This document shows positions 1 to 64,000 of a DNA stretch of 64,000 bases, one piece after another (position 1 is the first letter of the stretch; the number at the start of each line of letters is the position of its first letter). The DNA is taken from the NCBI RefSeq assembly GCF_006345805.1, contig NC_042998.1, positions 194,122,001 to 194,186,000 on the forward strand. Direction: 5' to 3'. The stretch comes from Octopus sinensis (taxonomy: Eukaryota). Position numbers and translations under genes: made by a program. The notes under the pieces are model-generated. The model saw only the letters and a program-made list of their open reading frames with translations, ran no database searches and was not told where the DNA came from.

Positions 1-43
1 TGCCACGTTCATTCTGCTATCAATCAACATTGTTGGTTGCAGT

Positions 44-437
44 ACTCTTTTACTTGTTTCAGTCATTTGACTGCGGCCATGCTGGAGCACCGCCTTTAAT
101 CGAGCAACTCGACCCCGGAACTTATTCTTATTGTAAGCCCAGTACTTATTCTATCGGTCTCTTTTGCCGAACCGCTAAGTAACGGGGACATAAACACACC
201 AGCATCGGTTGTCAAGCAATGCTAGAGGGACAAACACAGACACACAAACACACACACATACATATACATATATACGACAGGCTTCTTTCAGTTTCCGTCT
301 ACCAAATCCACTCACAAGGCTTTGGTCAGCCCGAGGCTATAGCAGAAGACACTCACCCAAGGTGCCACGCAGTGGGACTGAACCCGGAACCATGTGGGTG
401 GTAGACAAGCTACTTACCACACAGCCACTCCTGCGCC
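44..437 (-). mobile_element. tRNA-derived SINE, family A, full length
   Basis: Reverse complement starts GGCGCAGGAGTGGCTGTGTGGTAAG with a B-box-like GGTTCAGTCCC, has an internal (CA)/(TA) tract, and ends CAGTCAAATGACTGAAACAAGTAAAAGAGT. Homologous copies at 28737, 29656, 38480 and 44425. Confidence 0.9.
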
Positions 438-1119
438 AGTGTTTAAAATAATTGTCCTTTTAATTCTCCGTGTCATTTATTCTGAATTTAAAATTTTGAA
501 ACAATTGAGCATATTCACATTAGATTAAACAATATATTTGCATGTGTGTTTTCGGTGAAAATAAGTATTGTTTGGAGTTTGTTGGTTTGTAGCGGATGTC
601 GGATTCGATGTCTATGTTTTTCCTTGATGATTAAAATAACTAGGAAGGGTGTTTGATTTTATTAAAGACAAACTGTTGTTTATGTTACTAACTCGAGCTT
701 AGAAACTGTTAAGTTGTTCAAAACTGTGATTCCACAGCGTGAGGTGGGCTTTTAAGTAACGTTTCTAATGGCTTAACAGACACTTGTGTAAACTAACGCC
801 GTACTTTAATTTAGATAGTAAATATATTTTTACTTCTAGGTATGGCAGGGCCGTGGCCAATTAGACGACTGAGAACGAAAGTTCTGCAAAGGAATAGCAT
901 GGTATTCTTTTTCTGCTTCTGAATGATCTCAGAATCCAGTCAGCCACTTGCCTGCACAGTGTTGCACATAAAATGTTGCATCATTATTCATGTGGATTCC
1001 CATGTCACGCACCGACTCTGACCCAGGGATTGCATTACAACTTGGTTCAGTGTATTCCAACTGTAGTCTGTTTATGTGCTACATGACCTGGGCCAATACT
1101 GGCCGAAACTTATCAAAGT

Positions 1120-1129
1120 AATATATAAT

Positions 1130-1207
<78 letters not shown>

Positions 1208-1665
1208 CAGACAGATTGATAGATAGATATACATATATGTATGTGTATATATATATATATATATAACCTTCAACAATATAAGGAATGGCCATATAGGACA
1301 TTCGACTCACTAGAAAGAGCAGCCAAAACTCAAACCGCTAAATAGTTGTAATTCTGAAATAGAAGGAGAAATAAAAACGTTTACCCCTTTCATCTCTGGA
1401 CTATGCATAGTTCGGCAAAACTTTGGCAAATGAATTAATTAAATTAAATTAAATTCATTTACATCTGGCGTGCCTCGTCAGCAGAGAGCCTAGGACGAGT
1501 ATATGTCCACGAGGCTATGGTAAACAAGCCTCCAGTCACATATGCCTAAATTTTCAATCTTACCGCAATCGCGCAGTCTACTCAGCAGCAAATATAAACT
1601 GCTGAATTAATTTCAAAATTAGCCAAAAAATCATTAATAATAAATATAAGGTAGTAATAAAAAAC

Positions 1666-1697
<32 letters not shown>

Positions 1698-1745
1698 ATA
1701 TATATAATATATATATATATATATATTATATTATATATATATATG

Positions 1746-1819
<74 letters not shown>

Positions 1820-1834
1820 TATATATATATAATA

Positions 1835-1870
<36 letters not shown>

Positions 1871-1931
1871 TATATATATATATATACATAATATATATAT
1901 ATATATACATATGTATATAGTTTTTATTATA

Positions 1932-1980
<49 letters not shown>

Positions 1981-2002
1981 AGAGAGAGAGAGAGAGAGAG
2001 AG

Positions 2003-2060
<58 letters not shown>

Positions 2061-2097
2061 GGAGAAAGAGGGAGAGAGGAGGAGAGAGAAGGCGATG

Positions 2098-2141
<44 letters not shown>
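1120..2141. repeat. Compound (TA)n/(GA)n/(GATA)n microsatellite blocks
   Basis: Directly visible tracts at ~1120-1262 and ~1665-2141. Confidence 0.95.
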
Positions 2142-2142
<1 letters not shown>

Positions 2143-2646
2143 CTAGCAGTATCGCCCGGCGTTGCTCGGGTTTGTAAGGGAAATAACTATATAAGCATTT
2201 TTAGAGAGTTACTTCCCTTATAAATTCGGGCTTTCTTAGCCATTTTTATTTGGTGTCTTCAAGCCATGAAGTCGTTGTTCTCAAAGAACGCTGGTTTCCT
2301 TCACAACGCATTACGACGTTGATTCTTTACACTCCCTTCCCCACAGCTTCACGAGGGAGAGAAGGGGGAGAAGCAAACAGGTGCAGCTGTGAGCGTGGAC
2401 GCCAACTCCGCCGCCATCGATATACGATGCATTTTATGCATTAAAATGGAATAAAAAATGATGTAAATTATTTTTAAAATCGTAGACTCATCGTTGACGC
2501 GCGCTAATAGTCAGACGGGCTCGATATGAATCACGACTATAAGATACCCGAATTTGGTTAAACTGCACCGCAAAATGTGGGAGGAGTTAGGAATCTAAAT
2601 CGAAGGGGACAGACACTCACACAACTAGAGTTTTATATATATAGAT
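2142..2646 (+). mobile_element. Non-autonomous Helitron/Helentron-type element (DINE-1/HINE-like)
   Basis: 5' end ACTAGCAGTATCGCCCGGCGTTGCTCGGG with a short hairpin, 3' end ACAGACACTCACACAACTAGAGTTTTATATATATAGAT. The same 5' 28 nt recur at 23616. Architecture resembles DINE-1/Lep1-type elements. Confidence 0.65.
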
Positions 2647-2656
2647 ATAATATATG

Positions 2657-2744
<88 letters not shown>

Positions 2745-3071
2745 TGATAAATCCTGGAGTTACCTTTCAGAAGAAGATGGCTTGGTTAATTAGAATAAAG
2801 ACCTCAAAGTGTTGGTGCTGAGTGTCAATGTTTTTTTTTAAAGACAAAGCGTCCAACATATGGCATTATGTTTTGTCCAAAGACGCATTCGAAATTTTGA
2901 AGTCTTTAGACGAAACATAATATTAAGGAAATTTATTCTGAGAAGAACGAAGCCATTTGTCATTTTCAAGAGAAGCTGGGTATTGCAAAAGTCAGAAAAT
3001 GCTAGTGAATGCTGCTATGCGGTCTCATGATTATCCAGCGTTAATAGAGATTTCAAATTTTGGCACAAAGC

Positions 3072-3957
3072 TATTCAATTCAATTCAATTCAATTTTTAT
3101 TGGCTCAAAAAGCAAGCCCATGTAGGGGGACAGGGAGTTATGTACAGGGAGGGTGGTCATGCAAAGAGTTCAGGCCATTTCTGGTCAAGAGAGACTTTGA
3201 ACCGAGCGGTCGTCGGCATCTTCACTATCTCGTCCGGCAGTTTATTCCACGGATCCGCAACCCGGACGGAGAAAGCCCCTCTCCTTCGATTGAAATGAAA
3301 TCGTCGCAGATAGAGCTTTTCGGAGTCACCCCGCAGCCGACGCTCAGGAGCAGGAGTGAAGAACAGCTCTTTCGAGAGGTTACACTTTCCGCTTATGATG
3401 TTGTGAGCAAGAATGAGATCTCCACGGCGTCGTCGTTTTTCGAGAGAATAAAGGTCGAGTGTCTTCAGCCTTTCTTCATAAGACAAATGCTTGAGACCAA
3501 GAACCATGCGGGTAGCCAGCTTCTGGACTCTTTCGAGATGATGTATGTCTTTGAGGAGATAAGGAGAAGAGGCTTGAATCCCGTACTCCAATATGGGTCT
3601 CACCAGCGTGACATAGAGCGGTAGGAATATGGCTGCTGTGAGCATTCCGAATGACCGTCGAATCAAAAACAGAACTCCGCGTGTTTTGTTGGCAGCATGG
3701 ACGCATTGGGCTGAAGGCGAAAAGGAAGAATCCACCAAGATACCCAGGTCCTTTACTTGGTCGGTCTTCTCCAGCAGCAGACGACCCGGCTCGAAATCAA
3801 GTTGAGTTGCAGGAGAGGAGCCAACAGGCAGATGACAGCACTTTGACACGTTCAGACACAGGTCCCATTCGTTTGACCATCTCCAAACTTGATGGAGGCA
3901 TCGACGAAGATCATCTATATCACTGCGAGGAGCGACCAGTTTGACATCGTCGGCAAA
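3072..3957 (-). mobile_element. 5'-truncated CR1-clade LINE (RT C-terminal half and 3' tail)
   Basis: FADDVKLV at the 5' edge. ORF 3157-3849 contains VKDLGILVD, LVRPILEY, LERVQKLATR, LEKRRRRGDLI and WNKLP, typical of CR1 ORF2. (GAATT)n tail. Confidence 0.93.
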
Positions 3958-3974
3958 TAGAAGCTATCAAATTC

Positions 3975-4157
3975 GAGGGGAGAGGGCAAGTGGATTACAT
4001 TGACTCTAGTTTTCGACAGGTGTTCTTTTTTAACGACCCCGAAAGGATAAAGAACAAAGTCGACCTCGGCAGAATTTGAATTTAGAACGTGAATTCGAAC
4101 GAAATGCCGCTAGGCATTTTGCCCGGCGTGCTAACGATTCCACCAGCTCGCCACCTT
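3975..4157 (-). mobile_element. SINE family B, diverged/partial
   Basis: Matches the head AAGGCGGCGAGCTGG...GGTCGACTTTG..TTTATCCTTTCGGGGTCG seen at 14657, 27305 and 28033. Confidence 0.8.
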
Positions 4158-4530
4158 GCCCAGCATTGATATTGATAAACCATGGTAATCTTCTGATTTA
4201 CACTTGTTCTTTTAAATGGCTTCGCAGTTTCGCCATAACACATGCTATGCGACGGAGAGCAGTGACCAAATGTTTTTATTAATGTGCACCCCTACGTATG
4301 TACCCTTCCATTAGCACGTTGTTTAAATATGCCGTTGTGAGGAATCATGAACAGACAGCGGATTCTCACGTAAATCAATCTTTCTGATACGCGTCAAAGA
4401 GTTATGGAAAGGTTGAAAGAGGAAGACCAAGAAGACAAAAGGAAGAGGAAAGAAAGACAAGTGGAAAATGGAAGAGGAGGAGGGGGAGGGGAAGGCCAGG
4501 AGAAGGAGGAGGAGAAGAAGAGGAAGAGGA

Positions 4531-4683
4531 ATAATAATAATAATAATAACAACAACAACAGCAACAACAACGATAATAATAATAGTAATAATAATGATAA
4601 TAATAATAATATAGTAATAATAATAATAATAATATATAATAATGATAATAATAATAATGATAATAATAATAGTAAAAATAATA

Positions 4684-4744
<61 letters not shown>

Positions 4745-4856
4745 TATTAATAATAATGATAATAATAATAATAAAATAATGATAATAATAATAATAGTAA
4801 TAATAATAATAATGATAATGATAATAATAATAATAATAGTAATAATAATAATAATG

Positions 4857-4915
<59 letters not shown>
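4531..4915. repeat. Long imperfect (AAT)n microsatellite
   Basis: About 385 bp of AAT with GAT/AGT/AAC variants. Produces the spurious poly-N/I/Y ORFs. Confidence 0.97.
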
Positions 4916-4917
<2 letters not shown>

Positions 4918-5737
4918 AGTACTGTATGCATCATATTACATGTGACGACTACATTATAATCATATATGTACACACACACACACAAGTGTGTGTGTGTGTG
5001 TGAATGAGATATCGAAACACTTTACCTTTTCTTCTTAATCGCCGCTCCACCTGCGCCGCCGCCGTCCTTCTACATTCGAGAAAGAAGAAGAAGAAGAAGA
5101 AGAAGAAGAGTTCTGTAAGAAGAAGAGCGAGACCAGTTAATTCCGCTGGCGTCACAAATAGATATTTGTTTTGTCATTTCCTGTTTAGTTACTGATGTAT
5201 CTACGTGATCAGCTGACCCACTCCCGCCAACAAATCCGATCGACTGTCAACCCTTCTATCTAGAGGTTATCTGCAGATTTTATTGTCAAATGATATAGCA
5301 TGTAACCTCGAGTTTTTTCCTTCTTACAAGAAAGTTTCAAAAGAAACAAAAGCTACCGATAGATAGACTACTGAAACTTTGATACAGTAGCTTCTTTTTT
5401 TTTTTCTTATTGAGGGCTTCTTAATGTTTGTTTCCTTCGCCGAGAAGAAGCTTTTCCCTCCGATTGTGGGTAACCATAAATAAGGTAGGTTTTCAGTCGG
5501 CAGACGGTAACCTGGCCGTGAACCAAACATTATAGTTACGAAGTCAGACAACAAAAGATGTGTAAATAATTCTAGGGATCCAAAGAAAACAGAAAATCAG
5601 TATAAATAATAAACCTGTATGCGAAATCACAAAACACGCACGATTATATACATGCATACATACGTATATACGTATAGGCATGCACACAGACACACAAGCA
5701 CGCGCGCACACACACACACATACACACACACACACAC

Positions 5738-5775
<38 letters not shown>

Positions 5776-5940
5776 GAAAATGGAGGAAGAGATTCCTATC
5801 AACCATCGACTTACAGATATTACCAATTCATATTATATGTATATATATATATATACACACACAAACATCTATATGTCTGTCTGTCTGTCTATCTGTGTGT
5901 GTATATATATATATACATACATATATATATATATATCGAG

Positions 5941-6018
<78 letters not shown>

Positions 6019-6049
6019 CTAGATAGATAGATAGATAGATATTTGCAGA

Positions 6050-6960
6050 GAAGATATTTTTTCTCTTAAAAAGTTAAGATTGAGAAAAGAACCTTTTTAG
6101 AAAGTCGGAAGACACAAACCTTTGGAAGAGATCACACACCAATATTTAGACTTTAGATCTTTCCTTCCTTCCCATGCAAAAAGGAACATACCCTTTAATA
6201 TGGCAAGACGAATATGTACAATAGTTTCAGAGACAAATAGAAGAGAATGACAACTTGCAGAACTTGACTTGTTCCTTAAATAACAAAAATACCCCCACCA
6301 AACTGATAGACGAAGCGGTAACTGAAGCTAAAAATATCCCAATCTCTACACTAAGAAGAAAAAACGCTCATACTGAAGATAAACGGAAAAATGAACATAA
6401 AAATATCTCGTTTGTTATCACTCACGATCCCAAGAACCACAGTACTCTAGAAACAGCCAAAGCCTTCTACAAATTCAACACCAGTTCCTATGTCTTCGAC
6501 AAACAATCAAGGAACAACAAATAATCAACAGCCGAAGGCAACCATCAAACCTTAAGAAACTTCTAACCAAAGCAAGATTCACATCAGAGGAAGAAATGAT
6601 GCAAGTAACCAAATATGAAGACTCCCGATGTGGGACATGTGATTTGATAGAACAGGGACTAGCCAAAAAAAAATTCGAGAATGGAAAAGAATTAAAAGTG
6701 AATGCAAATATGAACTGCAAAAGCAAAAACCTGATGTATTGTATCACATACCCACGATGCAACGAACGTTATATCGGGGAAACGAAAACGAAATTAATTA
6801 ACTGTCGTGTAAATGTGCATAGACCATAGACATCAAATAAAAACATCCCGCACTTAGATGCATACCATCCAGCGATCATTTGGACACCTGTGAACAAGGA
6901 AAATTTAGAATTTTCCCTTTTCATAAAATAAATGAAGAGATCCTTAACCCGGCATCCGAA
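6050..6960 (+). mobile_element. Decayed Penelope-like element: RT thumb plus GIY-YIG endonuclease
   Basis: HQYLDF...KRNIPFNMARRICTIVSE, then CGTCDLI and NMNCKSKNLMYCITYPRCNERYIGETK. Frameshifted. Confidence 0.88.
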
Positions 6961-6977
6961 ACTCTAATTGTCACTCA

Positions 6978-7026
<49 letters not shown>

Positions 7027-7179
7027 GAGAGGTATTGGTATCCAGAAGACCCAAGGTGGCAAGTAAGTCTATGTAAGTGCTATGGAAGGACCGTAGTTAA
7101 ACTCTCGGTTCGATAATGACACGAGTGAGGAGTCTAATGCGGGTCTTGTATGATCATGTATATGTTAAACAAAATGAAA

Positions 7180-8040
7180 CAACAAGGCCAAAGCCAAGGC
7201 TGTGTGGAATCTTCAGGACATTTATAAAGAGAAAAATAGTCTTACAGCTGTTTCTGGGATATTAGGGATATCCCTTCATCAGAGACGATGTCAGATGGTT
7301 AAATAGAGGGAAATATGAGAGTTCAACATAAGAAGTTATTTTGGAAATGGATGGAAATGAGGAGTATAGAGGGAAATAGGAGAATGAAAGTAGGAAAAAT
7401 ATATAAATATGTTATAGTTGCAGTTCTATTGTCCAAGGGAAGTGGTGTGTAGAAGTGGTAGAAATGCTTCATGTCCATGGTGTGTAAATTCCAATAGGAG
7501 TTCATATTTTGTCATCACAAATGGAAAGTGTGGAGAGTGCTGTTCATTCGAAGGGGTCTTGTGGTGTAAATTGAAATTTGAGAATGTAGTGGTAGTATTA
7601 AGTGGATAGAGAGGGAGAAGATATGTATATGTTAAAATGAGGAGAAGGGTCAAAAGGAGAAGGTGAGGAAAGAAGGAAAGTAAGAAGAGAAAATGGAAAC
7701 AAGAAGAGAAAATGTGAAAAAAAATTTTTAAGTGAAAAAGTGAAAGAAATTGAAAAAAGGTGTGTTAGCTGGTGGTCAAGATATTATGAAGAGGGATGGG
7801 AGAGGAGTAGGGGAGGGATAGGGAGAGACAAAATGTAAGGAATGGATATGTGTGAGGAGTATGAGGAGGGGTTATATGTTAGAATGACACTAAGGGATGG
7901 GTACAGAAAAAGGTATAGAGGAGTGGGGATTCTAAAGAGAATAGTAAACCTCAAAACGGAAGGGAAGAATACTAAGATACAATGGTCATATTTCTATAAA
8001 TAGACATATGTGTATATTGTACTGGCGAATTTGATAGTCT
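7180..8040 (-). mobile_element. Penelope-like element 3' region / pseudo-LTR
   Basis: Low-complexity pyrimidine-rich 3' region ending in a hammerhead motif. The same motif context follows a GIY-YIG C-terminus at 41400-41900. Confidence 0.6.
7239..7286 (-). ncRNA. Minimal type-I hammerhead ribozyme motif, canonical core
   Basis: Minus strand reads gtct CTGATGA a GGGATAT-cccta-ATATCCC a GAAA cagctg TA agac: stem I 4 bp, stem II 7 bp, palindromic stem III, GUA triplet. Confidence 0.85.
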
Positions 8041-8049
8041 GGATTGAGG

Positions 8050-8510
8050 AATCAGAGAGAAACATAGACTAATCTACCGCATCTCTAACCTCTCCTCTGA
8101 CAGTACTACCTCCTCCACTCCTGAGAATAATCCCCACAATGTAACTGCCGTCCTGGGACCATCTGCCCTCTACAAACCCATTGCAGAAGCTCTGGCGTAA
8201 TTTATAAATGCATCGTCCTCAACACGTTACTCACTTTTACAACCATATATATAGGATCAACTATAAATTTTAAACAGCGATATGCCGCGCATCTTAATTC
8301 TTTTAGATACGGGAAACACAGTAAATCCACAACCCGCGCCAGTCACATCTCAAAAATAGAAATATTCCATATATCTTGTCATGGTCCATAATAGACCCAG
8401 AGCTTCCATACCAAGGTCAACGCTCAGCCTGGAAGTTATGCCTAAAAGAGGCATTCTACATATTAAAACACAACTCTTCAATACTACTAAATAAATACAA
8501 TTAGGCCCTA
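8050..8510 (+). mobile_element. Decayed PLE GIY-YIG endonuclease fragment (second family)
   Basis: GVIYKCIV...IYIGSTINFKQRYAAHLNSFRYGKHSKSTT, followed by a W.LCLKEAFYIL...LLNK-like segment. Confidence 0.75.
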
Positions 8511-9139
8511 GGTACATGCAACCACCGCTGTTTTCATACCTTCAAATTTTCTAGTGTATATATTGTGTGTGTGTATGTGCGAGTGCGTGCGTGTGTGTGT
8601 GTATGTGCGTGTGTGTATGTAAGTAGATTTATCATTATATGACCTTTTATTTTAGTACACAAACGCATGTATGAGGGTTTATGATATATTTCCCTGCTGT
8701 AGATTCGTATTATCTTTTGATGAGTTTTTGACGGGAACTCTGTTGTTCAGCTATTTATAGATTAAAAATAAAATAAAATAACTTTATCCTTTACGAGGTA
8801 GAGTATGATATCAAATTTTCATCCCCTATGATAACTTTTCGCTTCCCTCCCCGTTCCAGTCACCTAAATGATTCTCCTTTATAAACTCCAGACTTAAGAA
8901 ATTAAATCACTCTCTGACCGAAGTTCGGCAAAGAGTCATGCAATGGCACATACTTGGATTTTTTAAACTGCTTTGAAATATATAATTCGTGCATATATTC
9001 ACCTGATGAAAAATTTATTTCGCATGATGCAATAATTCTATTCATCAATAAAAAAGCACGTCTGAAACAGCTGTAATGAGTGAACCACATCCCATCCGTT
9101 GTTATTTGTTTATTTTTCACCTTACTCAGAACCTGCAAT

Positions 9140-10175
9140 TAGCGTGGATCTGGAGTCTACTGAGTGCAGTACAATTGGTGCAACAATGTCGTAGAGAATG
9201 GGTAGACATCTAGGAGAAAGCGACCTGTTTCCAGAAGAACAAAAGGAATGCTGCAAAAATTCATGGCTGTAAAGATCAGTTATTGATCAATAAAATCATA
9301 ACTGAAGACAACCGAACGAAAAAGAAGGATCTAAATATGGCTTCGATCGATTACCGAAAGGCTTTTGACTGTATCCCCCACACATAGATCTTGGAAACAC
9401 TAGTTATGGACATGAGAGCACCACCTATAGTAAAACATATTAAACATGCCATGAATAAATAGCAATAAAGTTCTGCAGCTCCAAACGAAAGAGGGACTCA
9501 TAAGAACTAAAGCCATCCTCATGAGAAGAGGAATAATCCAAGGAGACTCTCCACTCCTTTTCTGTCTGGCACTGATGCCTTTAACTGACTCGCTAAACAG
9601 AACTGGTTGTGGATAAAACTGTTACGGAAAAATAATCAACCATCTCTTGTAAATGGTTGATCCAAAACTGTATGATGCAAATGATAAACAGCTAAAAACA
9701 TTACTACAGACAGTGCATGGATTTACTAAAACAAATAAACATGAAATTCGGCTTAGAAAATATACCAAAACAACCTTAAAAAGAGAGGAAAGCTAGTTAA
9801 GAGTAACAATGTCACACTAGATAAAGAGAATAAAACAAGTTATAAACTATGACTTAATTTTTCCTCTCACACCGTCTCCGATGAAGGGATATTGTTATTA
9901 ATTAATATCCTAGAAACAGCTGTAAGACCTTCTATCTATAAATGCTCTAATATCTATACAGCCTTGTTTTTTTTATTTCATTACGCAAAAAATTCATAGA
10001 AACCCAGATATAGAAATACTTAGGAATCAATGAACTAGATAGGCTCAACACACACAAATAAAAGAGAAGATAAGGAAGGAATACAGTAGACGAGTTAGAT
10101 TAATACTTAAGACAGAGCTCAACGTGAAAAACAAAATAATAGGTATTAATACTTTAGGTGTCCCAGTTAAAAGTT
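9140..10175 (+). mobile_element. Decayed R4/Dong-like LINE RT fragment, interrupted near 9840-9990
   Basis: FPEEQK..C, GCKDQLLINKII, IDYRKAFD.IPH, IRRGIIQGDS, and after the interruption RRVRLILKTELNVKNKIIGINTL.VPV. Contains stops and frameshifts. Confidence 0.8.
9874..9928 (+). ncRNA. Hammerhead motif, U4C core variant, in a PLE pseudo-LTR piece
   Basis: gtct CCGATGA a GGGATATT...AATATCCT a GAAA cagctg TA agac. Same family as 7239. Confidence 0.75.
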
Positions 10176-10329
10176 ATATTTACACTTTTTTATAGTTCTT
10201 ATTGAGCTCTTTTCTAATGAATTCGAGATATGTGTTTGGTTCAAAGAAGTAAATATTACCTGTTTTGTCCACAATTACATGTAGTTTATCCCATTTTTGA
10301 ATCCGGTTGATAATATCTTTGAGTTACTG

Positions 10330-11150
10330 CTGAAATGGATTGCATTCTATTATAGAATTTGATATTTCCGATATTACTTAGGTTGCCTTTCTCAATCTAG
10401 TCAAGCAGACCTCGTAAGTTTATGTCTCCAAGATGAACTCTTCCCATATATTGGTGGAGATCTGTATCGAGACGACGCTCTCCTTACTGAAGTTAATCAT
10501 TCCACTCGTCCCCGCGAAACACTAGAGAAGAAACTACGCAAATTTTACCAAAATTTTAACCCAACTCCTGCGAAAAGAGCACTACTACAGTAAACTTTCT
10601 TGACTTAACTCTTGACTGAAGTTTAAAAACATTCCTCCCCTACTATAAACCCAACGAAAACTTACATTATATCTATAGATCCTCTTGTAATCCATTCTGT
10701 TTGGAATAAAATCACTAAAAATATGTCTAACTTTTCTGCTAAGCAAACTATCTTCCAAAACCATGCTGGATATCATAACCAAACCTTTAAAAGAAGTGTT
10801 TATGATGAAACAATATCCTATCACAATAACACCAAATTTAAAAGATCTTGTACGCTTATATTCCGCCAACTAGTGATAGTAATACTTTAGAAATTCTAGA
10901 TATAATCATGCCACCCATACATGTAACAACTACTAAATTATTCGATCGATTAATAGCTAAGATGAACGAGGAGCTCGCGGTGAACCCTTGAAACCCAAGC
11001 CTTCCACTAACAAACCAAACCCTAGGACTAGTCGTGCAATAACAAACAACAGCGAACCCAAGAAACACTAGATATGTTGATGCAACCCACTCTACGCTAA
11101 CAACATTAAAACTTCCATTCCCAAAGCCTTCTATAGTATACCGCAGCTTA
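10330..11150 (+). mobile_element. Decayed PLE reverse transcriptase fragment
   Basis: G.LYRDDAL catalytic motif at ~10455 and TVNFLDLTLD...LPYYKPNENLHYIY at ~10590. Frameshifted. Confidence 0.8.
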
Positions 11151-11192
11151 TTTAATAGAAAAAAGGAGTACTCAAATACCAGAGGTAGAGTA

Positions 11193-11421
11193 ATATGCTT
11201 TATTTAAAAACAGCAGAAATATAACAAAAGCTATTACTCAGAGTTTCATGTTCCCGTTCGTCGGACAGTTTTGTTAAAATGGAACAGAATATAACGATAT
11301 AATCAAAACTGTTTAGATTATATCGTTATATTCTGTTCCATTTTAACAAAACTGTCCGACGAACGGGAACGTGAGACTCTGAGTAATAGCTTTTGTTATA
11401 TTTCTGCTGTTTTTAAATAAA

Positions 11422-11427
<6 letters not shown>
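11193..11427. mobile_element. Foldback element (112-bp arms) carrying one hammerhead motif per arm
   Basis: Arms 11193-11304 and 11316-11427 differ at only 2 positions. Abuts a PLE RT fragment on one side and (TA)n on the other. Confidence 0.85.
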
Positions 11428-11504
<77 letters not shown>

Positions 11505-11749
11505 AACTTATAAACAAGGGCAAAAGAAAATTATTTCTATGCCAATATGCTGATAACAGACTTTTAAATCGTCAATTTCCACATATTATTATATACCCAC
11601 TACAGTAATATGTTGTGCTGAAATCGAGGAAAGCTAGCCAACAGAAGTTTTTAAAAAACTTCGTTGTTTCTATATTGAATCTACGATTCTATATTGAATC
11701 TACGAGATTAATTCCGAAATTGATTCAATATAGAAATAACGAACTTTTT

Positions 11750-12100
11750 AAATAAAGAAGATGATGCCAACACTCTTGGAGACAGCAATTTTGACTGGTA
11801 AAGCAAACGGTGAGCCTGTAGTCATTCCTAGAATTTCACTTATTCCCTCGGATATGCCTTTCCAGAACAAGCGCTTGAAATTCCTGTTGAAACTGAGCTT
11901 TGCAATGAGCATTAACAAGGCCCAGAGGCAGTCCTTGAACGTTATAAGTCTGAACATTGCAGAACCAGTTTTCTCCCATGGCCAACTTTATGTGAGATGC
12001 TCAAGAGTCGGCAGTCCTAATCATTTGTTTATTTATGCCGCCTTTTCAAGGAAAGACCAAAAATGTTGTTTATCAAGAAGCTCTGCAAACTTAATAAGAT
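11750..12100 (+). mobile_element. Helitron RepHel PIF1-like helicase C-terminal remnant
   Basis: IPRISLIPSDMPFQNKRLKF..KLSFAMSINKAQRQSL...VFSHGQLYV.CSRVG, the characteristic helicase end of Helitrons, with inactivating-looking substitutions. Confidence 0.9.
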
Positions 12101-12398
12101 TTGACAAATCATCAGGTATTTATTATTGACTATAATATTTGTAAGTGTTGTAAATATATTGATAATCTACATGTTATTTTATTTTAAAATCTATATGCAA
12201 AGCTTTGGTCGATCCGAGGCTATTATTGAAGACACTTGCTCAAGGTGCCACGCAGGGGAACTGAACCCGGAACCACACCTGCTGTCGGATGCTTTATGCT
12301 AAAATGTGAAAACATTGGAGTATAATTTTACTGTATCATATCTACATTACATTTCGGTTGGTTTGCTTTTCCGATCGTCATTAGATGTCATGTGTACA

Positions 12399-12475
12399 TG
12401 GACACAAGTTGGATTCGAACCAGGAGCCTCTATTGCTGAACCAAAGTTAGTAATGTCCTTATCCACCATGCGTCC
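12399..12475 (-). pseudogene. Degenerate tRNA-like sequence (Gln-UUG-like) or isolated SINE head
   Basis: GGACGCA/TGTGTCC 7-bp acceptor stem, TGGTG A-box start, CTTTG anticodon-loop-like segment and GGTTCGAATCC B-box. D, anticodon and T arms are imperfect. Confidence 0.45.
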
Positions 12476-12479
12476 CCAA

Positions 12480-12860
12480 AGTCCATCCCCTCCTCATCGT
12501 GGTGGGGACGATGGTAACGGGTAGTGTCAGAGCTATGCCGTCGGGAACTTCGGTTCCTGGTAGGGCCACCCATGGCGGATTGGTCTGACACCGAGTGGTA
12601 TTAGGGCCACAACCCGGCAGACAGGGCTCTGGTGAAAATCCTCGGAGTGTCTGTTTCGACAACCGGCAGCTCCTCGGTCGTTCTGTCCCTGCGTCTGCGG
12701 ACAATCTGCGGCAAACAGGATGACTCCACAAGCGGGATTGTTGGGGACCGCTTATGAAATTCATATTCCCACGAAACTTCTTCCACTGCCATGGTTCGTG
12801 ATGCCTCGAGGGTGGTGGAAGAAGCCAACTCAACCCGCCCAGGGTCAATGTCGTCACAAG
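12480..12860 (+). mobile_element. RTE-clade (BovB/Expander-like) 5' UTR fragment
   Basis: GAGCTATGCCGTCGGG...CCTGGTAGGGCCACCCATGGCGGA resembles RTE 5' UTRs as I recall them. No database search was run. Confidence 0.55.
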
Positions 12861-13272
12861 TACAAGTAAGTAAATTATCCACTATGGCACTCTCTTAACT
12901 AGATATCCATCTCTTTTTTAGTATTTTAATTATCTCTATTAAATGATTTTTGAATTATTTCACTACTTACTTGTAATGTCTGAAATATCTTCAATCATTG
13001 AAATTTGGCAGAATTGGTAGAGTACTAGTCAAAACATATTGTATTAAGTCACTCTCTTTACGTTGTGAGTTCAAATCTCATCGGGGTAACTTTTCCTTTC
13101 ATCCTTACGGAGAAGTTAAGGTAAGTCAAGTACTGCGGTCGATATAATGTAGGAAACCCTTATTTATTAAATAATAAAATAAAATATCAATGCTTAAGTT
13201 AGTATTAATGTATCTAATACATGGAACATTAAAAAAAAACTTACCAGAAAGAAAAATATGATGAGAGTAAAA

Positions 13273-13659
13273 TGGAAGCATTCCGTCGGTTACGACGATG
13301 AGGGGTTCCGGTTGATCCGAATCAACGGAACAGCCTGCTCGTGAAATTAACGTGTAAGTGGTTGAGCACTCCACAGACACGTGTACCCTTAACGTAGTTC
13401 TCAGGGATATTCAGCGTGACACAGAGAGTGACAAGGCCGGCCCTTTGAAATACAGGTACAACAGAAACAGGAAGTAAGAGTGAGAGGAAGTTGTGGTGGA
13501 ATAGTACAGCAGGGATCACCACCACCCCCTGCCGGAGCCTCGTGGAGCTCTTAGGTGTTTTCGCTCAATAAACACTCACAACGCCCGGTCTGGGAATCGA
13601 AACCGCGATCCTATGACCGCGAGTCCGCTGCCCTAACCACTGGGCCATTGCGCCTCCAC
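13273..13659 (-). mobile_element. SINE family C, tail type 1, with 13-bp TSD
   Basis: Head GTGGAGGCGCAATGGCCCAGTGGTTAG. TSD GATGAGAGTAAAA at 13260-13272 and 13660-13672. Confidence 0.92.
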
Positions 13660-13937
13660 GATGAGAGTAAAAACAATATTAGTCAATGACTAAGAGCAGT
13701 TTGTTTCTAGCAAGTACGACAATCAATTCCAGATATTTTCCGGTTTTAATATGATCTCACCAGCGAAGCATAACCTTCAATATACTTGCTGAAGTAGTGA
13801 TGAACGCACCACTAAATAAATATTCAAGATGGTAGCTTTTATTGGCGTTATAAAATGGCTTCAAATTAATCCCTTCTTTTTATTTGACCAGGCCATCATG
13901 ACATTGTGTGGTTTAGCCATCTGTCTATACTATTAGA

Positions 13938-14321
13938 GTGGAGGCGCAATGGCCCAGTGGTTAGAGCAGCGGACTCGCGGTCGTAGGATCGCGGTTTCGA
14001 TTCCCAGACCGGGCGTTGTGAGTGTTTATTGAGCGAAAACACCTAAAGTTCCACGAGGCTCCGGCAGGGGATGGTGGGCATCCCTGCTGTACTCTTTCAC
14101 AACAACTTTCTCTCACTCTTACTTCCTGTTTCTGTTGTACCTGTATTTCAAAGGGCCGGCCTTGTCACTCTCTGTGTCACGCTGAATATCCCTGAGAGCT
14201 ACGTTAAGGGTACACGTGTCTGTGGAGTGCTCAGCCACTTACACGTTAATTTCACGAGCAGGCTGTTCCGTTTGATCGGATCAACCGGAACCCTCGTCGT
14301 AACCCACGGAATGCTTCCATC
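13938..14321 (+). mobile_element. SINE family C, tail type 1, with 13-bp TSD
   Basis: Near-identical to the 13273 copy. TSD CTATACTATTAGA at 13925-13937 and 14322-14334. Confidence 0.92.
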
Positions 14322-14656
14322 CTATACTATTAGAAGACAACACGAGATACGTGACATTAGCAGTTCCCTCTGATCTGTTACTATTGTCTTAAATTTTCTA
14401 CCTTACTATAGGATGGTACCTTACTATATATAAGTCGAATTATCACCAATTTGGTGAAGATCCCTTACACTTGGAACCCATCTTATTTTATAACCCTTTT
14501 GTAATTGCATTTCAACTGAAGTACACTTCTTAAATGTTTGAATTAATTTTGAAAATTACAAGGAATTTAGAGGTGAGTGGTGTTATTAATGTCCTCCTTG
14601 AACCTTTATAAGTCATCTACTTCGGGTAAGATATGAGCAAGAAGGGAATTCCAGAA

Positions 14657-14890
14657 AGGCGACGAGCTGGCAGAAACGTTAGCACGCCGGGCGAAATGCT
14701 TAGCGGTCTTTTGTGTGCCGTTACGTTCTGAGTTCAAATTCTGCTGAGGTCGACTTTGCCTATCATCCTTTCGAGGTCGATAAATTAACTACCAGTTACA
14801 CATTGGGGTCGATGTAATTGACTTAATCCCTTTGTCTGTCCCTGTTTGTCCCCTCTATGTTTATTCTCTTGTGGGCAATAAAGAAATAAC
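14657..14890 (+). mobile_element. SINE family B (possible Meta-domain type)
   Basis: AAGGCGACGAGCTGGCAGAAACGTTAG head, central GTCGACTTTGCCTATCATCCTTTCGAGGTCGATAAATTAA.TACCAG, tail GTGGGCAATAAAGAAATA. Superfamily assignment is from recalled consensus only. Confidence 0.85.
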
Positions 14891-16764
14891 AAGGGAATTC
14901 CAGAGCGTCGATGTTCTGGGAAAGAGTGACTGAGCCATTTGCGCAAGGGTTTATTTCGTTCCTCACAAAGTATCAATCTTGAGACACCACTAGCATACTC
15001 TTCATAAGGAATAAGAACTAATCCAAACTCATGAACGTCAGTATATAATTTTTGCTGACACAGACTCCAACTGGTTCTGTTTTTAACGTATAATTTATAT
15101 ACAACTTCCTAAAGGCCTAGTTTAGTTTAATCTAACAGTTAGAGAATGAAAAGAAATAAACGTGCCCTTCTCTCTTTGGCAGCATGAATGCAAGATCATT
15201 TCTAACCAACAGAGGGCGTGACTTGGCTGAACAAATAACATATTTTCCAACATATTACCCAGCTGTATGATTTTAAATAGCTCCACACCAGTCAATATAT
15301 ATTCTATTATCATACCTGTAGGAAGGGGAGGGACCAATACTTTCAACAAAAGTTGGAAGGTTCTAAGCCTATAAGGTAAAAGTTCGGTTGATAGACAGTG
15401 GGAAGTAAATACATTGATTGGTTGGTTGGTCGGTCGGTCGGTCGGTTGGTTGGTTGTTTTGTTGATTAGTAAATATATGGGTAAGAAGGCAGAGAGGAGT
15501 TAAGTAAAGTAAGCCTCTGATGAGAGGTAGACTAACTTTAACCCAAAGTTGACCTTTATGACGCGATATTAAGCGTTAACACAATCTTCTTATATAATTG
15601 TTACATTTATTACTGTTTACTTTCGTATATCGTATCCTTTTTATGCGTGTACGTATGTGTACCTGTGTGTGAGTGCGTGTATATGCATATATATATATAT
15701 ATATTATAATATATATATAATATATATATATATGCGTGTATGAGTTTCTTGAATATACTTTTCTTCGTCTTATTTACAAGTCTTTTTCTTTCTCTATTCA
15801 AATAACCACGTGGGAAAGCACGTCTGTCTTTCTTGGTTTGTGTCTGTGTATGTGTGCATATAAATATATATAAATATATATATAAATATACATACATACA
15901 TACATGCATGCATACATACGCACGCATACATGTTACTGTATATGTTTCCTACTATCATTGTTAGCGTTATTATTGTATTAATTCTTGTGTTTGTTTTGTC
16001 TGTTCCTATTCATCTCGTTTGACGTGGTCGTCAAGACTGTTGAACGTTTATCTCCGCTTCCATTTTACTCTGATACCCACAAACGACTCGAACGTCATTG
16101 GCGCCGGTAAACAAATCGAGAAGCCCACAAAGACAACACAGTTTACTAGGTTATTAACTTTTAATTGCTGAGCAAGTGACATTAGAACACAGAAGAATAC
16201 CAAACAACAGGGAGACAACTACTGAAATTGCCTAAATGGATAACAGACAACAGAATTTGATTTATTCGGGAATATCCTTCGTTTAAGACTCTGCCATCCT
16301 GTCAATGAATTCTGGACTTTGCTGTGTGATGATTTCTGCTTTTTGCACATAAGAAATGACAACTAACGAAACAGAATAATCTAGAAAATACTATAAGAAA
16401 TATATGTGAATTACAGCGATTGGCGAAGTTTTGCCGGTTTACTAGTTTTCGTTCTCATCAAATTATTTATTAATATCTTATTAGAAAACAAACCAACATT
16501 GGAGGTAAGTAAAATGTTTTGCTTCCGTCTGTAATGATATACTTCTAAAGAGCCATATTTTTGCATCTAGTCGACACGAGCACCAATAGCAGCTTATTCC
16601 TCTCAAGCCATATCTTAGTAGCTTAAAAGAGGAAGGACATATTTGGATAGTGTAGTCTTGGAAACATTGTTTGAAAATAGAGTGACGAAGTTATCGCTGG
16701 AATGGCTTGATTACTTTGACGTGCTTCATCAGAGCTGATCTGAGATTAAGCAACAGCAACAACA

Positions 16765-17120
16765 GTGGAGGCGCAATGGCCCAATGGTTAGGGCAGCGGA
16801 CTCGCGGTCGGAGGATCGCGGTTTCGATTCCCAGATCGGGCGTTGTGTGTGTTTATTGAGCGAAAACGCCTAAAGTTCTACGAGGCTCCGGCAGGGGTGG
16901 GGTGGCGACCCCTGTTGTACTCTTTCGCCCCAACTTACCCTCACTCTTTCTTCCTGTTTCTTGTCCCCGACTTCCTACGCAACCGCTGAGCCTGGATGCG
17001 CATTCAGCCATCCGTCGATGCTCTCGGTGTCGGGGGTTGACCTGCTTTCTCTTCTGCAGGTCTTACGAATAGCAAAGGACCACGTTTCGGGCTTCTCTCG
17101 CTACAGAAGACCGCTTCGCT
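16765..17120 (+). mobile_element. SINE family C, tail type 2, with 14-bp TSD
   Basis: Same tRNA-derived head as 13938 but a different 3' half. TSD CAACAGCAACAACA at 16751-16764 and 17121-17134. Confidence 0.88.
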
Positions 17121-18889
17121 CAACAGCAACAACAGTATCAACAACAACATCTTCTGCAACAAAAAGAAATATGTCACAGTGAGACTTCACTACAGTACTC
17201 AATCCTAACCCAAAAAATAGTTCATTTCTTTTATTTGCCTAAAACAAACTGGCTGAGGAATGTGTGCCAAGTCAAAAGGGACCCATATTTCATGCTGCTG
17301 GAAATTATTATTTCGATACATGTACTTAATTCTTTTCCCTAATGCAAGTTTATCAACTGTTTGTAGGTCTGCATACTCTTCATGTTATGAAACAATTATT
17401 TATGGTTAAAAAGTAAGAGAAGAAATGTCTAACGTTTCTGATTGAACTTTTCATCATTCTTCTATGAAGCCAAATAAATGTTGTATTCAGCTTAGCTTGT
17501 ACGATTTATTTTACTGTGTCAATCTCCAATGGAAAGGTATGAACACTGATTCCTGTACATCATCCCTTCTATATTCCCAAATGTTCGCACTTGATTAAAA
17601 AAATTCCATGATTTTTCTCAGTGCAGGAATTTTTTTAGATGTTGATTGATCGCAACATGTCAATGTGCATAACTCTTTTATCCTCCCGGATGTTGAACTT
17701 GAACTTCTACCGGCTGATATTTTGACTGGAAAACATGGACAGAGCGTTGTTGAGAGGAAATAATGGTGGGTTAGAAATATATTGAATAGTGAACAGAGAA
17801 TAAAAATGCAGTGATTATGAGATTAACGTGACCTTCAGGGAGCTACAATGATTCGACTGTTTCCTTTTCTTCCTGCCTCAAAAAACCGTGGCCTTGTGCT
17901 TATGTAATAAACCGATAGATTGCAAGTAGATACCCTATGCTGTTGTTATTGTTGTTTAGTCTCGGGTCCTTTTTGATCGAGCAGGCATAAGATCAGGAAT
18001 AATATTGTCCAGTGTATCCTTTATTTCAGATGGTAGGATCTGGTTTGAGGACGATTTGGTTGCTATTTTAAGCGTGGTATTTGAACTCGATAGTCTTAGG
18101 TATCAAACAAGAGTATCCATATCAAATACATATTGACAGTCACTCATCTATGAACGGACAACTTGTCTTTCCTAGCATATTCGATTCTAGTTAGCTATTA
18201 TGATAAAGGGAAAAACTCCGGCATTGTAGGAAGTTGATTATGGTGTGTGCTGACATTAATTAATCAGTTGAATAATTCGATAATTTCAATTACAATGAAG
18301 AAAATAAATTATCTATAACTATAACGAAAGAATTATTTAACATATACCAATGCACATAAATTGATAACTAAAGATTCCGATTTTTGACTCTTCAGTCATT
18401 GTGAGAGTACTATTTTGAGAGTACTATTGTGAGAGTCATTGCGAGAGTACTATTTTGACTCTTCAGTCATCATTGCGAGAGAACTATTTTAGAGAAATAG
18501 TGTGATATAGCCTCTTACGTTTCAAGTTTTTTCCTTCGTCTGACAACAAGGAGGAATGAAAAAAAAGTATCATTATCGCTTGGGTAGTAGCCTAAGTTTT
18601 ACTACTATATATATGAGATAACACATAGATATTGGTCCAACTTCTGCCATATATACACATGTCTGAATCAAAGAACAAAATACAAACGAGTAAAATCAGT
18701 TAAGAATCTATCATAAAGTGACATATATATTTTACTATATCAGTGCATTGGACTGACAATCGTCAATGCATCAAACATAGCATAAACAAAATTCGAAGTA
18801 CAACGCCAGAAATAATACACCTGATAACGAAGAAGAAAAAGATGTATGTGTGTGTGTGCATACGTACGCACAGATATATACTATCGTGT

Positions 18890-18998
<109 letters not shown>

Positions 18999-19000
18999 GT

Positions 19001-19287
19001 AATGTAATATGTGACAATTATTCGGTAGCCATGATAAAACTCCGAGTTTCGGATACCGAGGTGAAAATCCACGCCACCATCTCTTCAGTTATCTGGCCAT
19101 CGGAAAAAGGCTATGAAAAATGACCGTTATACAAAGGGAAATTACTGTGTGATTTGTATAACGGTCATTTTTCATAGCATTTTTCCGATGGCCGGATAAC
19201 TGAAGAGATGGTGGCGTGGATTTCCACCTCGGCATCCGAAACTCGGAGTTTTATTATGGCTACCGAATAATTGTCATATATTACATT
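19001..19287. mobile_element. Foldback element (135-bp arms, 17-nt loop) with one hammerhead motif per arm
   Basis: Arms 19001-19135 and 19153-19287 are near-perfect inverted repeats, directly after a long (TA)n. Confidence 0.85.
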
Positions 19288-19362
19288 TACAGATAAATTC
19301 CTCTATTTACATAATATCGAGGTCTCTTTCTTTCTCTTGTTGTCTTACCATTTTTATCAATA

Positions 19363-19427
<65 letters not shown>

Positions 19428-19535
19428 CCATCTATCATTTATCTATCTCTGTTTAGATATGTACACGTATTTATGCATTATATTTAATGCTTTAATTAAT
19501 AAGGTATTAAAACAGACTCTCCCCAGACACAACAC

Positions 19536-19567
<32 letters not shown>

Positions 19568-19739
19568 GGAAGTGTTATAATACTTTTCCACATATACAAA
19601 AACAGCCATATCAACAATCCATACCTCTATCATCAAGCGATGCCTGTGCGTGATAATTTTTTATAGTGGGGAAATGATTTTCACAAATCCAATCACACTC
19701 CCTGAACACGTACAACATAAACTCGAAAAGAAGAACTAG

Positions 19740-20118
19740 TCTAATCATTGAATATTGTCAGTGTAGTGTTGCAGGTTTTCTCTCAGAGTTCTCCTCTACT
19801 AGAGGGCTGTTGTGACAATAACAAGGGGCCTCTCACTCCCAGTGGGCCAACTGCGCGCCTGGACACCAACCCGGGTATTTCCACGTCCCCGCGCTTACAT
19901 CTCTGCTTGCATACGCATTTACACATATTGTAGGATGGCCGTTGACTGCTCACGAGCTCTTTCGCCCTTTGACAGGTCTTATTTTTCGTCCTGCAAGGTG
20001 TCCGACAATCACCCTCCTAAACGAGCGGGCTTGATGAGCTTGCCAGTTTAGTTGACGACGACCCGACCATGCAACAGGCTGTACAGGGTTACATGTTACC
20101 AGTAGCGCCCAAAAGCGA
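19740..20118 (-). mobile_element. Dispersed repeat, probably RTE 5' UTR-derived non-autonomous element
   Basis: Shares GGATGGCCGTTGACT...GACGACCCGACCATGCAACAGG...TTACATGTTACCAGTAGC with 35385-35775. RTE origin is inferred. Confidence 0.6.
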
Positions 20119-20564
20119 CCTGATATATATGTGTATATATGTGGGGGATATGTGGGTATGTGTGTGCATATGTGTAGTGGAAGACCGAATGAGCCCACTT
20201 GCAAAACTCAGTAAGTTCATGCAAAATGTTCTAACGAAAACTAGGTGTGCTTCACTCCCAATGCTTCACATGATAGTTAATGCGTAGCTCTAAGACAGAG
20301 TAGACCTGGGAACAAAAGGGCTTAGAGGTGATCCCATACTCCTCAAAACCCTGGAATTTTTGTACCAGGGTCCCACTTCGGATGCTGTTTAAAGTCATGT
20401 CCAGGACAAATACATACATGCATAATACATACATACATACATACATACATACATACATACATACATACATACATGCATACAGATACACACAAGTATGTAT
20501 GATTATGCATTTATGCACGTATAAATATTGGTTTCAAGTTTTGACACAAGGCCAGCAATATCGA

Positions 20565-21185
20565 CGGATGGGCTAAGCAGATTACTTCGACCTCCAGTGA
20601 TCAACTGGTACTTATTTTATCGACCCCGAAAGTATGACAGAAAGGTAAAGTCGACCTTAGCGGAATTTGAACTCAGAACGTAAAGACGGACTACATGCCG
20701 CTTAACATTTTGCCTGGCGTGCTAACGATTGTGCCAGCTTGTCACTTCTGAGTGTGTAAATATTCTTTTCTACTCTAGGCACAAAGCCCAAAATTTTGGT
20801 GGATGGGGCCAGTCGATTAGATCGACTCCAGTACGCAGCTGGTACTTAATTTATCGACCCCGAAAGGATGAAAGGCAAAGTTGACCTCGGCGAAATTTGA
20901 ACTCAGACCGTAACGGCACACGAAGTACCGCTAAGCATTTCGCCCGGCGTGCTCACGTCTCTGCCAGCTCGCCGCCTTTGAGTGTAAATATTCTTCTCTA
21001 CTCTAGGCACAAGGCCCAACATTTTGGGGAAGGGGGCCAGTCGATTAAATCGACTCCAGTACGCAACTGGTACTTAATTTATCGACCTCGAAAGGATGAA
21101 AGCCAAAGTCGACCTCGGCAGAATTTGAACTCAGAACGTAAAGACAGACGAAATACCGCTGGGCATTTCGCCCGGCATCTTTGAG
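20565..21185 (-). mobile_element. Three head-to-tail SINE family B copies
   Basis: Three successive TGGTACTTA.TTTATCGACC.CGAAAG...GTCGACCT...TTTGAACTCAGA.CGTAA units at ~20610, ~20840 and ~21070. Confidence 0.88.
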
Positions 21186-21469
21186 TGTGTAAATATTGAC
21201 ATATTAATTAACTTATATGCGTTTTAAAACGTAAACATGTGTTCTATACTTAGTTTTCTGGAATGCTAGATTACAATGAAAGAAACAGTCAAGATATGTT
21301 TGTGCACGGGAATTGGTAACTGAAGGTTCCAAGTTATGATTCTTATTCCTTCATTCAACGCTTTGAGAGTATGGTGTTGTAGAAACAGTTACATGAAAAA
21401 GTGATTTTAATTAAATTAATTTCTTAATTCAGTAATGACTAAATGATTGTGGGAAATTAATGTATACTT

Positions 21470-21770
21470 TGTTGTTGTTGTTTGTTCCTTCGCGAGCCAT
21501 GCTTGGCTCATAACGGCCAGTTTCCCGGTTCCCTTGGCGTATAGGTTCCCCACCTGGACGGGACGCCGGTCCATCGCAGGTGAGCTGCAAGATGCAGGAG
21601 GAAAGAGTGAGAGAAAGTTGTGGTGAAAGAGTCAGCAGAAGTTCGCCGGAGCCGCGTGGAGCTTAGGTGTTTCGTTCATAAACATACACATCGCCCGGTC
21701 TGAGATTCGAACCCGCGATCCCTCGACCGCGAGTCCACTGCTCTAACCACTAGGCCATGTGCCTCCACAC
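21470..21770 (-). mobile_element. SINE family C, tail type 3 (V-domain-like), with 11-bp TSD
   Basis: Contains CCTGCGATGGACCGGCGTCCCGTCCAGG (resembles the V-SINE domain) and an (AAC)n tail. TSD AATGTATACTT at 21459-21469 and 21771-21781. Confidence 0.88.
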
Positions 21771-22304
21771 AATGTATACTTGAGTGAAACAGTAGAGTTG
21801 GTAGGGTTTGGGATTATAAGTTCGTAGATTTTGAGCTGAAACCCATCAACTTTTACTTATTATTAATTTTTTTTTTGCATTAGTGCCATAATGTAAATTT
21901 TAAGTGCTATTTAGAATAGGCTCCAATTATACTTGGATAAGTTACCTGTGATGGTCAGCGCTATGGAAATATCAGTTGGGATACTGACTCAATGGTCTTT
22001 TGAGTTAGTTAAGTAATAACACTAATAAAATTGAACAAAAATGTCTTCAGTATTTTAAAACTTAAACGCATCGGATTAGCAGAATTGTTAGCTCGTTGGA
22101 CAAAATGCCTTGCGGTATTTTTTCCGACTTTCTACGTTCTGATAAAGTAACGAATTTGTGATAATTTATTAACAGACTTATATTATTGGTTATAAACTAA
22201 CACACTGGTGATAATCTTTATAACGTGTGTGAAAAAATTTATAAACTCACTTATGGAAATGTTCATAAACAAAATCATGTAAATGTTTATAAACAATCTT
22301 GTTA

Positions 22305-22621
22305 TTCTGTTGTGTCTGGGGAGAGTCATTTTCTTTTTGCGCCTTTTGATTTAAAGCACTCACCGGTAAAATTTCCACTTATTTCTTATTTTTATTTTCC
22401 TAAAATTTTCGTTGCGTCTTGCAACATTTTCATTGGTCTTGACCATTGAAGAGGTTGCAAGACGCAACGAAAATTTTAGGAAAATAAGACAATTGAAAAG
22501 GTTGCAAGACGCAAAGAAAATTTTAGGAAAATAAAAATAAGAAATCAGTGGAAATTTTACCGGTGACTGTTTTAAATCATAAGGCACAAAAAGAAAATGA
22601 CTTTCCCCAGACACAACAGAA
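22305..22621. mobile_element. Foldback element with TA flanks, a 47-bp internal tandem duplication and three hammerhead-like cores
   Basis: Termini TTCTGTTGTGTCTGGGGAGAGTCA / TGACTTTCCCCAGACACAACAGAA, arms ~125 bp. A terminal fragment of the same repeat lies at ~19516-19535. Confidence 0.8.
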
Positions 22622-23615
22622 TATGCTTCTACACACGAACTCACATAAAGAATCTTGCAAACCAAATACCCAAAACGAAATCTTGTTATTGATATCTATT
22701 AACAAACGTGATGATATTATGAAACTGTCTGGTGATAATGTTTACCAACAAACTTATGATAATGTTTACGAATGAACCAGTGGTAATGTTTCCAAACAAT
22801 CTGTTCATGATGTTTGTATAAACAATCTAGTGATAATGTTTATAAAGTATCGGGTAGTTTTGTTGAACAAACCTTGTGGTTAAGTTCATAAACTCAATGA
22901 TTTTAAATTTATTCGTGACAATGTAGATTCCGTTATCTGGTGCTACAATAATTTTAAATGATTTTGTATTAAGTTAGAAATCAATGAATATGTAAGTGTA
23001 TATGTACGTATGATTGTGTGTGTGTGTGTGTGTGAAAGAGACAGCCAGACAGACAAACAGACAGAGCTATTGAAAATATACATACGTTTAATTTTGCTGT
23101 TAACTTGCGTCATTGAGCGAACTCTCGGCCGACTGCAAGATTATTTGACACTTAAAAGTGCATAGCAGTCGTGAAGAGGATACTGATGTTTCGGGCCAAA
23201 CTCTTCGGCTAAGAGAACAAAACTTCTTTCTCTCTACGGCAAGCAAATTTCTGCAAATGCCCAGATTTTTCTAAATAACTTTTACCGACATAAACACTCA
23301 GAAATTTCCTTGAACAATATAATAGTTTTACAACATCAAAGAACGTCAATAACACGGTATATGACTACAGTGATTCGAGAACATATTTTAATATGAGACT
23401 CGAAAGTAAAATGAAAATGGAGTTTCTTCTCTGTTATTCAGAAAAGTCTTAGACTTTGACACCTTCTATTTATCTTTTTTTTAAAAACATTTCACAAAAT
23501 TCATATATGTTGTGGAATATTTTCTCCCTTTCGTTCATGCATAAGTGAGAAAACATTATGGATATAAAATATTATGGATGAATATTTTGACGATAATGTT
23601 TATGTTTATAAACAA

Positions 23616-24006
23616 ACTAGCAGTATCGCCCGGCGTTGCTCGGAGTTGTTTCGACCCTTTAGAATAAGAATTTTTGAAAAGTAAAAATTTTGCATTATGT
23701 AGCTTGTTATTCTCTTTAAGTGAACATTTTTCTGGTTGAAATACACTGAAAAATGGCGACACAGCTATCAAAAAATCGTAAAAAATAGGTATTTTCATAG
23801 AAAAAAAGCACCTTTTTAATGTAAATAATTTTTGGTGTTAACATGGTTCGATTTGAATTTTTTCTTCTACGGAAGGAAGTGCAAGCCTTCTTCTATCATA
23901 GTCTCAATTTTGGTCAATTGAGCCGTAGGGTCTCAGAGGAGATAGTGTTAGTTGAAGGCTACCAAACCTGCCATACACAGACAACTTCAGCTTCATATAT
24001 ATAGAG
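23616..24006 (+). mobile_element. Second non-autonomous Helitron/Helentron-type element
   Basis: 5' ACTAGCAGTATCGCCCGGCGTTGCTCGG identical to 2142, 3' ACACAGACAACTTCAGCTTCATATATATAGAG, different interior. Confidence 0.65.
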
Positions 24007-24189
24007 ATTTGAGTTAACAAACATGCGATACTATTTATAAACATACTAGAGATAATGTTTATAAACAACTTTGTGTTTATGTTTATAAATAGACTTATGT
24101 CTCGTTTATAAACAGATTGGGGTAATATTTATAAAGTAACATATTGCAATGTTTATTGAAATAATGATAATGTTTATGAATAATTAGAT

Positions 24190-24716
24190 CAGGGTCGGCG
24201 AACTAGGGTAAATTACCCGAAGTAGGGGTAAAATGAAATTCTTGGGAGTTATTCCTTGTTACGACAGAAATTTTTCTTCTAGCATGAGGAGGCAGTCAAA
24301 AAGTTGCTGCCTTTTGCAACAAGCTACCTTTGCGAGCAAGGATTTTCCACTCTAATGAACATAAAAGCAAAACAGAGAAATCGACTGGACCGGAAGACTA
24401 TCCAGATTACTTTGGCATCAGAATGCCCCAATTTCGATGCAATTGTAACGGAGATGAAACATCATTTCACCAAAACCTGAAGTGAAAAAGTTTCTAGAAA
24501 AATCCTTCTGTTTCATAACGTAGATATTAATTTATTTTATCGCATTTGTTTTTTACTTTTTATATTTATAATTGTATTTTCCATATAAATAGATTTAATA
24601 AACCTTTTGAATTCAAAGAATCTATGGTTTTCTTCTTTTCAAATCAAAGGGGTAACGTAGACGTAAATGAATATATTTTGGGGTAAATGTTTAAAAAAAA
24701 AGCTCCCCGACCCCTG
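24190..24716 (+). mobile_element. Internally deleted hAT (Charlie/Buster-like) transposon with perfect 8-bp TSD
   Basis: TIRs CAGGG(G)TCGGCGAAC / GCTCCCCGACCCCTG, TSD AATTAGAT on both sides, remnant EAVKKLLPFATSYLCEQGFSTLMNIKAKQRNRLD (hAT dimerisation domain). Confidence 0.92.
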
Positions 24717-24914
24717 AATTAGATGATAATGTTTGTAAACACACAAATGTTAATATTTATAAATAAACTGGTAATAATGTTTACAGGAAATTTGGTAATT
24801 CCTGGGTTTTCTGAACGACGCTAAAGCTTATCCTAACCTTAACCACAGCCATTTTTATTAGCCATGCACTTGACAGAGAGCTTAATGTGAGTTTTGATTC
24901 ATTGAATCTCAATA

Positions 24915-24926
24915 TCTGTCTATCTT

Positions 24927-25001
<75 letters not shown>

Positions 25002-25128
25002 CCTATCTCTCTACCTTCCTATCTATCTATCAACCTACCTACCTACTTGCCTACCTACCTACCTACCCACCCACCCACCCACCCACCCATCCATCCATCC
25101 ATCCATCCATCCATCCATCCATCCATCC

Positions 25129-25199
<71 letters not shown>

Positions 25200-25200
25200 A
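24915..25200. repeat. Compound tetranucleotide microsatellite CTAT/CCTA/CCAC/CCAT/CTAT
   Basis: Directly visible. Confidence 0.95.
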
Positions 25201-25784
25201 AATGTATCATAATATTCTTAAGGTCAACATTTACTCACTCACGACCACTTCTAGGCTTTGTCACTAACTCAGTTTTTAACCAAATTAGATGATGTTTACA
25301 TTTTAGATGGTCACATTTTCAGCTTAAAAAAATGTTTAAATTGGATCAGAAGAAAAAGATTTTTAGTCAAATATGAGAGGCCACAAACGGAAGAATAACG
25401 CCTTAAATCGGCTTTGAGTTCAAATATTAAAAAAAAAAAAAAATCTATACTTTGTTTTAGCTTAAATGATACATCTCCACGATAGGAATCTATCCATGTT
25501 AGTTATATGCAAAAATAATCAGTAGAAAAATGTACTGAGGTAAAAACCGGCAAAAAAGGAGATTAACGCCTGAAATCGACTTTGACTCTAAATATTATTC
25601 TTCTTTCAACAGAAAACTATATTTAAATTTAACTTTTCTGATAGATATCGACTACAGGAATCCCATGATTTTCCTTATATATATATAAATAATTAAATAA
25701 AAAAAAACTACTGTGGCCAAATGTGCTGAAAACAGTGGTAACGCTTTAAAGCAAATTTTCTTTAGCTCACATGATAGAACTCGA

Positions 25785-26051
25785 ATCTTTTCTTTTTGAT
25801 CGGCAGGTCGATAAATTAATTTTTTAAAACTAAAATTCGGATACTGGTAGAATGTGTCATATAGAACATCTTTTACTCTTAGCGTTGTTGGGAAAAGTTT
25901 GTATTTTCGAAGTTACTTTGTGTTAAAGTTGTCGTATTTGGGTAATTTCAACCAATCAGTGACGTCTATTGAGCTGAATAAAGTTACTGCTGTTTGAAAG
26001 TGCTTAGTTAAAAAAAAAAAATTATCGACCTGCCGATCAAAAGGAAAAGAT
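25785..26051. mobile_element. MITE-like element with ~35-bp imperfect TIRs
   Basis: ATCTTTTCTTTTTGATCGGCAGGTCGATAAATT at left and ATTATCGACCTGCCGATCAAAAGGAAAAGAT at right. No clear TSD. Confidence 0.55.
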
Positions 26052-26946
26052 CCTAGAATTCATCAAATCAAGTGTGATGGTGCTAATCGTTTCAAAAAAT
26101 ATTCAAAATAAAAAGAATTATTATTTAAGCTAAATGTGCCAAAAGACGTAAAACAATTTTTAAGTAATATTATTACTTATTACAGCAATAAGGCGACGAG
26201 CTGGCAGAGTCGTTAACACGCAGAGTAAAAAGCTTCCCGGAATTTCTTCTCTCTCTTTACATTTTGAGTTCAATTTCCGCCAGGGTCGCCTTCACCTTTT
26301 ATTTTTTCGGTACTCGATAAAATGAGTATCAGCTGTGCACTGAGATCGATATAATCAACTTCCTTCCATTCCAGATTTGATGACCTTCTGTCAAAATTGG
26401 AAACTAATATTGCAAAATGTTTGATCCAATTCAGTATTTAGATATCTTGTAAAGATCTACTTCATATTCATGGAATACATTATATTGTAATATATATGAT
26501 TCACACACAGCAGTGTGTGAATAATATTCTTAAAAGTCAACATTTACTCAATCGCGACCACTTTTAAGATTTGTCACTATTTCAGGTCTTTTATCAAATT
26601 TGATGATGTTTGTACATTTTTAGATTGGTCATTTCCTAAGCTACATTTTGAGCTGCAAAATTTGAAATTTGGTCCAGTAGAAAAAGAGTTGAGATTTCAA
26701 ATATGTGAGGTCAAAAAGGGGAGAATAATACCCGAAATCGACTTCAGGAATATACATGCGACACTGCATACATACTTTCGTAAATACACACACACACACA
26801 CACATACACACACAACACACACACATGCACAGACACATAACTAACTTTTAAAACGCCCATGTGACAATACGTAGCTTTAAAGAGAGGGCTAATCAGACAG
26901 CAATTAATGATAAGAGGACTATTTTCTGCTGTCCATCACAAATAAA

Positions 26947-27016
<70 letters not shown>

Positions 27017-27304
27017 TACATACATACATACATACTTATTGCAGAAAAATGTTACTGAGGTTTAAATTTTATTCATTTTCACTTAATCAGAAAACAGGAT
27101 TTAAAAGTTGCCCTTTTCTGCATGATAGCTGTCTATCACAAAATGAAAGTAAAATCATTATACGAGGAGGAATTTTTATTAAACAAACAGTAGCAATGCA
27201 TAATGACGACCAAAGTTTTAATAAGTTTTTTATTTTTTTTTTTTGCTTTTAAACTTTAATTCAATATTAAGAGTAGCAGAATTTAGATTATTATTTTTTA
27301 GGGT

Positions 27305-27510
27305 TAAGGCGGCGAGCTGGCAGAAACGTTAGCACGTTACGTTCTGGGTTCAAATTCCGCCGAGGTCGACTTTGCCTTTCATCCTTTCGGGGTCGATAAA
27401 TTAAGTACCAGTTACTCACTGGGGTCGATGTAATCGACTTAATCCGTTTGTCTGTCCTTGTTTGTCCCTTCTGTGTTTATCCCCTTGTGGGTAGTAAAGA
27501 AATATATTAT
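27305..27510 (+). mobile_element. SINE family B with internal deletion
   Basis: Head and tail match 14657 and 28033, with ~30 bp missing after GTTAGCACG. Confidence 0.88.
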
Positions 27511-28032
27511 TTCTTCGGGTAAATTGACAAGGTTTTTGCTTTCAGATAGTATGATTGGATTTTCAGAGTAGCAGGATTCAGATTTTTTATTTTCACGCAA
27601 ATTGGCAAATACAGTACTTGAATTGCAGGCTTTATTTTTATTTTGCATGAATTTCGACTAACACACTAACTTTGCTCTAACAAGGCAGGTGTCTCCTCCT
27701 GCCTTACGGTAGCTCCATTGGCTATTTTTGTATCATTAAAAATTTTATATTAGTCATGGCTTTACTATTCATATGATCAGATACTCTTCTTTCTATATAG
27801 CTATATTACTATATATTCTCATACCTCTTCTTGATAGCTCTTCTTACTACATATAGATATAGCTAATTTAATTCTTGATTTTATAATAAAATTTGTATTA
27901 CATTAATATTCACTATTATATAGAAAATTATTTTCATAATGAATTTTCTCACTATCTTTTTTGGCGCATTCGTAATTATGCATTTTGTTTCAATATAAAA
28001 ATTTTATATACAGTGAAGATATAGGATCTAAT

Positions 28033-28272
28033 AAGGCGGCGAGCTGGCAGAATTGTTTGCACGCCGGGCGAAATGCTTAGCAGCATTTCGTCTGCCGCTA
28101 CCATCTGAGTTCAAATTCCGCCGAGGTCGACTTTGTCTTTCATCCTTTCGGGATCAATTAAATAAGTACCAGTTACGCACTAGGGTCGATGTAATCGACT
28201 TAGTCCATTTGTCTGTCCTTGTTTGTCCCCTCTGTGTTTATTCCATTGTGGGCAATAAAGAAATAGGTATAG
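28033..28272 (+). mobile_element. SINE family B, full length
   Basis: Full family B sequence, flanked by a repeated TATAGGATCTAATA (TSD-like). Confidence 0.9.
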
Positions 28273-28512
28273 GATCTAATACTTTTTTATAATTATAATT
28301 ACATTTCTCATTATCCTAAAAAATTATTAATTTTAAAGGAACTAAATATACAGGCAGGTTTCTTTTAATTCAAATATTTTTTAACAAAAGAATATTTATT
28401 AGTTTTATTACATTGCCCGAAAGAAAAAGTGGATTACAATGAAAAATGCAGGTACATGCATGTTAATATTCTTAAGTTATTACACCTGTAAAAATACAAA
28501 ACAAGATTTCTA

Positions 28513-28580
28513 CAGTAGAATTTGCCTAATTTGTCATCTCTAAAGAAAACTAAAAAATACTTAGAATTAAAATTCTACTG
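28513..28580. mobile_element. Tiny Tc1/pogo-like MITE (TIR CAGTAGAATT, TA flanks)
   Basis: TA-CAGTAGAATT...AATTCTACTG-TA. A second example lies at 29446-29546. Confidence 0.45.
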
Positions 28581-28736
28581 TACTTAAAATATTGTAGCCG
28601 AGAATAACATTTTAAAAATCAAAATTAGGTAAATTTGAGAGAATTTATTTCATTTATTATGAGAATCTAAAAAACCAAGTAAATATTTTAAAACATGATA
28701 CAAAAATAATCAAATATAAATTTAAACAAAAAAATA

Positions 28737-29160
28737 GGCGTAGGAGTGACTGTGTGGTAAGTAGCTTGCTTACCAACCACATGGTTCCGGGTTCAGTCCC
28801 ACTGCTTAGCACCTTGGGCAAGTGTTTTCTAGTATAGCCTTGGGCCAACCAAAGCCTTGTGAGTAGATTTGGTAGACGGAAACTGAAAGAACCCCGTCGC
28901 ATATATATATATATATGTATATGTGTGTGTGTGTGTGTGTTTGTGTGTCTGTTTGTCCACCCAAAATCGCTTGATAACCGATGCTGGTGTGTTTACGTCC
29001 CCGTAACTTAGCGGTTCGGCAAACACCGATAGAATAAGTACTAGGCTTACAAAGAATAAGTCCTGGGGTCGATTTGCTCGATCGATTAAAGGCGATGCTC
29101 CAGCATGGCCACAGTCAAGTGACTGAAACAAGTAAAAGAGTAAAAGAGAGTAAGAGTAAA
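28737..29160 (+). mobile_element. SINE family A, full length
   Basis: Colinear with the reverse complement of 44-437. Tail (GTAAAAGA)n. Confidence 0.9.
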
Positions 29161-29445
29161 AAAATCTTTTAAATTCATGTCTCTTGAAATATACAATTAA
29201 TATAGTCATTTTATTTAGTTGTATCAAGTACAAACGAAATAGGGAGTTGTAAATAATATTACACAAGATTTTTTTTCAATTAAATAGAAATCCCATTACA
29301 AAAACAAAACAAAATATTGATTGCTGTAGAATGGTCATTAAATGGTTTCAAATCAACCACATGCTGAGTCAATTCTTCCACATTTAAAAAAGTAATTTAA
29401 TCTGACAAATAAATCATACGTAAAATTTATTAGTTAACGTTAATA

Positions 29446-29546
29446 CAGTAGAATTACCCTAATTCTTCTTAGGCTAATTCGTTACTTCACCGAATTCGTC
29501 ACTTTCAATTTTCTCCTAGGGATGACTAATGAGGCGAATTCTACTG
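29446..29546. mobile_element. Tiny Tc1/pogo-like MITE
   Basis: TA-CAGTAGAATT...GCGAATTCTACTG-TA. Confidence 0.5.
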
Positions 29547-29655
29547 TATTTTTAAAAATTAATTTTGTCTTATTCAATTTTTAAAATACTGCTTTTTTCG
29601 AAAATATGCCCATGGGCTTAAATGCAGAATGAAATAATTTTGCTCAAATTTTGTA

Positions 29656-30072
29656 GGTGTAGGAGTGGCTGTGTGGTAAGTAGCTTGCTTACCAACCACA
29701 TGGTTCCGAGTTCAGTCCCACTGCGTGGCACCTTGGACAAGTGTCTTCTACTATAGCCTCGGGCCGACCAAAGCCTTGTGTGTGGATTTGGTAGACGAAA
29801 ACTGAAAGAAGCCCGTCGTATATATGTATATATATATATGTGTGTGTGTGCGTGTGTATGTTTGTTTGTCTGTGTTCGTCCCCCAACATCGCTTGACAAC
29901 CGATGATGGTGTGTTTACGTCCCCGTTACTTAGCGGTTCGGCAAAAGAGATCAATACAATAAGTACTAGGCTTACAAAGAATAAGTCCTGGGATCGATTT
30001 GCTCGACTAAAGGTGGTGCTCCAGCATGGCCACAGTCAAATGACTGAAACAAGTAAAAGATTAAAAGAGTAA
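29656..30072 (+). mobile_element. SINE family A, full length
   Basis: Colinear with the other family A copies. Confidence 0.9.
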
Positions 30073-30227
30073 ATCATTTTTTAATGAAAATAATAAAAAT
30101 TACTGGGGTTATAAATGAAAAGAGTTGTTGAATATAAGCCCATAGACTTAAAATCGGATGAGCTTATTTTTGGGGGGAAAAACCAGTAATGTTTTCATAA
30201 TTTTTGTATTAATAAAATATAAAAAGC

Positions 30228-30331
30228 AAATAGAAAATGGAAATACAGTTAATTGATAACAACTGATTTCCATCAATTATCATCGATGGAAATCAGTTGT
30301 TATCAATTAACTGTATTTCCATTTTCTATTT
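30228..30331. repeat. Perfect 47-bp inverted repeat with 10-nt spacer
   Basis: 30228-30274 is the exact reverse complement of 30285-30331. Confidence 0.95.
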
Positions 30332-30699
30332 ACCTTTGAATATTGATAAACTCCAGTTTATTTTTGTCGTTACCTATTATTTATGAGCAATTAACACAAA
30401 TGCTAAAGATTAAATATAGGTAATACACCAGTGGATTCATAGGATTCTAGTTATCCCTGAGACGGTTCTTTGCAACTTAATAAAATATGGTAGATTTTTA
30501 AAATGTTATTCTCGGCTGCAATATTTTAAGTAGAGTAGAATTTTAATTGTAGGTACTTTTTAATTTCCTTTAGAGGTGACGAATTAGGCAAATTCTAATG
30601 TGGAAATCTTGTTCTGTACTTTTCCTGCTGAATATTAACATGCATGCGCCCGCATTTTTCAGTGTAATATATTTGTGTATGTATGTATGTATGTATGTG

Positions 30700-30763
<64 letters not shown>

Positions 30764-31365
30764 GTGTGTGTGTGTGTGTGTTGTGTGTGTGTAAATGTAT
30801 ATATATATGATAACAAAATAATAAATAAAACATATGCATATATACATACATATATGTACGTACCTACATTTATATACATGCATATATAGGTACAGGACAC
30901 CAAAATAACGTCGAACACAATGAGAAACGAAAACATAAAAACAGAACCATGGAAATGGACATTTTTTTAAAAACGAAAAGTCAGGGTACAAGACATACAA
31001 CACAAGGAAAATTCCCCTTCTTCAGCCGCCTCCGTTTCGTCTACTCCGTGTTTCGAAGGTAAAGGCGAGACACGTATTCGGTGAAACGGTCCTTCCCGCA
31101 AAGCAAATTAAATAAAATTTGAGATTTTTTTGCGGAGGGGTAAAAGTGGTAACAAAAATAGGACAGTAAAAACAATACAAGACAGTAAAAATACAAATAA
31201 AAACAGTAAACGACAGGACAATTAGAATAACAGTAATACAAATGGTAAGGGCTGTTAAGCCGAACGAAAGAAAAATTATTTTGAATGCGTGAAAACAACG
31301 GCATAAGAAAGGGATAAGAAAGGGTTAGGATGCCGTCTACACTTTCTGAAGGCTGTGGTCATAAA

Positions 31366-31425
<60 letters not shown>

Positions 31426-31607
31426 GTATAAATTTAAATAATGAGGGTGATAAATTGAATATTGATTTAATTAATATCAATTTGAAACCAGTAACCTTTA
31501 AAAAAAATCTGAATTTCTCTAGAGAACGTTCTTTTCTTTGTAGTTAGATCGTAGGTGATCTTCTTCTAACACATTGGATGTCCACTTAGTGGTCATCCCT
31601 ATTATAC

Positions 31608-31688
<81 letters not shown>

Positions 31689-31903
31689 GATACATACAGA
31701 TGTACATGTGTGCGTGTGTGTTTGCATGCTGAAATTTATCTTCTGTATCCGCTACACGAATTTGACATGTCTGGGACAACCTGCAATGGTTATTCATGAG
31801 CACTGTTCGTGTTCCCTCACTTTTAAAATAAACGTAATGTTCTTACATAAATTTTTATTTTCCATTTCTCAAGGGAAAACCCCTCTTTTAGCTCAACGGA
31901 ATT

Positions 31904-32216
31904 ATGGCAGAAGACGAAGTAATTAACAACAGTGACAGCAACCATCATACTCCCCCACCGCCACCTCCACCACCACCACCGCTGCCTCCACCGCCACCAC
32001 CACCACCACCGCCTCTGTCATCTGAAGCTGTCCGTCATTCATTCAGTATTCCTACCGGAAACCTTTCATCGTTCCATGGTGCCAATGCCAACCCGTTTTT
32101 ATCGTCCATGAGCGGCATAACCTCCACACATCCTTCCTTACAGAACGCCGCTTTCCTCAACGCAGGTCTCTCTCGTCAGATATGTCTCTCAGCAGAACTG
32201 CTTCCTCGTTTTATCG
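31904..32216 (+). CDS. eyg: Eyegone-like Pax gene, first visible coding exon (polyproline N-terminus, degenerate PAI remnant)
   Basis: ORF MAEDEV...P10-L-P10...GLSRQICLSAELLPRFI ends G|GTAAGT (phase 1 donor) and joins the 42928 exon in frame. The gene name is from family resemblance only. Confidence 0.78.
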
Positions 32217-32229
32217 GTAAGTATATTTA

Positions 32230-32628
32230 TACAGATGTACTTGCATAGCGAGTGACTTGATCTGAGATCATGTGCTGGAACGGAAACAATTGCAGCGTGG
32301 AAGGTGTTTATAAGCCATTTAAGAAACACACAAAAACCGTTAGATTCACTTCAACATATAAATTTAATTCGTCAAAATATTTTCGTCGCTTTGAGACCGC
32401 GACCTGTTCACTGACAAAGCTGTTCACTGACAAAGCTGTTCACTGACAAAGCTGTTCACTGACAAAGCTGTTCACTGACAAATGCAGCATGAAGCTTTGT
32501 CAGTGAACAGGTCGCGGTCCCAAAGCGACGAAAATATTTTGACAAATTAAATTTACATGTTGAAATGAATCTAACGGTTTTGTGTGTTTCTTAAATGGCT
32601 TATAAACACCTTCCACGCTGCAATTGTT
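32230..32628. mobile_element. Foldback element (~134-bp arms) with five central 16-bp tandem repeats and two G3-C8 hammerhead-like motifs
   Basis: Arms 32285-32419 and 32495-32628. (CTGTTCACTGACAAAG)x5 at 32404-32482. A deleted sister copy lies at 39613-39853. Confidence 0.85.
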
Positions 32629-33032
32629 ATATTTATACAGACAAACATTAACATATATGATGTAATGGGCGTCATAGAGTATGAGAATCAATAAATTATG
32701 TGATGAAGAAAATACATCAACACTAGCTTAACGATTGTGTTTTGTGATAATGATGTCTCTGAGCAAATTTCTTCAGATATTATTTTTCTAAATTGCTATT
32801 TTAGTTATTCTCTCATCGCTATTTCGTTAAATCTGATGAAGTCATCGCTACGCTAAGGAGGTTTAAGATGACCGAAACATGCTGAACTTGTCTCCCGTAC
32901 CTGCCGATATGATTAAAATAATATTGGTCATTGAGGGATGTTCCTGCCATGACAAGCACGTCTTTCTATGTTTTTAGGCTAGTATATCTAAAAGTACTTT
33001 ATTCAGCCTTCTTTAAGACGATAGGGTATGGT

Positions 33033-34720
33033 TTTTGTTTGGCATCCTTTCTGTCTCGGCTGTTATATTTTATTTCCTGTTACATTTCTTGCTGTGGCTG
33101 TGTAGTCCTATCCTGGACAAACACTCCCTCTGGCAGGTACTGCAAATGTAGCGAAGACTGTTCCTGGCTGGTTGTAGTGCCATGGTCTCTTGTTTATGTC
33201 TCTTCCTTTCTTTCCATTTCTCCTCTCTCTTTCTGTCACTCCTCTGTATACCCTCTTTTACTGTACGTCGCCATTCTCCAGGTTGCCGGCGACTGCCTCC
33301 CAACCGCTAATGTTGATGTTGCAGGCCTTCATATCCCTTTTGCAAACATCCTTGTAACGTAAGATCGGTCTACCCACAGACCTAGTACCCCTAGCAAGCT
33401 CTCCGTAGAGTATGTCCTTGGGGATTCTGCCATCTTTCATACGGCTAACATGCCCAAGCCATCTCATACGTCTTTGTGTGAGGAGTGCAAACATGCTTGG
33501 TATTCCTGCTTGCCTGAGGACATCTTTGTTGGGGATATGATTCTGCCATTTGATGTGGAGGATTTTTCGGAGGCAGCGCAGGTGAAAGATGTTTAGGCGA
33601 CGCTCTTGGCGTGTGTATAGCGTCCAGGTCTCGCTTCCATACAGTAGAGTGCTGAGTACACATGCCTGGTAGATCTTCATTTTTGTGGTCTTGGTCAGCT
33701 TATTGTTGTCCCAAGCCCGTTTGGAGAGTTGGGCCATCGCAGCAGCTGCCTTGCCAATGCGTATATTGAGCTCAGCGTCAAGGGATAGGTTGTAGGTGAC
33801 GGTAGAGCCCAGATAGGTAAACTTCTCCACCTCTTGTAATCTGTGGTCTCCAATATGTATGTTTGGGATGTCCGATGTAGCCTGGCCCATGATGTTGGTC
33901 TTCTTAAGGCTGATAGCTAAGCCAAAGTCGTTACATGCTTGCTCAAAACAGTTAATGAGCCTTTGGAGGGCTTCTTCTGTGTGTGTTACCAGAGCGGCAT
34001 CATCAAAATAACATCTCCTGATCAGGACGTTTCTGATTTTGGTCTTGGCACGCAAGCGCGAGAGATTGAACAGTTTCCCGTCACTTCTACTGTGCAGAAA
34101 CACTCCATCATCTGATGTCTGAAAGGCATGTGACAGCAAGAGTGAGAAGAAGATGCCAAACAATGTAGGAGCGAGGACACAGCCTTGCTTTACCCCGTTT
34201 TTTATTTGGAAGGCGGCTGATGTTGAACCGTTGTGCTGTATGGTGCCTTGCATGTCATCATGGAAAGACTGATGATCCTCAGCTTTGGTGGAACCGATTT
34301 TTTGGAGCAGGAGGAAGAGGCCTGTTCTGCTTACCGAGTCAAAAGCCTTTGTTAGATCAATGAAGGCCATATATAATGGCATTTTCTGCTCTCTGGACTT
34401 CTCCTGAAGTTGGCGTATGGAGAATATCATATCGATAGTTGATCTGACGATTGGGCTACCCAGGACTTTCTTATCTATAGCCCAGGCCTGCGCAAAACTG
34501 GAGAGGACACTTCAGTGCTGCTGTAAAAAGCTGCAGAAACAACACGGGAGGTAACAGTTACGAGTGATAAGTCCATTCAGATTGGCGTAAAATATGGACG
34601 CTACGGGTTACCTCTGCCGGTGGGAGGGACTTCCGTGTCCTATTGGTTAGCTACTGCCCACCTCAAGCTGGGCAGCCCCCAGTTAATAAGGGTATGGTAG
34701 GAGAGACATTTTTGTTGATT
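33033..34720 (-). mobile_element. RTE-clade LINE, RT and C-terminal zinc finger, lacking the endonuclease
   Basis: ORF 33258-34430 has MAFIDLTKAFDSV, GVKQGCVLAPTLF, FTYLGS, LLYGSETW and RWLGHV. C-terminal CSTCQRECLSRIGLHSHSKKC. 3' GAGACAGAAAGGATGCC. The FADD motif is corrupted. Confidence 0.93.
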
Positions 34721-35029
34721 TTTTAGCTGGTCGAGTGACCACAGAAATGCACCTTTCTTTCTTCGCACTTATTAAAGAAGTTTCGTTTAGCCTTCATCTT
34801 CCATATTTCTGTAGAATCAAAATATCCATTTATATACTTATATGTGTGTATATGTGTGTTATGTACGCATATATATATATGTATGTTCGTATGAAACCAG
34901 CAAGTACACAAACATGTCATCAAGGTACTATCTCCCACGGTGACATTATGTCATTGATAAGAATAATTCACAATGTTATCCGCAGAAAAGATTGCCCTTG
35001 AATAAATATGGACAATATTTCTGCTACAG

Positions 35030-35240
35030 AATACATACATGCATGCATACATACATACATACATACATACATACATACATACATACATACATACATACAA
35101 ACATACATACATACATACATACATACATGCATACATACATACATACATACATACATACATACATACATACATACATGCATACATACATACATACATACAT
35201 ACATACATACATACATACATGCATACATACATACATATCG
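35030..35240. repeat. (TACA)n microsatellite
   Basis: Directly visible. Source of the YIHT/MYVC ORFs. Confidence 0.97.
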
Positions 35241-35384
35241 AGTATGGCCATTGCACGAAGCTTAATCAATGTTGTTATCGTGCAATGCCTGTGCAAGAAG
35301 ATTTTTTTTAAAGTGAAGAAAGGCTGTGCACTGAGTCAATCCCACTCACTAAGCAACAACAGCCATAATCCGAAAAGAAGAACA

Positions 35385-35775
35385 AGTCAACATCATCGGT
35401 AACCACTGAGCCGCAGGTTTTATCTCGGAGTTATCCCAGTTACCTGAGTTACCTTCTCCTACAAGGATGCCCTAACAAAGGCTAGGAGTCCTTCACTCCC
35501 AATGGTTTAACCGCGCGATCGGGTATTCAGTCCGATTATTTCTATGTCCCCGCGCATGATACAGCCTTAAGACATTTATTGGATGGCCGTTGACTCTCAA
35601 GAGTTCCTCCGCCCTTTGACGGGTTTTGTTTTTCATCCCGCAGGGTGTCCATCCAATAAATACCCTCCTCACCAAGCAAGCTTGGCGGGGTTGCCGGTTT
35701 AGTCGCCGACGACCCGACCATGCAACAGGTTGTACTGGTTACATGTTACCAGTAGCACTCGAAAGTGACCTGACA
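35385..35775 (-). mobile_element. Dispersed repeat homologous to 19740-20118 (probable RTE 5' UTR derivative)
   Basis: Shared blocks as listed for 19740. Abuts (TACA)n. Confidence 0.6.
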
Positions 35776-35878
35776 TAACATACATACATACATACATACA
35801 TACATACATACATACACACACACACATACATACATACATACATACATACATACATACATACATACATACATACATACA

Positions 35879-35909
<31 letters not shown>

Positions 35910-36294
35910 CAGTTGAAGTAATACTGGCGCAATATCCCCATCAAAACATGTACCAAGTACAAAAGTGGCTAAGCCGACAGCTTTTGTGGGATACAAAAAA
36001 GTTAAGTACAGTTATAGCAGTTAGTTGCTCCACAAATGTGAACACCACTTCCAAAATCACCAAGGGGAATATGTTTGGATAACTGCTTCGAAATGTGCAA
36101 CTTCTGCACCCTTGTTACAAAGAACTAGACTTTTCAAGTAAAGAATGAGACCGGCTGACGCGAATTTTACTGATACAATCTGTACATAGAACAGTAAAAA
36201 TATGCGTAGCAATTACCATTGTTGTTATACAAACTCCTACGATGTAACTATTGATTCTTTGCTAAAACCCAACTCCTTCATTCTAGAAGGTATG

Positions 36295-36545
36295 CAGTCT
36301 GTCCGTCGATGCAACGAAGACCATCAAGTCATCCTGGTGTGGGCTTGTTTTGTGAGTCAGTAGATGGCTAGTGAGGCCAATCTGCGCCCGAAAGAGTCTT
36401 TGACAGCGTGGACAGGACATGGTAGCGCTTGCTACAGGGTTGTTAGCTCTGTTCTTCCTGGTTTGTCTGCGGTCTTCTGCAGCAGCGATCCCATTGGTCT
36501 CGTATGTGTTGGTACCCTTGTGGTGCTAACACATGCGAGACCAAT
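36295..36545 (-). mobile_element. RTE LINE 3'-terminal fragment
   Basis: Reverse strand encodes AAAEDRRQTRKNR...MSCPRCQRLFRAQIGLTSHLLTH, the RTE C-terminal C2H2-like finger. Confidence 0.8.
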
Positions 36546-36570
36546 AAATATAAAAAGAAAAAGGCACGCA

Positions 36571-36621
<51 letters not shown>

Positions 36622-38479
36622 TGTGTGTGTGTGTGCATGTGTGTGTGTGTGTATTCCAAATATCTAGTTTTTGACAAAAGGAAAATGGAGACGTCAGCAC
36701 ATGCTGCCGAATATGGGATTTATCTGAGTTCCCTTGTCTTGTGACACAAGTTTCATGGCACGACCATGATCGGGTGGGAACTCATTCGAATATCGTAAGA
36801 GTGTGAAACTCTAGTCTCGTTCACGCACGCACGCACACACAAACACACATGCATAAATACACAAACACTAGCGCATTTTTGTTTTAAAAAATCAAAAGGA
36901 AATAACATTGTGAGCAAATGATACAACACAATATTATGAGTGTGTGTGTGTGTGTGTGTGCCTGCGCGCGCATGTTTGTATTGTGTGCATATTTAGATAT
37001 ATATGTATTTGCATATACGTATGTAGGTGCGTGCGTATTTCTGTGTATGTGTATACGTGTATATGTGCATGTGTGTATATGAGAATGTGGTGTGTTTATG
37101 TATGCATTCACACTAAATATTGTGATGAAAATAAAAGTGTTATGTATTTCCATTAACGTGGTCTATGAGAATCTGAATTATTAAGTCGACTGCCATCTGG
37201 AGAGAATGGAATAAATCTCCTTGCCACTGAAATCTGGAATCCAAAGCACTAAAAACATTTTAAAGACAACAGACAAACAGGTGCCAGGCTTGATCAGCGA
37301 TCAATTTTCATTGGGCTTGAAAAGTAATATAATAGAAAGTACAATAGACACAAGAACACAATAGGCTTTCCTGTGTCAAAGCCATCATCTACTCAGACTG
37401 CGCATTGGTTGCTTGTCTAGCTAATGTTACGATTATTGTCTATCATTATTACCTACACAATGCTTCATTCCTTTTCAATATCTTCAGTTCCATCTTTACT
37501 TTATTTAATTGAGTGTTGCCCTCTCCCACAACCTGTTACCTATTAATGTCAGTCAGGCTCTATTCTAGAACCACTTTATTTCCTTGAAGAGAAAAGAGAG
37601 AGTAAAAGAAGAAGCTGTGTCTATTAATGTGGCCATCAAGAATATTGCACTGTCTTGAGAAATAACTCATAAAACAGCTGCACTATTGTCAGACGTTCTT
37701 CAATTTTAAGCAAACAAACAAATAAATAATTCACAGAAATAGATTTGGAATATTTTCCCCCTTCCGTATGATTTTAACAATTACTTCTTTTCGTCTTCCT
37801 CGAGTCTTATTATTTTCTATGTTTCGTATTCTTTTGGTGAGATACATTAAAAAGTATTTGTCCTTCCACTAAATAAATGATCGCAAACGTATCAGTAACA
37901 AAGTGTTAGCTAATTTTTGTTAATATTTGATTGGCTCAGCAAAAATTATTTACTGAAGTTCATAAATTCGACAGACTAGTTGAAATTCGAAGGCAGAATC
38001 AAGTTTCACATTAAATTCCATTGCTCTACTATTTTTTGCTACGGACTTCCCTCTATAAATATTATAAAATTTTCTTGAATTGACTTGCGTTTTACATTTT
38101 TGGTGCAAACCCCTAAAAGCATCCAGGTTTTTGGATCTGGCCCAGTATTAAAAAGGTTGGGAGTTTCCAAACTAAATGCTCATCTTCGGAACCAATGGCG
38201 ATGTACACAATATGTTCAGAATTTATCGAAGCCTCCCTTGATTTCAGTGATATCAATAGGACAACAGGTATATTTTTGTGTCAAGAAAGTCATACTGTTA
38301 GTAAAAAAGCCAGACTTTCATAGAAAATTATCACCTTCACCATTTTACAAAAATGGTATAAACTGATACCTTTTCGTGGGTAGAGTCAAGATTTCGTCCA
38401 TGAGGAGGGGTCGTAATTATCAAAATGAACTTATTAGCCCTCTGATTTGCGAAAAATACAAAAATAAAATAAACGTTAG

Positions 38480-38775
38480 GCACAGGAGTGGATGTGTGGT
38501 TAAGAAGCTTGCCTCCCGATCATGTGGTTTTGAGTTCAGTCCCACTGTGCAGCACCTTGTGCAAGTATCTTCTACTGTGGCCCTTGGCCGACCTTATGAG
38601 TGGATCTGGTAAACGGAAAGTTCATCGTATACGCGCGCGTGTGCGTGCGTGCGTGTGTGTATGCGCGTGTGTGCATGTGTCTTTGTGTTTGTTCTACTTG
38701 ACAAGCTTTGTTGGTTTGCTTACGACCCCGTAACTTAGCCGCTCGGCAAAAGATGCCAATAGAATAAGTATCATG
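38480..38775 (+). mobile_element. Diverged, 3'-truncated SINE family A
   Basis: GGCACAGGAGTGGATGTGTGGTTAAG head and CCCCGTAACTTAGCCGCTCGGCAAAAGA body. Confidence 0.8.
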
Positions 38776-38784
38776 CAACAAAAG

Positions 38785-38821
<37 letters not shown>

Positions 38822-38884
38822 CTTTTACTTTGTTATCTCCCCTACTTCTTCGCTCTCCTGTTTGACCCTTCTGTCCGGCTGTCG

Positions 38885-39083
38885 CCATGATAGATCGTTG
38901 GCCACTACACACATTTTTTTTCTCTCCTTGTTTCTCTCCTTGTTTTTTTCTGTGTCCCTTTCTGTAGAAGAACGTTGGCTCGAAACGTAGAAGACATTTT
39001 CAGTTCCCGAACGTTATACTAATACATATGTTTGTTTTCTACACCACCTGTCTTCGTCTTTTGTTTTTTTTTTCGTGAATTCT

Positions 39084-39090
<7 letters not shown>
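38885..39090 (+). mobile_element. Short pseudo-LTR-like repeat with A6U hammerhead-like motif (38958-38993), ending in (TA)n
   Basis: Homologous to 48300-48475. Motif cttt CTGTAGA a GAAC-gttg-GCTC GAAA CG TA gaag. Confidence 0.65.
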
Positions 39091-39152
<62 letters not shown>

Positions 39153-39612
39153 TCCCTTATATTCTTGTATCTAATTCATTTTAAAAAATCAATCATAAAA
39201 GTCAATCATAATTATTATAATATAAAACATTAAGATGATTAGTAAAGTAATTATATTTGTATTTAGTTATTGATTCATAATTTATTCTACATAACATTAT
39301 ATACTTAAGTGTGTGGGAGAGAGAACACATATATGTATGCGGGTTTACGTTACATGCATTTAAGATTACTACGTAGATATATTAAGTGTATCACGTCATC
39401 AAGATTAGTGTTATCGATAGATTTATAATATTTGCATCTAAAATAAGATGTATTATATTATCTGATTAATTAATAAAGATCAATACTTAATATTATTATT
39501 AAATTGATATTTAAATATTATGTTACATAATATATAGTATATATTATTTATATTTATATTATTTTTATCCTATGTTTGTAAATTAAGTTATACTTATTAT
39601 ATTATGTTATGG

Positions 39613-39853
39613 AGATGTACTTGCATAGCAAGTGAACTGATCTGAGATCGTGTGCTGAACCAAAAACAATTGCAGCGTGGAAGATGTTTATAAGCCATTT
39701 AAAAACACACAAAAACTGCATCTGATGCAGCACGGAATTTCGTCTCAAAGCGACGAAAATATTTTGGCAAATCAAATTTAAATGTTGGAGTGAATCTAAC
39801 GGTTTTTGTGCGTCTTTAAATGGCTTATAAACACCTTCCACGCTGCAATTGTA
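39613..39853. mobile_element. Internally deleted copy of the 32230 foldback family
   Basis: Shares GATGTACTTGCATAGC...ACAATTGCAGCGTGGAAG.TGTTTATAAGCC and its inverted copy. The ribozyme 5' core is deleted. Confidence 0.85.
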
Positions 39854-40540
39854 TCATATTATATTTATATCATTAATGTTTATTTCTATTTTTATTTATT
39901 AATTTTTATTAAATTTTCTAAAATATACTTAGGTTAGTTCCAACAAGTTAAAATATTCACTCTTCCTGAGTTAATTAATTTGTGTTTAGATATTATATAT
40001 TTCATGCTTATATGTCTAATGTTAGTTTTGTTATTTATTTATATATTTATTTATTTATTTATTTATTCATTAAATTTTCTAAAAGCATACTTCGAGTAGT
40101 GACAACAAACTAAAATATTTTCTTTCGTAGAGTTAATCTATGTTTAGATTTTATTTGAAAAATTTCTTCTGCGCATAATTGACATTTCCTGTCTGAACTT
40201 TGATAAGTTCTGGCATGATTTACAACCTCTCAATTAATTCTATAATTTTTCCCATTATCTTTTGACATCCATATAAATTTGCTGAGATTAGTATTATTGA
40301 TTTTATGCTTATTTCTAAAACAAATCTCATGGTTCGCAATTCTCCGTTTCAAGTGAGTTTCAGTTGGACTTATGTAATAAATTCAACTACACTCCTATAT
40401 ACCTGGTTGTCTTGTTTACAGTTATTATTAAGTTTACAATTTTCTTTAATCCTGCAATCACAATTTTTATTAATATCTTTATACTATTCTTACTTTTATC
40501 ATTTCTTTTATTTTGATTTTCATCATCATCATCATCATCA

Positions 40541-40588
<48 letters not shown>

Positions 40589-40614
40589 TATTACTATTAT
40601 TATTATTATTATTA

Positions 40615-40645
<31 letters not shown>

Positions 40646-41307
40646 TGGATTAGAAAAGGAATCAATGTGGGTTATTTCCCTTCTATTATTATAAATTGCC
40701 TTATCATTTTTACTTAAATTTAAATTGGTATAAAAAATATCTATTTTTTAAATTTTTAACTGAGGATATAATTTTAAAAGATTCTTTGACCGACTTTTAT
40801 AACTTTAGAATTAATTTCTATATACTTATTATCCATGTGTTTATAATTATGCATACTGTTAGACACCTAACCAATTTAAGAAAAGATTTCATAAATATTG
40901 AATCACATTTTATATCTAATGAGTATGTGTTTACATCCTATGACTGTCATACAACTGTATGATTCATAATATTCAATTGTAATATATAAAAAATGTTTAC
41001 GTATTTTCCATTATTAAGCAACAGTGGTTGGTATTCATTAACTCCATTATAGATACAAAACCATTTAGTTTAATAACAGATAATAATATGCTATCAATTA
41101 ACAGTTTATCACAGTAAGCAGTATAACCTAACTGAAAATATGATCGACAACTGTAGAATATAATTTTCGGTTAACAGAAAAAAGCTCGTTCTCAAAGCAA
41201 AAAAGATGGCGGGGAATCTAAATTTGCTGTACAATGTTAGTTAATTTTATAAACCACTGGTCTACCTATCATGTTATCTACACGCGCGCACACACACACA
41301 CACACAC

Positions 41308-41386
<79 letters not shown>

Positions 41387-41399
41387 AATTGTTTGCGTA

Positions 41400-41900
41400 A
41401 TAAGATTAAAAACCAAGGCTGTATAGATATTAGAGCATTTAGGTCTTACAGCTGTTTCTAGGATATATATTAATTAGATCCCTTTATCGGAGACGGTGTG
41501 AGAGGATGGTTAAGTCATAGTTAGTTTAGATGTGATACAAAATAGAGAGTGAGGTGGAGGAAAGAAAATAGATGCAATATATGTATGGGTATTGAAGTTG
41601 TAAATCCATTTTTTAGGCATAACGGTATATATGCAATATTCCAATATCCTTTGAGTAAAGTCCAAAAGTCCAACAGAGTTTTAAATGAGTCCTTCCATAT
41701 ATAGATATCGAGAGGTTTTGAATATTTTGTGGGGCAAACATAGAATTGCTCATTACACGATTGTATTAAATGTATGTCGAATCTAATATATAAATATGTT
41801 ATATGTAAGGCAAAGGGCATTTGATTATGTGAACAAGATTTCGGTAAACGAACGACTGACTGACTACGCACGTCAGCAAATTTCTTAACGGTCACCTAAT
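41400..41900 (-). mobile_element. PLE 3' end (GIY-YIG C-terminus, 3' UTR, decayed hammerhead at 41443-41494)
   Basis: Reverse strand gives ...YIRFDIHLIQS.NEQFYVCP, then gtct CCGATAA a GGGAT...ATCCT a GAAA cagctg TA agac. Confidence 0.7.
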
Positions 41901-42064
41901 GTGCGCTGTCAACCAAAAGACTTGAAAACTTGGTCAGATATGTAACCCTCTATATCACACACATAGGCGCATGCATACATAGCCACATGGATACATACAC
42001 ACATACATATATGTATGTATGTATATGTGTGCGTATATATATATACATATATATATATACATGC

Positions 42065-42121
<57 letters not shown>

Positions 42122-42538
42122 TATATGTATCTATGTATATATGTGTGTGTGTGTATGCATGTATGTATATATGTATGTATGAATGCATGTAAGCACACAC
42201 ATATAGACATACACACACATGTATATTTATATGTATATGCATGTATATTAATAAACGGACTGGAAACCACTTTAGACTAAAGTGCCTATGTATGTGTGCG
42301 TGCATGTGCGCGCATGTGTGTGTGTGCGCGTGTGTTGTGTGTGTGTCTGTGTGTGTAGAACGTAGAACGGCACTAGCAGTAATATTTTGTCTTAGAGAAA
42401 CATCTCAAAGAGTCTGACGTGTTAAAAACACAGGGCTTTGCTGTGAACGCTCGTGGATTGTCAGATACAATGTTTCGACCTAACGGGGTACCTCAGTTAA
42501 AGTACCTAATTCAACTGAATCGCATTTGTGTGTGCGTG

Positions 42539-42832
42539 TGAGGAGGGAGGGAGGGAGGAGAGATGGGGGAAGGAGAGAGGGAGGAGGGAGGGAAGGAGAG
42601 AGGGAGGGAGGGATAGAAGGAGAGAGGGGAGGAGGGAGGGAAGGAGAGAGGGAGGGAGGGATAGAAGGAGAGAGGGAGGGAAGAAGAGAGGGAGGGAAGG
42701 AGAGAGGGAGGGAAGGAGAGAGAGAGGGGGGAAGGAGGGAGGGAAAGAGAGAGGGAAAGAGAGAGGGAGGGAGGTATAGAAGGAGAGAGGGAGGGAAGGA
42801 GAGAAGGAGAGAAGGAGGGAAGAAGGGAGAGT
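42539..42832. repeat. Polypurine (GGA/GA) tract with internal duplicated units
   Basis: About 290 bp almost purely G/A on the + strand, ending ~95 bp before the exon acceptor. Confidence 0.95.
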
Positions 42833-42927
42833 TTATACCTATACGTATCCATGTATTTGTGCATACAAACACATAAATATCATATGTATTTATATTTATT
42901 TTATTTATTTATTTATTTATTTTACAG

Positions 42928-43089
42928 GCGGATTTTGCGACCCAGCCATATTTTCCGGTCGATATGGAACAATTGGTGGCAGCAAGCCTAAAGTGGCCAC
43001 ACCAAATGTTGTGGCAAAAATCGAGGAATATAAATTAGAAAATCCTTCTATTTTCGCTTGGGAAATAAGAGAAAAGCTTATGGCTGATG
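42928..43089 (+). CDS. eyg: Eyegone-like Pax gene, paired-domain linker and RED subdomain exon (162 bp, phase 1-1)
   Basis: TTTTACAG acceptor and G|GTAAGC donor. Encodes [54 protein letters not shown], an unmistakable paired-domain segment. Confidence 0.92.
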
Positions 43090-43864
43090 GTAAGCTATCT
43101 TTATCTGGTAATAATTGCTTTCCTATGATTAATGTATAAGTTGCGTGAGCTTATAAAGCGTGCTTCGGTTTTGGGAAGCAAGTTCTTGAAAAATTTTTTA
43201 AAAACTGTTTTCAAATTAGACATATGTAGCCTCCTCAAACCGCATTTTAAATTTTGGTGTATTCCTGTCCTTACGAAGTCCTACTATATCTAATCAAAAG
43301 GTAATTAATCTTTTGGCGTCTATATTTCGGTATAGTCTAAAGAAGTCTGCGGTGTAAGGATATTCCGTGTTTTCCAGCCTAATCACTGTGATTCGACCCG
43401 AGAATTACTTAAAAGGTAAACGTGCCTGCTTGATTCTCAATTGCTTTTACGAATAGGAATTCAGTTGGTCGAATGACTGAACGTCATCATCGAGACCGAC
43501 GATGTATCCAACTCTTACATTCACACGCGCACGCACGCAAACCCCCCCCCCCACACAAATATTCATACATACTTGCATGCATGGACAGGGTTCGCAAAAG
43601 CAGACCGGAGAAAACTAATTAGAAGACTGCAGACACAAGCCATGGATGGAACTGTCAAAATATGTAAGCCTTTCCAAAAGTTTAGCATATTAGTACATAT
43701 AGACATGCAACACATAAAATAAAAAAACTCCATTAAGGGGATCTAAAAATCTGTTCTTACTCTATTGGCAAGAAATCTAGAAATAATATTATATAACATA
43801 CATAACACATACCTATATACATCCATGCATCCATGCATACATGTGGAATATTTATGAACATACC

Positions 43865-44195
43865 CACATAATGCTGAGAGCCCCTTCGGTCATGACTGAC
43901 CATGCGATTGCACCTAGAAAGTTACCCTCCCATGCACAAGTCCGGGCAAGGTTGCTTATGGAGGACCAGCAGTCGCCCAAGCATACCGGCCTCCCATCTC
44001 CACGCCACCAGTGTTATCCAAGGGAAAGGCCAATATGGCTTTGCACCAGTGACATCGCAACTCATTTCTACAGCTGAGTGAACTAGAGCAACGTGAAATA
44101 AAGTGTCTTGCTCAAGAACACAACACGCAGCCCGGTCCGGGATTCGAACTCACAATCTTACGATCGTAAACTCGACGCTCTAACCACTGAGCCAT
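43865..44195 (-). mobile_element. tRNA-derived SINE, family D (CORE-like central block)
   Basis: GCTCAGTGGTTAGAGCG A-box, GTTCGAATCC B-box, then TTGAGCAAGACACTTTATTTCACGTTGCTCTAGTTCACTCAGCTGTAGAAATGAG. Confidence 0.8.
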
Positions 44196-44424
44196 GTATG
44201 TATATATATGTACATATATGTACGTTTATGAATTTGTGTTGCAAGTCTCTTGATGTGAAACCGTGTGTTGAAACATGTTATATTTCGTGATGGTCACAGG
44301 CGAATGGCGGGTGCGAACCAAAGATGGTGCAGAGATGCTGATAAAATGCCGTCTGGGAATTCTGGGCGAGCTAACTGCCGAGTTTGACCTGAAGCTGAGT
44401 GTGGTTTTTGTGCCCTCAGAGAAG

Positions 44425-44640
44425 AATGTGTTTGTGTATCTGTGTTTATCCCCCACCATCGCTTGACAACCTATGTTAGTGTGTTTATGTCCCCGTAAGT
44501 TAGCTGTTCGGCAAAAGAGATCAATAAAATAAGTACTAGGCTTACAAAGAATAAGTCTTGGGGTCGATTTGTTCGACTAAAGGCGGTGCTCCAACATGGC
44601 CGCAGTCAAATGACTGAAACAAGTAAAAGAGTTAAAGAGT
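44425..44640 (+). mobile_element. 3' half of SINE family A
   Basis: CCCCCACCATCGCTTGACAACC...CAGTCAAATGACTGAAACAAGTAAAAGAGT. Confidence 0.88.
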
Positions 44641-44744
44641 ATATATATATTGTATGTGTGTGTGTGTGTGTGGTTCGTGTGTGTGTGTATGTGTTTGTAT
44701 GTGTTTGTGTGTGTGTGTACATGCAAACAAATTTACATATATAT

Positions 44745-45235
44745 ATATTGTATGTATGTATGCATGAATGTATGTATGTATGTATGCATGAATGTATGTA
44801 TGTATGTATGTATGTATGTATGTATGTATGTATGAATGTATGTATGTATGCATGAATGTATGTATGAATGTATGTATGTGTGTATGTATGTATGTATGTA
44901 TGTATGTATGTATGTATGAATGAATGAATGTATGTATGTATGTATGTATGTATGAATGTATGTATGAATGTATGTATGTATGTATGTATGTATGTATGTA
45001 TGTATGTATGAATGAATGTATGTATGTATGTATGTATGTATGTATGTATGTATGTATGCATGAATGTATGTATGTATGTATGTATGTATGTATGAATGTA
45101 TGTATGCATGAATGTATATATGTATGTATGCATGTATGTATGTATGCATGAATGTATGTATGTATGTATGTACGTATGTATGTATGTTTGTATGTATGTA
45201 TGCATGAATGTATGTATGTACGTATGTTTGTTTGT
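44745..45235. repeat. (TATG)n/(TGAA)n compound microsatellite
   Basis: Directly visible. Explains the 232- and 303-aa low-complexity ORFs. Confidence 0.97.
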
Positions 45236-45456
45236 TTGTTTGTGTGTATGTGTAGACAAGCAGATAGACATCTCTGCATTAGATAATTTTTGTTTTCGTG
45301 CCATAGTTTCAAAATCTTGATCAACAACTTCAACCTAACAAGCTTAGAGAAATCGACTACAGCGAGATTGGGAGAGAGAAAAGGAAAGATTGAAAGTGAA
45401 GAGAGAGAAAGTGAGTGAGTGATTGAGTGAATGAGTGAATGGGACAAGAGAGAGAG

Positions 45457-45514
<58 letters not shown>

Positions 45515-46399
45515 ATACTCAGACTGACAGACAGAGAATACAAAAACCAAAAGCTTTGATTTTGAACAATAAGTTTGTCATTATTGCCAAAACATTCACA
45601 CTATCACAGTAACACAGATTACCGAACTAAACTCCTAGCCTGCCTACTGCTTCATGTCGTACTCTACTTCCTTTCATACATTTAACAATAAAACGTTTTG
45701 TTACCTCCATTTTGAATGCCCCTATTATACAAAGGTGTCACCAAAAGTTAGCTTCTACTTCCGGTTCAAATGAAGCTACCATCACGACCTAATATAAAAG
45801 CTGGTCATATACTTCACCTTACTCTATATACTCTGTGCACAAATTAACGGTATTCTTTTCGTCTAAGTTTGCACAGGGAAATATCTAGTTATTTGTTTCA
45901 CTTCTGTTTATCTTTTTATTTATTTATTTATTTTCTATTTTATTGCATTTATCTTTTATTTATTAATTTATTAATTTTCTTTCTTTCTTTTTATTCATTT
46001 GCGTTTTTGTCCACCTCACCACATCAAATAATATAACTTTATCTCTCTATTTTCTCCTTGATAACTAATGTCATATTGTGAATGAGGACACACAATAGTT
46101 AAATAGTGATAGATTTTGCACACTTTCCTTATTGAAGTCTGGCAGATTGAAGTGTGACTATACCTCGAGAAGTGGGTAGATTTTATTGAGGCTTAGACCC
46201 AAATCTGACCTACTTGAACAGAGATCTACTATGAAAGAGTTCTACGTGCGGCCATCCTTTCTTTGAGTAGATGAGAGACTACAATTTTAAAGAGTCCATT
46301 TGTAAAAACAGTAGAGAGTGCTTTGAAGGAATTTGAGAGTTATTTTTTGTAGGTCGAAGGAACACACCGAGGCTCCCTCTTAATTTCGTATCAATGAGA

Positions 46400-46960
46400 G
46401 TATCGCCATCTCTATGTCACGCTGGTGAGACCCATATTGGAGTACGGGATTCAAGCCTCTTCTCCTTATCTCCTCAAAGACATACATAATCTCGAGAGAG
46501 TCCAGAAGCTGGCTACCCGCATGGTTCTTGGTCTCAAGCATTTGTCTCATGAAGAAAGGCTGAAGACGCTCGACCTTTATTCTCTCGAAAAACGACGACG
46601 CCGTGCTGATCTCATTCTCGCTCACATCATAAGCGGGAAGTGTAACCTCTCGAAAGAGCTGTTCTTCACTCCTGCTCCAGAGCGTGGGCTGCGGGGTGAC
46701 TCCGAAAAGCTCTATCTACTACGATTTCATCTCAATCGAAGGGGAGGGGCATTCCCCGTCCGGGTTGCGGATCCGTGGAATAAGCTGCCGGACGAGATAG
46801 TGAAGATGCCGACGACCGCTCGGTTCAAAGTCTCTCTTGACCGGAAATGGCCTGAACTCTTTGTATGACCACCCTCCCTGTACATAACTCCCTGTCCCCC
46901 TACATGGCCTTGCTTTTGCTTTTTGAGCCAATAAAAATTGAATTGTATTAAACTGAATCT
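46400..46960 (+). mobile_element. 5'-truncated CR1-clade LINE, same family as 3072-3957
   Basis: ORF 46425-46868 is nearly identical in peptide to the C-terminus of ORF 3157-3849. Same 3' UTR and GAATT tail. Confidence 0.93.
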
Positions 46961-47406
46961 CTCTAAATGTAACCCCTCGTAAACTGAGTTCCTATTGGTA
47001 TATTCTCCGATTGTCTTCTCGTAGCATATATTTTGAAAATGAACATATGTGTGCGTATGTATATTGTGTCTATATGTCAATAGCTGCTTTAATGAGTATC
47101 TGTGTGTGGCTGTGTTTGTGTGCGCGTGTGCGTGAGAAATGACCCAGAGTGTTTTAAATGTACAGACCTTGCAAATCAGCCGTTGATCTTGTAAATTTTA
47201 CTTGAAACCGCAAAGAACCGTATCTATTTCAAAATGAACGTGACGTCAACCATAATCATTTTCACCATACTCGCTTTCTTCATACATTATGAAACTCTGT
47301 GTGTGTGTGAGTGTGTGTGTGTGTGTGTGTGTGGTGTGTGTGTGTGTGTGTGTTGTGTGCGTTGTGTGTGTAGGTGTGTGCATATATGTATGAATACATA
47401 TAAGAT

Positions 47407-47698
47407 TGTTCCTTCTCGAGCCACGTCTGGCTCATAAGGGCCGGTTTCTCGGTTTCCTTGGCGTACAGGTTCCCCACCAGGACGGGACGCCGATACGTCG
47501 CAGGTGAACTGCAAGAAGCAGGAGGAAAGAGTGAGAGAAAGTTGTGGCGAAAGAGTCAGCAGAAATTCATCATTACCTTCTGTCGGAGCCGCGTGGAGCT
47601 TATGTGTTTCGCTCATAAACACACATCGTCTGAGATTCGAACCCGCGATCCCTCGATCGCGAGTCCGCTGCTCTAACCACTAGGCCATGTGCCTCCAC
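47407..47698 (-). mobile_element. SINE family C, tail type 3 (V-domain-like), with 14-bp TSD
   Basis: Homologous to 21470. TSD AATACATATAAGAT at 47393-47406 and 47699-47712. Confidence 0.88.
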
Positions 47699-48158
47699 AA
47701 TACATATAAGATACATGTATAGGTGTATGTTTGTGAGTGTGTATGCATATATGTATGTATGTTTGTATAACCATGATATTGTTGGATTGTAGTTCTTAGC
47801 CAGGATGAGCTTTATATGTTAAACCGTAGCTAACAGCTGTACCTTGATCTATCAACCATGAGGCACTTTCGATACTGCAGCTGTTAAGTGCTTTATATAT
47901 TTGTCAGAAAGATTTTAAACTAGGCTTGAATGAAAACTAAAATGATACCAAACACAAAATTATCAAATATTTCTTAGACGGTGAACGGTAATAATAGCAC
48001 GGTAAAAATGACACAGGTAAAAATGGCACAGATGCAATAAGCTTACTGGCACAACAAGCTTACTGAAATATACACTATTAGTAAAAGAAGTAGAATAAAG
48101 TTTTTACGTATGTATGTATATGTTTATATGACGCTATGTATATAGTCACCATCTATAC

Positions 48159-48219
<61 letters not shown>

Positions 48220-48221
<2 letters not shown>

Positions 48222-48266
48222 GGGGAGAATTCACAAAAAAATACAAAATGTGTGTAGTGGCTAGCG

Positions 48267-48298
<32 letters not shown>

Positions 48299-48470
48299 CG
48301 CTAGCCACTACACACATTTTTTCTCTCCTTGTTTCTTTCTGTGTTCCTTTCTGTGGAAGAGCGTAGGCTCGAAAAGTAAAAGACTTATTCTATTATTGAG
48401 CGTTATACTAATACATCTGTTTGTTTTCTACACCACCTGTCTTCGTCTTTTGTATTTTTTGTGAATTCTC

Positions 48471-48475
<5 letters not shown>
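48220..48475. mobile_element. Rearranged pseudo-LTR-like element with nested inverted repeats and an A6U hammerhead-like motif (48347-48382)
   Basis: Outer IR TAGGGGAGAATTCACAAAAAA.TACAAAA, inner IR AATGTGTGTAGTGGCTAGCGATATA around (TA)n. Motif cttt CTGTGGA a GAGC-gtag-GCTC GAAA AG TA aaag. Confidence 0.7.
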
Positions 48476-48542
<67 letters not shown>

Positions 48543-48659
48543 GCGCATATACACGCGTATATGGAATTGCACTCACCAATGTATAAACACCTAAACAAGT
48601 ATGTACATGTTTATATGACTTACTTGGAAATGGATGCGTGGCGCCCAATCAAATAATAT

Positions 48660-49770
48660 ATATATATTATGAGTTGTGGAAGATATTTATTGATGAAAGT
48701 TGCCTCTTTATTCATTGTTTGCTGTACTGAGGTGTTCTATGAATATTGATAGGAGGGGAAAATTCGGAAATTAGGATTAAGGTTCCTAGCACACCTTTCT
48801 ATGTGTTCACTGACCTGTAAATGTCTGTATTGTGGGTGGCGGATTTATTTGTTGTCGAGAGTGGTTCTTCGATGGAGTGATATTCCTATTTGGCCAATAT
48901 AATGATTACCACACCCCAAGCATGTAATGGCATAGATTAGGTTTTCCGAGGCACAAGTGAAATTTGATTTAATCTTAGATATTTCACCTTGTTTAAAGTG
49001 GAACTCTGAACCCTCCAAAAGGTGGGGGCATTACCACAGTTAGGCCGACCACATTTTTTCACTTTTGGTTCCGTTGTTATTGGATATAGCCTTGTGCTGG
49101 TTAATATTTTTTTCCAATGATTTCGGTTGCATTTTGCTTTTGATAATTTTGTGTGAGCTTAAAATTTTGTTCATTGTTTTATCTCCAGTAAGAATGGGAA
49201 GATTTTGAATGATAATGTTGAAGGCTTCATTGTTTCTAGGGTTATGTGTGGAGATGAATGGGAGTATTTTTAAGTCTGGTGTAGTATTTCGGTTGACTTC
49301 CCTTAATGTTCGTATATCTATTTCCTTAACTCGTTTAATGCCATCATTTATTAATGATATTGGGTAATGTCTTTTAATTAGTATTGATCTGAGTTCAAAG
49401 AGTCTTCGTTCCCGAGTATTGGTGTCTGAAACTATGGTACAGATTCTTTTCGCTAGATTATAAGGTATATTAATTTTTATGTGTTTGGGGTGGCATGAGT
49501 TGAATAATAGGTATTGTTTAGAATTTGTGGGTCTATAGAAGATGTCTGTTTCGATATGGTTATTGACTATTTTAATTAGGATGTCAAGAAAAGGGAGTTG
49601 TTAACTGTTGTGCTCCATGGTGAATTGTATGTTGCTATTAATATTGTTAAGCATATTTTGAAATCGAGGAGTTTGTCCATGCTATCTTTCCAAAGTATAA
49701 AGCAATCGTCCAAATACCACTTCCAGTTCTCCTTTAAATAGCAATGAAATGAGGTGCCATATTTTTGTAG
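48660..49770 (-). mobile_element. Penelope-like element fragment: RT C-terminal part plus GIY-YIG
   Basis: WKWYLDDCFILW, QLPFLDILI, SCHPKHIKINIPYNLAKRICTIVSD, FTCASENLIYAITCLGCGNHYIGQ. Related to 6050-6960. Confidence 0.92.
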
Positions 49771-50409
49771 TGATGATTGGTATATCAATCAAGGAAACCG
49801 AACGAAAACAAACATGGAGGTTCCTCCTCTTTCTCTTTTCTCTCTCTCTCGTTGCTCACGCGTGACCATCGTCTATCTTTCTTTTCCACACGTGATCATC
49901 TTTCTATTCCTTCAGGACTGTCCTAAGGACTGGAGTATTATATCTCTCTCTTCTATCTTTTCCCTTTTCAAAGAAAATATTTCTCCAGCGTTCGCTATTT
50001 TACCCTCGTTCTGGTCTAACGACCCTCCATGTTTGTTTTTGTTCGGTTTCCTTGTATGTCTCCACTGTCCTGCTTTTGTTCCCAAAAATCCAAAATTTTA
50101 TTTTGGTACTTATGGGAGCAACTGTCTTCGAAGTCTCATATTGTCGTTCAGTGCTTGAAATGAGGAGTAGAGACAACCGGCAACTGATGAAGGGTCGTTC
50201 TTTGTGTTATTTGTCCTGTTTTCCATTTGTTTCTCTCGTTGTTTGCGTATTGAACTCATTTGTTTGCTTGCGTTTTTCATGTTGTTTACTGTTGGTGACG
50301 TCCTGTACCCATATATGCATATGTGTGTGTATGTATATATATATATATAAAATATATATATTTTTAAACTGTCATATACTATTTTTAAACTGTCATCAAA
50401 CCCAAGCCC

Positions 50410-53400
50410 GCAGGTGGGACTACCCACTATATACCAGACCACCACAGCAAACAGACACAGGATGGACACCGCCGGCAACAACGTACACCTCACCTCGATA
50501 CTCCTACTGAACATCAGAGGACTGCAAACACTCAGTAACAGGACAAAGATCCCGTTCCTGAGAGACTTTGTTGCATGCAATCAAGCCTTATGCATAGCAC
50601 TTACAGAAACGCACCTGAAACCGGACATAGCAGATGCGGAGTTACACATACCACAGTATGCTGTACTACGGACCGACAGGAAAGAAAGGAGTCATGGAGG
50701 TGTTGCTATGTACATCCGTGAGGACCTCACACCCCAGGTCCTCTTGTCATACTCAAACTCGGTGTGTGACACACTAATTGTACATATTAGGCAACTTGAT
50801 ATAGTTGTGTGTGCTACATATCGCCCTCCAGATGCCCCAAGCCATGTGGGCAAGTTTGAAGACTGCCTTATAAAAATAGAAGAAATTCTAACCACATTAG
50901 AACAACACATAGGTGTGCTTCTTATGGGAGACTTCAATCTGCCCAATGTCAGATGGCCCGAGGGCCTTTCTCTCCCAGGAATGACAAGATGTGAACGAGG
51001 ACAGGCGAGGTCCCTCCTGAACCTCATCAACACCCTGTACATGGAGCAGGTAATACTCCAACCAACCAGGGCAGGTAACACACTGGATCTCTGCTTCACA
51101 AATGACATGGATCTCATCCATAATGTGAAAGTGACACCGACACTACTCTCGGATCACAACATGATAGAGCTGACCATGTACGGGCCAAAAGAGAGCACGG
51201 ACATGCAGCCTACAAGAAACCCTCAAAATCTTTCCAGCTTGAACTACCATAAGGCAAACTGGAAGGAAACAAATGAGAAGAGATCCTCAAACAAAACTGG
51301 CCTAAATGTCTCTCCTCGCCAGACATCGACGTGAAACTTCAACAATTCATGTCTGTAATGCAAGCCATATGCTACAAATGTGTCCCAGAGAGAAAGGCCA
51401 CTGTACACAAGAACAAAATCCCCAGAGAGAGGAAAATTTTAATGAGACGGCGTACGAAATTTTCAAATCGCCTAAACAAACAGATTGAAAGCAGTGAAAA
51501 GTCCCGCCTAAAAATAAAACTGTTGGAAATCGAAAAATGTCTGCAACTCTCCCATGAAAAAGAAAGAGCAGACAAAGAAGCCTGGGCTATAGAAAACATA
51601 AAATCTAACCCCAGAGCTTTCTACAGGTATGCCAAAGAAACAGCTACAGTGCACTGTAGAATAGGGCCACTCCTCGAAAAGGATGGCACACTTACAGGAA
51701 AACCAATGAGGGTAAGTGAAATACTGAATGAGCAATTCAAGAGTGTTTTCACTCCACCCCTTGGGCATCTCCAAATCACCAATCCAACTGACTTTTTACC
51801 ACTGCAGATATAAAATCAGAGGCGGCGACGATAGATTACATCGATATAAAGGAAGACGATGTAACCAAGGCTATAGATGAAATGAAAACAGACTCAGCTA
51901 CTGGCCCCGATGGATTCCCGGCAATCCTCCTAAAAGCATGTAAGAGAGTCCTAGCAAGACCACTGCAGTTCCTCTTTCAGAGCTTCCTTGCAGCTGGCAA
52001 CTTCCAGGAAAACTGAAGGAAGGTAAAATATGCCCCATTCATAAAGGAGGTAGCAGAGCGGAATCCAAGAACTATAGACCTATCTCTTGACCTCACACAT
52101 CAGCAAGGTCATGGAACGAATAGTCAGAAGGAAGCTGATCACCTTCCTTGAAGAGAATGACTTGCTGCCCGACACCCAACATGGTTTCCGACCAGGGAGA
52201 AGCTGTTTAACTCAGCTCCTACAACACTATGACTGGGTGCTAAAACGGCTGCTCAACCACTCAAATGTGGAAGTGATGATATCTCGACTTTGCAAAGGCC
52301 TTTGATAAAGTCGATCATGGAATGATATGTCACAAACTGCGTGATCTCAACATAGTTGGAAAACTGGGAGAATGGCTTCATGACTTTCTGAAGGATAGAA
52401 GTCAGGTGGTAGTAGCCAATGGGGCCACCTCCATTAACACACAAATAGTGAGCGGTGTTCCGCAGGGCACTGTTCTGGGACCACTACTGTTCATAATGGC
52501 CCTCTCAGACATGCCCTCAGCCACGCAGAGAGCCACGATCACAAGTTATGCAGATGATACAAAAGTTTCACAGGCAATACAGAACCCTGAGGACACTAAC
52601 ACCTGCAATGTGAGATGGGACGAAATATACAAGTGGGCTGAAAAGAATAGCATGCAGTTCAATGCTGGAAGTTTCAAGCTTTATACTATCAGCATGCAAA
52701 ACTGAATGCAATACCCAATGAATACACTGGACCCGGAGGGATTGCAATCCCAGAGGCACAATCAGTGCGTGACTGGGTATTCACATGAGTGATGACGCGA
52801 CCTTTCATGTACATGTTGCTAAACTGACAATGAAATGTAGACGGCTGGCTGGATGGATTCTTAGAACCTTTAGAACAAGAGAACAAAAAACCATGATGGA
52901 CCTCTGGAAGACACTTGTCCTAAGCCACTTTGACTATTGCTCTCAGCTATGGTCACCATCCAGTGTCAAGTTGATCACAGAACTTGAGGCGATCCAACGA
53001 AGCTACACAAAGAAGATAGCCTCTATGCAGAATGTAAGCTACTGGGAAAGACTCAAGAGATTAAAATATATTCTCTGGAGCGTAGGCGGGAAAGATATGC
53101 CATAATATACATCTGGAAGATCCTGGAGGGAAGTGTCCTGAACTTTGGCATCGAGAGTTACGCAAATGCCAGAACTGGGCGCCACTGCGTGGTGCCTAGG
53201 ACTCCAAACCTGCCATCAAGATGTAGGACAAGATTCTGTGATAGCCTGGGCTTCCGAGGCCCACAGCTCTTCAATATCCTCCCGAAGAACCTGAGAGACC
53301 TGCATGGGGTGGATACAGATGTCTTTAAAATGAAGCTGGATCTCTTCCTGTCAGGTGTCCCAGATGAACCAACTTCACGGCAGGAGGGGCAGATGAGGGC

Positions 53401-53545
53401 AGCTGCATCGAACTCTCTCATGCACCAAATAGCAGTTGCTAGAAAGCCTCCATGAAGTGAAACCAAGTAGCAACACCAAATGGCGGTGCCCCAGCATGGC
53501 CACAGCTCATAAGCTGAAACTAGAATCAATCAATCAATCAATCAT
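50410..53545 (+). mobile_element. CR1-clade LINE with near-complete ORF2 (APE endonuclease and RT), frameshifted; (AATC)n tail
   Basis: NIRGL, LTETHL, RTDR..GGVAMY, YRPP, MGDFNLP, PTR..NTLDL and SDH in the endonuclease. QHGFRPGRSCLTQLL, SGVPQGTVLGPLLF and YADDTK in the RT. Confidence 0.95.
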
Positions 53546-53624
53546 ATATATAATAAAATATATATATATATATATATCTATATATTATATATATATTATA
53601 TATATAAATAAATATATATATATA

Positions 53625-53658
<34 letters not shown>

Positions 53659-53795
53659 ATATATATATATATCTATATATATATATATATATATATATAT
53701 CTATATATATATATATATATATAAATAAATATATATATATATACATATTTATTTATATTATATATATATAATATATATATATATATAATATATAT

Positions 53796-53847
<52 letters not shown>

Positions 53848-53850
53848 ATA

Positions 53851-53881
<31 letters not shown>

Positions 53882-53884
53882 CAT

Positions 53885-53955
<71 letters not shown>

Positions 53956-54054
53956 TATTATATATATATATATATAATATATAGATATATATATATATAT
54001 ACACACACACCACATATATATATATATATATATATATGTATATTATATACACAT

Positions 54055-54090
<36 letters not shown>

Positions 54091-54102
54091 GTGTATATAT
54101 AT

Positions 54103-54133
<31 letters not shown>

Positions 54134-54500
54134 CACTGCGTGGTGCCTAGGACTCCAAACTTGCCATCAAGATGTAGGACAAGATTCTGTGATAGCCTGG
54201 GCTTCCGAGGCCCACAGCTCTTCAATATCCTCCCGAAGAACCTGAGAGACCTGCATGGGGTGGATACAGATGTCTTTAAAATGGAGCTGGATCTCTTCCT
54301 GTCAGGTGTCCCAGATGAACCAACTTCACGGCAGGAGGGGCAGATGAGGGCAGCTGCATCGAACTCTCTCATGCACCAAATAGCAGTTGCTAGAAAGCCT
54401 CCATGAAGTGAAACCAAGTAGCAACACCAAATGGCGGTGCCCCAGCATGGCCACAGCTCATAAGCTGAAACTAGAATCAATCAATCAATCAATCAATCAA
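54134..54500 (+). mobile_element. Near-identical second copy of the last ~365 bp of the upstream LINE
   Basis: Repeats 53183-53545 with about two substitutions, separated from it by a ~590-bp (TA)n tract. Confidence 0.92.
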
Positions 54501-54657
54501 TTATATATTTATACTTATACATATTTACATATATTTTTATACATATTTATATCTCTTTATATATTTTTAATACAACAATTATTTTTTATACGTGTATATC
54601 TTTCTGAGGAGTTTTTATATTGATTTCCTAATATTAATAATAATTAGTATTAATATA

Positions 54658-54750
<93 letters not shown>

Positions 54751-54878
54751 TATATTATATATATATATATATAACAACACAAATTGAGGAACGGCCATAA
54801 TAGGCCGTTCGACCCACTAGAAACAGCAGCCAGGGCTTCAACCGCAAATAGTAGTAATTCCGTAAACAGAGGAAAATG

Positions 54879-54911
<33 letters not shown>

Positions 54912-54953
54912 TATATATATATGTGTATATTATATATATGTATATAATATTTA

Positions 54954-55006
<53 letters not shown>

Positions 55007-55914
55007 TGTATGTATGTATGTATGTATATGTATGTATGTATGCCTATATGTATGTATAAAGTGAAGAATGGAACTGGTAAAATACGAACTACGAGCCAAT
55101 AGTGTATATATTTCAGTTAGCTTATTGTGATATTTTTACCTATATTTTTTACTTGTGCCATTTTTACCTATGATTTTAAATCAGGATATGTATCAGCATG
55201 TAAACATTTACTTCGAAGTGGAAGTCAATTTCGTAAGCTATTGTGACATTCCGCCAATTAGGCATGGTTGTCGTACTAAATTATAAATACCCTTCCGATG
55301 TAATATATGAATCTGGTCTGAGCCATATAATGTATCGAGTGCATACAATTATGAAGTACCCTTCTCTGATATATTACTACATATCAATATAATAGTTCAT
55401 GATATGGCTTTAATTAACACTAACTGATAATCATTTATTCCACTCTGTTCTTCTCAATCCTTGCATCGCACACTCCATTGTATCGAGATCCCGCATAATG
55501 TACATAATATACCGAAGGTATAAAGAGGGACAATCTAGAGTATTTTTTTTTACCTGTTGTTTACTGATAAGGTACAGAGACACCCGGCTTCGATGCAATG
55601 TTTACTGAAGGCATAAAGAGATATTTAACGTTGTTTTGGTGTTAACTGAACGGATAAAGAACAGGTATAATTTCAAAGGGACATTGATTTTTAATGCTTA
55701 CTGAACAGATACAGAGAAACTTAGCTTTGATTTAATGTGGTTTAAAGAATTGAAGAAGATGGAGATGTGGTTTTTACCTACAATTTACTGAAAGGCTAAA
55801 GAAGAAAATTTGGTTGTGAAATGTCGTAAACTGAAAAGCTGATGATGAAGACTTTTCTCTGATCCACCATTACATGAAGAGCTAAAGATGAAAACTTGGC
55901 TTTAGATGTGTTGT

Positions 55915-58900
55915 TTTATTGAAAGGTTAAAAATAAAGATTTCATTTCGATCTGCTTTTTAATGATGGGCTAAAAATCATAGCTACAGATAGAGACTTGG
56001 TTTTCACGTCTTGTTTATTGAATGGTTAAAGTTAAAGATTTAATTTCGATCTGCTTTTTAATGATGGGCTAAAAATCATAGCTATAGATAGAAACTTGGT
56101 TTTCACGTGTTGTTTATTGAATGGTTAAAGTTAAAGATTTAATTTCGATCTGCTTTTTAATGATGGGCTAAAAATCATGGCTACAGATAGAGACTTGGTT
56201 TTCACGTGTTGTTTATTGAAAGGTTAAAGATAAAGATTTAATTTCGATCTGCTTTTTAATGATGGGCTAAAAATCATAGCTACAGATAGAGACTTGGTTT
56301 TCACGTGTTGTTTATTGAAAGGTTAAAGATAAAGATTTAATTTCGATCTGCTTTTTAATGACGGGCTAAAATCATGGCTACAGATAGAAACTTGGTTTTC
56401 ACGTGTTGTTTATTGAAAGGTTAAAGATAAAGATTTAATTTCGATCTGCTTTTTAATGATGGGCTAAAAATCAAAGCTACAGATAGAAACTTGGTTTTCA
56501 CGTGTTGTTTATTGAATGGTTAAAGTTAAAGATTTAATTTCGATCTGCTTTTTAATGATGGGCTAAAAATCATGGCTACAGATAGAGACTTGGTTTTCAC
56601 CTGTTGTTTATTGAAAGGTTAAATATAAAGATTTAATTTCGATCTGCTTTTTAATGACGGGCTAAAATCATGGCTACAGATAGAAACTTGGTTTTCACGT
56701 GTTGTTTATTGAATGGTTAAAGTTAAAGATTTAATTTCGATCTGCTTTTTAATGATGGGCTAAAAATCATGGCTACAGATAGAGACTTGGTTTTCACGTG
56801 TTGTTTATTGAAAGGTTAAAGATAAAGATTTAATTTCGATCTGCTTTTTAATGATGGGCTAAAAATCATGGCTACAGATAGAGACTTGGTTTTCACCTGT
56901 TGTTTATTGAATGGTTAAAGATAAAGATTTAATTTCGATCTGCTTTTTAATGATGGGCTAAAAATCATGGCTACAGATAGAGACTTGGTTTTCACGTGTT
57001 GTTTATTGAAAGGTTAAAGATAAAGATTTAATTTCGATCTGCTTTTTAATGATGGGCTAAAAATCATGGCTACAAATAGAGACTTGGTTTTCACGTGTTG
57101 TTTATTGAAAGGTTAAAGATAAAGATTAATTTCGATCTGCTTTTTAATGATGGGCAAAAATCATGGCTACAGATAGAGACTTGGTTTTCACGTGTTGTTT
57201 ATTGAATGGTTAAAGTTAAAGATTTAATTTCGATCTGCTTTTTAATGATGGGAAATAAAAATGGCTACAGATAGAGACTGGTTTTCACCTGTTGTTTATT
57301 GAAAGGTTAAAGATAAAGATTTAATTTCGATCTGCTTTTTAATGATGGGCTAAAAATCATGGCTACAGATAGAGACTGGTTTTCACGTGTTGTTTATTGA
57401 ATGGTTAAAGTTAATGATTTAATTTCGATCTGCTTTTTAATGATGGGCTAAAAATCATGGCTACAGATAGAGACTTGGTTTTCACGTGTTGTTTATTGAA
57501 AGGTTAAAGATAAATAAAGATTAATCGATCTGCTTTTTAATGATGGGCTAAAAATCATGGCTACAGATAGAGACTTGGTTTTCACGTGTTGTTTATTGAA
57601 TGGTTAAAGATAAAGATTTAATTTCGATCTGCTTTTTAATGATGGGCTAAAAATCATGGCTACAGATAGAGACTTGGTTTTCACCTGTTGTTTATTGAAT
57701 GGTTAAAGATAAAGATTTAATTTCGATCTGCTTTTTAATGATGGGCTAAAAATCATGGCTACAGATAGAGACTTGGTTTTCACGTGTTGTTTATTGAAAG
57801 GTTAAAGGTAAAGATTTAATTTCGATCTGCTTTTTAATGATGGGCTAAAATCATGGCTACAGATAGAGACTCGGTTTTCACGTGTTGTTTATTGAAAGGT
57901 TAAAGATAAAGATTTAATTTCGATCTGCTTTTTAATGATGGGCTAAAAATCATGGCTACAGATAGAGACTAGGTTTTCACGTGTTGTTTATTGAAAGGTT
58001 ACAGATAAAGATTTAATTTCGATCTGCTTTTTAATGATGGGCTAAAAATCATGGCTACAGATAGAGACTTGGTTTTCACGTGTTGTTTATTGAATGGTTA
58101 AAGATAAAGATTTAATTTCGATCTGCTTTTTAATGATGGGCTAAAAATCATGGCTACAGATAGAGACTTGGTTTTCACGTGTTGTTTATTGAATGGTTAA
58201 AGTTAAAGATTTAATTTCGATCTGCTTTTTAATGATGGGCTAAAATCATGGCTACAGATAGAGACTTGGTTTTCACGTGTTGTTTATTGAATGGTTAAAG
58301 ATAAAGATTTAATTTCGATCTGCTTTTAATGATGGGCTAAAAATCAAGGCTACAGATAGAGACTTGGTTTTCACGTGTTGTTTATTGAATGGTTAAAGAT
58401 AAAGATTTAATTTCGATCTGCTTTTTAATGATGGGCTAAAAATCATGGCTACAGATAGAGACTTGGTTTTCACGTGTGTGTTTATGAAAGGTTAAAGATA
58501 AAGATTTAATTTCGATCTTTTTTTTAATGAAGGGCTAAAAATTATGGCTACAGATAGAGACTTGGTTTTCACGTGTTGTTTATTGAAAGGTAAAGATAAA
58601 GATTTAATTTCGATCTGCTTTTTAATGATGGGCTAAAAATCATGGCTACAGATAGAGACTTGGTTTTCACGTGTTGTTTATTGAATGGTTAAAGTTAAAG
58701 ATTTAATTTCGATCTGCTTTTTAATGATGGGCTAAAAATCATGGCTACAGATAGAGACTTGGTTTTCACGTGTTGTTTATTGAAAGGTTAAAGATAAAGA
58801 TTTAATTTCGATCTGCTTTTTAATGATGGGCTAAAAATCATGGCTACAGATAGAGACTTGGTTTTCACGTGTTGTTTATTGAATGGTTAAAGTTAAAGAT

Positions 58901-61900
58901 TTAATTTCGATCTGCTTTTTAATGATGAGCTAAAATCATAGCTACAGATAGAGACTTGGTTTTCACGTGTCGTTTATTGAATGGTTAAAGATAAAGATTT
59001 AATTTCGATCTGCTTTTTAATGATGGGCTAAAATCATAGCTACAGATAGAGACTTGGTTTTCACGTGTTGTTTATTGAAAGGTTAAAGATAAAGATTTAA
59101 TTTCGATCTGCTTTTTAATGATGGGCTAAAAATCATGGCTACAGATAGAGACTTTGGTTCACGTGTGTTTATTGAATGTTTAAAGATAAAGATTTAATTT
59201 CGATCTGCTTTTTAATGATGGGCTAAAATCATGGCTACAGATAGAGACTTGGTTTTCACCTGTTGTTTATTGAATGGTTAAAGATAAAGATTTAATTTCG
59301 ATCTGCTTTTTAATGATGGGCTAAAATCATGGCTACAGATAGAGACTTGGTTTTCACGTGTTGTTTATTGAAAGGTTAAAGGTAAAGATTTATTTCGATC
59401 TGCTTTTTAATGATGGGCTAAAATCATGGCTACAGATAGAGACTCGGTTTTCACGGTTTGTTTATTGAAAGGTTAAAGATAAAGATTAATTTCGATCTGC
59501 TTTTTATGATGGGCTAAAAATCATGGCTACAGATAGAGACTAGGTTTTCACGTGTTGTTTATTGAAAGGTTACAGATAAAGATTTATTTCGATCTGCTTT
59601 TTAATGATGGGCTAAAAATCATGGCTACAGATAGAGACTTGGTTTTCACGTGTTGTTATTGAATGGTTAAAGATAAAGATTTAATTTCGATCTGCTTTTT
59701 AATGATGGCTAAAAATCATGGCTACAGATAGAGACTTGGTTTTCACGTGTTGTTTATTGAATGGTTAAAGTTAAAGATTTAATTTCGATCTGCTTTTTAA
59801 TGATGGGCTAAAATCATGGCTACAGATAGAGACTTGGTTTTCACGTGTTGTTTATTGAATGGTTAAAGATAAAGATTTAATTTCGATCTGCTTTTTAATG
59901 ATGGGCTAAAAATCAAGGCTACAGATAGAGACTTGGTTTTCACGTGTTGTTTATTGAATGGTTAAAGATAAAGATTTAATTTCGATCTGCTTTTTAATGA
60001 TGGGCTAAAATCATGGCTACAGATAGAGACTTGGTTTTCACGTGTTGTTTATTGAATGGTTAAAGATAAAGATTTAATTTCGATCTTTTTTTTAATGAAG
60101 GGCTAAAAATATGGCTACAGATAGAGACTTGGTTTTCACGTGTTGTTTATTGAAAGGTTAAAGATAAAGATTTAATTTCGATCTGCTTTTTATGATGGGC
60201 TAAAAATCATGGCTACAGATAGAGACTTGGTTTTCACGTGTTGTTTTGAATGGTTAAAGTTAAAGATTTAATTTCGATCTGCTTTTTAATGATGGGCTAA
60301 AAATCATGGCTACAGATAGAGACTGGTTGTGTTTTACCTGTTTTTGTTTTAATGGTTAAAGATAAAGATTTAATTTCGATCTGCTTTTTAATGATGGGGC
60401 TAAATATGGGCTATGGCTACAGATAGAGACTTGGTTTTCACGTGTTGTTTATTGAAAGGTTAAAGGTAAAGATTTAATTCGATCTGCTTTTTAATGATGG
60501 GCTAAAATCATGGCTACAGATAGAGACTCGGTTTTCACGTGTTGTTATTGAAAGGTTAAAGATAAAGATTTAATTTCGATCTGCTTTTTAATGATGGGCT
60601 AAAAATCATGGCTACAGATAGAGACTAGGTTTTCACGTGTTGTTTATTGAAAGGTTACAGATAAAGATTTAATTTCGATCTGTGCTTTTTAATGATGGAA
60701 AATCATGGCTAAGAAATGATACGAGAGACTGGTTTTAAAGTGTTGGCATGTTTATTGAATGGTTAAAGATAAAGATTAATTTCGATCTGCTTTTTAATGA
60801 TGGGCTAAAAATCATGGCTACAGATAGAGACTTGGTTTTCACGTGTTGTTTATGAATGGTTAAAGATAAAGATTTAATTTCGATCTGCTTTTTAATGATG
60901 GGCTAAAAATCAAGGCTACAGATAGAGACTTGGTTTTCACGTGTTGTTTATTGAATGGTTAAAGATAAAGATTTAATTTCGATCTGCTTTTTAATGATGG
61001 GCTAAAAATCATGGCTACAGATAGAGACTTGGTTTTCACGTGTTGTTTATTGAATGGTTAAAGATAAAGATTTAATTTTCGATCCTTTTTTTAATGAAGG
61101 GCTAAAAATTATGGCTAAGATAGAGACTTGGTTTTCACGTGTTGTTTATTGAAAGGTTAAAGATAAAGATTAATTTCGATCTGCTTTTTAATGATGGGCT
61201 AAAAATCATGGCTACAGATAGAGACTTGGTTTTCACGTGTGTTGTTATTGAATGGTTAAAGTTAAAGATTTAATTTCGATCTGCTTTTAATGATGTGGGC
61301 TAAAAATCATGGCTACAGATAGAGACTGGTTTTCACCTGTTGTTTATTGAATGGTTAAAGATAAAGATTTAATTTCGATCTGCTTTTTAATGATGGGCTA
61401 AAAATCATGGCTACAGATAGAGACTTGGTTTTCACGTGTTGTTTATTGAAAGGTTAAAGGTAAAGATTTAATTTCGATCTGCTTTTTAATGATGGGCTAA
61501 AATCATGGCTACAGATAGAGACTCGGTTTTCACGTGTTGTTTATTGAAAGGTTAAAGATAAAGATTTAATTTCGATCTGCTTTTTAATGATGGGCTAAAA
61601 ATCATGGCTACAGATAGAGACTAGGTTTTCACGTGTTGTTTATTGAAAGGTTACAGATAAAGATTAATTTCGATCTGCTTTTTAAGATGGGCTAAAAATC
61701 ATGCTACAGATAGAGACTTGGTTTTCACGTGTTGTTTATTGAATGGTTAAAGATAAAGATAAAAATTTAATTTCGATCTGCTTTTTAATGATGGGCTAAA
61801 AATCATGGCTACAGATAGAGACTTGGTTTTCACGTGTTGTTTATTGAATGGTTAAAGTTAAAGATTTAATTTCGATCTGCTTTTTAATGATGGGCTAAAA

Positions 61901-62845
61901 TCATGGCTACAGATAGAGACTTGGTTTTCACGTGTTGTTTATTGAATGGTTAAAGATAAAGATTTAATTTCGATCTGCTTTTTAATGATGGGCTAAAAAT
62001 CAAGGCTACAGATAGAGACTTGGTTTTCACGTGTTGTTTATTGAATGGTGAAAGATAAAGATTTAATTTCGATCTGCTTTTTAATGATGGGCTAAAAATC
62101 ATGGCTACAGATAGAGACTTGGTTTTCACGTGTTGTTTATTGAAAGGTTAAAGATAAAGATTTAATTTCGATCTTTTTTTTAATGAAGGGCTAAAAATTA
62201 TGGCTACAGATAGAGACTTGGTTTTCACGTGTTGTTTATTGAAAGGTTAAAGATAAAGATTTAATTTCGATCTGCTTTTTAATGATGGGCTAAAAATCAT
62301 GGCTACAGATAGAGACTTGGTTTTCACGTGTTGTTTATTGAATGGTTAAAGTTAAAGATTTAATTTCGATCTGCTTTTTAATGATGGGCTAAAAATCATG
62401 GCTACAGATAGAGACTTGGTTTTCACGTGTTGTTTATTGAAAGGTTAAAGATAAAGATTTAATTTCGATCTGCTTTTTAATGATGGGCTAAAAATCATGG
62501 CTACAGATAGAGACTTGGTTTTCACGTGTTGTTTATTGAATGGTTAAAGTTAAAGATTTAATTTCGATCTGCTTTTTATGATGGGCTAAAAATCATGGCT
62601 ACAGATAGAGACTTGGTTTTCACGTGTCGTTTATTGAATGGTTAAAGATAAGATTTAATTTCGATCTGCTTTTTAATGATGGGCTAAAATCATAGCTACA
62701 GATAGAGACTTGGTTTTCACGTGTTGTTTATTGAAAGGTTAAAGATAAAGATTTAATTTCGATCTGCTTTTTAATGATGGGCTAAAAATCATGGCTACAG
62801 ATAGAGACTTGGTTTTCACGTGTTGTTTATTGAATGGTTAAAAAG
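55915..62845. repeat. Tandem satellite, 99-bp monomer, about 70 copies
   Basis: Consensus GATTTAATTTCGATCTGCTTTTTAATGATGGGCTAAAAATCATGGCTACAGATAGAGACTTGGTTTTCACGTGTTGTTTATTGAA(A/T)GGTTAAAG(A/T)TAAA. Period checked at 56761 and 56860. Confidence 0.97.
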
Positions 62846-63253
62846 TTAGAGGGTTGAGTTTCATAAGAATTAACTTTGATACGTTGTTTACTGAAGGAAT
62901 AAAGATGAGAGCCTAGATTTAATACAAAGAGACTTTTCCTTGTTCTATTCTTTACCGAAGGCATGAAAAGGAAAAAAAAATAAAATAAAAATAAAAAATT
63001 AGAGTGGGAGTGAGTGTAATAGCTTTGATAACAAAGAATGATAGGAAACTGGGGGTGAACATCGATTTTGAGTAAACTATAAAGTTATATGCTGTGTCAG
63101 CGACATTAGCTGACACATGGGACATAAAAGAGGAGAGATGACAACATAATGGCATTCAGATAGAAACGTGTGTCGCTCCTACAACATAACTTTTACAAGA
63201 AATCAATTGATAACTCTCTTAGGAATAAACACATTTAAACAGAGCAGCTACCG

Positions 63254-63284
<31 letters not shown>

Positions 63285-63479
63285 ATACCACATTTTCTTT
63301 CTTTTTCTTTTTTCTGTGGGAGGTTTTGTCTTTCTTTCCGTCTGTTTGTCTATTAAACTCTCTCTCTCTCCTTCCCTTCTTCCCTTCCTATCTCCTCCTT
63401 TCTCTCTCTTAGTCTCTTTGTCCCTTTTCTCTGTTTACAAATGTCAATGCCCGTGTCCATTTGTGTTGCATGTTTGTAT

Positions 63480-63493
63480 GTTTGCGTGTGTGT

Positions 63494-63529
<36 letters not shown>

Positions 63530-64000
63530 TGCCTCTGTGTGTGTGTGTAGTGTGTGGTATGTGTGGTGTGTATGTGTGTGTGTGTGCGTGTTTGTGTGTG
63601 TTTGTAGGTTTGCTTGTGTGTGTGTGCTTGTGTGTGTGCGTGTGTGCGTGCGTGTGTGTGCGTACGTGTGTGTGTGCTGTGTGGTGTGTTTGTGTGTAGT
63701 GTGTGGTATGTGTGGTGTGTGTGTGTTTGCGTGTTTATGTGTGTTTGTAGGCTTGCGTGTGTGTGTGTGTGTGGTGTGGTGTGCGTGTGTGGTGTGTGCG
63801 TGTTTGTGTATTTGTAGGTTTGCTTGCAGGTGTGTGTACGCTTGTGTGTGTGTGTGTGTGTGTGTACGCTTGTGTGTGTGTGTGTGTGTGTACGCTTGTG
63901 TGTGTGTGTGTGTGTGTGTGTGTACGCTTGTGTGTGTGTGTGTGGTGTGTACGCTTGTGTGTGTGTGTGTGGTGTGTGTGTGTGTGTGTGTGTGTGTGTG
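63480..64000. repeat. Imperfect (TG)n microsatellite with recurring TACGCTTG spacer units
   Basis: Directly visible. Confidence 0.95.

Follow-up and report, generated by a model that had tools for sequence, protein, structure and literature searches.

Does the 64,000-nt stretch of Octopus sinensis DNA analysed here (hereafter the window) carry a gene of the Eyegone (eyg) type of Pax proteins, and what has become of the PAI subdomain of its paired domain? A first-pass annotation had proposed both an eyg orthologue and an eroded PAI. We addressed these points through the exon structure of the locus, the affiliation of its product and the evolution of its first coding exon.

Exon structure of the locus

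Over 34,097 nt the window is identical to Octopus sinensis CM016860.1 (0 mismatches). The gene is laid out as follows:

31904..32216, + strand: coding exon 1, 313 nt, aa 1-105, ending in phase 1, with start codon, Pro-rich tract and PAI remnant
32217..42927, + strand: intron 1, 10,711 nt, phase 1, GTAAGT ... TTTTACAG
42928..43089, + strand: coding exon 2, 162 nt, aa 105-159, phase 1 at both ends
43090..64000, + strand: first 20.9 kb of intron 2, which runs on to window-equivalent 68538, with LINE fragments and satellite
68539-68895 (window-equivalent; L002 38636-38992): exon 3, mapped from XP_029653925.1
70269-70453 (window-equivalent): exon 4, mapped from XP_029653925.1
73469-73846 (window-equivalent): exon 5, mapped from XP_029653925.1

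The coding frame opens with the ATG at 31904, 12 nt past an in-frame TAG. The exon 1 donor follows 32216 (TCG/GTAAGT), the intron 1 acceptor precedes 42928 ((TTTA)n-TTTTACAG/G), and exon 2 ends at a second phase-1 donor (ATG/GTAAGC). Re-splicing reproduced exactly the donor, the acceptor, the phase and the junction peptide given in the first-pass annotation, and what it had called a 10.7-kb intron measures 10,711 nt. The spliced product of exons 1 and 2 equals the first 158 residues of RefSeq XP_029653925.1 (464 aa, named "paired box protein Pax-6"), with exon 1 identical to aa 1-105. The same junction is used both in that RefSeq model and in the independently annotated Argonauta hians orthologue, whose exon 1 has 73% nucleotide identity to that of the octopus while the flanking intron is not alignable. 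Since the 90% cluster that includes the junction consists of just two computed gene models, support for this splice comes from its signals, from conservation and from gene prediction.

The linker, the IGGSKPKV minor-groove motif and RED helices 1-2 lie on exon 2, which matches PAX6 in tblastn (E 1.5e-14) and the paired-domain HMM (E 1.9e-20). Searches of the 64-kb window (tblastn with PAX6, paired-domain HMM) returned no RED C-terminal or homeobox exon. The missing exons had been expected beyond 64 kb, and the remaining three exons of XP_029653925.1, encoding the rest of RED and the homeodomain, indeed lie 4.5-10 kb past the window end. They supply GVCTQATLPSVSSINRILRNKAAERAA... and a prd-class homeodomain, and exon 3 carries the third RED helix (PSVSSINRILRN). 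The whole gene thereby comprises five coding exons over about 42 kb, all with GT-AG borders. RED is intact, and the homeodomain of XP_029653925.1 (P0121) is complete and prd-class (RRNRTTF...VQVWFSNRRAKWRR, residue 50 = S; PDB homeodomain matches, E 1e-23). An octapeptide ([HY]S[IV]..[IL]LG) is absent from this protein.

Assignment to the Eyegone subfamily

The best 120 relatives listed were all eyg-type, and they included entries named eyegone from Saccoglossus, Pycnogonum, Mizuhopecten and three insects (Stomoxys, Haematobia, Cotesia). Bit scores were 228-251 against eyegone proteins, compared with 166 against PAX6 and 185 against PaxB. An extension of RED helix 3, NRILRN[RK][AV]AER[AV]A, which is a signature derived here from the matches and not from the literature, was found in the octopus protein and in 110/120 best matches, and was missing from all Pax1/9, 2/5/8, 3/7 and 4/6 references. 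When a neighbour-joining tree was built from RED plus homeodomain, the octopus protein fell in an eyg clade with a bootstrap of 72 and paired with Argonauta at 100; with RED alone the topology was unchanged and the clade bootstrap was 30. These are neighbour-joining trees from short alignments, with non-eyg references entered by hand, and support is moderate; for Pax-5, Pax-6 and Pax-8 the reference sequences were borne out by the PDB alignments within the aligned region.

Intron positions point the same way. A phase-1 intron follows ...RFIG in octopus and Argonauta, ...NILA in scallop, ...SKLFD in a crinoid and ...SKMLA in Saccoglossus, where the PAI is complete; intron 1 is thus orthologous in the eyg genes of Argonauta (4.9 kb), scallop, crinoid and acorn worm. 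The next exon is 156-162 nt long with phase 1 at both ends in five eyg genes, and a phase-0 homeobox intron after ...SEARVQ is common to the octopus, Argonauta, Mizuhopecten, Anneissia and Saccoglossus genes.

The RefSeq and UniRef name would instead make this a true Pax-6 of the Pax4/6 class, or a Pax6 duplicate peculiar to cephalopods whose paired domain has been damaged. That reading gains something from the S50 homeodomain, which Pax6 shares, and from the structural search, where the PDB Pax6 paired domain ranks with the top relatives. However, the bit scores favour eyegone proteins, the eyg-specific NRILRNKAAERAA stands in place of Pax6's NRVLRNLASEKQQ, both trees place the protein apart from PAX6/Ey/PAX4, and the intron positions coincide with those in eyg genes of four further phyla or classes. 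A complete Pax6-type paired domain was not found in the octopus protein by Pfam or HMM, half of the PAI being absent. Automated names are unreliable even for clear eyg orthologues (Pax-3-B, Pax-7-like, unc-4 homolog), and cephalopods have a separate canonical Pax6 (PMC3942700; PMC5333810, Ocbimv22011111m.p). Pax-6 identity is therefore largely refuted by bit scores, motif, trees and intron positions, and we regard it as highly improbable.

Positions 31904-43089 are thus very probably the first two coding exons of a single-copy Octopus sinensis eyegone orthologue (Pax-eyg subfamily) that has lost most of its PAI, in line with the molluscan eyg orthologue proposed at first pass. The RefSeq name "Pax-6" for XP_029653925.1 is wrong. 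No squid, cuttlefish or Nautilus orthologue was found in the databases searched, so that "cephalopod" here stands for two octopods.

A rewritten but constrained PAI remnant

One feature of exon 1 bears on the fate of the PAI:

32150..32216, + strand: PAI-subdomain remnant, aa 83-105 (AFLNAGLSRQICLSAELLPRFIG), matching canonical helices 2-3 (DISRQLRVSHGCVSKILG)

The spliced product matches Pfam PAX (E 5.9e-18) with residues 89-159 on profile positions 39-107/125, and phmmer alignments to Pax-8 (2k27), Pax-5 (1k78) and Pax-6 (6pax) begin at chain residues 39-52. Both sets of alignments reach into aa 83-105, and the latter are the same, including a 2-residue insertion, as the alignment proposed in the first-pass annotation. 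Neither tblastn nor the paired-domain HMM found anything like the N-terminal beta-hairpin or helix 1 in any frame of the window, the Argonauta locus has no such coding sequence either, and their reported absence stands.

Resemblance to the PAI could nonetheless be accidental: GLSRQICLSAELLPRFIG would then look like helices 2-3 by chance, and exon 1 would be an unrelated extension of a protein whose PAI is wholly lost, as in nematode eyg. Exon 1 by itself has no PAX match (Pfam, paired-domain HMM), only 5/18 residues are identical to the Pax2-type sequence, and AlphaFold2 leaves the remnant unfolded (pLDDT 41-51, with a single short helix at 100-104), a low value that may partly stem from poor alignment depth there; RED and the homeodomain are folded confidently (RED helices 130-142 and 148-157, pLDDT 94-97). 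Against this, the last 18 residues ahead of the donor, the sole position predicted by homology, score 20.6 on a position-specific matrix of PAI helices 2-3. A score of at least 20.6 was reached by 2/51,099 stop-free 18-mers from the six frames of the window, one of them being the remnant 18-mer itself, and the fraction of shuffles equalling it was 5.5e-5. Sequence comparison also reveals graded PAI erosion across eyg orthologues, with intermediate forms in crinoids (ELSRQLLVSHGCISKLFD), Aplysia (DVSRQPVLETRECLQRMWTRLCDP) and Solemya (NYLERVIGNYYDP). The remnant ends at the same phase-1 intron as the complete PAI exon of Saccoglossus eyegone. A chance likeness is accordingly very unlikely. The acorn worm exon closed by this same intron still has a complete PAI; the part of octopus exon 1 next to the donor is therefore a genuine PAI remnant corresponding to helices 2-3.

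The word "eroded", used at first pass, holds in that the rest of the PAI is lost, but not in the sense of ongoing decay. In Argonauta, 21/23 residues of aa 83-105 are identical, with a dN/dS of 0.027 at saturated dS. In the same species pair dN/dS was 0.010 in RED, 0.012 in the homeodomain and 0.13-0.25 in other parts, including 0.25 in aa 1-60. By this comparison the remnant is rewritten yet under strong purifying selection in octopods. It carries E, L and P at the recognition-helix positions that are G48, C49 and S51 in canonical paired domains. Because of these substitutions and the missing helix 1, the remnant would be unable to form the canonical PAI helix-turn-helix. Its strong constraint suggests that it probably serves another role, e.g. 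as a docking or intramolecular regulatory motif.

Upstream sequence and the choice of first exon

Two further features flank or lie within the start of exon 1:

31880..31891, + strand: polypyrimidine tract with AG (cccctcttttAG), 12 nt before the ATG
31952..32014, + strand: proline-rich low-complexity tract, P17-P37, broken by L27

The Pro-rich tract varies in length among octopods, being shorter and substituted in a 94%-identical octopod model (P0001) and in Argonauta (P0122). The TAG of the upstream tract shuts the reading frame ahead of the ATG. Acceptor-like signals also occur 5 nt upstream of the Argonauta ATG (..CCCAACAG) and directly at the scallop ATG (ATTTCCAG/ATG). The acceptor-to-ATG distances are out of phase (12 nt in octopus versus 5 nt in Argonauta), which argues against a coding continuation and for a UTR intron; 31880..31891 is probably the 3' end of such a 5'-UTR intron.

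The same signal implies that the transcript probably starts further upstream, and so leaves room for a different partner of exon 2 in vivo: an upstream exon other than exon 1, which might carry a fuller PAI, or several alternative first exons. The paired domain of squid Pax6 does vary through alternative splicing (PMC3942700). However, PAI-like coding sequence is absent from the 31.9 kb upstream and from intron 1 (tblastn, HMM) as well as from the Argonauta locus, and no further paired-domain exon was found in the 64 kb or in the 17-kb Argonauta locus. Exon 1 has a consensus donor whose phase agrees with that of exon 2, its last 23 codons are constrained and, next to the ancestral intron, line up with PAI helices 2-3, and the acceptor-to-ATG phase difference favours a UTR intron. 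As exon 1 already carries the constrained remnant, a second PAI exon would require a duplication. We therefore consider another first exon improbable, and retain exon 1 as the partner of exon 2.

Other elements in the introns

Introns 1 and 2 also contain:

33258..34430, - strand: LINE-type reverse-transcriptase ORF, 390 aa, in intron 1 and antisense to the gene (Pfam RVT_1, E 3.1e-19)
36989..37613, no strand assigned: conserved single-copy non-coding stretch in intron 1, shared with Argonauta intron 1
42541..42829, + strand: polypurine (GGAG/GAGA)n tract, some 100 nt ahead of the exon 2 acceptor
45556..45875, no strand assigned: second conserved single-copy non-coding stretch, in intron 2

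Both conserved stretches are colinear with the exons at the Argonauta locus (L001): the first matches 4409-4996 there with 73% identity over 638 nt, and the second matches 8547-8872 with 71% identity over 332 nt. The first has no long ORF and is not repeated at full length in the window, where its other matches span just 70-120 nt at 71-75%; it is a candidate regulatory element.

Comparison with known systems and implications

The gene itself is not new. It is already modelled in RefSeq; eyg genes of molluscs have been described before, as has the parallel loss of the PAI within eyg (PMC5333810; PMC4901127, which cites Friedrich and Caravas 2011). The reported molluscan homologues (Crassostrea gigas K1QWY6, Lottia gigantea A0A0B6VJL1 and Pinctada; PMC5333810) belong to the octopus protein's own subfamily and were also once mislabelled Pax6. 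No cephalopod eyg appears in the 2017 survey of cephalopod Pax genes, whose O. bimaculoides table is limited to Pax2/5/8, Pax6, Pax9, Pax-beta and PoxN (PMC5333810). A linker motif, (Y/F/L)(Y/C)DP...R..(S/T)IGGSKPKV, is common to the octopus, scallop, Solemya, Haliotis, Aplysia and chiton proteins, whereas LSRQ...RFIG is kept more fully in octopods than in the bivalve models.

Insect eyg proteins, including Drosophila Eyegone and Twin of eyegone (Lune), resemble the octopus protein in having a truncated or diverged PAI without the N-terminal beta-strands, an intact RED, an S50 prd-class homeodomain, no octapeptide and the NRILRNRAAERAA motif after RED. Unlike the octopus protein, they still show helices 1-3 as a recognisable remnant (LLELSRFGLRGYDLAQHMLTQQGAVSKLLG), and their linker is shortened (TLRPPGLIGG); in octopus helix 1 is lost, LSRQ is kept, helix 3 contains a proline and the linker is two residues longer than canonical. 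Saccoglossus kowalevskii and other ambulacrarian eyg genes (Friedrich and Caravas 2011, as cited in PMC4901127) share with octopus the RED, the post-RED motif, the homeodomain, and the intron positions and phases at the PAI/RED boundary, in RED and in the homeobox. Hemichordate eyg differs in encoding a complete PAI (GLPQLGGMFLNGRPLP...) on a 162-nt exon after a short first coding exon; octopus retains merely the last ~20 codons of a PAI exon of this type. The vertebrate Pax6(5a) isoform offers a functional comparison only: its PAI is disabled (PMC3942700; PMC5333810), so that recognition moves to RED (plus homeodomain). There, a 14-residue exon is inserted into the otherwise complete PAI of the Pax6 gene, whereas in octopus a separate gene has permanently lost half of its PAI.

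In the octopus gene the ancestral PAI exon no longer encodes the beta-hairpin and helix 1, where a start codon and the Pro-rich tract now stand; its last 18-23 codons persist as the rewritten remnant of helices 2-3, ending at the ancestral phase-1 intron. By extrapolation from Drosophila and the family, the protein would bind DNA through RED and the S50 prd-class homeodomain and not through the PAI (Jun et al. 1998, cited in both PMC5333810 and PMC3942700). Its mode of action is probably that of Drosophila Eyg, a dedicated repressor that controls tissue growth; DNA binding through RED and the homeodomain, repression and a role in eye or tissue growth are known for Drosophila (Jun 1998; Yao and Sun 2005, cited in PMC3942700), and the repressor and eye-disc growth function is known for insect eyg only.

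A role for octopus eyg in camera-eye development, as raised at first pass, is speculation. Going further, and only tentatively, the last two PAI helices may have become a new, tightly constrained module (FLNAGLSRQICLSA[E/D]LLPRFIG, dN/dS 0.03) with a non-canonical function (e.g. partner docking, or tuning of RED/homeodomain binding), in a gene that would form part of the cephalopod camera-eye or optic-lobe network. If this were true, the "Pax-6" label would have hidden an unstudied member of that network.

Gene model and splice junction

The open frame begins with an ATG at 31904, preceded by an in-frame TAG 12 nt upstream, and is 313 nt long, ending at a consensus donor (TCG/GTAAGT) after 32216 with one codon base left over (phase 1). 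Intron 1 (10,711 nt) closes with a (TTTA)n-rich tract ending TTTTACAG, with the acceptor at 42926-42927, and exon 2 extends for 162 nt from 42928 to a second phase-1 donor (ATG/GTAAGC) after 43089. Both the signals and the joined translation, a 158-residue peptide, match the start codon, donor, acceptor and peptide listed in the first-pass annotation. Exon 2 clearly encodes paired-domain sequence, with matches to PAX6 by tblastn (E = 1.5e-14) and to the paired-domain HMM (E = 1.9e-20). On the spliced product, Pfam PAX (E = 5.9e-18) aligns residues 89-159 with profile positions 39-107 of 125.

In a protein search, the spliced product matched P0001, a 189-aa octopod model with 94% identity, whose 90% cluster also contains XP_029653925.1, 'paired box protein Pax-6 [Octopus sinensis]' (464 aa; here P0121). 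The window product is identical to P0121 over its first 158 residues, and the P0121 locus (GCA_006345805.1, CM016860.1:194,151,904-194,197,846) has 0 mismatches in 34,097 nt to window positions 29904-64000, which places the window on an O. sinensis chromosome. The junction proposed between exons 1 and 2 is exactly that used by this RefSeq model, and the further exons predicted past 64 kb do lie there, three of them mapping to window-equivalent positions (window numbering continued) 68539-73846.

The five coding exons of P0121
Exon 1: window 31904-32216
Exon 2: window 42928-43089
Exon 3: window-equivalent 68539-68895, GVCTQATLPSVSSINRILRNKAAERAA...
Exon 4: window-equivalent 70269-70453, first two-thirds of the homeobox
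Exon 5: window-equivalent 73469-73846

The older octopod model P0001 (UPI00071D13BE) also has the exon 1-exon 2 junction but is without a homeodomain; its residues 155-189 form an unrelated 35-residue C-terminal tail. We rejected this tail as window-encoded, its matches in the window being to a 99-bp satellite only, and P0001 is probably a truncated or mis-predicted model.

PAX6 tblastn and a six-frame paired-domain HMM scan for a hidden PAI exon matched only exon 2 in the window. A weak match at 7671-7832 (E = 1.4) was rejected as purine-rich, low-complexity sequence. That exon 2 is joined in vivo to some other upstream exon or exons, instead of 31904-32216, is a reading to which we give very little credence: PAI-like sequence is absent from the upstream 31.9 kb, from intron 1 and from the Argonauta locus.

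A polypyrimidine-AG acceptor-like signal lies directly before the ATG (window 31880-31891; Argonauta eyg locus L001, ~1985-1995; L004, 493-500) and is common to the octopus, Argonauta and scallop eyg models. It suggests a 5'-UTR intron, with an unannotated non-coding first exon farther upstream. Coding sequence that continued upstream of the ATG fits less well, as the acceptor-to-ATG phase differs between the octopods (12 nt in octopus versus 5 nt in Argonauta), so that a 5'-UTR intron would be the better explanation.

Family assignment

All of the best 120 relatives of P0121 in a protein search have the eyg architecture, and these best 120 include proteins named eyegone at source from Saccoglossus, Stomoxys, Haematobia, Cotesia, Pycnogonum ('Eyg') and Mizuhopecten (UniRef). 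With phmmer, four eyegone proteins scored 228-251 bits, against 185 for Trichoplax PaxB and 166 for human PAX6. The motif NRILRN[RK][AV]AER[AV]A follows the RED in octopus and in 110 of the 120 best matches, and was not found in the PAX1/9, 2/5/8, 3/7 and 4/6 references; of the non-eyg references used, those for the Pax-5, Pax-6 and Pax-8 paired domains are consistent with the PDB alignments wherever these cover them. In the neighbour-joining tree of RED plus homeodomain, octopus and Argonauta pair (bootstrap 100) and belong to an eyg clade with a bootstrap of 72, from which PAX6, Ey, PAX4, PaxB and PAX3/7 are excluded; the topology is unchanged, though weakly supported (30), when RED is used by itself. 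The P0121 homeodomain has S50, and no octapeptide was found in P0121.

The RefSeq 'Pax-6' of Octopus sinensis and 'Pax-6-like' of Argonauta are eyegone. Orthology to eyg, as first proposed, is supported by bit scores, post-RED motif, tree and intron structure (below). The same four lines contradict the reading that its RefSeq name implies, a true Pax6, and a separate canonical cephalopod Pax6 is documented (PMC3942700; PMC5333810).

Automated names of clear eyg orthologues in the P0121 match list are inconsistent across NCBI and UniRef: Pax-6-like, Pax-3-B, Pax-7-like, 'segmentation protein paired-like', 'homeobox protein unc-4 homolog', 'phosphatidylinositol 3-kinase 2-like' and, for Nymphon, 'Pax-8'. 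Eyg proteins as far apart as those of octopus, insects and hemichordates keep a C-terminal ...GS.HSAF.P motif, which in P0121 occupies aa 452-458 and is encoded past the window end, at window-equivalent ~73.8 kb. A 36-sequence alignment (A1) shows no variation at F456 and almost none at S454/A455; of 121 proteins, 45 have 'SAF' among their final 60 residues.

A PAI remnant at the end of exon 1

Exon 1 alone gave no PAX match with Pfam or the paired-domain HMM. The 18 residues preceding the donor, GLSRQICLSAELLPRFIG, score 20.6 on a position-specific matrix of PAI helices 2-3 derived from non-molluscan eyg and canonical Pax proteins. This score was reached by 5.5e-5 of shuffles and by two of the 51,099 stop-free 18-mers in the six frames of the window, GLSRQICLSAELLPRFIG included. 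In phmmer, aa 87-181 align with Pax-8 and Pax-5 at high posterior probability through the remnant (aa 83-105), and both alignments contain the 2-residue insertion that the first-pass annotation had described. The eyg orthologues form a graded PAI series, complete in Saccoglossus, Glandiceps and Acanthaster.

PAI state in the graded eyg series
Crinoids: ELSRQLLVSHGCISKLFD
Spiders: DFARQLLTSQTAVNKILAGRYYETG
Aplysia: DVSRQPVLETRECLQRMWTRLCDP
Solemya: NYLERVIGNYYDP
Octopus: GLSRQICLSAELLPRFIGGFCDP

Octopus, Argonauta, scallop, crinoid and acorn worm eyg share a phase-1 intron after the residue aligned with ...KILG, a following exon of 156-162 nt that ends in phase 1 after ...L(I/M/L)(A/S)(D/E/S)G, and a phase-0 homeobox intron after SEARVQ. 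Because the exon that ends at the shared phase-1 intron encodes the whole PAI in Saccoglossus eyegone, the 3' end of octopus exon 1 corresponds to that of the ancestral PAI exon. Judged from these comparisons, the end of exon 1 is a PAI remnant on three independent lines, namely score, intermediates and gene structure, each of which also argues against a chance resemblance.

Two further PAI-like 18-mers were judged to be chance: 26347-26294 (-) is on the wrong strand and without a donor, whilst 35966-36019 (+) belongs to a microsatellite-derived ORF with incompatible splice phase.

Constraint and predicted structure

The Argonauta hians orthologue has the same five-exon structure, with an intron 1 of 4.9 kb.

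dN/dS between octopus and Argonauta hians coding sequences (synonymous sites saturated, dS above 1)
aa 1-60, Pro-rich N-terminus: 0.25
aa 61-82, exon 1 middle: 0.14
aa 83-105, PAI remnant: 0.027 (21/23 identical)
aa 106-119, linker: 0.14
aa 120-181, RED: 0.010
aa 182-293, inter-domain region: 0.13
aa 294-353, homeodomain: 0.012
aa 354-464, C-terminus: 0.18

Constraint on the remnant equals that on both DNA-binding domains, and it is selectively maintained. The PAI had been described as eroded and rewritten; it is indeed rewritten, but at a dN/dS of 0.027 between octopus and Argonauta it is not decaying. A pseudogene was rejected, all five exons being intact and the overall dN/dS 0.11.

AlphaFold2, run on the eyg alignment of 36 sequences, predicts the RED helices (130-142, 148-157 and 169-199) and the homeodomain at pLDDT 94-97. 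In the remnant, pLDDT is 41-51 and the sole helix is a short one at 100-104; such low values would say no more than 'not a confident helix-turn-helix'. The remnant has E, L, P and R at what we take to be the canonical recognition-helix positions G48, C49, S51 and K52. Since these residues are replaced, and helix 1 and the beta-hairpin are absent, canonical PAI binding by octopus Eyg is very unlikely. The constraint on the remnant points instead to some other, putative role.

Beyond what is documented here on the gene's structure, domains, family and selective constraint, extrapolation from Drosophila Eyg would have DNA recognised by the RED and homeodomain, with a likely repressor function (Jun et al. 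1998; Yao and Sun 2005, as relayed in PMC5333810 and PMC3942700).

Introns and repeats

Two single-copy, ORF-free stretches are colinear with the Argonauta introns, at an identity similar to that of coding exon 1 despite saturated synonymous sites. From this conservation, both are candidate regulatory elements.

Intronic and repeat features
36989-37613: conserved stretch, intron 1; 73% identity over 638 nt to the Argonauta hians eyg intron
45556-45875: conserved stretch, intron 2; 71% identity over 332 nt to the Argonauta hians eyg intron
33258-34430 (-): LINE-type reverse-transcriptase ORF, 390 aa, antisense in intron 1; RVT_1 E = 3.1e-19
50414-51334 (+): APE-type endonuclease ORF, intron 2; Exo_endo_phos_2 E = 4.4e-13
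51331-51813 (+): second ORF, following the endonuclease ORF, intron 2
55908-62842: 99-bp satellite, 70 copies, 94% matches, occupying 7 kb of intron 2
63471-64000: (TG)n tract, after the satellite and up to the window end
42541-42829: polypurine (GGAG/GAGA)n, 290 nt, ~100 nt upstream of the exon 2 acceptor

An 85-nt, 95% octopus/argonaut match at 41311-41393 in intron 1 resembled an ultraconserved element or microRNA and was rejected as only (TA)n; Rfam and tRNA scans of the window found nothing. The ORFs at 50414-51334 and 51331-51813 are the 5' part of a LINE element. A (TTTA)n tract follows the polypurine run and continues into the exon 2 acceptor. ORFs 3157-3849 (-) and 46425-46868 (+) encode a nearly identical product of ~145 residues, RPILEYGIQASSPYLLKDIH...KWPELF, with no Pfam match for either, and probably represent the 3' ends of elements that belong to a single retroelement family. 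Positions 20580-21176 hold 2.6 copies of a 228-nt unit that are 83% identical; the unit has short matches in the Argonauta intron (L001 4014-4073) and is therefore probably a dispersed repeat.

Significance

Eyg is an accepted bilaterian Pax subfamily that vertebrates have lost. Two proteins formerly called Pax6, Lottia A0A0B6VJL1 and Crassostrea K1QWY6, were recognised as eyegone homologues by Navet et al. 2017 (PMC5333810), who also noted eyegone in Pinctada. No cephalopod eyg is among the genes listed in that survey, whose O. bimaculoides table has only Pax2/5/8, Pax6, Pax9, Pax-beta and PoxN, and our full-text literature searches found no published description of one. The octopus gene model is already public, unlabelled as eyg, and the trend it shows is already known; the locus opens no new kind of biology. 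It adds one more lineage to the known parallel erosion of the PAI in eyg, cleanly demonstrated at the genomic level by conserved intron position and phase. Its value is corrective: the 'Pax-6' label could mislead anyone who tallies Pax6 copies or isoforms for work on how cephalopod eyes evolved, and name-based Pax6 copy counts in invertebrate genomes would be inflated by the misnaming of eyg.
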